From contig NC_135251.1 of the NCBI RefSeq assembly GCF_964204865.1, positions 24,800,001-24,864,000 on the forward strand: 64,000 nucleotides of DNA, in the 5' to 3' direction. Source of the DNA: Styela clava. Its lineage: Eukaryota. The first letter of the stretch is position 1. Each line of letters begins with the position of its first letter. Positions 1-64,000 of the stretch are shown one piece after another. The notes beneath the pieces were generated by a model, which was given only the letters and a program-made list of their open reading frames with translations, searched no databases and had not been told where the DNA came from. A program made the position numbers and the translations under genes.

Positions 1-156
1 CACAAAGTTCACAACTACGTTTGTGGAACGCTATTGACGGACATTGCAGGAACTATCGTATTAATTAGTGAAATATTAGGAATGTGCGCTTTCAAAATAT
101 ATATGTTTATATTGCTTCTGTCAAGATTTTATTTAAAATATTTTAAAATTATAAAG

Positions 157-1347
157 TGGTTCAACGGCAGAACAAGCGGTACACGATGTCATAAACGTTC
201 AGATCCCTGCCATAAAGAAAGAAATGTTGGAAGGAAACTTGACTGTTGATAATATTGATGTTTTCTGTGAGAAAGGAGTCTTTGATGTCGACCAATCTCG
301 ACGAATTTTAAAAGCTGGAATCGGAGCAGGATTGCTCGTGAATTTCCATGGTGATGAACTCAATCCGGTGAAAGCAGCTGAGGTGAGATTTTTAATGATT
401 AATTTTTTACTAGTTGTTCATATCGGTTATGGGAAAATTCGCCGCAGGAAATCTCGCCGCTGGAACGATATCCCTAATACACAGTAACTGCGATGAGGCT
501 TACGAATAATTTTACATTCAATGGTTGATTATAGGCAGCCGCGGTATCATTAAACACCCATGCTTATTGGAACGAAATTCTTTGCAGCAATAGCTTTGTG
601 ATGACATGTTTCAATATTAAAGCGTTTCAAATTCATATATCAGATGGGAGCGGAGCTGGGAGCGCATGCAATTAGTCATTTGGAAGAAATTTCAGACGAA
701 GGAATACGAGCAATGGCACTAGTAAAGTCAGTAGCTGTTCTGCTACCAACTACTGCTTATATATTACGGTAAAGTAACCTTTATTCAAATCAACAAATAT
801 ACTTACGCAAGTATGCTCCAGAAATGAGAAATTTTTATATTTTATGTTCAACAGACTCCCTCAGCCACCGGCACGAAAGATGATTGATCGTGGAGTGCCT
901 GTCGCTCTTGGATCGGATTTCAATCCAAATGCTTTTTGCATGAACATGGTATTTGTTGTAATTATTATATGCTTATGCAGCCTATTTGTGAGGCTGAAGT
1001 GACATTTACAGATATTCGATTTACAGCCTCTGGTTATGCACCTAGCCTGTGTTAACTTCCGCATGTCTATGACGGAAGCTCTTCATGCTGCAACCATAAA
1101 TGCTGCCGCCTCTCTCGGAAAATCGTCCTCTCATGGGTCATTAGAAGTAGGTAAAAGAGGGGACCTGCTTGTTTTGAAAGCTCCGAGGTAAGTTGCAACA
1201 TACATTTGCTTTTTTTCTTTCACGTAACCTCTTTTTGATACTTTTTCTAGATGGGAGCATTTAATTTATCAATTTGGAGAAGTAGGACATATTCTTATGT
1301 ATGTTGTTTGCAACGGAAAGATTGTTCACGAGGGACTCACTGATTGA
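157..1347 (+). CDS. AMDHD1: Imidazolonepropionase (amidohydrolase domain-containing 1), 3' five exons; 5' part lies outside the window
   Basis: Exons 157-382, 644-768, 855-948, 1027-1187 and 1251-1347 with GT-AG introns join in frame: ...VDNIDVFCEKGVF...FHGDEL...GAHAISHLEE...LLPTTAYILR...ALGSDFNPNAFC...ATINAA...GSLEVGKRGDL...WEHLIYQFG...TGA. These are typical HutI/AMDHD1 motifs. Confidence 0.95.
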
Positions 1348-2679
1348 CATATATATTTCTGTTTAACACTGTGTATAATGAATAATATAAGGTTACAGGA
1401 TGAAAACTTGTGTCGCCCCTATTCTTTGTGTACCAGTTGGAGAAACACGAGAATCCATCAGATCTCACATTTTATGTCACGTCAGAACTTGGTAGTATGC
1501 GTTTTCATACCATGAATGGGTCATTATGATTTTTGATTCCAAAATCACAACTGATTTGAATGTTCATAGTTACAGGGGCGAGGTATAGTCTAGAAAATAA
1601 GTGGTCCTCATGGATTTGCTACTGGTATTAGCATATTCTCTCAGTTGAAACGCAGTCAAACCCTAATTTTTCATTGATCTTATGTATATATAACACTGAC
1701 AGCATCCGTCGCATATCCGTTTTGAGCAGATAAGAAAGATACCATAAAGCGTTACGTTCCACTATCTTCACGTGTGAAGTTGATAATTATCATTCAATAC
1801 TGAGGAACTAAAATGCTTCGTTGTAACTATATTTTTGACTAGTTTTAAATCGTGGTTTTATGTTGACCTGCTCGAGTACTTATCTATTGCAATGAAGTCC
1901 GAATGAGGTATCTAATCGCGAGCGGTGCAATTTGAGTACAATACTGCAGAGACAAGAGCGGACGGAGGCGTATATACTAAACGATTTTTGTTTGATGGGC
2001 AAATAAGTGAGCCATTTGTAAATATGAGTCGCTCAGAAACGCTGGTGACTTGTCATATCAGGTGTGCGGGAACGACGTTATTATATTACAATTAGCAACC
2101 AAAATCCACATCTAGCTGGCTTGGGTTGGTTCAATAGGTTTTTGTAACATCCCACAGTACGGCGATATACGTATGCTGGTATATTCTGCTAGCGGGCCGT
2201 TGCATAAAGGTATTCGTTCGATAACAGAGAAAGTAATGCCTGTATGCTGCTTGCAAGATGATATATATATTCTCGGAATGAATAACCTTACAATAGGATA
2301 AATTAGGCTGAAGTATCTGCAATCTGATAGTCTTTGGGGACAATGGGTAAAAATAATGAATAGTGGATGGTGTTGCTAGCTTAAACGCCAGAAAGTGTTG
2401 ACAAAGCTACAACATGAGAACATGCAGTAAGGTTTTAAAAAGTAGGCAAAAAAATCATGTGCTAATTTGAGTAAATATTTTCTTAGTCTCGTAGTCAAGG
2501 TCATGGAGTAGAAGAAGGGTTATATCCACTTACGAAACATTTAAAAGTCGACCATGGATGAAAAAAATAGTAAACAGTTCGGCCATTATTGACTTATAAA
2601 TGCCATGACCGAATAAATCAAATAACACGTAAGAAATTTTTTTACAGAGCACTGGTATATACTATAATACATTGTGATA

Positions 2680-5600
2680 ATGATTGGGGAGGGAAGACTG
2701 CCGTGTGTTTTTTTCATCACAATCTCGCTGTCAGCACTTGGGAATGCTGAGCCAACTGTTGAGAATCATCATAAACTTCTACTGCTTTCAATCGACGCTT
2801 TAAGGTATAGATAAATTTAGCAAGCAATACAGTAAATTTGGTAAGTAGAAACTGTCAAATTCAAGTTCAATATTGACAAAAACTTAAAACATAATTTCCC
2901 ACAATTACATTCTTCAGTGTTTTTAAAAAATATTCTAAGGTCACGTTATCCAAAGTTTTCATCAATACAAATGTGTGTGTTATTTTAACAATACAGCTGA
3001 ACCGTTTTGTGAAATATATACCGGTATTTCAAGTTGTAAATATATATTTTAATAAAGTTATTCAGTTTCATACCGACTGTGTATAAACGAATTTGATTAT
3101 ATTATAGAATATATGTGTTATAGGTGGGATTATTTCGACCACATTAAAGACATGCCAGGCTTCAAATATCTTCGCGAAAATGGGATAAGAGCAGAGTATG
3201 TGAAGCCAGCGTTTCCATCCCATACATCTCCGACACATACAACAATGGCTACAGGTTAGATATAAGCGGATCATTCTAAGACCAAACAATTGGTCTTATG
3301 GTTACAGCACGTAGTGTATGTCAGATAACCATCTAATTCACCATTATAAACATTCGTTTGTTAATGCATACTTAGCCTGGATTGACAGGTGTACCCGAGT
3401 ATGGATTCAAGATGAACTGGTGTCGCAATCATTAGAATCAAACGATGCCATGTTTAAATATTTAAAATCATATAACACTTAAATATTCAACTAAGGACTC
3501 TACTCCGAAAGTCATGGCATCGTTCATAACTGTTTCTATGATCTGGAAAAAAATACAACTGGCCAAACTGATTTTCATGGAGGACTTGCAATTAACGATT
3601 GGTGGGACAACGGACAAGAACCAATTTGGATTACAGCTTCATCTCAAGTAAATGAGCTTACATTTGAAATTTCTTATAGCTTATTCAACTAAGTTACATT
3701 CTTTGTTGGTACTGGTACTGGAGTGACATTTTTAAATTGTAAATTTTTGGCTTTAGGTTAGAATTAAAATATGTACCACGGAAGTTTTTATCATATTTTA
3801 TTTCTTAGATAGATAATAAAAGATTGGGTATAAATATTATATTTACTTGTTCATTATTCCACAAGGGATTGAAAAGTGGCGGTTACCTGTACCCGGGAAG
3901 CAATGCAACAATTGGCGGGAGAAGTGCCACAAGATCCATTCTTCAGAAAAAGACTACGAAATTTGACGAAAAGATATGGCAAAAACGGATAGATGACGTC
4001 ATGAAATGGTTCACTGAAGATGACTTCGATTTTGTCGCTTTATACTTTGAACAGGTTATAAAATTCCTAATACCCTACTATGAAAATAAGGGTTTCCAGC
4101 ACCAAGGTCAATTTTTATTATCCTTTATTTTAGCCTGATGCATTCGGTCACAAATTCGGTCCTGACTCAGATGAAGTTCTGAAGATGATCTTACCTGCTA
4201 TTGACAGAACGTTACAGCATCTTTTCAAGCAAGTCCAGAACTACGGCCTCACAGAAAATTTGAACATGATCATTGCAAGGTATTTGTGTCGAACGACAAA
4301 TAATGAACTAGATTCGCGCTAGCTAGACATTATTCAATTAATTCATTTGCAGTGATCATGGAATGACAAATATTAAGCTGGACATACCGGATGATGAAGT
4401 TATTGTTATTTCAAAATATATTGAACCAAGTTGGGTAACATTTCAATTTGGTTACGGACCTTTGGGACTTGTTGAGCCGGTAACAGAACATAAAACGAAT
4501 GTTTATGAAGCATTGAAGGGTATGGAAAGACAATCTTCATATATTTAACCCGGACTATACGTTGAAATTAATTAATGACATGTGATTCGGATCTTAATTA
4601 TTGATATACCGGAACTATTGTGAGATCTTTACGCGTATTGCCAATATTTCAACTATCGGTCATATTAAGTTCGATTTTTTTTATTGTTAAGTCGAACGTT
4701 TTTGTACTTCGGTGTCAAACGAAATTCAGATATCTCTAAAAAACAGGACTTAGAGTCGAAAATATTCGACTAAAACGAGCAAAGGTGAAGTGTTTATCAA
4801 TATGTTACTGGTTTTGCTGAAAATATTCGGACCACTATAAATGTGATTACATAAACTGATAACAACATGTCTGTGGTTTACGTGATAGAACTAGAACGCT
4901 AAATTCTGTTTGTTTTTCTCAGCTGCCAACACTCACATGGACGTTTATTATAAAGAAGATATTCCAGAGAGATTTCATTACAAAAACAATCCTCGTGTAC
5001 CTTCTATCTTTATTTTAGCCCATCCAGGACACCGTGTTTATGATGTAAGTATTTGTTGCAAACTAATGAAATCTCAATAATATCCTGGGCGGCCTTAAAA
5101 TGATCTATTTTCCAGAAATTTCCAGAGTCTCACGCCTATAAAGGAGATCATGGCTACGATAATGACCTGGAGAAGATGAGAGCATCCTACTATAGCATAG
5201 GACCGTCGTTCAAAGTAAGCAGCAATATGTTTTCTATAAGCAGAGTGATGATCCTAAATGAAGTAGCATTTACAAAGTTTAGAAATATCAATTTTGATAT
5301 CATTTGGTTGGAACATTTATTACCTTCCAATCGAGTGTAGCGAGATAGCAACGAAAGAATGTACATGTTATTCCAAGTATTTCCCACTAAACATTGCTAC
5401 CTCACCAGTAAATCAGAAATAATCTTCGGAATCTTCATATTCCACAGGATACTATTATCATATGAGAAAATTGGTACTCCCGAAATATGTGAACCACGAT
5501 GGCGGACACTGGAACGTAGTATGTATACCAGGTTAGGGTTAGGCAATAATTTCAGGTACAAATTCTACGGGAGTCACTTGGCTAGTCCCCGAACTCGCGA

Positions 5601-6297
5601 TAGAGCTAAGATAAGGTAAATTTTAAGAAGATAAAGGCCTTACCCTAACCTGGTACACAGACTACGTTCCGGTGCCCGCCATCTTGGTTCACATACTTCG
5701 GGAGTACCAGAAAATTATCAGACTGCTTGCCACCACATGGTGGTTCACTTGTTCCCCGCTTCCACCATTTTAAACTTCTGGTATTATTAAAATGCTCAAT
5801 TGTTATTATACCCAATCTAAACAGGTAGCCAAAAGACAAGTCTTAATTTACCACTGGAGCACATTACTCCGCCGGGATAAATGATGAAGATTAAAGATTT
5901 TTCTGGCAAAAAAAATGATTTGATCTCAATCAAAACTCAGAACGCCCAATCTTAAGTAATCACTGTAAAGCATCTCATTTCATTGTAAGCTGTTTCGTTT
6001 CACGTACCCAAGCAAAAACATGTTTTTATAAATCCGTTGACATTATTATAATCTTACCATACATTTATTAAACAGAAAGGAATAACGGTCGAAGGATTTG
6101 AATCAGTCAACATATATCCTCTCATGTGCCATCTTCTTGGTTTGGAACCTGCACCAAACAATGGTTCGCTTGATGTTTTGTTTACTACTTTGAGAGAGAT
6201 CGAAAATGAATCCGAAAACGAACAAACAATGTATTTTATACTTTCTACTACGTCTTTTGGGCTCGTTCTTACTTTTTTCGTAAGACAAATGTCTTAG
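2680..6297 (+). CDS. ENPP7: Ectonucleotide pyrophosphatase/phosphodiesterase, ENPP7 (alkaline sphingomyelinase)-like, about 450 aa, 9 exons
   Basis: Exons 2680-2804, 3124-3254, 3496-3647, 3866-4054, 4134-4279, 4353-4519, 4923-5044, 5116-5214 and 6076-6297 are phase-consistent (1353 nt). Signal peptide, KLLLLSIDALRWDY, catalytic FPSHTSPTH (ENPP7-type TSPxH), WWDNGQEPIWIT, LYFEQPDAFGH, SDHGM, GDHGYDN, hydrophobic GPI-type C-terminus. The subfamily call is by motif memory. Confidence 0.88.
5473..5708. mobile_element. Merlin-like MITE with symmetric ends in the last ENPP7-like intron
   Basis: About 70-bp TIRs GGTACTCCCGAA...TTCGGGAGTACC, perfect 8-bp TSD AGAAAATT (5465-5472 / 5709-5716), internal GGTTAGGGTTAGG. 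Confidence 0.85.
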
Positions 6298-8940
6298 TAA
6301 TGAAGTTAACAAAATTATTTGCAGGAAAAACCAGTGACTGGTTTTTTATTCAAATAATAATTGTACATTGATCATCATTTTATATGTAAATAATAGTATA
6401 TAAGAATAATCAATAGGGTGTCCGCAAGGATGGGCGCATATAATATTAGAAATTTTAGCATGCAATTAAAACTAATATTATTTTCATAAATGCTTTCCCA
6501 TAATTAGCATGAACTCGATGTAATAAATTTACATTGTCGTCAATTTTGTTATATATATTCACTTTTTATTCGTTGAATCAAAGTCATTAAATGGAAATGG
6601 AAATTGTTTAGCATTGCGTGGGTATAGAGACAAACATCTAAAAAGGAAAATAAAAACCTACCAACAAGGATTAATGTTTTTCAGCCTATAACTCCAAGCG
6701 GTGGCAATCATATTTTGTTATTGTATGCTTTGGTATAAAAATATTTTACTGATAACTCATTATTCATTTGTCACTACGCACAACAAAATATTTCACCTGG
6801 GTGTATCTTGACCCATCACGGGCTCTTCGTGATTCGATTGCAACGAAACGTTACCAAAAATGAATGGTCAAATATATATATTTTACAATGGAGACTTCAA
6901 TGGATAGCTTACTCTTGTGGATATATACAGCTAGATACAGATTACAGCGCCAACGTGTAGGTGGTTCAATTTTAAATATTCTTCCGGAAGCCTATACCAA
7001 CTTTAATGTAGCGTCCATGCTTGATAACGCGTGTAACTGTATTTGAATAATGAGTAACTTCATACGGCATATACGGTTATATAGATAGACGAACACCGCC
7101 ACACTTAATTTTGAAAGAATTCCATGTAGAGTGATGCCAAGTGCATCAACTAATTTGCGCTCACAATAATGGCATGCATTTCAAAGCTTTGTAAATATTA
7201 TTCTGCCTCTATGTTTGATCTCATGATTCTGCCTGGGACTGATCTCAGAGCAAAGTTACGGACGACTGCTAAAATGTCAACAGCTGCTCAGACTACAATG
7301 AATCACAGGGCAGAATTGCTCGTTAGTAAATACAGATTGACGCGAGACCCAATACGATGACGACAACAGCTATGAGATAATAAATTACACATAAGTTAGC
7401 TAAGTTCTTGGAAATAAATACTGGGCATTGAAATTATAGCCAAAATCATTTTCAATTATAAATTTCATCTGCTGCTAATAGAAAATCTTCGATTCGAGTA
7501 TTTGGCGTGTAGGCCGTAGCGCTGATATATAAGGGTTTCACATGCAAATTCCTGAAATATCAAATACAATTTAAACTAATTTAGCTGTTCAAAACAGCAC
7601 CATTGCATACATTAAATAAATACATAAGTACATTAGAAATTGAAAACAAATATCGAAACACTTGATTCTAGAAAATGTAAAATAAACATTTTTAATCAAG
7701 TTTTCATCTTGGCTGACTACTATTTCCAAAAAAGAATATGACAAATATTACATCAAATTGAGTAATCCTACTAAAATCTTTGATAAACCACGCCAACAAG
7801 TAACACTGTCAATCTCATCGGTGTTAAAACTGTGGAGGAAGGTATCAGGCAGTGAAAAGAATTCGAAGTCCGAACAATAAGAAAGACATGATGCGTGACA
7901 TGAGTAATCAGATTGAAAAATATCATGAACATTTCTACATCACTTCCGGGTTGACTGCCTCACGACTACTAGCCGATCAGATAAATATCTTGTGCAGTGG
8001 TAAGTATTAAGCAACGAGAATATGAACTGCAATCTACATAAAAGAGTCAAGTGATAGATTTTCGTTATCTTTGTCGCGAGTTTGTAAAATTAATTAAATG
8101 CGCGTAGGAAAGTAAAATGTATTTTGATCGGAAGTCCAGTTGTCTAACGTCTATCGAACCTAATCAGTGTTAGCAGCAAGACAAGCGTTAGGTCCAACGC
8201 TTATTTCGCGCAATGACAATGTGAAACTGGTACTACTGCCGTACTGTAACGCGAGGTCTATCCCACAATATCATGAAATCCTACTGAAGCTTGTGCTAAT
8301 GCGTGCGGTTTACATGTTAAATTCAGACGCATTCCACTAATCATCGCAATCATTACTAATCACGTATTTGTTTTTATCTAAACAGCAGTCTAGTATTGGT
8401 GGCACTTTGTAGGCCATCAGAACTGAAACTGAAGCAAGAGTTTCCGTGAAACCTTTTAAAGGTGTAGGAAAATGAGGGCTGTCACCCATAGAACGTGTGG
8501 AATTTTGAACAGGCAATCCTGAACTTAAGATAGAAGATTTGATAGATCTTTTGTACAGGTTGTCTCGCTTGTCACGACAGAGCAAATGTATTTTAGCATG
8601 TGGCGGTCAATGTTCAGTTTATTTCCGTCGGGGAATATGGAAGCATCATCTTTAAGGTGATTCCGGTAGGCAATATTGCTTCAATGTGAATTTGATATCT
8701 GGAATACTCAGTTGCCATTAATCAACCATTATAGTCATTGATGAATTCACAAAACAAAACAGCGTTTTTATCCTTCTGTTGAAGGTGATTTTTCTATCCT
8801 GCATGCTTAGTTTAGCCTACTTGTGGAGTTGAAGGAATCTAAAATGTATGCTGAATTTGAACTGATGTTTGTTTTTCAGTTTTCATTAGTTATGTACTTG
8901 GTTTAGGTTTTTTCTCTATTGAATTTTCATTTATGTGAAG

Positions 8941-11261
8941 ATGGCAAAAGAAGGTGTCACTAAATGCGAAGGTAAGCGTTATAATTATTACAAAAGTAAG
9001 CGTCGCACGTTGTTGAAATATCGTCCAAAATTACTGTCGCAACAAAATCATTTCCAACATTAATTGGTGCAACAAAATCATTGCATCAGGATTCAAAAAT
9101 TGCTATGTTAAGCATACATTTGTTAGAATAGGCCGCGTAACAACATAGTAAGCTTATTAGCAAAGCTCACATATTAATGATCTTTGATAACCGAATTATC
9201 ATGCTAAAGCAGAATTGATCAATCAGACGTGATTTAGTTTTATAATAAACTTTTAAACGGTTATGTTTTTGGTTTGCATACGTCATTAGCGTGCTGTGAC
9301 ACTGCATTTTTACATACGGTATTTTGTATTAACAATATTTCGAGAACCTTCGGCTTGCTAGCAATCCACCTAGGAATAAGAGCAGTGATACGGATTGTTT
9401 TTCTAATTGCAAGATCATTAAAATTATGTATCGCACGTGGATTGAGATCAATTAATAATAATAATAAATGTAACAAGGTTGGGATAATATCCATGAATGT
9501 CCCGAAAGAAATCGTTCTTTTACTTATTCCAGCTCAAATACTTTTTATCAAGTCCATGCTTCCGAAAACAAATAACTAGTTAATCCCATACCCGACATGG
9601 AATGGTAACCGGACGAGAGGCTATGGTTCACCATATGGTTAATCCGTCATATCGGCTTTCCTCTCCCCCAGGATAAATATGTAAATCCTAATCATAACGA
9701 GAATACCATTAATTGGACAAGACTTCGAAACATGGCCTGTGAAAATTCACGCGCCTTTGACAGCTGGTACATGACAATATAAATTCTTGTATTATTTGTT
9801 TCAGTTCTTTCCTTTATCCTGAGCGGAATTCTCATTATCGGAGGAATAGCTTTGCTGGTTTCTCGTTTCCCACAGAAGTTTGCAGGATGGCAGATTCAAG
9901 ATCAGCTCATCATTTCTCCGAATTCGTCAATAGTAAATGCCTGGGAGAATCCTGAAGTACCGTGTTACATGAAATTCTACGTCTATAATGTTACCAACGG
10001 AAAAGAATTCATGAACGGTGAAAAACCTATTTTGGAAGAACATGGCCCTTACACCTACCGCATGGTATCGCCTCGTTTTGATATAAAATTTTATGTGAAT
10101 GATACAGTGTCTTTTCGAAGTAACCATACGTTATATTTTGAACCCGGCATGTCGAATGGCTCCGAAGATGACGTACTATTCCATATTAATCTTCCAATAG
10201 TGAAAGTAAGCGAGTCGGTACAGTCATCATCCATATCTCCGCTTTTGAGGCAATTCAAAGTTCCTGACAAACTCGTAAAGCTCGTAGGAAAAGAAGACCT
10301 CATAGTAGCACACACGGTGAAGGAGATCATCTTTGGTTACGACGAGCCAATGATGAAATTGGCCAGTAATATATTAGCCTGGTTCGGTAAAGATCTCGAC
10401 CCTACTTTCGGTCCTTTTCATGAATTTAACAACACTGACGACGGACTATTTTTAGTGGGTACAGGTAGAAAAAACTTCTCCACTTTCAACGTGATTGACC
10501 GATGGAACGGGAAAAAATTGCTTTCGTATTGGACGACCAAATATGCAAACATGATAAATGGAACAGACGGTTCATTTTTACGACCAAATGTTAAACGGAA
10601 CCAGACCAGATATACATACTTACCGCAAATGCAACGAGCCGCAAAGTTGGAATATGAACAGGACACAACTGTCAAAAGTGTTCGAACTTATAGATATCAT
10701 TTTGCGAACGACTTATTGGGTAACATTACCGAACAGCCAGACAACGCTGGATTTTGCGTCCCAGAGGGCAATTGTTTTGATTCCGGCGTTTTGAACGTTG
10801 GAAGAGGCGATGCGCCAATATTTCTGTCTCTTCCTCATTTTTATTTGGGGTCGGAAAACTTACAAAATGGAGTCGTAGGGCTATCACCAAACAAGACATT
10901 GCACGACTCCTTCTTTCACACCGAACCGCTCACTGGAGCCGTAATGCGTTCGCAGGAGAGGTTGCAAATCAATGCTCACGTTACGAAGTCGGATTATTTT
11001 GAACAACTGAGACAAGTTCAACCTGTGTTTTTTCCATATTTTTGGATTTCCGCAGAAGAATTGGTCAATGATGACATCGCCCTGAATCTGCTACATGCTA
11101 TGAAAGTTGTCGATTTTGCTTGCTACCTGGGTTACATAATAATATTTATTGGACTTGTCATTCTGGGAGCAACATTGGCTAAGTTGTACGTGCGACGTAG
11201 GTCTACGTTATCCCGCGATGAAGAACCGCTCATTTCCGATGATCATGCCGAAAACGCTTAG
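8941..11261 (+). CDS. SCARB2: CD36-family scavenger receptor class B, LIMP-2/SCARB2-like, about 495 aa, 2 coding exons
   Basis: Exon 8941-8971 (MAKEGVTKCE, donor GTAAGC) splices in phase to 9805-11261. N-terminal TM; FYVYNVTN...E.GPYTY; INGTDG; SLPHFY; EPLTG; C-terminal TM; cytosolic DEEPLI acidic dileucine motif like that of LIMP-2. Confidence 0.87.
9567..9690 (+). repeat. 3' fragment of a SINE-like dispersed repeat
   Basis: AAACAAATAACTAG..ATCCCATACC..GGTAACCGGACGAGA..CCTCTCCC..ATAAATAT..ATCCTA recurs at about 51580-51717. Confidence 0.6.
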
Positions 11262-11659
11262 CTTTGTTTTTTAATAATTTGTGTTGAGTATCTTTGAACA
11301 CGTTTTGCATCAATTTATCATTTTCTCCGAAATGAAAATATATACCTATTGAACCTTCGAGTACTATCTTGCTTCACCAGCGATAAGTGTCAGAATTTTT
11401 CTTGTTACAATAGTTCAATGATTTGCCAAGGAAAGGGTCAGTGATATATATACAAGTAGTAGGGCCTGGATTTTTCGAAACATTGGTGTTTCGAAGTCTA
11501 AATGAAATTAAAACATGGCAACGTTACCACATGTCGAATTCAGTGTATAATACTCGTGATGCGAGTTAAGCTTTACACAAAGGTTAGTGCTTGATGACAA
11601 AACAGTGACCAAATTAAGCTCGAATAATACGAATACAGATTTTACACGCTTCCATAATA

Positions 11660-11880
11660 GTTAAGTCACCATTTCCTTCAAAAACACAAGGGTTTCTATC
11701 TGTTTGCCTGTTAGGCTAGACCTCAATCTTTAGCAGTATGGCTTGGAATCGAGGGCGTTCAGGTAACTGGAACTGGCAGGAAATTTTTAATGGCAAGCTG
11801 TGACAAATTAGGAAACATTTTAATAAAATCGCGACATCAAGTACGTATATCAATATTAGTAGCGCCCCACCTCCACTCTG
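11660..11880 (-). pseudogene. hAT transposase C-terminal dimerization-domain remnant
   Basis: Minus strand reads MFPNLSQLAIKNFLPVPVT*TPS...RSSLTGKQIETLVFLK, resembling the hATC pattern FP.L..LA...L..P.TS...ER.FS....R..L....E.L.FLK.N. A second copy lies at about 19076-19300. Confidence 0.7.
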
Positions 11881-12216
11881 AATGACAATTTTGGATTACA
11901 GATGTCAATTCATGGTTCGTTGTGATATTATACATGAGATGCAGTGCAGTGTAGCTCTTTTCGTGGCCATAATTTAGTGTTTGTATGTGTAGATTGAGAA
12001 TTGGGAGATAGGGCCAGCACAAGGCATCACGGAGTTCGATTAGCTCATTCCGGCGGTACCAACAACAATTATAGCAGATCATAATAAATGACGTTAATTA
12101 ATATCCCATAGTAGATATGGTTGCATTTTCTATATAAAAGTACATTGCAACAAATCAGTTTATATTTTCGTTTATTCATTTAATTGTGTTATTCATTGCC
12201 ATGTCGATCCATCGTA

Positions 12217-13018
12217 ATATCGTCACGCTAATAACCGAATTTTCTTATAAAATAGGTATTTATGTAATGCTGCGCACCTGTCTGTTAACTCAGATTTTAT
12301 TTTAAGAATTCCGAAACCCATAAAAATGGAGATTTAGTATGACATGAACATTTGTGAGATTGTTTCGTCATAATGAATTATTATTGTTACCGCAGGACTA
12401 TTGTGACGTCACAAAGGCAAAATAACCCCGGCGAAGTATTTTCGAATTTTTGCATCTCGGATTCTAGCTTAGCGCGTATTAATTTGAATTTATACTACAG
12501 TATAGGAAGGCGTGCACTTGCGATATTCACTGCCCGAGTCCAATTCATCTTGGTTGCATTTTATATTGGGTGCATTGCTGTTTAATTCTTTATATTTAAT
12601 CTTAGTCTTATTTCGATGGGTGTGCAGAACGTGTTATATTGATGAAATATATATTTTTAAACATAAAAAATAATGTAATTGAAACTGATTAGCTATTTTG
12701 GGGATTAGACATTGTAGATAATGAGAATTACATTCGTTTTTGGAATGTTTAGTTTTCAGGACTGGTGCATATAGTAAAGTTGCAAAATTGCGTATGTCCC
12801 CAAGTCATAGACACATTTCTGCCTAAGTCACAGTGCGCCATTATGACGTCACTTAACTGTGTCATACAAATTAACTTAAATCCGGCTACGACCAAAAAAT
12901 TGAACCATGGCAAATTATTGACTCTCAATGGCATAACAATATCATTAGGAAGTTTTTTACGTTTTTCTCAAAACTGCTGAAAATGACTTACGCAATTCGG
13001 TTATTAGCGTGACGATAT
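12217..13018. mobile_element. MITE with about 25-bp TIRs inserted in an (AT)n tract, present only in copy A
   Basis: ATATCGTCACGCTAATAACCGAATT ... AATTCGGTTATTAGCGTGACGATAT. The empty site CTATCGTAATATATATATGTCGTG is seen at about 14501 and 19621. Confidence 0.85.
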
Positions 13019-14297
13019 ATATATATATGTCGTGACGCTAATGCTTTTAAAAAGTTTCAATCAACATTCTCACATTTGCGTACACGAGTCAATTTTACGA
13101 TGGTTTGCTCGGTTGCCTACTTAGCCCAATAACTTCTTCTTCTCAATTCATCCTTTTTTACGATCCAAACCGATTCATTGTAAGGATGAAACCTAAAATG
13201 AGGTCAACGCTCCCAGAACAATAGGGAAGTCGAGTTAAAATGTAAATCAATGAATATCCCGCAGTTCAGTTGGGAGTAATAAAAAAGGAAATTAAACAAT
13301 TTCATCCCGGTTTTTCTGCTGAACTATCACAACAAATAGCGCACGAATGACAGCAAATGTCAACTCAATCAAACCCCTTGTCGTTCTGTTAAATGACTAA
13401 TAATTGTTTAATGTACTTCTCAATTGTTCTTCACTAAACTGCGGGATATTTAATTGACTTTACTTCTCTATTTGTATTGGAGTGTCCATAATACTCTTTC
13501 TCTCTATCGGGAACATTTACCAATGTATAATCATTATATATATATGTGCATTGTATCGCTTATCTTGTCATACTGTACTTGGATTATGTAGGTCTGAAGA
13601 AATCTGGCACCGGTCAGATGAAACAGAAGTACAGACGTTTCAGAGATACATTAGTGTTAGTGTGCAGCAATACTCTTGAATCGAATAGAACTGGGAGTAC
13701 CTCTTTTAAGCGCCAGCCTAAATAGACATATGCGCTAAAATAATCATAAGATGTGTTACATGCAATATAAAAAAAATTAAGTTTTGTTTCGAATAAATTA
13801 AATGAAGGATGTCTGCAAAATGACAATGGCAGTTGCAGCGTAAAGGTCTAAAAAGCACGTTAAATAAGACATTTCCTGGTGTTTACGCTGAGGCGAGATT
13901 GAGGAATATCATGTCACTATATGAAGAGTCCTGGCATTTCGAAGTAATGCTTTGTTTCAACGATCTTTTCAAAGCTCTTTACTGTACAAATTGTCAATAA
14001 CAGTAATTCTTGCGAGCATGCTCCTGTGTGGTCACTTTTCAAATTCGAAGAATGAATTAAGCTGTAATTACTTATACCGGTATTAGTAGGAGGAGGATGT
14101 TGAACAATGTTTCTAGGAAATATTTAATGATCAGTTTTCGTTTACTGAGAAAGGCAAGCTGAATATTCAGATCTCAAAACTTTGTTGCATTTTTTTACAG
14201 TATATGTCACCGCACTCATCTTACCTTTTTTTATTTATATTTTCATTATAAATAATTTTAGAAATTCACTTGAAATTTTTAAAATACTCTGTTAACA

Positions 14298-14354
14298 ATG
14301 TCAGTTTTAATATTGGAGTTGAACCAGAGTAATTTTACGCACTTAGACAATCTT
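14298..14354 (+). pseudogene. Truncated third copy of the 330-aa orphan ORF (first 19 codons)
   Basis: MSVLILELNQSNFTHLDNL, then an abrupt jump to ACCAACAACAATTATAGC, which is upstream block sequence (compare 12058 and 19476). Confidence 0.9.
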
Positions 14355-14699
14355 ACCAACAACAATTATAGCAGATCATAATAAATTACGTTAATATCCT
14401 ATCGTAGATATGGTTGCATTTTCTATATAAAAGTACATTGCAACAAATCAGTCTATATTTTGATTATTTCATTTAATTGTGTTATTCATTGCCAGTTGAT
14501 CTATCGTAATATATATATGTCGTGACGCTAATTCTTTTAAAAACATTTTCACATTTGCCCAGACGAGTTGATTTTACGATGGTTTGCTCGGTTGCCTACT
14601 TAGCCCAATTACCTATTCTTCTTAATTCATTCTTTTTTACGATTCAAACCAATTCATTGTAAGAACGAAAGCTAAAACGAGGTCAACACTCACAGAACA

Positions 14700-14926
14700 A
14701 TAGGGAAGTCAAGTTAAAATGTAAATCAATGAATATCCCGCAGTTCAGTGGGGAATAATTAAAAAGGAAATTAAACTATTACATCCCGGTTTTTCTACTG
14801 AACTATGACAACAAATAGGGCATGAATGACAGCAAATGTGAACTCAATCAAACCCTCTTTTCGTTAATTTACTTCTTAATTGTTCCTCACTGAACTGCGG
14901 GATATTCATTAACTTTACTTCTCTAT
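14700..14926. repeat. Long imperfect inverted repeat (arms about 55-70 bp, spacer about 90 bp); also at about 13221-13471 and 19820-20046
   Basis: AATGAATATCCCGCAGTTCAGTGGGGAATAATTAAAAAGGAAATTAA pairs with TTAATTTACTTCTTAATTGTTCCTCACTGAACTGCGGGATATTCATT. Confidence 0.8.
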
Positions 14927-14989
14927 TTGTATTGGAGTATCCATAATACTCTTTCTCTCTATCGGGAACAAACTTAACAATGGATAACC

Positions 14990-15634
14990 CTTATATATGT
15001 GCATGCTATCGCTTATCTTCTCAAACTGTACTTGAAATATGTTGGTCTGAAGAAATCTGGCACGGGTCAGATGAAACAGAACGTTACAGAGATACATTAG
15101 TGTTAGTGTGCAGCAATACTCTTGAATCGAATAGAACCGGGAGTACCTCTGTTAAACGCCAGCCTAAATAGTCATATGCTAAAATAATCATAAGATGAGT
15201 TAATTGCAATATAAAGGAAATTGACGGCTTCCGGTTTTGGTCCGAATAAATTAAATGAAGGATATCTGCAATATGACGATGGCAGTTGCAGCGTAAAGGT
15301 CTAATTAACGTTAAATAAGACATATACCTGATGTTTACGCTGAGGCGAGATTAAGGAATATCCTATGAAGAGTTCTGGCATGTCAAAGTAATGCTTTGTT
15401 TCAACGATCTTTTCAAAGCTCTTTACTGTACAAGTCGCCAATAACAGCAATTCCTGCGCGCATGCTACTGTGTGGTAGCTTTTCAAATTCGAGGAATAAA
15501 TGAGGCTATAATTACTTATACCGGTATTAGTAGGAGGATGAGGTTAAACAATGTTTCTAGAAAATATTTAATGATCAGTTTTCGTCTACTGAAAAAGGCG
15601 AGCTGAATATTCAGATCTCAAAACTTTGTTGCAT
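14990..15634 (-). pseudogene. Decayed intronless ORF divergent from the orphan gene; also at about 13530-14190 and 20110-20760
   Basis: A consensus frame can be rebuilt across the three copies (…ACSQELLLLAICTVKSFEKIVETKHYFDMPELFIGYSSISPQRKHQEMSYLT.FRPLRCNCHCHFADILHLIYS…YDYLGWRLTEVLPVLFDSRVLL…). Many inter-copy differences are synonymous in this frame; stops and frameshifts are scattered. Confidence 0.55.
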
Positions 15635-15807
15635 TTTTTAAACAGAAATATCTATAAATTAATACGTATAAACCAATGTCCATAACTGTATAATTTAACG
15701 CAATTATTATATGTCACCGCACTCATCTTAACTTTTTTCTAATATTTTTATTGTAAAAAATTCTATTTAGAAATTTAACTTGAAATTTTTAAAATACTCC
15801 TCTAGCT

Positions 15808-16800
15808 ATGTCAGTTTTAATATTGGAGTTGAACCAGAATAATTTTACGCACTTGGACAATCTTGTTCGAAATGAATATGCCGAAAAATCGATTGACGAA
15901 ATTTTGATGAGCGATGAGCCGATGGAGGAAGGCTTCAAAGTGACAGGACAACTGCTGCATTTCAAGAAACCCAATAAGACATCGTCAACAACTATTCAGC
16001 TTAAAAACGTGAACACTGGTCGTACCCATATACTGGTCGATTGTGCCCGCATGATGTACTTGAGATTTGGCCTGACGATGGCGGTTGTTATGGTCAAAAC
16101 TGACATGATCCCTATTGTACTCCGATTGGAAGACATGCTAGAAATAGGCCAAAACGTAGTCGTGATAGACCCTTCATACAACTACAATTGGCAAGGTTTG
16201 CCGGTTCTCAAAACAATACATCCCGTTTTGCCTGCATCACAACCCCCAGTCCCTCTTGTTTTTCACAATCTGCCAGTCGATCAATTGCCAACCAATATGT
16301 CATCATTTTGTTTCGAAGTTGATCATATTCGAGTACTCAGTGCTACTTTTATCGAAAGTTGTGACCACACATTTTGCGATGGCCGATATGGGATGGATTG
16401 CTCACGGTCTTACGACGCCGAACGAATGCTTGTGGCCCAAATTAGATTATTCATTCCAAACATCAAAGCTGAATGGCAACCGTACAGCAGCAGAGAATTG
16501 ACTCTAAATGTGTTCAAAAAAAAACTACCCTCAGTGTATCTTTCCAAAAACCTTAAATATTTCTCGATGACGCGTTTCTTGAAAGATTCGCTGCAACAGC
16601 ATAGAGGTTTCCGTATACTTGGTTGGTTTCAGCCAGAAGAAGGTACTTCTGAGATTATAACCAGCACGTATAAATTACATGTAAGCTCTCTCCAGATACT
16701 GGGACAAAAATTGCCAGAATACGAACATCAACCATCTGCGGTATCAGAGAGTGCTGTGGAGCAAAGGAATGAAACTCCCAAGAAAAAACTGAAAAAATGA
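15808..16800 (+). CDS. Intronless 330-aa orphan protein, paralog 1 (Cys motif C-x4-C-x7-C, C-terminal basic NLS-like PKKKLKK)
   Basis: 993-bp uninterrupted ORF in AT-rich DNA. The paralog at 20938 has the same length with no indels. AATAAA lies downstream at about 16937. Confidence 0.85.
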   Translation: MSVLILELNQNNFTHLDNLVRNEYAEKSIDEILMSDEPMEEGFKVTGQLLHFKKPNKTSSTTIQLKNVNTGRTHILVDCARMMYLRFGLTMAVVMVKTDMIPIVLRLEDMLEIGQNVVVIDPSYNYNWQGLPVLKTIHPVLPASQPPVPLVFHNLPVDQLPTNMSSFCFEVDHIRVLSATFIESCDHTFCDGRYGMDCSRSYDAERMLVAQIRLFIPNIKAEWQPYSSRELTLNVFKKKLPSVYLSKNLKYFSMTRFLKDSLQQHRGFRILGWFQPEEGTSEIITSTYKLHVSSLQILGQKLPEYEHQPSAVSESAVEQRNETPKKKLKK

Positions 16801-16964
16801 CGAACTAACTACATCCCATAATTTTCAAAGTTGGAAGTGCTTAGTGGTGTTTTATACATATTTTTTTCATATTCTTGTGTGATTTATACTCATTTTGGTG
16901 CTGACTATTGATCTGTGATACACTATTATTACATGCAATAAATGACGCTCTGTGTAATCATTTT

Positions 16965-17206
16965 ATTGGACACGTAGTGGACATAGCGATCGTTTCAATA
17001 TTATGTTGTTGTTCTTGTTCTTTGACACGTTTTTAAAAAGTCTCTTTTCCCTTTGATTACTGGACAAATTGCTTTGAAACTTTCAGTGGTTAAAGATAAA
17101 AATTTTCTTCAGAAGGCTATTATATTTTGTTGTTGCTATGACGTCATCAAAATTATTGCCATTAGGTAGCTCTACGTGTTCATATATTTGAGCATAGCTC
17201 TCTTGT
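16965..17206 (+). mobile_element. Non-autonomous repeat, possibly Helitron/Helentron-like; related copy at about 22342-22760
   Basis: Starts TATTGGACACG(T/A)AGTGGACATA, contains a (GTT)n microsatellite and ends TAGCTCTCTTGT in both copies. The class assignment is tentative. Confidence 0.4.
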
Positions 17207-17259
17207 ATTAATAACTATTTGTTGCCTCGAGGAAACAACAATGATGAGTAATAAGTAAA

Positions 17260-17776
17260 CTCGTTGTAAATACCAGGTTGCCAGGTATCTCAATCACGTT
17301 AGGTAGCCGTAACAACAAGGATCGGCTAACAAATCTCATACCCAGCCGATGATATTAAAAATAGGCTTGAAATTAAAACGGCAACTCTAAAGTGCTATAG
17401 GTCGGGGAGAAGTTATCCTAAGATAGGAAATGAGAAAACGCTTTTGTTAACAAATTCGATATATATTCTAAGATCTGCGGTAAATACCCCGTCGCTTATA
17501 TATACCAACTGTAGAAGTAAAAGCGTTTGATTTATGCAAGGATATAATTTTTCAAGAATATGTTGAAGTAAGCAAATGAAGTTGAGTTTATTGTAAAAGC
17601 AATGCGCAAATAATACCCCTAGTAGATATCAATCATTAAACTTATTTGACTGTAATTTTAAAAAATCGGAAATTCCTTTAAATAAAATATCCAGACCTGA
17701 ACTTGAAGATAATCTGTAAGAATTCACTGCAATTTTATCCGTAGCATGCAAATATTGTTTGGTAGAAGCTCTAAAA
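17260..17776 (+). pseudogene. Decayed intronless ORF downstream of the orphan gene; also at about 23490-24112
   Basis: Copy B reads CANNTPSRYQSLNLFDCNFKKSEIPLNKISRPELEDNL*EFTAILSVACKYCLVEAL; copy C reads …SRYPSLNLYECNFKKSEISLNKVSRP…KFTAILSVVSKYCLVEAL. Differences include the synonymous pairs TTA/CTG, TTA/TTG, TCG/TCT, AGA/AGG, TCC/TCA and CTA/CTT. Confidence 0.55.
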
Positions 17777-17885
17777 CATTGGTTCTCAATCTTCATGTTT
17801 CTGCGGACCCCTATGCTTCTCTGAAGTATCCGCGGATCCCCACAGTTTTCCAAGCGAAAACACAATAGAAGAACATAGCATAGAG

Positions 17886-18461
17886 CAGGGTGGTCCAAGG
17901 TTGTCGCCTTCGCGGGCCACAAAATTATTTTTGCATTGTTCGCGAGCCACAATAGTGTCAGAAACAGGTAAACTGGGCAATACAAAACAAACACTTTTAT
18001 TTTGCAAACAATTGATCATTATTTGTCATTTATCGCGCTAAAACATGCAAAATACGTCAGAAAAATCACTTAAACACGCAAAAGTCTTTCTATACCTACG
18101 TTTGATGTAAGATTTCGAACTCTTCACAACGGAGAAAGTGCTTCCGCAAATGTAAGTGCTCTCGAACATCGATGGGGTTCCCTCAAAATTTGGAAATGCT
18201 CATTGGTCCCATGATAGCAAAATGCTATTCTAGATTATATTTGCCATAACCAGATTGATTGATTATCAAATTTTACGAAATGCAAGGTACAGGAGAGTAA
18301 TTACTAATTTTTCTGACATATTAGAAGCATTTTTTGTAATACTGTTTAGGCTGGTTCCAAAATTATTACCAAATGCGATTTTTTTGATTATCCGACGCGG
18401 GCCACAAAAAATGAAGCTGCGGGCCACATGTGGCCCGCGGGCCTGGGTTTGGACCACCCTG
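17886..18461. mobile_element. hAT (Charlie-type) MITE, specific to copy B
   Basis: TIR CAGGGTGGTCCAA...TTGGACCACCCTG, perfect 8-bp TSD GCATAGAG, GCGGGCC subterminal repeats. The empty site is at about 24214. Confidence 0.92.
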
Positions 18462-19075
18462 GCATAGAGCTATTCGGCCGACATTCAAATTAGCTGCCGC
18501 TCCTCACGTTACTGATTTAAATCATGTGATCTTGCACTGAGACTGAGGGGATAGTGATTTTAAATGCAGTGGCGTTATTCTCACAACTACAGTATTTTGT
18601 ATGTCGTATTTTCTCTGTCCAGCATTTTTACTGCTAATGGAATGAATGTGAAACTTTACAGTACCGGTAGTCTAACGAGATCGTTGAAATTGAAATGCAA
18701 TCACAAAACCAGAAAAGAATTTTTTTAATTTTGAAGATTTCATCAAACCAAAATTTAAAGTGGAAAAATAATTTTCACGGCGTCACTCGATGTGATAGGG
18801 CGTTTTTAGCGATTGGCTTAGGCTACAGTATGACTAAATACCTGAGCAGCTTAGTTTACTCTCATCTTCTTCCAAGTTTTAAATCAAAATGCGCGTCTGT
18901 CGACATGCTAACTCTCAATTGTCTATTGGAAATTGTTATCACTTGGAATAAATTCAAAAATGAAATCTCTTCGCGGCACACAAAAATCATTTCGCGGCAG
19001 ACTAATGCGCCGCGGCACGGCGGTTGGGAGAACCACTGGATTAGAAAAACGTGAGGGAGAGGCACTTTTGCCTAG

Positions 19076-22000
19076 TTAAGTCATCATTTCCCTTCAAAAA
19101 CACAAGGGTTTCTATCTGTTTGCCTGTTGGGCTAGGGCTAGGCCTAAATTCTTTAGCAGTATGGCTTGGAATCGAGAGTGTTGAGGTAACTGAAACTCGC
19201 AGGCAATTTTTATTGACATGCTGTGACAAATTAGGAAACATTTTATTATCACGACATCATGTACGTATATCAATATTAGTAGCGCCCCACCTCCACTCTT
19301 GATGACAATTTTGAATTACAGATGTCAATTCATGGTTCGTTGGGATATTATACATGAGATGCCTTGTAGCTCTTTTCGTGGCCATGATTTAGTGTTTGTA
19401 TGTGTAGATTAAGAATTATGGAGATAGGGCCAGCGCGAGGCATCACGGAGTTCGATTAGCTCATTACCGGCGGTACCAACAACAATTATAGCAGATCATA
19501 ATAAATGACGTTAATATCCTGTCGTAAATATGGTTGCATTTTCTATATAAAAGTACATTGCAACAAATCAGTCTATATTTTGATTATTTCATTTAATTGT
19601 GCTATTCATTGCCAGTTTATCTATCGTAATATATATATGTCGTGACGCTATATCTTTTAAAAACATTTTCACATTTGCCCAGACGAGTTGATTTTACGAT
19701 GGTTTGCTCGGTTGCCTACTTAGCCCAATTACTTATTCTTCTTAATTCATTCTTTTTTACGATTCAAACCGATTCATTGTAAGAACGAAAGCTAAAACGA
19801 GGTCAACACTCACATAACAATAGGGAAGTCAAGTTAAAATGTAAATCAATGAATATCCCGCAGTTCAGTGGGGAATAATTAAAAAGGAAATTAAACAATT
19901 ACATCCCGGTTTTTCTACTGAACTATGACAACAAATAGGGCATGAATGACAGCAAATGTGAACTCAATCAAACCCTCTTTTCGTTAATTTACTTCTTAAT
20001 TGGTCCTCACTGAACTGCGGGATATTCATTAACTTTACTTCTCTATTTGTATTGGAGTGTCCATAATACTCTTTTTCTCTATCGGGAACAAACTTAACAA
20101 TGGATAACCCTTATATATGTGCATGCTATCGCTTATCTTCTCAAACTGTACTTGAAATATGTTGGTCTGAAGAAATCTGGCACGGGTTATATGAAACAGA
20201 AGAACAGACGTTACAGAGATACATTAGTGTTAGTGAGCAGCAATACTCTTGAATCGAATACAACTGGGAGTACCTCTGTTAAACGCCAGCCTAGATAGTC
20301 ATATGCTGAAATAATCATAAGATGAGTTAATTGCAATATAAAGGAAATTGACGGCTTCCGGTTTTGTTCCGAATAAATTAAATGAAGGATATCTGCAAAA
20401 TGACAATGGCAGTTGCATCGTGAAGGTCTAAATCACGTTAAATAAGACATTTCCTGATGTTTACGCCGAGGCGAGATTGAGGAATATCCTATGAAAAGTT
20501 CTGGCATGTCAAAGTAATGCTTTGTTTTAACGATCTTTTCAAAGCTCTTTACCGTACAAATCGCCAATAACAGCAATTCTTGCGAGCATGCTCATGTGTG
20601 GTCACTTTTCAAATTCGAGGAATGAATTAAGCTATAATTACTTATACCGGTATTAGTAGGAGGATGAGGTTGAACAAAGTTTCTAGAAAATATTTAATGA
20701 TCAGTTTTCGTCTACTGAAAAAGGCGAGCTGAATATTCAGATCTCAAAACTTTGTTGCATTTTTTAAACAGAAATATCTATAAATTAATACGTATAAACC
20801 AATGTCCATAACTGTATAATTTAACGCAATTATTATATGTCACCGCACTCATCTTAACTTTTTTCTAATTTATATTTTTATTATAAAAAATTCTATTTAG
20901 AAATTTAACTTGAAATTTTTAAAATACTCCTCTAGCTATGTCAGTTTTAATATTGGAGTTAAACCAGAATAATTTTACGCACTTAGACAATCTTGTTCGA
21001 AATGAATATGTCGAAAAATCGATTCAAGAAATTTTGGTATGCGATGAGCCGATGGAGGAAGGCTTCAAAGTGACAGGACAACTGCTGCATTTCAAGAAAC
21101 CCAATGATACTTCGTCAACAACTATTCAGCTTGAAAACCTGAACACCGGTCGTACCCATATAGTGGTCGATTGTGCCCGCATGATGTACTTGAGATTCGG
21201 AACGGCAATGGCGGTTGTTATGGTCAAAGCTGACATGGTCCCTATTGTACTCCGATTGGTAGATATGCTGGAAATAGGACATAACGTAGTCGTGATAGAC
21301 CCTACATGCAACTATAAATGGCGAGGTTTGCCAGTTCTCAAAACAATACATCCTGTTTTGCCTGCATTACAACCCCCAGTCCCTCCTATTCTTCGCAATC
21401 TTCCAGTCGAACAATCGTCAGCCAATATGTCATCATTTTGTTTCGAAGTTGATCATATTCGAGTACTCAGTGCTGTTTTTATCGAAAGTTGCGTCCACAC
21501 ATTTTGCGATGGCCGATTTGGGATGGATTGCCCACGCCCTTACGATGCTAGAAAAATGCTCGTCGCCAAAATAACCCTAGACATTCCCAGCATCAAAGCT
21601 AAATGGCAACCGTACAGCAGCAGAGAATTGACTCTAAATGTGTTCAAAGAAGAACTACTTAAAGTGTATCTTTCCAGAAACATTCAGTATCTGACAATGA
21701 CGCGCTTCCTGAAAGATTCTCTACGACAGCATAAAGGTTTCCGTATACTTGGTTGGTTCCAGCCAGAAGAAGGTACGTCTGAGCTTCTAACCAGCACATA
21801 TAAATTACATGTAAGCTCTCTCCAGATACTTGGACAAAAATTGCCAGAATTCGAACCTCAACCATCTGCGGTATCAGAGAGTGCAGTAGAACAAAGGAAT
21901 GAAACTCCCAAGAAAAAAACGAAAAACTGACGAACCAACTACATCTCATAATTGTCAAAATTGTAAAGTGCTTAGTTGTGTTTTATTATTTTTTATATTT

Positions 22001-24730
22001 GATTGTATGATTTATGACCATTTGGGTGATAACACTTGACCAGTGATACATTATTATTACATGCAATAAATGACGTTTTGGGTGATAATCTTCAGCTCAA
22101 TAACTCGTTGTATCAGGTTATATTAATTATTTGAGATTGCGTTAATTAAGGAACCAATAATAAAGGGTAATAAGTAGTAGTATTTCTAGCGCCTGTACTT
22201 GTAAATATAATCCTGATTTATAAAATGAAAGCTCATTTTTATTCATTTTCGGACCAAATTACGGAAGAAACATTAGGATTATTTCTCAACGTTGAAATAT
22301 TCATCAAGTAACTGAAACTGAAGTCGGTTCTTGGGACTGTTATTGGACACGAAGTGGACATAACGCTCGTTTCAATATTATGTTGTTGTTGTTGTTGTTG
22401 TTCTTTGACACGTTTTTAAAAAGTCGCTTTTCTCTTCGAATACTGGACCAATTGCTTTGAAATTTTCAGTGGTGAAAGATTAATTTTTTCGCTAGAAGGC
22501 TATTACTTTTATTTATTTCAAAATTTTGCGTGAATTCTATGAAATTTGATATTTCGTCTAAAATTTTGCTGTATTATTTTTTATCCATGGGAACACGGAT
22601 TTTAGTCAGTGTCATGACTGGCTGTACGTTTTGATTCTGCAAAATTCTTGCTACTGGAAATTCTGAATTTTTTTGAGGGTACCGGTAGCGTCAAAGGTAC
22701 CGGTAAGGACTGATTCGCTCTGGTCTAACGTGTCCATATATTTGTGCGTAGCTCTCTTGTAATATCTTATGCCTATATGTAGATCAGTTCAAATTTAACA
22801 AACATTGTTACGTAAAATAATGTCTTCCAAAATAAGGCTGCAAAACGCACAAGTATATTTTATGTAAGTCTGAATCCTAGGCATTTCGTCGTTTTCTCGT
22901 ATTTCTCCGGGATGATTTAAACAGAAGAGTTTTGTAAAACAACCGGACATAGTAGCAATCCAAAGCAATATCGAAGTTCGCTTCCACTTGTTTGACTGCA
23001 ATCGTTTATATTCCCTGACAATGTTTTTATACCGAATTATTTACATGAAGTGAGAAAATTTAGTCGTAGTGATTACATCAAAAATGTCTGGGATTTTGAC
23101 CTTTAGAGTATAGAGTATTATATATTTACGTAACAGAATTTGTTTTGAGACACTAAATTATATTATAACCTAACAAGTATATAATTCACAATCACTCGTT
23201 TAAAGAGCCTATAAATTGATTATAATTAGACAAATGACAACAGAACGTAAAAAGTTGATACTGAGTGCAAATGGTTTATTGGAGAAGAAAATATTCAGAT
23301 GATCAGTCTTCGCGCGCTGCTTGAAATTTAACTGGAATCTGTGTAAAAAATGTGATTCATTGGTCATTCCCTCGGTTTTTAACTTTCTAAAAATATGTGC
23401 GGCCCGCCAATGACTTTCAACCTTTAATTTTGGCCCGCGAACGACAAAAGTTTGCCGACTTGTGATCTGATGTTACAAATTACTTTTGATTGTGTGGGAC
23501 ACGTGCGGAAAAGTGGTACAAGACGTTCCTAAGACAACCGTTAAAGGCCCCGTTGACGTTCTAAACTCGTTCAGAAGAACATGTGCGAGAGAATTGCTAA
23601 GTATTTCAAGTGCGTTGGGTAACCGACATCACAACAACGATTGGCTAACAAATCTCATACCAAACCGAAAATATTTAAACTAGTCTCAAAATTAACGCGA
23701 CAACTCTAAAGTTCTATAGGTCGTGGAAGTAAGCTGAAACCAAAAAATCGTCTCTGTAAACTGATTCTACATATATTCTAAGATTCGCGGTGAATACCCT
23801 GTCGCTTATATCAACTGTAGAGATAAAAGATTTGGTTTATGCAAAGATAGATATAAAGTTTTAAGAATTTGTTAAAGTGAGCAAATCAAGTTGAGTTTAT
23901 TGTAGAAGTAATACGCCGTGCGAGGTATTATTGCGCATTGCGCAAATAATACCCATAGTAGATATCCTTCACTGAACTTGTACGAATGTAATTTTAAAAA
24001 ATCTGAAATTTCTTTGAATAAAGTATCCAGGCCTAAATCGAAGATAATCTGTAAAAATTCACTGCAATTTTATCAGTAGTAAGCAAATATTGTTTGGTAG
24101 AAGCTCTTAACGCAGTGGTTCTCAAACTTTATGTTCCTGCGGACCCCCTATGCTTCTCTGAGGTATCCGCGGACCCGAGAATTTTTGAAGCGAAAACACA
24201 ATAGAAGAACATAGCATAGAGCTATTCGGCCAACATTCAAACTAGCTGCCACTCCTCACGTACGCAACACAAATAGCTTACTGATTTATCTCACGTGATC
24301 TTGCACATCATGTTTGTTCCTTGCTTTCGTTTTGGTTTGAACAAGTGTGGAAAACCCATGTCCACATAAGTGAGTAAAGACTGAGGGAATAATGATTTTG
24401 AATGCAGTGGCGTAATGCTCACAACTACTTGTTTAAGTGCGATATATTCATGAATATTGATATCTAAACTTAATCTTTGTTTTTCCCTCATAAACTACTG
24501 CAAAAAGTGGAAATGTAATGAAAAAATATCAACATTTTTGATATGGAATGCCTAAATTGGGTTTTTGTCATATTTTCTCTGTCTAGCCTTTTTGCTGCTA
24601 ATAGGATGACTGCGAAACTTTACAGTACCGGTAGAATGACGAGATTGCTGAAATCCAATCACAAAACCACGGCAGCACGGTGCGAATTTTCCACTTTTGA
24701 TGACGTCACCAACCAAAACTTAAAGTGAAA
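19076..24730. repeat. Copy C of the triplicated block (most complete)
   Basis: Contains the hAT remnant, the inverted repeat, the decayed minus ORF, orphan ORF paralog 2 and the decayed plus ORF. Confidence 0.9.
20938..21930 (+). CDS. Intronless 330-aa orphan protein, paralog 2
   Basis: Full ORF; 56 of 330 residues differ from paralog 1 by hand count. AATAAA at about 22065. Confidence 0.85.
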   Translation: MSVLILELNQNNFTHLDNLVRNEYVEKSIQEILVCDEPMEEGFKVTGQLLHFKKPNDTSSTTIQLENLNTGRTHIVVDCARMMYLRFGTAMAVVMVKADMVPIVLRLVDMLEIGHNVVVIDPTCNYKWRGLPVLKTIHPVLPALQPPVPPILRNLPVEQSSANMSSFCFEVDHIRVLSAVFIESCVHTFCDGRFGMDCPRPYDARKMLVAKITLDIPSIKAKWQPYSSRELTLNVFKEELLKVYLSRNIQYLTMTRFLKDSLRQHKGFRILGWFQPEEGTSELLTSTYKLHVSSLQILGQKLPEFEPQPSAVSESAVEQRNETPKKKTKN

Positions 24731-26955
24731 TTTTTTTTTCTAAATAAGTAAAAATAATAGCCTACTAGCGACAGCAACAATCTATAACCACTGAAAGTTT
24801 CGAAAATTATGATCTTGTAGGTAAACGGAAAAGCGCTGCTCTAGAACCTTCTTGCGCATATTTACCATTTTGTATATAGTAAATCTTATTGGTACTTGGT
24901 AGTCAAACCATTTCTGACATAAGTAAAATTGAGCGCGGAGTAGTTTGATTAATACACAACAAATTGCAAAGACGGGCACAGACCCACGACTCAAATATAT
25001 ACATTGTATCCATCCACATCTTGAGACAGTTTGTTTGGTTTGGTTATGACGAGTAGTGTTTGTCGTCTTATCTCTGTTAATATTGCAAATATTATTTTAA
25101 ACTTATATCTGTAAACTTTGAGGTTTCGTTTGTGTTTTTTGCGTATTATTACAGGTTGGACGTCCACAATCGAGTTTGGCTGAAATATTGATGAGGGTAA
25201 ACAATCAAAATGCGTTTGAGCAGTGCCAGAGCATTGTAACGACAATCAAGGGTCGAAGTATTGTCTTGACTGATGGAAATATCTTTAGAAGAAAGTTGAG
25301 CAATGCAATGTGCTTCTATTTTGCATGAATGCCGTCACTGTGAAGGTCATGTTACTTTGATCTGAGCCTTCTTTCCTAAAAGCGTCAATATGCATACGAT
25401 TATCTTATATTCTTATAACAAGAAACAACTTTCCAGTCCAAACTGTTGGATAGTAAGGGCGGTTTTACTCGCAAGAATAAGGATTTGGAAAAAATAAAAT
25501 CTATCCGTCAGGTACAAAAAGAACAATGGTTTTAGGAATAATAACTTAATATTAAATTTTGTTTCGGAATATTATGGGACTCTATGAGGTTGTACGTGCT
25601 TTGGTTTTTGATATTTTATCCATTAAGATTAGAGTAGGCCTATTTAAAAATCGAAAGTGAATTCGAATAATAAGTATTTTTGGAGTAATAATTAGAAACG
25701 CTCCCCCTCGTGTAGTAAGTATATTGTTAGATAAAATGATGAGTTGGTTATCGTTAGCAATTATTACATTGAGACATCATGTGTCTAGCATCCCATTTTT
25801 ATATGATAATATTCATTCTGATTTAACTACAACAAGAATACAAACAACCTGGCTTTCGCTTATCTTTCATTACGTTCTGTGATCGTTTAATTCAAATAGT
25901 GTAGCATACGGTTACGAATTCAGTTTCTCATCCGTTGTACAACGTCATTCAGAGAGGCGTTTGCACAAACTTAACAACTCCATGAAAAGAATGGAATACT
26001 ACCAATTAAGAATTTTATGTGTTTACAAAAGTGCTCGTCAAGCAATGAACTTCTCGAATTGTGATCTAAATTGCAAAAAAGGCAGATCACGGAACATTGA
26101 ATAACCACAACGAATTCTGGGTGGCACTACTAGAAGGTCCTGAATTATACAGTCTTGCACATGAAATGGTTCCCATTTCTATGTCTATATGTCCCTATGT
26201 CCCATGTCTATAATACACTTTTCTGAACAAGTTTTTTTTACTTCCATGAAAATAATAAGAGGAAACTCAATTAAAAATGCGGGAGACGGCACCACGAACA
26301 AGGGCACTCCTCGCATTGTAGATGATGAAATACGACGACAGCAGTAGAGTTAAGTTAATTATGTGTACTGTCGGTATGAACATGTATACATAACAGTAGC
26401 CGCGTATAAGGTTTTTATGGTCTTCAAACGACCTCACTTTAAAAACAAACCTTGCTCATAAATTTATTAGATTTGCGCATGGATTTATGTTGTAACAATG
26501 GCCGTCGTACGATGCTTGTTTATAAGCGAAGAAATATGTCTGTTGTATGACGTTTACCGTTGGTTGTAATTGTCAGTTTTGAGTTTAGTTGATTTTGATA
26601 TTCATAATTCAGCAACAAAATATTAGAAAACTTAAAAAAATTGGCAATGAGATTGGAACATTCCAAAGTGCTTGGGCGGCGAAATATTTCTTAGTTGAGT
26701 ATTATTCGAAACCTATTTGCTTGATCAGCCAAACTAGTCGCGAGTGAGTCATAATATGAAATTTCAATGAGAAGATTGTTTATAGGTAATTACTGTGGCC
26801 CGCACGCTACCAGAAATGTGTATAGTTGGCCCAGCAGTACAAATAGTTTGTCGCTCATAGTTGTATATCTTCTCAACATTGTGATTTTGACCGATTAGAG
26901 TTGTAAGATGATTGGGGTGTACCAGAGTTTGAGTGAAAGATAGAAAGGTATAGAG

Positions 26956-27840
26956 CAAGGTCGTCCAACCTTTTTTGCCGAAGGACCACATGTAATTTAC
27001 TAATAATTGCGCGGGCCACTCAACATGGTAGTTATGTTCTAGTTTTGCTATACAGGCTAATGAAAAATCAAACAATAACCTCACACCGAAACAACTTTCA
27101 CAATTATTAGAACAATAAAACTGTTGTTTCCCAACTATTGATATGGCGCCATCAATGGTTATTCTCGAAAGTTTCGCCAAAGACAAACCAAGACGCTTGA
27201 TCATTTTTATAACAGCTCCTAACAAATCAACGCCTCCAGCCGTATCATTAACAGGAAAAATGGCTGCGAGCTCCTCGGTAATTTCAAATCATCATTCTGT
27301 CACTAACTTCCCGAAAGAAGATCGCCAAGTCGCCACCTGAGTAGTAAACTTTATGTCAGTGCTTTTGTCAAGCGCTTTTTGCTTTAGCAATTGAAAATTT
27401 CTCCTATAGAGTCCCCAAGCTCTTCAACACAACGAGTTATGGTGGGTCTTGACAGGCTATTGTTGCAAACATGTCTTTTATTTCCGGACGTAAAACATTG
27501 TCAACCCGAACAATACATAATATTAACGAATTCTCAATCTGAGAATGACTTTGATTATTTTGCGATAACATCATATTGAGTAGTAAAAAACCAAGTGAGT
27601 AAGCGACTATGGCATCTTTATGTATCGACATCTCCTCCCAGTTGGTTTCGATTCAAAATGGCACTCATGGCTCGTTTGAAAGGGCTGGCAGTGCGCATTT
27701 CATGAAAATGAACGAATCGTCTGTATCCCATCTTTGTATACTACATCAATCGAAAAATAATTTCATTCAATTTTTTTTTTAATTCTGAAAAATACAGCGC
27801 GGGCCACATATGGCCCGCGGGCCAGGGTTGGACGACCCTG
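26956..27840 (-). mobile_element. Internally deleted hAT (Charlie/SPIN/GTF2IRD2-type) DNA transposon
   Basis: TIRs CAAGGTCGTCCAACC / GGTTGGACGACCCTG. Minus-strand transposase remnants SLSRPTITRCVEELG, EITEELAA...DLLGAV and KLSRITIDGAISIVGK (a degenerate TTDGA..M.G catalytic motif). Confidence 0.85.
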
Positions 27841-29837
27841 GTGTAGTTAAACGCTGGTGTAGAACCTCTGCCTAATAAATATCGACAAATGCCATTGAAT
27901 TATAGTGTAGTTTTGTCTGGTTTACAAACACTTACTTAAACGATCAGTGTTTTATTTGTTATGCAAATATTCTGTATAATAAAGACTGACAAACATTATT
28001 GATTATTACAGAATCAAATAGCACAAGGATAATAATATATAACACTGAGTTGAAGCTGCAGAGATAGTGAACTCTGTTGAATTGCTGAAAAATGTTGTTT
28101 TATGAATCATTAAGGTGATACATAAGTCAGCGAGTGTTATGTACTGTAGATTGTCTAGTTCACATGTTTAAAACAATACTGGTGGATGCAAGTATGAATT
28201 TAAAGGGGTTCACAAACTTGTTTATGAAGAAAAGATATTCAGAAACGCCACATCTGCAAGTATTTTTATAGCGAGGCTATTTTAAAATATCAGCATACGA
28301 AATCGCATTATGCAAATGTGTTAAAACTATATAATTGTATAAAATGGAATTATATCAGTAAGAAAATAAAGTAAATGGTCTTACAGGGCATCGTGACGGA
28401 AAACTACATTTCACCAAGATTTAGTTTTGTTTATGTCCCAACAAGCAATTTGCACTTGTCGCGGACTGAAATTGGTGATGATGACGATTGCTTCGTTGCA
28501 AATATTCCGAGTGATTAATATAGTCTTCTGATGGGGAAAATTCTGCTTCTGCCATTCAAAATAGTAATGAAGTAATTCCTTTCACTCACTTAATCGTTAG
28601 ATGTATAGCATGTGCTTAGTCATATTTATATCTATATAGTTACAAGGAACTTGGCATTCGCATTAGTACTAACGCGAAACTGTTCTGAATCATCTCTGCA
28701 ATGTTTGGCCAGCATCACATCTGACGAGTTATTATCAATTTCTACAAAGCTAGATTGCCAAAATTTATATGATTCATATTATTTACGTCACTCGTTAGAT
28801 ATGATTTCATTTGAGTCGGGATTTGCCCATTTGCACATATTCCAATAAGAAAATTTTCTCCAATTATTTTTAGATTTTTCATTCTTCATGTAATGCTAGA
28901 TAGTGAAATATAGGTATTTTCTTTAAGCCAAGGATTTGCCTATTTGCAAATTCCAATAATAATTGAATATCCTTCAAATTTTTGATTCTTCAAATTCCTT
29001 TGTTATGGAACAAAAAGGACTTTGCATATAGGGAATTTCAATGTAGTGTTGAGTGTTGTGAATGTAGATGTCTAATATTGATTGGGTTGGATCCATATAA
29101 TTACAGGTAAAACACATAACCATATGCAATTTTGCTTTTATTCATAACCATCAATCAGACAGTCCTTTCTGTGGGGAGACCATGATAACGTTATCACCCA
29201 ATTTACTCCGAGCAATTTTGCAATCAGATATGTCACAATTGATCTTGCAATGGTAGGAAACCGACAGCCTATTCGTGTAGTAAAGAAAGGTGGAATTATT
29301 GATTGCTCAATGTACCCCCAAGGCTGTTCACATTTATTTACCCCCTATGTAGTAAATATTCCCCCAGTTAGGAACCCTGGTTAAATTGGTTTGCTAAATT
29401 TGGTCGCGATATATAAAGATGAACATATTTTTAAGACACCATTGACTAGATTTGCCAATAAAGAGTGGAACATGAATAATAATTGGCCAATGTTTTATTG
29501 ATGACGCAGTCATATTTGGAATCTATATTTATTAGTCGCATACTAATGCCAATGAATTATACTCCAGTTGCTGATATATCAAGACTGCACTTCCTCGTAA
29601 AATACTATGACGTCATCCTAGAAACAATGTTACACTATAATTTTCCTCCCCCGCTTCTCTTTGAATACTAAATATTGTTCAACGTTTGACCGATATTATT
29701 ATTGTGCTGTCATTCAGAAACCAACTGGCATCCTATTAAATATCAGGGTTGTTGGATTCGCATAAAATTCGATTGAAGTTTTGATTCAATTGTTTAAGTA
29801 GAAGCAGCATTCAACTCAACAGAAGGAATAGAGTGCC

Positions 29838-32800
29838 ATGGATACGACTAATCTATTTCAATATGCGTAAGTAAACTTGTTATTGTTGGGGAAAGAAAAT
29901 AACTTCATTTCTTATAACATCTTATACTTGATAATGCCTCCTTTTGTTCTACTGGGTAAATCTGCTGATAAAATTACATTTTGTTTGAAATGCTATTCTG
30001 TTTTTACCTTTATTTGAAAATCAACAAAGCAAGTGTATATGATATATCTCTGAAATATAGAATTAAATCGCAATGGTCAAGTTCCTATTCCCATATTTAA
30101 TAACGTGATAATTTGTTTTTGTTATAGTTACTTTGAAGCTACTGATCAATTCAGTTGTGTTAAAAATAGGGTGTACGCTATATTAATATAATTTCCACGA
30201 ACCTAATATTACCAAAAGTGATTTCTAAATTGGAAACTCTCATGCGTGAATATTTTTATTGTCCAGAGAAAATTATTAAGTCAAGTTATTCAGAACCCAA
30301 TATTCTTGGATTAAGAAATAGAACAAGACGTAATCGTCAAATACGGTTTATCCGATATATAAAAATATCTGTTTATGTTTTACAAACTGACATAGAACAA
30401 GACGACAAATTATTTATATATGTACACAGCAGCAGGATTATTATTATGGAAAATAAAGAAATATGTCGAGGAAAAATATACCTCATTAAAATCGATTTCA
30501 ATAAAATCTGTTTCGAATTCATAAATGTCGGTGGTAATCAAAATAAATAGCTGAAAATATATTTAAAAAAATTGTTGAGTATTTAATAAATTTATCGTAA
30601 TTGATACAGCTTAACGCTGGCTGGGTTCGTGCAAACGTATCCCATTGCTGGTTTACCAACACGGTGTTGCATTTATGCAAATGCGCAGAAATTCATTTGA
30701 GTTAGTTCTATATATTTTACGAGGTTTTGATATTAAAAATAACATTGAAAATTGAATCACGATTAGCCAACGATTAGCAAACTGAAAGCATTTCATTCAG
30801 TTTGAGACAAAAATGTAATTTTGTTCTAAATATCTTTTGGCATATAAATTTCGTTGGAAAGAGGGTGACCCGGCCAAGATTTTAACTTGATCAAACCCAA
30901 TCAAAATATATTGATGCATTGAATCATTTCGGTTTATTTTTGTGGTAATTTAATATTCATTGGAGACCGCTTTCACAGTTCACACGCCAATATGTATATA
31001 TACCATGGCATATACCATACCAAAAAAGTATCCAGTTAATAATTAATTTATCCAAGATGTAGTGTGTTCTATGGTCTTGGATATCTATGTTGTTTGCGAA
31101 TGGTTAACCACGCTATAATAATATTTCCGAATTTCATGCTTATATTCCTCGTGCTTCATATTTATTTGTACATTTCAGCTGGTATTACGGCAAGATTAAT
31201 AGACAAGAAGCAGAAGAAAATCTGATGGACCGAGGAGAGAATGAAGGATGTTTCCTTGTTCGGGAAAGTAAATCAAGACAAGGTAAATAGTGTATCAGTT
31301 GCTATATTTATCTCAGATATCACATAACATCAAGCATTTAAATGCGTGGGATATTTACACCAACACAAGTGCAGCTGGGGAATATATTTCAATTTTTAGT
31401 ATAGAAACTGAAAATTTCATTAAACAGGAAATGTAGAATGTACCTCTTTGTCTAAGACATCTATTCAAATCTATGAATACGGTTGTTGTAGCTGCATGGT
31501 TAAAAATAGTTATGCAATAATACATTGTGATGTTAGTAAAAGTTATACAATCATTCGTGTGATTCATCGCCTTAGACTCATTGCAACACTAACTCTATTG
31601 CAGCTTGTCATTTTCCATTCCGCATTATCCTTTTGTCAGCCTGGCTGCAGCCTGGCACTCATTTTCAAATCAACACATTCCCCGACTACAGTATCTTTTA
31701 TCTCACGTTACCATTTTGAGTGTGCTAACAATTTTAATGATCTCATTATCTGTTGGGTATTTTCCACCGGTTGCCTCCTAGATTCGTTCAGTACTGTAAC
31801 GTCATTATGTCTTCTTTTTTTTATATATATTTTGACATATGTAGGCAATTGGACATTATCAGTTTTGGATTGGGTAGACGGTGGATGCAGCGTAGGCCAT
31901 TATCTCATTTACAAAAATCCGAAAGGTGGATATTATTTTGACGAGGACACTGAATTCGACTCTATTCCTAAACTGATTGATTACTATAAAGGTATACATG
32001 AATACAATCTTATAACATAGACCAAGAAATATTTTCACCAATTGGATGTGGGTTCCGAGAATGTCACCGTAATAAAATTAATATATATTGAAATAACATA
32101 AAAATAGGTAAAATGATATGATGAAAATCAGTGAAATATTTTGAATGTTATAACCGATTTTATATTCACACTCCAGCACATCCTAAAACCGTAACATTCA
32201 CAATAAAAGAACCGTGTCCGAGGGAGGTTTTGCTTCCTGATAAAGACGAGGATGAATATGATTTATACGAAATCGCAACTGAACTTCCTCTTCATCAAAC
32301 GTTTCACAAGGAATCTTTAATATCATCTTCATCTGTGTGCGCGGTCTGGAAAGGTGAGTTGAATAATACCAATGTAGACAAGATTCTCCACTTGGAGCGA
32401 ATTCATTCATCCATTTTGATCGTTAAAACCGTATTTGTTTGCATTTTCATTAACACTGCAATGAATGCGCAGTAGACATTACGGCGCTTCAGAAGTTTGT
32501 GTACCAATATGGAGGTGACTAATATTGTTTGCCTACTTCACATCAAGTTGTGTAAAAGGACGGAAACCTATGGGCAGGGGGTATAATCACTTGGCTAACA
32601 CATGCAGTCCCTGAACTCGTAATAGAACTAAAATAAGAAAAATTGGAATAAAGTTATGGCCTAACCCTAACCTGGTTCACATACTACGGGAGTACCGACG
32701 GTACTGTATGAATTAACCAAAATAATTCGCTCGGGTATTAAATGGGAGAAAAAATTTAGGCACTTCTTCTCACTTATCTTGTATGTGAGTTAATTCGAAT

Positions 32801-35800
32801 TTAATATTTAGTCTAAGTTTAAAAAAGTAACTGAATATTGCAATATTCTATTTTAGTCTAAATTTCAAAAAAGTAACTTAATATTGCAATATTCTATTTT
32901 AGTCTAATTTTCAAAAAAGTAACTGAATATTGCAATATTCTATTTTCCAGGTCACTTAGGATTGCACGACACGGTAAAAATCGTAGCAAAAATTGCGGTT
33001 GGTGATTCACAGGAATCGAAACATATTTTAATGCATGAGGCAAACATGCTAAAATGCCTTTGTCATGAAAACATTGTCAAAATGCGTGGAGTGGTGAGTC
33101 ATTGTTTTATTCTTACATGTATTCATTGATTTAAATTGGCTTATGTCACTAACAGTAACAAATAGGTCATCAAACAATTTCTGACGGTAGGTAGTGATCG
33201 TATTATGACGAATGGGGTTGGCAACATGATATGTATATGTTTTATGCAGCCAGAATATATAACGAATTATAGAGATCTAAATCCATGTGCTTGATCACAA
33301 AAATATCTTTTAAGAGACGGGCGGACTGTTTAAATAAGGGTTAATTACTTATCGATCTTAAGATCGCTAAGTATGTTGATAGTTATTTGTCTGTCTGTCT
33401 GTTTGATGAACGCGCTATCTCACGAAGGCGAGGTTGAATCTGCTCCAAATTTTGCATGTGCATTCATCATATCTCGGACCAGAAGCCTATTGATTTTGGA
33501 CGAATAATGTCGTATAATTAGCGAGTTATTAATTATATAGTGATGGAACACGCGGTGTCACTATAGAGTCATGAATCGAAACCGCAGTTTTGATCGATAA
33601 GTCTTCGGTCTCCGACCGATATTCTCGTTAGTATATTATCGTTTGATATCTTATATTCTCATAAACGAAGCGTCAATGGAATTAGAATTAATAAATTGGT
33701 AATCACAATAAAATAATTTGACGTGCGGCTGTCGTCGCCCAGTATCAATAACCCCTTTGCAACAGTACAATTAGGAGGACCAACGTCAATGTCTGAAACC
33801 TAAATCAGCGTTAATGCGCAAAGAATATGCGATTGTCAGGCAATCTGATGAGAGCGCAAAATAAAATTGGCGACAGTCAGGAAATGCCGCATTATGACAT
33901 CAAAAGTATATCCATAAGATTGTGAACTTCTCAGTTAGAAATACCTGCTTTTACTATTGTGTGTGCGTATGACAAATGTTCGGTTAAAGTACAGTTTCCG
34001 GTATGACAATTTCACAGTAGAACTCTGCACCCAAGACGCGACCGAGAAAATACTTGGTGCAAATGCAAATCGTTCGCTCTAAAAAAATTCTTCCCTCAGA
34101 CATTGTATTCTATGCGTATCGTATCTAAAAATGCATTGATGACAACTTGAAATGGCGCCACAATTTTTTTGGTTGCTGTTTAACCATAGTTGTTGAATGT
34201 AGTTAGCTTACGGCTGTTTCGCTACGCTTGAGTGGTAATGAGTTACGTCATAGTTTCGCTATATCTAGTATTTCATTTGCGTGTAGATTTTGAAGGATTT
34301 AATAAACATAAACAAACCAGTTGAAGCTGGAGCCGTGACATTTCGATGGAGCTGGAGCCGATCTGACCATAATAGATGGAGCTGGAGCCGGAGCTATCAG
34401 AAATAACAGTGGCTCCAGCTCCTGACAATGGAATTACTTTTCTGATTCTGTTTTTTCAATAATTCTTAGGGTTGAGTTGGAATTGTGCTCATCAATTACG
34501 CCGATTTCAATTCAATAATCTTTCGCGTCTTCAAAGTTTAACCAGTGGCTCCAGCTCCTGACAATGGAATTACTTTTCTGATTCTGATTTTTCAATAATT
34601 CTTAGGGTTGAGTTGGAATTGTGCTCATCAATTACGCCGATTTCAATTCAATAATCTTTCGCGTCTCCAAAGATTAACCAGAACCAAATAACTGGCAGCC
34701 ACGGCACATGTACGAATATCGGATATAGCGATGTGCACTGATTTTATTTATTGCGTTTCATGCGGTATTATCAAATTACCATATGTGATATAGATTAGTT
34801 AGTTATTTATTCGTGTTGATGATCCGCACAAAATTCGTTTGCGGGCCGCATTTTGCCCGTGGGCCGCAGTTTGCCGATCTCTGCTATAGATTCTATAGTA
34901 TGCATCTTCAGCAGTTCAATTGCTAAACTGTTTACGTCTTCGCTATATACACATTGCCACGTTATGGAACCTCCTGGCGTATACTACCGGCACACCGTTT
35001 CCTCGGACAGAGTGCGGTACAGAATCTGTTGAATTATTTGGTCGGGCCACAAAATTGGTATAATATGTAAAAAAAAACTTGTCAACAGTGAAAAAGAGCA
35101 ACATATTACAGAATTTTGAAATTCCAGATTTCCAAGACGACACCATTTCATCTTTTACAAGATTACGCAGGAGATACAAATCTGATTGGACTTCTACTCA
35201 AAAACGGAAGGTCTGAATTTACTCTGATGGACCAATTAAATGTGAGCATACAGGTGAGATTTGAGAAAAGTTAAACAAGATTTATTCTTTCCATTATATA
35301 TTTATATTCAAACGAAATAATAAATAAAGGAGCCTTAACGAGAATAAGGTATGTCGATTAACAACCATTGCCTTTTTATATTGATATTCCTTTTTTACGC
35401 CTTGAAAACGCTTGGTTTGTACTCTGCATGGTCTTGTTTAATTCTGTCCGAGATGGAATTCAGGTACAAACAAATGAGCTACCTGCAGAAATGTTCAATT
35501 ATCCTGATACTTACATACAGATACTATACAAAAGATGTTTAAAGTTACATTCTAAACTCTCTCATATTTGCAGATAGCATCAGCTTTGAGCTTTTGTGAA
35601 AAAATGAAATGTGTTCACCGAAACGTAAAAGCTAAAAGCGTTATCGTAAATACTACAGACCTGAAATGCAGGCTTGGTTCGTTTAAACATGCGAGAACAA
35701 TAGATACTCATGGATTTTTCCACGATTTCAACACAGGTATTATCTTGGTCATCGGTGATAACTTCTGAAGATTTAATATTGCATTTTCAATTCTCACCAC

Positions 35801-38125
35801 ATTCGAATATGGAAACTTTTGTTGTTGGATTGGGTCCACTTTTCTAGACCTAGCATACTGATGAGAATCTGATGCCAGCGGCACTTAATCATCTGTTTCT
35901 AATGGGCTATTTTTGAATTAAATCAGGAACATGCGAATATACACATTTGGACCGATTCATTAGCGGCCGACTGACTTTACAAGTCAACCATTTATAAGCG
36001 GGTCAGAAATGTATTTTGGAATGTATTTTCAAATATATATACAATGTTGAAACGTTGAAAAATAAATTAGTTCTCTGTAGCTATAACTGAGAATTCGAAA
36101 AAAAACGCAGACAATAAAACGAAGTGATATCAGTATTTCGAACATTTATCCTTCTGTTAGGTATTTATTGCTTCAAGAAGTTTACAAACCACGACAAGTT
36201 CAATACCATGCAAAGGCTAAATTTATTCATAATCTACAGATCATAGTTATTCAATTGTACACACGAGTAGACTTCGATGGATGTCGCTAGAAGCTGCGAA
36301 ACAGGGAAGGTATTCACATGCATCCGATGCTTGGTCGTTTGGAATTTTTCTCATTGAACTTTTCACCGGTGGAGCTTTACCTTATGCAGGTACGCGACGT
36401 GGTTCAACATCTGCAATTAGCTATTGTCAAATATTGTTTCAAATTTGGTTGTCGACGCACCATCGTACTACAAGCGACGTCGTAATGTGTCGCGACTCAC
36501 AGTCTGGAAAGCTCTGATTTATATTGTGTTCGACTCCTGAAAACAGACTGAAGAATAAGTAATTGATTACGATCCTCATAAGCTGGTTGAATCTATTTCT
36601 TAATTTTTGCAATCAAAAATGAGAAATGCATAAAAACTACAGCTACACGCCTATTTTATTTTTTGTGTTTTGATTTTTAGGTTACCTGACCTCTAGAATA
36701 CTATCTGAAGTTGAAGAAGGATTTCGCTGTTCAAAGCCCACGTCATGTCCAATGGAAATTTATGAATTGATGCATCAATGCTGGATGTTTTCAGAAACGA
36801 CTAGACCGGATTTCAGTACGATTAAGGTAACAATTTTGTCATGCATCTGTACAGACAGATACATATACAAATGTCTCTGGAAACCGTTTAACTCGGTTTG
36901 GCTACTGGTTACATGACTAACAATTCCATCCGTTGAACTAGAAAGGTAAATTGGAAGTAGTAGGCTATACCTACATGCAGATAATCAGCTTAAGATTGAC
37001 GTGTTATATCGTGTAAACGTGCGGTAAAAGACGCCCCGTTTGCATAAGATGCATTGCACAATGCACTGTTTTTCAGGCTATGGCTGCTTTTGCTGGTATT
37101 CGGAGAGTAGGTATTAGAATAGGAGTTTAATTTTTGTTTCTTCATAATCGGAGTCGGAAAGTTTCAGACCTCGGTCGGCGATGTTTTTATTGCCAGAATT
37201 TGGGTAACCTAGAGATTAATTCAATATGGGGTGTACTAGGGTATTGTATACTGAACTGCAAGTCCTTTTTCCTTGTTTACTTTCTATTGGGGAAACGTAT
37301 GTGTCAGTTGCCACAAGGATGCTTGGACGAGAGATAAATATGAATAACATAATCTCTTTGAACGAAATCTTTATCATTTGCAGCCATATTTTGTTTTATC
37401 TGAAGAAGTTAGACTATGATCTAACGAAAGCTCATAAATAAACTTTCTATTTCGTGGAAAAAGATTATGTTATTCATATTGATTCAAAAGTTAGAGTTTT
37501 TTCTAACCCGGTATCAGAGCTGCATGACGCTTTGAATCGGTTCAGAATCGGGTGTCATTTTTCTCCGATTCCACAATTTTAGTTAATTGCTTATCTTCGG
37601 CTACTCTACTTAATCATACCTTCGCAAGTTGCTGTTGCAATTGCTTCATCTGGAGTAAGAAAACCTCCGAAAAATTTAGAATATATATAATATATAAATG
37701 GATAGTCTATAATAATTTAAAACATCGAAAAGCCCCTTTGAAGACTTGCGTGAATTGATAGTTAATTCATTTTAGAAAGTTAAAATACATTTCAAACTAA
37801 TTCATTTTTGATGGCAATAGAACGTATTTCTGGAAAAAATGTCGCTAACTAAGTACTAGATTTTTTGTGTTTGAAGTATTCACATAAACAATAATTGATA
37901 CTTGCGCAATTTCAAATTGTATTTTTATATTTATCGCAGAACAAATTAGTGAAGTATCGAGATGACAACTATGAAGCACTCGTTAAACTTATTCCTACAA
38001 AGTCACGCGATAAAGACAGGTATGCGCCATGCAAGCAATTGAGTGTTAAACAACAACGGACCGCGAGATCTCGTCCGGCACCACCTAATCTGCCACCAGT
38101 TTCACAGTATGGATACGACAATTGA
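29838..38125 (+). CDS. SH2-domain plus tyrosine-kinase-fold pseudokinase (Src/Frk/Abl-type architecture without SH3), about 456 aa, 10 exons
   Basis: Exons 29838-29866, 31179-31282, 31845-31991, 32177-32353, 32951-33093, 35128-35253, 35574-35736, 36240-36389, 36681-36826 and 37940-38125 are all GT-AG and phase-consistent (1371 nt, no internal stop). SH2: WYYGKINRQEAE...FLVRES. Kinase: HENIV, RWMSLE, SDAWSFG, LPY, CP.EIY.LM..CW....RP.F. The first and last exons are least certain. Confidence 0.88.
32483..32696. mobile_element. Merlin-like MITE (asymmetric GGCGC/GGTAC ends)
   Basis: GGCGCTTCAGAAG...CCTAACCCTAACCTGG...GGGAGTACC; degenerate 8-bp TSD GACATTAC/GACGGTAC. Confidence 0.75.
32807..32946. 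repeat. Three tandem copies of an approximately 47-bp unit abutting a splice acceptor
   Basis: TTTAGTCTAA.TTT.AAAAAAGTAACTGAATATTGCAATATTCTAT repeated three times. Confidence 0.85.
33344..33629 (+). mobile_element. Helentron-associated (HINE/DINE-like) non-autonomous element
   Basis: Subterminal IR ACTTATCGATC / GATCGATAAGT, short 5' palindrome, (TGTC)n tract, 3' stem-loop TCGGTC-TCC-GACCGA, T-rich ends. A second copy is at 56401-56667. Confidence 0.75.
34407..34681. repeat. Near-perfect 136-bp tandem duplication in an intron
   Basis: CAGTGGCTCCAGCTCCTGACAATGG...TTAACCAG starts at 34407 and again at 34543. Confidence 0.9.
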
Positions 38126-38579
38126 CAGCAGAGCTGATAAATCTAGCGCTAGGGTCGTTATCAGAGCTGCGTTTGTATTTTCGAACTTTTTATACTCGAA
38201 ACAGGAGTCGAAATTTTCAACTGGAGCAGAGTAATGTTGGCACCAAAATTTCAATATCCATATATTTTGGTACACACAGTACCAATTTTTGATAACGTGT
38301 ATATATATACACTGTTCATTTTTGTAATTCTGAATAGATTAGTTTCATAATGAGAATGTGAGCGTTTTTCACAATGTTCCCATTTTGACACATTATTAAA
38401 TTGTTTTTTTTTCTTAATATTGTTACTTTGTTTCCGCTTACTATTAATTTTATTTGTGTGTGTTGCTTATTTGTCGACTTATTTAATACTATTATCCATG
38501 TAACATCTACGAAGGTGCATGCTGTGTGAAACATTTCGTAGAAATAGGAGTTAAATAAGTTGCTTCAGGCGATTCAAGG

Positions 38580-39167
38580 TTGTTGCTACGCACAAAAACA
38601 AATATATTTCCGCAACATTTCGTCTTACTCTGAACATAGTCGGACTTCCTCAAACAAACATAATCCAATTATGGATTGTTGACAACTATGGTAGTTGGTC
38701 CAACGTAAATCCGATTCAATAAATTATGGAGATAAATAAATCTGTTCCGAAATGCGTTTTTTGGATACGAGCTGAACTATGGATTGTTTGCTAAATCGTG
38801 AAATATCGCCTTTTTCGGTAACTAATGGACAGATCGATTACACATTCTCAGTTCTTATAAGCGGAAGAAGTCACGAGGAGGCTTTTATTATCATATTTTT
38901 TTCTCCTAAATTTTCGCGGCCGAATATTTAACCTCAAACTTCCCTGCTTCTCGTAACTCACGAACTATCTCTATATGACACTAGGTAATGTCCTTCAATT
39001 AATACATCTGGTGAAAATTCTGATGGCATTGCGGTGGCCGCATTAACTATTTTACCTTCACGTTCATATAAATTTGAAGTCAGCTCACTTGTGTCGCTTA
39101 ACACAAAAAACGATGATTGGCCACTTTTTCGTATCAACTGAACCTCACGATTGGCATCGAAGACCAC
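38580..39167 (-). pseudogene. Decayed coding fragment, possibly receptor-L-domain or LRR-like
   Basis: …VLIEGHYLVSY… and …DLANNP*FSSY…LHNLLNRIYVGPTTIVVNNP*LDYVC…; both stops follow NNP and are one C>T change from Gln. Confidence 0.3.
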
Positions 39168-40659
39168 AAATCACAGGATTCAATTTCACCCTGTGAGGAG
39201 GTGGTGCAAGGGAGGGCGTGTACCTCCTCAAGTCGAAGGAATCTAATTTGTCCGGTTAACTGTACCCACAAGTTTACCCCAGTTTAAAAAAATGTAATAA
39301 AACAGAAGAAAAATAGCATCAAGGTAGAGGATTAAGTAAAAAACTCTATTAAACACACGTTTGGCATTAAATCAATATATTTACTTTCAATCTGTTGCTA
39401 AGGCCTTTAAAAAAAAGGGGACATCAATAGATAGAACATAAACGAAAATGAAGGAGTTTCAAACAAACCCTAAATTGCTAAAAAGTACGAAATCAATATG
39501 GATTTCAAATAATTATTCAAAATTTCTGCTTCTACTGTAGAAAGTCACAGAAAAAATATAAACGCTTGTCAGAGAATTAAGTTTTTCACACAAGGGCCTG
39601 ACAATGATCAGCTAGGGACTTTTATTAAATTGTCAAATTGGTAGTTGAACATTTTAAATGTGCGACTTTTGGTATGCGATTTCACTTGCTAGCAATCACC
39701 TACCAAAGTGACATGCTCAATCTTATAACTTATACATTTTTTATAGAATTCAGTTCCCAACCCTAACTAAAATCACCGAGATCACAAAACCACTGAGATC
39801 GTATACCAAAGTAGCATGTATTTTAACATCCTGGGCATGCATGACAAATGAGTAAAAAACTTTTTTTGTCCTACAATGAATAATCATTTTTGAATTTTCT
39901 GTACCAATCGCTTGCTTAGACCAGCTGATACTGATAATCTTGAACACAAAGTAGTCGATTGCATACATAAATTCACAGTGAAAAAATAAGGCAATAGTGA
40001 ACACTTCAATACCTACTCAAAACAAGAAAGAAACAGTTCTATAAAAGCTGATAGTCAGGCTGGGTTAAATTTTAAAAATGAAAGAAAACTATCGCATACA
40101 GAGATCAACATGTGAGGAGGTTAACAGGCACCTATGAATTAAATTACAATACACAGCTTGTGTTTTGAGGTTTTTTACTGCTTGGAGGTGGTTGCGTCCA
40201 TATAAAATACAGCATATGCGACCTCATTTACCATACTTAAATCAGTGAAATATAATACAGATTATCAACACATAACCTGCAATAATGATTTTAATTAATC
40301 TAATGATTAAATATTCATAAAATAACATACTTATAAAATTAGCCTTGGCAGATGATACTAGTATAATAATAAGCAACAGTTGCTCAAAAACAATAGTGTT
40401 ATTGGTGTATCGTTAGTTTTCCACAATTCAAAACATATTAATCAGCTAGTTAGGAATATCAACTTGAAGAACACCACATCATTTTGTGTAAGACATCGGA
40501 TACATATGTGCCACACATGACAAGATTTGTTTACCACTATGGCTGTGATCAAAAGTACTGCAGGCATTCTTTATTGATGAACAAACAATATCATTCTCAA
40601 AATACAGTAATATCATTTCAATTTGATTAGTAAGTAAAATTGAAAAAAGAAAACGTTTA

Positions 40660-42725
40660 TCAAGAACAAGATGTGCTATTATATGTTCTAGTTTCAGACA
40701 CATATACAGCCAAACTTAGACCATTTATTACACCACTTACAAACTGGCAAAGTGCTATTGTTAAAAATGCATAGCAGTGGGAAACAAATATTCCTTCCTT
40801 AGAGCGAAGAGAAGTTATTTCAGAAACAAAAGTTGAAACGGTTGTGAGACAAGCACAAAAACCACTTTGCAGTGCCCTGAAAAATGCTTTCCATGGACAC
40901 CACATATTTGTCCAAACAAGAATGACATTCAAAAATGCCATAACAGTGGCTCCTATAAAATTCGCCAAAAATGTCCCAATAGGCATTCGTTTCAAAAAAC
41001 CATATTTCAGGCAAGGTCTCGTATTCACATTAAGTTTTGACAAAATAAACCTTAATGTTGCACCAAAAGGTGCTAATACGCCACAAAGACATGTATATAT
41101 AATATTCTGGTGGTGTGAGTAAACAATAGCTAATACTGATAAAGTTATCCATGATATTATAAAAAAGGGAATAGATATGTAAATAATGGATTTTGAAACT
41201 TTAATACTCCGTCGTTGCCTTGAAAAATCTGTGCCATCTGTTACGCAAACCACTTTTCGAATTTCAAGTGATAAGTCATGACCAAATATGAATGAACAAA
41301 TTGGTGCAGCGATGCCTAGAATGATAGCAGCAAATGCAGTGAAATATGGATTCCCAATTGTTATCGCTTGTCCCACTATCATTTCAGATACTTGTTGATT
41401 AAACTTTGAAAATGTTGTGATCGATCCACATAGACCTGTATTGATAAATAAAAGTCAAGAGGATTACAATAATTAAAGTAAATCTGACAAAAAATAATTT
41501 TATCTTATGTATGAGAAAATTTTTGCAAACACACAAAAATTTTTAATTCAGAGTTGAATAAAAGAGTATGGAATTCTGAAATCAAGATGATGAAATAATT
41601 GTTTATGAAAATTTTAATAAAGCAACTGCTAATAAAGCTCATTTCGACTATAATAAAGCATTTCCCAGCAACAGATGAAAGGTAAATAATAATAAACAGA
41701 AGCAAACATCGAAACCACTTTGACTTGGAACTCAAAAAAACTGAGGCTAAGGTAAGCAAAGTTTATCAAACATCAACACTAAAGTCACAGAGATAGAGAA
41801 TACTTTAATTTGCAGCCCTAATTAATTTTTTGAAACAGTGGAAATGTAAGTCAACTACCTCTTAAAGACCAGAATATTCTATTTTTGCTATTAGTTTTTG
41901 ACACCATGCTGGGATCATTATGGTTTATTAACTAGAATTTATAATACCAACAAGAATATTCCTAAATATGAGTGGGTGCTTGATTAATGCCTTGTTATGA
42001 GAGCTGTGAGAGGACCTTACAATAAAACAGTTTATAATGCGGGTCAAAGTCTAAAAAACTAACATAAAAAATAAAAATAGTTGTGTTGAAATAAAAAGGT
42101 CAAATAGAATATTTGGGAACAGAGGGTACCAACATTTGGGCAAATTAGCAAACTTGAATATTAATACATTTGTTCACTATTACCTAATGTGAAGCATCTG
42201 GCACTTGAGCTACCATTGTATCATCACAAAATCTAATATTAGTAAATAATCTGAGTAACTCTGTGAATGGCAAATTGAACAGCATGGAACGATAGGCCTG
42301 ACATAAGGCTCTGTACAAGGAAACTGATTGCTGAATTGTTTTTTTATAATTTTATAAACATTGTATTTTCATAACTGCATACCTGTTGATAATCCAGTGT
42401 AAATTGGCAACATTCCAGACATGTTCTTGAGTGTTGAAGCAGTGAGTAATCCCAATATAAAACTCCCAATCATGTTCGCGAAAAAAGATTGAAATATTAT
42501 GGAGTTAGGACTTTCAATTTGCATGTACGTATTCGAACTAAGTCCATAATCCACACCGACTCTGATTATACAGCCGACAATGGAAAATGTCGCAACACTC
42601 AGATAAGAATATAATGACGTTTTCAAGTCCGCATTAGATATGTGTGACGAGGAACGTAACCTAGAGGTTGCTATAATATCGGCATTCTGGAGCTCGATTG
42701 CATCAATTTTTCCGATCGGATCCAT
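40660..42725 (-). CDS. FEX: Fluoride export protein FEX (two fused CrcB/Fluc domains), about 372 aa, 2 exons
   Basis: Exons 42725-42383 and 41435-40660 (1119 nt, phase 1). Domain 1: G..IR, FFANMIGSFILG, GLSTGLCGSITTFSKF. Domain 2: APFGATLR..LS, PIGTFLANFIG, GFCACLTTVSTF. Confidence 0.92.
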
Positions 42726-43771
42726 TCCACTTTCATATTCTCAAATTCTCACTCAGCCAAAGGTCTGCGCCGAGTGAGTCGGTCATCACACTGGTCTGCT
42801 AGTTGAGGCGTTTGCCAGCAAGCAAAGCGCGTACAGTACCGCATACCGTATTTACTTTGCCAGGAGATTACTCAGATCCACCTTTTAGGAAAAATAACTA
42901 CTGTATACTGCTTCAACCTAGTACAGTAGTATATATTTACGCTTCAACAACAATGTCAACAAGACGTTGTTTATATTTTTTTGTATTGGATTTTTATAAA
43001 ATAAAACAATATTGTAATAAACAATATTAACCGATATGCACAAAACTAATTTATCATAATCGGTATGTTAGTCGTTGATCATAATTTATAATATTGCAAG
43101 TAGACCGAATGGTCATTTCGCGGTTATCCCGTCATTCTGTACGAATATTTTTTCATTTTTCTTGTTTTCATTTTGTTATATTTTATCGGAATGACAAATA
43201 AAAAACGATTTGATTTGATTGCAAAAAACATAATTAATCAATACAAATACAGGATTAAAAAGTAATTTATCATAATGAACAACTTTTTTGTTGCTTTTTA
43301 TAGGACCGACCCCTCGTCCATTGCAGTTCAAATATTGTACTTTTTTCTTTCAATGAATTTATTCAATTTTAACATTTGTTTAAATGTAGTATGTTTTTGC
43401 ACGACGAAAAATAAATATCTGAATCTGAATCTTAGTCTAGTTAGGCTCAGGTTAGGCTTATTATGCAGCGTCAGCTTGTGGCTGCAAAGTGATAGATTCG
43501 TTCTTTACTATCCCATTTCAGCATTTGGTGTTGTTTGAGAGCGACAAAGTGACTCTAATCACTTTGGAGAGCGAGGTAGGCGATGTATGATTCGCCTAGT
43601 TAAGCGTACGTCTGCGCACGGGTTTTGACTCCGGCTTTGATATCTGTATTTACATCAGGACTCTTGAATCGCATAGATAAGATAATACAAATTGTTGTTG
43701 TAGATCCTGATATAATTCTGTACGGTAATGTTTTGTTAATCTGTAGTCGCGTAATACAGTAATATCTCATT
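42726..43771. promoter_or_regulatory. Divergent intergenic/promoter region shared by FEX and HEATR5
   Basis: The start codons face away from each other about 1.05 kb apart. Promoter function is inferred. Confidence 0.5.
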
Positions 43772-63848
<20,077 letters not shown>

Positions 63849-64000
63849 GTATGTTATGTTTATTCGCATATCACATTACTTTTTGCTTATTTGACTCCAT
63901 TTTTTTTTGTTTTTGCCATTGGCTTGTGATAAATGACAAATCATGACGAGAGTATAAAATTAAAAACATTGCTTTTGTTGTGTAGTATTAGTATCTGAAA

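Follow-up and report, generated by a model that had tools for sequence, protein, structure and literature searches.

Helitron-like elements of the HLE1 and HLE2 types combine, in the accessible sections of PMC11417382, Rep motifs with a PIF1 helicase and a GIY-YIG domain; an OTU domain precedes Rep, and the OB-fold proteins are encoded by ORFs of their own, ahead of the transposase. RPA, Ssb-like OB, OTU and GIY-YIG genes have all been reported as Helitron cargo (PMC11417382, PMC6431247; accessible sections of both), and the RPA-like genes are described there (PMC11417382) as dispensable captures whose role is open. Polinton/Maverick and Teratorn elements are, in the portion of PMC6431247 consulted, large mobile elements with intronless ORFs, and MUSTANG-type domesticated genes (PMC7385966, in part) are transposon genes that were kept, transcribed and constrained after mobility was lost.

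We analysed a block at 11460-24730 of a 64,000-nucleotide stretch of the Styela clava genome (the window; NC_135251.1, 24,800,001 to 24,864,000), built around an orphan gene that we call gene A. Our reading, to which we give a probability of about 0.6, is that the block is a triplicated fragment of an old Helitron-like element, in which gene A survives as a transcribed, RPA-like gene retained by the host.

The presumed parent elements, found elsewhere in the genome, share the HLE1/HLE2 features listed above; they differ from HLE1/HLE2, as these are described in the accessible sections of PMC11417382, in having a very divergent Rep, two OB paralogues that every Pfam model misses, OB genes lying mostly head-to-head with a giant transposase, and surrounding arrays built from a 1.2-kb terminal unit. 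As a remnant without transposase or ends, the window differs further. Polinton/Maverick and Teratorn elements, as far as PMC6431247 was available, resemble the block in being large and mobile with intronless ORFs, but polB, integrase, capsid, ATPase and herpesvirus genes were not detected here, and the hAT piece in the block is unfused. Gene A resembles MUSTANG genes, within the part of PMC7385966 consulted, in its apparent retention, transcription and constraint after loss of mobility; unlike them it is not a transposase but, by prediction, a gene for ssDNA binding that was accessory to a rolling-circle element, and it appears to be lineage-restricted.

Layout of the block

Comparison of the window with itself resolves three units that lie in tandem and overlap in part, namely A (11658-14354), B (14354-18765) and C (19073-24730), which confirms the repeated cluster proposed in the earlier note. 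The features of the block are:

11460-11935, minus strand: hAT transposon 3′ end, unit A, with its terminus at 11460 and a decayed transposase C-terminus at 11676-11875
12217-13018: MITE with perfect 25-bp terminal inverted repeats, in unit A only, inserted in a TA run
13207-13690: old dispersed MITE-like repeat, whose arms had been read as a long inverted repeat; others at 14723-14915 and 19843-20035
13791-14082, plus strand: dead OB gene B remnant, unit A, two collinear pieces with a ~445-nt internal deletion (E 3.5e-9 and 2.4e-5)
14298-14354, plus strand: truncated start of OB gene A, unit A, cut at the unit A/B junction with 19 codons left
15245-15588, plus strand: dead OB gene B remnant, unit B (E 2.7e-5 and 0.017)
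15808-16800, plus strand: OB gene A, unit B, intact, intronless and transcribed; 330 aa, two predicted OB folds, conserved Cys cluster, basic C-terminus
16963-17206: piece of a high-copy MITE-like repeat
17278-17770: sequence common only to this stretch and 23594-24105, with no homologue and no coding evidence
17886-18461: hAT-type MITE with an 8-bp target duplication; empty site in unit C
19077-19295, minus strand: decayed hAT transposase C-terminus, unit C (tblastn)
20372-20715, plus strand: dead OB gene B remnant, unit C (E 6.3e-8 and 4.7e-6)
20938-21930, plus strand: second intact copy of OB gene A, unit C, 330 aa
22340-22763: young high-copy MITE-like repeat, 96-99% identical to many loci
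24210-24835: dispersed repeat of ~625 bp, part of it repeated at 18462-18765

Recognisable dispersed repeats make up about two-fifths of the block (a very rough figure, as some edges are estimated), so the dense gene packing that had been claimed for the cluster does not hold. The only long ORFs are the two copies of gene A, and 12 frame scans that read through stops gave no informative Pfam match. The claim of an orphan ORF in every unit stands for units B and C, where it is intact, but not for unit A, where it ends after 19 codons. Similarly, the proposed contrast between intronless block and intron-rich hosts survives in part: the orphan lacks an intron (single RNA contigs span 15764-16991), but the adjacent SCARB2-like host gene itself carries a 1.45-kb coding exon.

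What had been taken for further dead genes around the orphan proved to be of other kinds. The long inverted repeat is formed by the ends of the old dispersed MITE-like repeat, and the decayed plus-strand ORF downstream has neither homologue nor Pfam match; its distal part is the ~625-bp dispersed repeat, and much of this ‘ORF’ is dispersed MITE-like repeats. Upstream, the putative minus-strand ATG ~175 bp from the orphan is present, but a stop follows after 7 codons in all three units; this frame has no homologue and was rejected, the coding signal there being that of the plus-strand gene B remnant. Searched with a DNA profile of eight B genes, all three units show a pair of collinear pieces on the plus strand just upstream of gene A, with the ~445-nt deletion common to them all; a gene A profile gave no match at these sites, and the reversed-window control of the gene B profile gave nothing below E 3. 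As this remnant adjoins gene A in each unit, the window holds the element's gene pair.

The hAT terminus reported at 11460, TAGGGCCTGG, is genuine: it is the true 3′ end of a hAT family, and the same end follows the transposase at a second locus (L067). Transposase remnants (tblastn E down to 1e-9 against genomic pieces identified as Dimer_Tnp_hAT) are present in units A and C, though not in unit B, which begins at 14354. The suggestion that a hAT element carried the orphan as cargo is not borne out. Allowing up to two mismatches, no convincing partner end was found within 11460-32000, nor, in the whole window, any convincing hAT end with an 8-bp target duplication on either side of the orphan. 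At six hAT loci that were examined, no OB gene was seen within ~1.5 kb. The hAT piece is an unrelated 3′ fragment, without fusion to the cargo.

Divergence between units B and C is mosaic, at 3% upstream, 11% in the ORF and 16-18% downstream. Elsewhere in the genome, the best 40 candidates scored per search included no DNA-level relative of the unit; the block is a stranded fragment, from a subfamily without a close surviving element.

The OB gene family and its parent elements

Gene A belongs to a family with 117 matches in the S. clava genome, which fall into subfamilies A (~50% identical to the window gene), B and C (~33-36%). The window gene groups with element-borne A genes and apart from B; B and the distant C are also element-linked. 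The orphan has no Pfam match. Word-index searches for protein relatives returned 1, 1 and 3 proteins, and an exhaustive search returned 14, the only named one being an uncharacterised S. clava protein (50% identical) that is itself almost the same as an element-type copy. The 13 others are remote (21-35% identical) and come from short contigs; in the remote homologue P0012 the C-terminal part of the OB protein is fused to GIY-YIG.

At nine of 16 loci or clusters outside the window (C6:18.9M, C18:14.47M, C18:17.16M, C2:8.20M, C2:8.26M, C17:1.57-1.64M, C5:2.74M, C6:22.89M and C8:2.98M) an OTU and/or Rep/PIF1/GIY-YIG ORF, intact or decayed, lies 1-20 kb from the relatives, in most cases head-to-head; these loci include the 33%-identity subfamily, at 1 kb. 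The remaining seven have no such ORF in flanks of 10-40 kb, and five of them bear pieces of the 1.2-kb terminal repeat. Conversely, OB genes lie within 20 kb of five of the six intact transposases (the exception being C17:20.07M). The OTU-Rep-PIF1-GIY-YIG unit, 2,800 aa long, mostly faces the OB genes head-to-head. Arrays of the 1.2-kb terminal unit surround the elements, tandem elements occur at C6 and C2, and element-borne OB genes have a dN/dS of 0.2-0.36. Gene order is B then A at three other loci and A then B at five; that the B-then-A order is not universal counts against our reading.

The parent family has a Rep domain, whose Helitron_like_N matches (E 2.6e-4 and 3.6e-5) stay under the gathering score of 28.9, with motifs located in the transposase that we take to be Rep-like; the same ORF encodes, C-terminal to Rep, a PIF1-type helicase (PF05970, E 1.4e-11 and 2.1e-9). 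The elements have a sharp end, and gene A is found 0.6-1.2 kb inward of it. On the strand that does not carry the OB genes, five of six independent outer junctions have an A followed by TC and one has a single change; this end is 5′ relative to the transposase in four of five arrays (again except at C17:20.07M). The 5′ signature of HLE1 is a TC preceded by a target A, according to the accessible text of PMC11417382. As for the HLE1-type 3′ hairpin and CTRR, no CTRR was present at head-to-tail junctions or at the single outer junction seen. Pfam scans of the parent elements found neither of the HLE2/Helentron markers AP endonuclease and DUF6570, and the 1.2-kb repeat gave no Rfam hit at seven loci that would mark it as an RNA gene array. 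The parent is thus a divergent Helitron-like element with the OB genes inside it.

In the window itself, neither tblastn nor profiles (DNA and protein) nor a search for motifs found a Rep or helicase, profiles found no OTU remnant, and the termini and 1.2-kb terminal repeat of the parent family are absent. What it holds of the family are cargo genes: gene A, ~50% identical, and the gene B remnant in each of the three units. The block is therefore a remnant, not an element, and its Helitron origin, which we consider very probable, is drawn from the ~50%-identical paralogues.

Predicted fold, transcription and constraint of gene A

The gene A model (24 sequences) has a pLDDT of 83 and a pTM of 0.82; a first model (14 sequences, pLDDT 55) was judged too weak. 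The best Foldseek matches were archaeal RPA (E 3.7e-8) and RPA70 (5.6e-6), then CTC1, Teb1, POT1 and RADX, with a TM of ~0.3 at ~12% identity. With VIA, residues ~12-150 align with MCM10, Teb1 OB-A and RPA70 DBD-A over 103-111 residues (Z 8.7-9.3, the value for RPA70 DBD-A being 8.7; rmsd 2.9-4.0), and residues 148-298 with Teb1 OB-C over 128 residues (Z 6.7, rmsd 4.0). Cysteines C185, C190 and C198 are kept across remote homologues, which suggests a zinc site. In the Atlas, OB families scored 0.90-0.92; recognition value was low, so that the assignment there is a lead only, and a comparison with RPA families by sequence gave no Pfam or PDB match. The predicted model has the arrangement typical of RPA70, in which OB folds follow in tandem and the C-terminal fold bears a Cys cluster. 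Gene A is accordingly predicted to encode an RPA-like, two-OB-fold ssDNA-binding protein; it would share with RPA70, archaeal Rpa1 and Tetrahymena Teb1 the tandem OB folds, the second aligning with Teb1 OB-C, and the conserved Cys cluster, but it differs from them in its ~12% identity, in having two OB folds only and in the lack of any sequence-level match.

Unspliced single contigs span the unit B copy in runs X1 (15774-16991), X5 (15764-16990) and X6 (15815-16700), from three studies. None of the runs is recorded as RNA; for these three, RNA status is taken from the spliced SCARB2 joint 8969-9803 that they contain, and the DNA-like run X11 lacks it. The runs were selected by matching copy B, so its coverage is by choice, and the contigs carry neither strand nor level. 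Copy B is also covered in runs X13 and X2, whose RNA status has no splice joint behind it; some pieces in X2 match copy C exactly. Copy C has no cover in X1, X5, X6 or X13, and the gene B remnants none in most runs; such absence of cover does not show that they are silent. Run X10, from another organism, has one 165-nt piece that is 99% identical and uninformative on orthologues.

Copies B and C of gene A (83% identical) differ at 105 sites with no gaps, giving dS 0.20, dN 0.09 and dN/dS 0.46. The 56 amino-acid differences observed compare with 72.7±4.2 in neutral simulations that used the transition ratio of the flanks, none of 5000 being as low, and the absence of indels compares with ~13 predicted from the flanks. 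The neutral chance of an open frame would be ~0.015 for substitutions and ~2e-6 for indels. The mosaic divergence of units B and C complicates this neutral baseline, and of four listed variants, from RNA or DNA, that were checked in copy B, three alter the amino acid. Overall, the two gene A copies show purifying selection, with moderate constraint. As the dead gene B and the old repeat insertions are common to the units, the divergence of B from C would postdate the loss of mobility, and the selection would therefore be that acting on the host. Gene A thus appears to combine the marks of a domesticated gene: it is intact, transcribed and under purifying selection after mobility was lost.

Origin, retention and meaning

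The idea of a fossil virus or giant mobile element holds in that a large mobile element was involved; a virus, Polinton or Teratorn-like source has largely been refuted, and an endogenous DNA virus, a Polinton/Teratorn-like element or hAT cargo is now a most improbable explanation. The intronless gene A would suit such an origin, as would the genuine hAT end with its transposase remnant, and viruses too have OB-fold ssDNA-binding proteins (weak fold rows). Yet the 12 frame scans found no polB, integrase, capsid, ATPase or protease family and no viral family in the block, although decay lowers the sensitivity of such scans, and none of polB, integrase, capsid, packaging ATPase or protease was seen around intact parent elements. 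Among 45 pattern matches to viral contigs no locus was confirmed as a relative of the orphan, phage records held none, and viral fold matches, made with the first, low-confidence model, all had E > 0.01; a viral origin was rejected on these grounds. What had passed for dead ORFs is a remnant of a paralogue together with MITEs; no left hAT end or matching 8-bp duplication was found, nor an OB gene within ~1.5 kb at the six hAT loci examined.

It is also improbable, if somewhat less so, that gene A here is an ordinary host OB-fold gene that served as donor of the Helitron cargo. Helitrons do capture host genes (PMC11417382, PMC6431247; accessible sections), and the locus lies among host genes without a transposase, but the window gene clusters with element-borne A genes, the B and C subfamilies are element-linked too, and the sole named relative is the S. 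clava protein near-identical to an element-type copy, the other 13 being remote and from short contigs; there is no conserved animal orthologue. A Helitron origin without host function, in which gene A reflects past constraint in active elements or tolerated read-through and its copies are decaying neutrally, is more serious, though we still regard it as unlikely. It draws on the dN/dS of element-borne copies (0.2-0.36), on the tandem elements at C6 and C2, on a mosaic divergence that could mean two related insertions, and on the loss of the unit A copy. Against this, the gene B deletion and old repeat insertions are common to all units, which were thus already non-autonomous at duplication; searches that each scored the 40 best candidates gave no DNA-level relative of the unit at other sites; an open frame is improbable under neutrality, above all for indels; and the transcript is discrete.

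Retention of a Helitron-derived gene by the host thus remains our preferred reading, and co-option of gene A itself is, in our estimate, somewhat better than an even chance. The earlier proposal that the host kept and amplified one gene of a mobile element is probably right. Within the element, the role of the OB protein would be to coat the strand that is displaced as rolling-circle transposition proceeds. Once inserted at this locus, the element would have lost its transposase and ends and gene B would have decayed; unequal crossing-over would then have produced units A, B and C. MITEs and the hAT end sit in the dead flanks. The host probably uses the gene A product as a nuclear ssDNA-binding factor, for which rolling-circle or repair intermediates would be the simplest target. 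More tentatively, it is possible that a giant, divergent lineage of Helitrons (OTU-Rep-PIF1-GIY-YIG plus two cryptic RPA-like genes) supplied this ascidian with an accessory gene for ssDNA binding, which it has domesticated and amplified, and whose product perhaps binds the rolling-circle intermediates of the parent elements and restrains them.

RPA cargo in Helitrons is already known (PMC11417382, accessible sections); host retention of such cargo is likely new. The literature covered, which excludes most subscription papers and Repbase, yielded no account of the family from Styela and none of an RPA-like Helitron gene being domesticated; the HELIANO tables may list the parent family.

A virus hypothesis is here replaced by a testable one, and an orphan family missed by Pfam gains a likely fold and origin. 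The OB family is constrained inside its elements, and one member appears to outlive its element, expressed and constrained. This provides a natural case for studying the role of Helitron ssDNA-binding proteins and the use to which a host may put them.

Divergence around gene A and a remote homologue

Upstream of gene A, the intact intronless OB gene, units B and C of the tandem block differ by only 3% (window 14354-15807 against 19474-20937), while their ORFs are 11% apart and their downstream flanks 16-18% apart, a pattern that points to recent conversion or unequal crossover where gene A begins. In the remote homologue P0012, the C-terminal OB part is joined to a GIY-YIG domain (E 0.002) in one protein, a fusion echoing the gene set of the Helitron-like elements.

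Other features of the window

8969-11357: SCARB2/CD36-like gene; an 833-nt intron, then a 1.45-kb exon with nearly all of the coding sequence
26764-27400, minus strand: decayed transposase-like remnant, apart from the block
34407-34681: two head-to-tail repeats of ~137 bp each, 98% identical
40660-42740, minus strand: CrcB/Fluc-type fluoride exporter gene; few, long exons

The poly(A) of the SCARB2/CD36-like gene, at 11357, lies 100 bp ahead of the hAT transposon end. The remnant at 26764-27400 gave no Pfam hit; judging by eye, we take it to be hAT/GTF2IRD2-like.

Giant Helitron-like elements and their arrays

Intact giant elements in the Styela clava genome, by OTU-Rep-PIF1-GIY-YIG arrangement
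C2:8.21M (L046:3-7745): one ORF
C17:20.07M (L054:3-4793): one ORF
C18:14.47M (L024:581-9296): two ORFs
C18:17.13M (L058): two ORFs
C6:18.96M (L057): two ORFs

In these five elements the reading unit is ~2,840-2,870 aa long, with 68-70% identity across subfamilies. They are flanked by head-to-tail arrays of a GC-rich 1.2-kb unit (L026:2714-10000; L014:2601-6465; L047-L049; L051-L053; L056). The C17:20.07M transposase (L053/L054) is reversed relative to these arrays compared with the other four copies, and no OB gene was found near it within the 60 kb fetched.

The 1.2-kb unit, which carries a hairpin with a 13-bp stem ~100 nt from a sharp end, and 240-bp subrepeats in some cases, matches nothing in Rfam and likely represents a non-autonomous derivative that builds satellite-like arrays. 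Element segments also recur as near-identical tandem copies, with a period of 15.2 kb at C6:18906872-18938174 and of 54.5 kb at C2:8200378-8276331. The intact giant elements on C2, C17, C18 and C6 have probably been active recently.

What the first reader, a model, noticed from the sequence alone, without database searches (positions are those of the whole stretch)
29838..38125. Intact SH2-tyrosine pseudokinase: a catalytically dead Src-like protein with no SH3
Seen: ten exons splice into an uninterrupted ORF with a strong GCCATGG start, so this is not a decayed pseudogene, yet nearly every catalytic motif is altered. The Gly loop GxGxxG reads ISSSSVC, HRD reads HRN (catalytic Asp lost), the catalytic-loop Asn is Ser (HRNVKAKSV), DFG reads SFK, and APE reads SLE; only the beta-3 Lys (IVAK) and alphaC Glu (HEAN) remain. 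The SH2 keeps the pTyr-binding Arg (FLVRES) and begins about 10 residues from the N-terminus, with no SH3 and no myristoylation Gly. Established: known tyrosine pseudokinases are mainly receptor types (PTK7, ROR, RYK, HER3, EphA10/B6) or the JAK JH2 domain. Inference: a standalone cytoplasmic SH2-pseudokinase acting as a phosphotyrosine decoy, scaffold or dominant-negative regulator, probably lineage-specific and undescribed.
Basis: partly seen in the sequence, partly recalled or inferred. Interest (0 to 1): 0.82.

Follow-up and report, generated by a model that had tools for sequence, protein, structure and literature searches.

The report
Conserved Src-derived SH2 pseudokinase, Styela clava
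This is a real, intact sea-squirt gene for a Src-like protein that kept its phosphotyrosine-binding SH2 domain and its kinase fold but lost the SH3 domain and almost all catalytic residues; a second species keeps the same losses, so it probably works as a non-catalytic signalling adaptor or regulator.

Summary
Ten GT-AG exons (29838-38125, +) give a 456-aa ORF. It is identical to a public record, XP_039260496 'tyrosine-protein kinase yes-like' of Styela clava.

The protein has an SH2 domain (residues 11-92) and a full-length tyrosine-kinase fold (142-398). The beta-3 Lys and alphaC Glu remain.

No SH3 or other domain was found upstream, and an in-frame TAG sits 9 nt before the ATG.

A 462-aa orthologue from an unnamed assembly is 53% identical. 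It has the same start, the same dead motifs (HRN, KAKS, CFK) and the same C-terminal Y-x-Y-D-N. Neutral drift to that divergence left no open frame in 200 simulations.

By sequence, by fold and by a modestly supported tree it derives from the Src/Frk group; its intron positions also match the canonical Src gene. It sits on a very long stem branch.

It is single-copy, and no other annotated proteome showed a full-length relative. I found no paper on it.

The verdict is a new variant of a known kind, a conserved cytoplasmic Src-derived pseudokinase. Its function is inferred. RNA evidence could not be obtained.

The parts
29480..29837 (+). Putative promoter and 5' UTR region: CCAAT-like and TGACGTCA-like boxes, and an in-frame TAG at 29829-29831 just before the start codon
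   Evidence: Read directly. There is no RNA evidence, so the transcription start is not defined.
29838..29866 (+). Exon 1: start codon in GCCATGG context, residues 1-10 (MDTTNLFQYA); no Gly2 for myristoylation
   Evidence: The orthologue P0151 starts at the same aligned Met.
31179..31282 (+). Exon 2: N-terminal half of SH2, with the alphaA2 Arg (NRQEAE) and the betaB5 Arg (FLVRES)
   Evidence: Pfam SH2 profile positions 1-32, E 7e-11. It holds the most conserved 20-aa window between the orthologues, 85%.
31845..31991 (+). Exon 3: C-terminal half of SH2, with the betaD4 His (GHYLI)
   Evidence: Pfam SH2 positions 37-77. The best PDB hits are the Src, Yes and Fyn SH2 domains.
32177..32353 (+). 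Exon 4: SH2-kinase linker with the conserved acidic tyrosine motif EDEYDLYEI, and the degenerate Gly loop ISSSSVC
   Evidence: No paralogue of this exon exists in the genome.
32951..33093 (+). Exon 5: beta-3 Lys (IVAKI) and alphaC Glu (MHEAN)
   Evidence: Pfam PK_Tyr_Ser-Thr positions 28-69; alignment.
35128..35253 (+). Exon 6: hinge and alphaD-alphaE region
   Evidence: Part of the high-confidence kinase fold.
35574..35736 (+). Exon 7: catalytic loop HRNVKAKS (HRD to HRN; RAAN to KAKS) and GSFKH in place of DFG
   Evidence: The region 254-285 is 72% identical to the orthologue, against 54% overall.
36240..36389 (+). Exon 8: end of the lengthened activation segment (Tyr300), WMSLEA in place of APE, and alphaF SDAWSFG
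   Evidence: Pfam 48 bits. This exon was the query that returned P0003 and the fragments P0018 and P0029.
36681..36826 (+). Exon 9: alphaG-alphaI of the C-lobe (CW...RP)
   Evidence: Pfam positions 211-254; PDB hits.
37940..38125 (+). Exon 10: conserved post-kinase helix KYRDDNYEALVKLIP, proline-rich RSRPAPPNLPP, C-terminal QYGYDN and the TGA stop
   Evidence: The tail Y-x-Y-D-N is shared with P0151.

Best explanation
**Shown.** The locus is a single-copy, 10-exon gene of the tunicate Styela clava, annotated in RefSeq as XP_039260496 'yes-like'. It arose by DNA-level duplication of a Src/Frk-group tyrosine-kinase gene. It lost the SH4 and SH3 region. It passed through a burst of divergence that removed the Gly loop, the catalytic Asp, the catalytic-loop Asn and the DFG Asp. 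It has since been kept under purifying selection in at least two species.

**Inferred.** The protein does not phosphorylate. Its intact SH2 domain docks on phosphotyrosine sites. The rigid pseudokinase domain has a remodelled cleft region that is unusually conserved. Together with conserved tyrosine and proline motifs in the linker (EDEYDLYE) and tail (PxxP, C-terminal Y-x-Y-D-N, a pY-x-N type site), it serves as an interaction platform. The protein would then act as a phosphotyrosine-dependent adaptor or competitive regulator of Src-family signalling. It would work like the kinase-less Src-like adaptor SLAP or the PEAK pseudokinase scaffolds.
For: - **Gene model.** The model is verified and is identical to public record P0003.
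- **Domains.** SH2 plus a full kinase fold by Pfam. The AlphaFold model has kinase-domain pLDDT mostly above 90. A kinase-domain-only match to Lck has TM 0.92 and rmsd 2.5 A, and c-Src is the top full-length match.
- **Src origin.** PDB bit scores are Src 197, Abl 148, Btk 132, Csk 126. The tree puts P0003 and P0151 together (100/100) inside a Src/Frk clade (92/93) that excludes the Btk orthologue and the Fer-like gene. Seven of eight mapped intron positions coincide, at HSP resolution, with exon boundaries of the canonical Styela Src gene.
- **Constraint.** P0151 is 53% identical over its full length with only 3 gapped positions. It shares HRN, KAKS, CFK, the start Met and the C-terminal YxYDN. 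None of 200 neutral simulations to that divergence kept an open frame, with a mean of 12 stops. The stem branch is 2.58 substitutions per site against tips of 0.54 and 0.32.
- **SH2 function.** SH2 is the best conserved domain (66%; the pTyr-binding strand is 85%). The catalytic-loop and DFG-equivalent region is 72% identical against 54% overall.
- **No SH3.**
Against:
- The source species of P0151, P0029 and P0018 are unknown. That P0151's 2.5-kb contig is a transcript is an inference.
- The beta-3 Lys and alphaC Glu are kept. HRN also occurs in HER3, which has weak activity, so residual or atypical catalysis or nucleotide binding is not excluded.
- The adaptor mechanism and the motif readings (pYxN, PxxP) are pattern-based and untested. 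The PxxP pattern is only loosely conserved.
- The position inside the Src/Frk clade is unresolved, and the long branch could mislead.
Confidence: 0.72

Rival explanations
1. It is an atypical but active kinase, or a nucleotide-dependent switch. Lys165 and Glu182 still form the ATP-anchoring pair, and catalysis proceeds by a non-canonical route, as reported for HER3 (HRN), CASK or WNK.
For: The beta-3 Lys and alphaC Glu are conserved in both orthologues. The cleft region 254-285 is more conserved (72%) than the protein as a whole. The kinase fold is predicted with confidence.
Against: Four separate catalytic elements are lost together, and all four are lost in both species: the Gly loop, the HRD Asp, the catalytic-loop Asn and the DFG Asp. 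The Gly-loop equivalent is poorly conserved, at 36%.
Confidence: 0.1
2. The 5' end is mis-modelled. The true protein has an upstream SH3, or another N-terminal domain, and is an ordinary Src-module protein with a dead kinase.
For: No transcript data were available to me. Tunicate mRNAs are often trans-spliced, so 5' ends are hard to read from DNA alone (my own knowledge). A second degenerate Src-like gene in this genome does keep SH3 hits.
Against: There is an in-frame TAG 9 nt upstream of the ATG with no pyrimidine tract before it. There is no SH3_1 hit anywhere in the 64-kb window at E<=1. None of 96 plus-strand open frames between 21932 and 31177 shows a domain. RefSeq predicts the same 456 aa. 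The independent orthologue P0151 begins at the same Met and has no SH3.
Confidence: 0.05
3. It is a non-functional relic: a duplicated Src gene decaying neutrally that happens still to be open.
For: The stem branch is very long, 2.58 substitutions per site. All catalytic motifs are lost. Only 197 bits to Src, against 503 bits for the Btk orthologue to human BTK.
Against: The frames are open in two species at 53% identity. None of 200 neutral simulations stayed open. There are almost no indels. Conservation is uneven and peaks on the SH2 pTyr pocket. All splice sites are intact.
Confidence: 0.04

Closest known systems
Src-family kinases (Src, Yes, Fyn, Lck, Hck); the canonical Styela Src gene at G000:C19:13.609-13.622 Mb
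   Same: The SH2 domain and kinase fold match best by sequence and by structure. The catalytic loop K-A-K-S has the Src-type R-A-A-N spacing. Intron positions are shared. Both lie in the same tree clade.
   Different: It has no SH4 myristoylation site, no SH3 and no PPII linker. Catalytic residues are lost. The activation segment is about 10 residues longer. The tail is 58 residues rather than about 15. Identity is only 27-31%.
SLAP/SLAP2 (Src-like adaptor proteins)
   Same: They are Src-derived proteins that signal without catalysis, using SH2-mediated docking to modulate tyrosine-kinase pathways (my own knowledge, not tested here).
   Different: SLAP keeps SH3 and SH2 and has lost the whole kinase domain. 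This protein keeps SH2 and a dead kinase domain and has lost SH3. No homology beyond the SH2 domain was tested.
Tyrosine pseudokinases: HER3, the JAK JH2 domain, PTK7/ROR/RYK/EphA10/EphB6/STYK1, and the PEAK1-3 scaffolds
   Same: A kinase fold is kept after catalytic residues are lost. HER3 also reads HRN. PEAK proteins recruit Grb2, Crk and Csk through tyrosine and proline motifs (PMC10279719; list of receptor pseudokinases in PMC13259870).
   Different: Those are receptors, an internal JH2 domain next to an active kinase, or non-SH2 scaffolds. None is a stand-alone cytoplasmic SH2 plus Src-type pseudokinase.
Nematode SH2-tyrosine kinase proteins without SH3
   Same: They have the same two-domain layout and a similar length. 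They are the nearest clusters by language-model features, at scores of 0.97-0.99.
   Different: The resemblance is in architecture only, with no alignment made. From my own knowledge, those are Fer-related expansions and mostly keep their catalytic motifs.

Membership tests
Src-family kinase (SFK) | N-terminal SH4 with Gly2 myristoylation | tested here: not met
   The N-terminus is MDTTNL in this protein and MEASSL in the orthologue.
Src-family kinase (SFK) | SH3 domain N-terminal to SH2 | tested here: not met
   No SH3 in P0003 or P0151 by Pfam. None in the window or in upstream open frames.
Src-family kinase (SFK) | SH2 domain with pTyr-binding Arg residues | tested here: met
   Pfam SH2 at 80.5 bits. 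The alphaA2 Arg, FLVRES and the betaD4 His are all present.
Src-family kinase (SFK) | Catalytically competent kinase domain (GxGxxG, VAIK, HRDLRAAN, DFG) | tested here: not met
   The motifs read ISSSSVC, HRNVKAKS and SFK. Only the Lys and the alphaC Glu are kept.
Src-family kinase (SFK) | C-terminal regulatory Tyr (Tyr527-type) about 15-20 residues after the kinase domain | tested here: inconclusive
   Tyr406 (NYEAL) lies at a similar distance but is His in P0151. The conserved tyrosines are at the far C-terminus, in YxYDN.
Src-family kinase (SFK) | Descent from the Src/Frk clade | tested here: met
   The tree clade has 92/93 support and excludes the Btk orthologue and the Fer-like gene. Best PDB scores. 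Shared intron positions. Taxon sampling was small, with 13 rows.
Pseudokinase | Retained bilobal protein-kinase fold | tested here: met
   Pfam 175.5 bits over profile positions 7-258 of 258. AlphaFold pLDDT above 90 over most of residues 140-410. TM 0.92 to the Lck kinase domain.
Pseudokinase | Loss of at least one of the VAIK Lys, HRD Asp or DFG Asp | tested here: met
   The HRD Asp is Asn and the DFG Asp is Ser. The Gly loop and the catalytic-loop Asn are also lost.
Pseudokinase | Maintained by selection (not a pseudogene) | tested here: met
   An orthologue with the same substitutions and an open frame, and a neutral simulation with 0 of 200 frames open. dN/dS was not computable because no orthologue DNA was available.
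Pseudokinase | No phosphotransfer activity | not testable with these tools
   This needs a biochemical assay.

The most novel reading that the evidence does not exclude
Ascidians may carry a lineage-specific set of Src-derived pseudokinases. One is this SH2-only form. A second has SH3 and SH2 and lies beside the canonical Src gene. Together they would form a non-catalytic regulatory layer on Src-family signalling. The remodelled and conserved cleft of this protein would bind a partner kinase or ligand, rather than merely being dead. That would make it the first stand-alone cytoplasmic Src-type pseudokinase regulator.
Probability: 0.25. Interest if true: 0.7.

Novelty: new variant of a known kind. 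Interest (0 to 1): 0.52.

Why it matters
The tyrosine pseudokinases described so far are receptors, the JAK JH2 domain or the PEAK scaffolds. A conserved, stand-alone SH2 plus Src-type pseudokinase would be a natural experiment in what the Src SH2-kinase unit can do without catalysis and without SH3 clamping. It would also give ascidian developmental and immune biology a candidate built-in modulator of Src signalling.

The gene is already in RefSeq under a name ('yes-like') that implies an active kinase. The practical gain is a corrected annotation and a testable hypothesis, not a new class of molecule.

Tried and rejected

- **RNA evidence.** No runs were available.
- **Orthologue DNA.** I got no DNA, no source sample and no dN/dS for P0151, P0029 or P0018.
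- **Metagenome scan.** The scan with the family profile returned one locus, L011. It is an ordinary active receptor-type kinase with HRDLAARN and DFG at 48% GC, so it is not a relative.
- **First AlphaFold run.** A 15-row alignment gave pLDDT 48 and was discarded. The 69-row run was used instead.
- **Interdomain geometry.** The overall rmsd to SFK structures is about 15 A. I draw nothing from the predicted SH2-kinase arrangement.

**Leads that did not hold**
- **Exon-level PDB hits.** Alone they were ambiguous: exon 8 hit ErbB3, PTK6 and Fes, and exon 9 hit Abl and JAK3. This was resolved only with the full-length record.
- **Kinase cluster at C2:7.72-7.87 Mb.** It was the best exon-8 match within the genome. 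It has an SH3 hit beyond the kinase hit on the same strand and no listed SH2 hit nearby. I judged it unrelated.
- **Literature.** No description of this protein was found. The Kwon et al. 2019 pseudokinase survey was not held.

- My own joined exon model was never sent to a search tool; it was used only in local scripts. Full-length searches used the database record P0003 by id, after the exon-8 search returned it.
Full report
**Observation**

I rebuilt the gene from the raw window. Ten exons lie on the + strand:

| Exon | Window coordinates |
|---|---|
| 1 | 29838-29866 |
| 2 | 31179-31282 |
| 3 | 31845-31991 |
| 4 | 32177-32353 |
| 5 | 32951-33093 |
| 6 | 35128-35253 |
| 7 | 35574-35736 |
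| 8 | 36240-36389 |
| 9 | 36681-36826 |
| 10 | 37940-38125 |

All nine introns are GT-AG. The CDS is 1371 nt and encodes 456 aa with no internal stop. The ATG sits in GCCATGG, and an in-frame TAG lies 9 nt upstream.

Pfam gives SH2 on exons 2 and 3, and PK_Tyr_Ser-Thr on exons 5, 7, 8 and 9. The hits are colinear with the profiles.

**Identity of the gene**

I searched the 1.8-billion-protein representative library exhaustively with exon 8. It returned a 456-aa record, P0003, matching at residues 298-346. That record is letter-for-letter my local join. Its source name is XP_039260496 'tyrosine-protein kinase yes-like [Styela clava]'. An earlier RefSeq version differs by one residue, T387A.

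The window is G000:C2:24800001-24864000 of a 377-Mb assembly. From this point I used P0003 by id for full-length work. My own joined sequence was never sent to a search tool.

On P0003, Pfam scores SH2 (residues 11-92) at 80.5 bits. It scores PK_Tyr_Ser-Thr (142-398) at 175.5 bits, covering profile positions 7-258 of 258.

**Is the N-terminus real?**

Several results say there is no hidden SH3:
- No SH3_1 match occurs anywhere in the 64-kb window, even at E<=1. The nearest on the chromosome is about 280 kb away and weak.
- I scanned all 96 plus-strand open frames of 28 aa or more between 21932 and 31177. This covers the upstream intergenic DNA and intron 1. They gave no domain.
- The in-frame TAG before the ATG has no pyrimidine tract in front of it.
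- RefSeq predicts the same start.
- The independent orthologue P0151 starts at the same aligned Met and has no SH3.

The neighbours are an intronless CD36-family gene at 9852-11261 and a CrcB/FEX-like gene on the minus strand at 40660-42725. Neither is obviously linked to this gene.

**Relatives**

The word-index search with P0003, and then with a three-sequence profile, found one full-length relative. This is P0151, 462 aa and 53% identical at 100% coverage, from an unnamed Logan contig of 2519 nt. The exon-8 search also gave fragments:

| Record | Length | Identity |
|---|---|---|
| P0029 | 189 aa | 43-46% overall; 60% within exon 8 |
| P0018 | 69 aa | 71% within exon 8; it carries SIE where S. 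clava has SLE |
| P0082, P0091 | 59 and 73 aa | possible members |

Everything else in the two word-index searches is an ordinary Src-family kinase at 25-29% identity.

P0151 is not encoded in the S. clava genome. Its best per-exon matches are this locus at 48-66%, and exons 3 and 4 have no paralogue. So P0151 is an orthologue from another species, and the S. clava gene is single-copy.

A 1389-nt ORF uninterrupted on a 2.5-kb contig is most simply a transcript.

**Dead motifs are shared and old**

| Element | Canonical Src (Styela C19 gene) | P0003 | P0151 |
|---|---|---|---|
| Gly loop | LGAGMFG | LISSSSVC | HISTGVLC |
| Catalytic loop | HRDVRAAN | HRNVKAKS | HRNIKAKS |
| DFG | DFG | SFK | CFK |
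| APE | APE | SLE | APE |
| beta-3 Lys | present | kept | kept |
| alphaC Glu | present | kept | kept |

The inactivating changes therefore predate the split of the two species.

**Evidence of constraint**

- Identity by region: SH2 66%, C-lobe 54%, N-lobe 46%, linker 47%, tail 55%. There are only 3 gapped positions.
- The best conserved 20-residue windows are:
  - the SH2 pTyr-binding strand, 85%;
  - a post-kinase helix KYRxDNxEALVKL, 75%;
  - the DFG-equivalent strand, 75%;
  - an acidic tyrosine motif in the linker (PDKEDEYDLYE), 75%;
  - the catalytic loop, 70%.
- Random substitution of the S. clava CDS down to 54% protein identity gave a mean of 12 stops. None of 200 runs kept an open frame.

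I could not compute dN/dS without orthologue DNA. Synonymous sites would in any case be saturated at this distance.

**Origin**

Against all PDB sequences, bit scores fall off in this order:

| PDB family | Bits |
|---|---|
| Src | 197 |
| Fgr | 184 |
| Hck | 179 |
| Abl | 148 |
| Btk | 132 |
| Csk | 126 |

The SH2 exon alone hits Src, Yes and Fyn first. For scale, the intronless Styela Btk orthologue on C17 scores 503 bits to human BTK. This protein is therefore extremely diverged.

I fetched the genome's other SH2-kinase loci and chained their exons on a fish Lck sequence. An IQ-TREE analysis of 13 rows gives three results:
- P0003 and P0151 are sisters, with 100/100 support.
- They sit on a stem of 2.58 substitutions per site, against tips of 0.54 and 0.32.
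- They fall inside a clade with 92/93 support. It holds the canonical Styela Src (C19b), a second Src-like gene (C1), an HRDLAARN-type gene (C9) and fish Lck and Blk. It excludes the Btk orthologue, the Fer-like gene and two other kinases.

The order within that clade is unresolved, and the sampling is small.

The gene's intron positions, mapped to Lck coordinates, are 139, 189, 240, 284, 325, 420 and 468. They coincide at HSP resolution with exon boundaries of the canonical Src gene. One further intron, in the activation segment, did not map to Lck. This points to duplication at the DNA level followed by loss of the 5' SH3-coding part.

**Fold**

A shallow alignment gave an unusable model with pLDDT 48. 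A 69-row alignment gave mean pLDDT 78 and pTM 0.69. In that model the kinase domain is mostly above 90 and the SH2 domain is at 58-78.

Foldseek puts c-Src (1y57), Fgr and Hck first. The kinase domain superposes on Lck at TM 0.92 and rmsd 2.5 A. The relative placement of SH2 and kinase is not reliable.

**Mechanism**

*Shown:* an intact, conserved SH2 domain plus a Src-type kinase fold without catalytic residues.

*Inferred:* the protein is non-catalytic.
- Its SH2 domain keeps the alphaA2 Arg, the betaB5 Arg and the betaD4 His, so it should bind phosphotyrosine.
- Conserved tyrosines lie in the linker, the activation segment and the extreme C-terminus. The C-terminal Y-x-Y-D-N is a pY-x-N pattern.
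- The tail has a proline-rich stretch.

These features fit an adaptor that is itself phosphorylated and recruits other SH2 and SH3 proteins. They also fit a competitor for Src-family docking sites.

The dead cleft is better conserved than the average of the protein. This suggests it has gained a binding or conformational role. It also keeps open a minority reading of nucleotide binding or atypical activity, since HER3 too reads HRN.

**Comparison with what is known**

The receptor tyrosine pseudokinases in human are EphA10, EphB6, HER3, PTK7, ROR1, ROR2, RYK and STYK1 (PMC13259870). The cytoplasmic examples are the JAK JH2 domain and the PEAK scaffolds (PMC10279719). I found no paper describing a stand-alone SH2 plus Src-type pseudokinase, or this protein.

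The SH2-kinase layout without SH3 is not new in itself. The nearest language-model clusters are nematode SH2-tyrosine kinases.

**Verdict**

Its weight is moderated by three points:
- The gene is already annotated.
- Lineage-specific pseudokinases derived from active paralogues are a known kind.
- Function and expression are untested here.

I rate it a new variant of a known kind, with interest 0.52.

Noticed in passing
G000:C19:13594001-13603000 (locus L001, minus strand): A second Src-like gene lies directly beside the canonical Src gene. It has SH3 hits and an SH2 domain (FLIRES). Its kinase-like domain is degenerate: Gly loop LDGGFNENVYKG, HRD to HRF, RAAN to RAQS, DFG to DYG, APE to SPE. 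Every exon-level match I examined reads open. S. clava therefore seems to have at least two Src-derived pseudokinase genes. This one is not closer to the window gene than canonical Src is.
   Followed up: partly
G000:C19:13609001-13623000 (loci L002 and L003, minus strand): The canonical Styela Src gene has two tandem, similar copies of the exon encoding the end of SH3. It also has two copies of the exon encoding the SH2-kinase linker and Gly loop. This suggests mutually exclusive alternative exons.
   Followed up: no
G000:C17:20219117-20220427 (locus L007:1117-2427, +): An intronless SH3-SH2-kinase open frame of 645 aa is the BTK/Tec orthologue, at 503 bits to human BTK. An intronless form of a normally multi-exon gene may be a retrogene. 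I did not check for a PH domain.
   Followed up: partly
G000:C2:7722593-7870816: A cluster of at least four similar tyrosine-kinase exons is spaced about 43 kb apart. An SH3 hit lies beyond one kinase hit on the same strand, which would fit an Ack-like kinase-then-SH3 order. These were the best matches to exon 8 within the genome.
   Followed up: no
window 9852-11261 (+): A single-exon 469-aa ORF is a full-length CD36-family protein (Pfam 413 bits).
   Followed up: no
window 40660-42725 (-): Two exons carry CrcB-like domains, as in a eukaryotic FEX-type fluoride exporter. The gene lies tail-to-tail with the pseudokinase gene.
   Followed up: no
window 34300-34690 (intron 5): A direct duplication of about 120 bp (ccagtggctccagctcctgacaatggaattacttttctgattctg...) and GGAGCTGGAGCC-type repeats lie inside the 2-kb intron 5. 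This is probably a repeat-element insertion.
   Followed up: no
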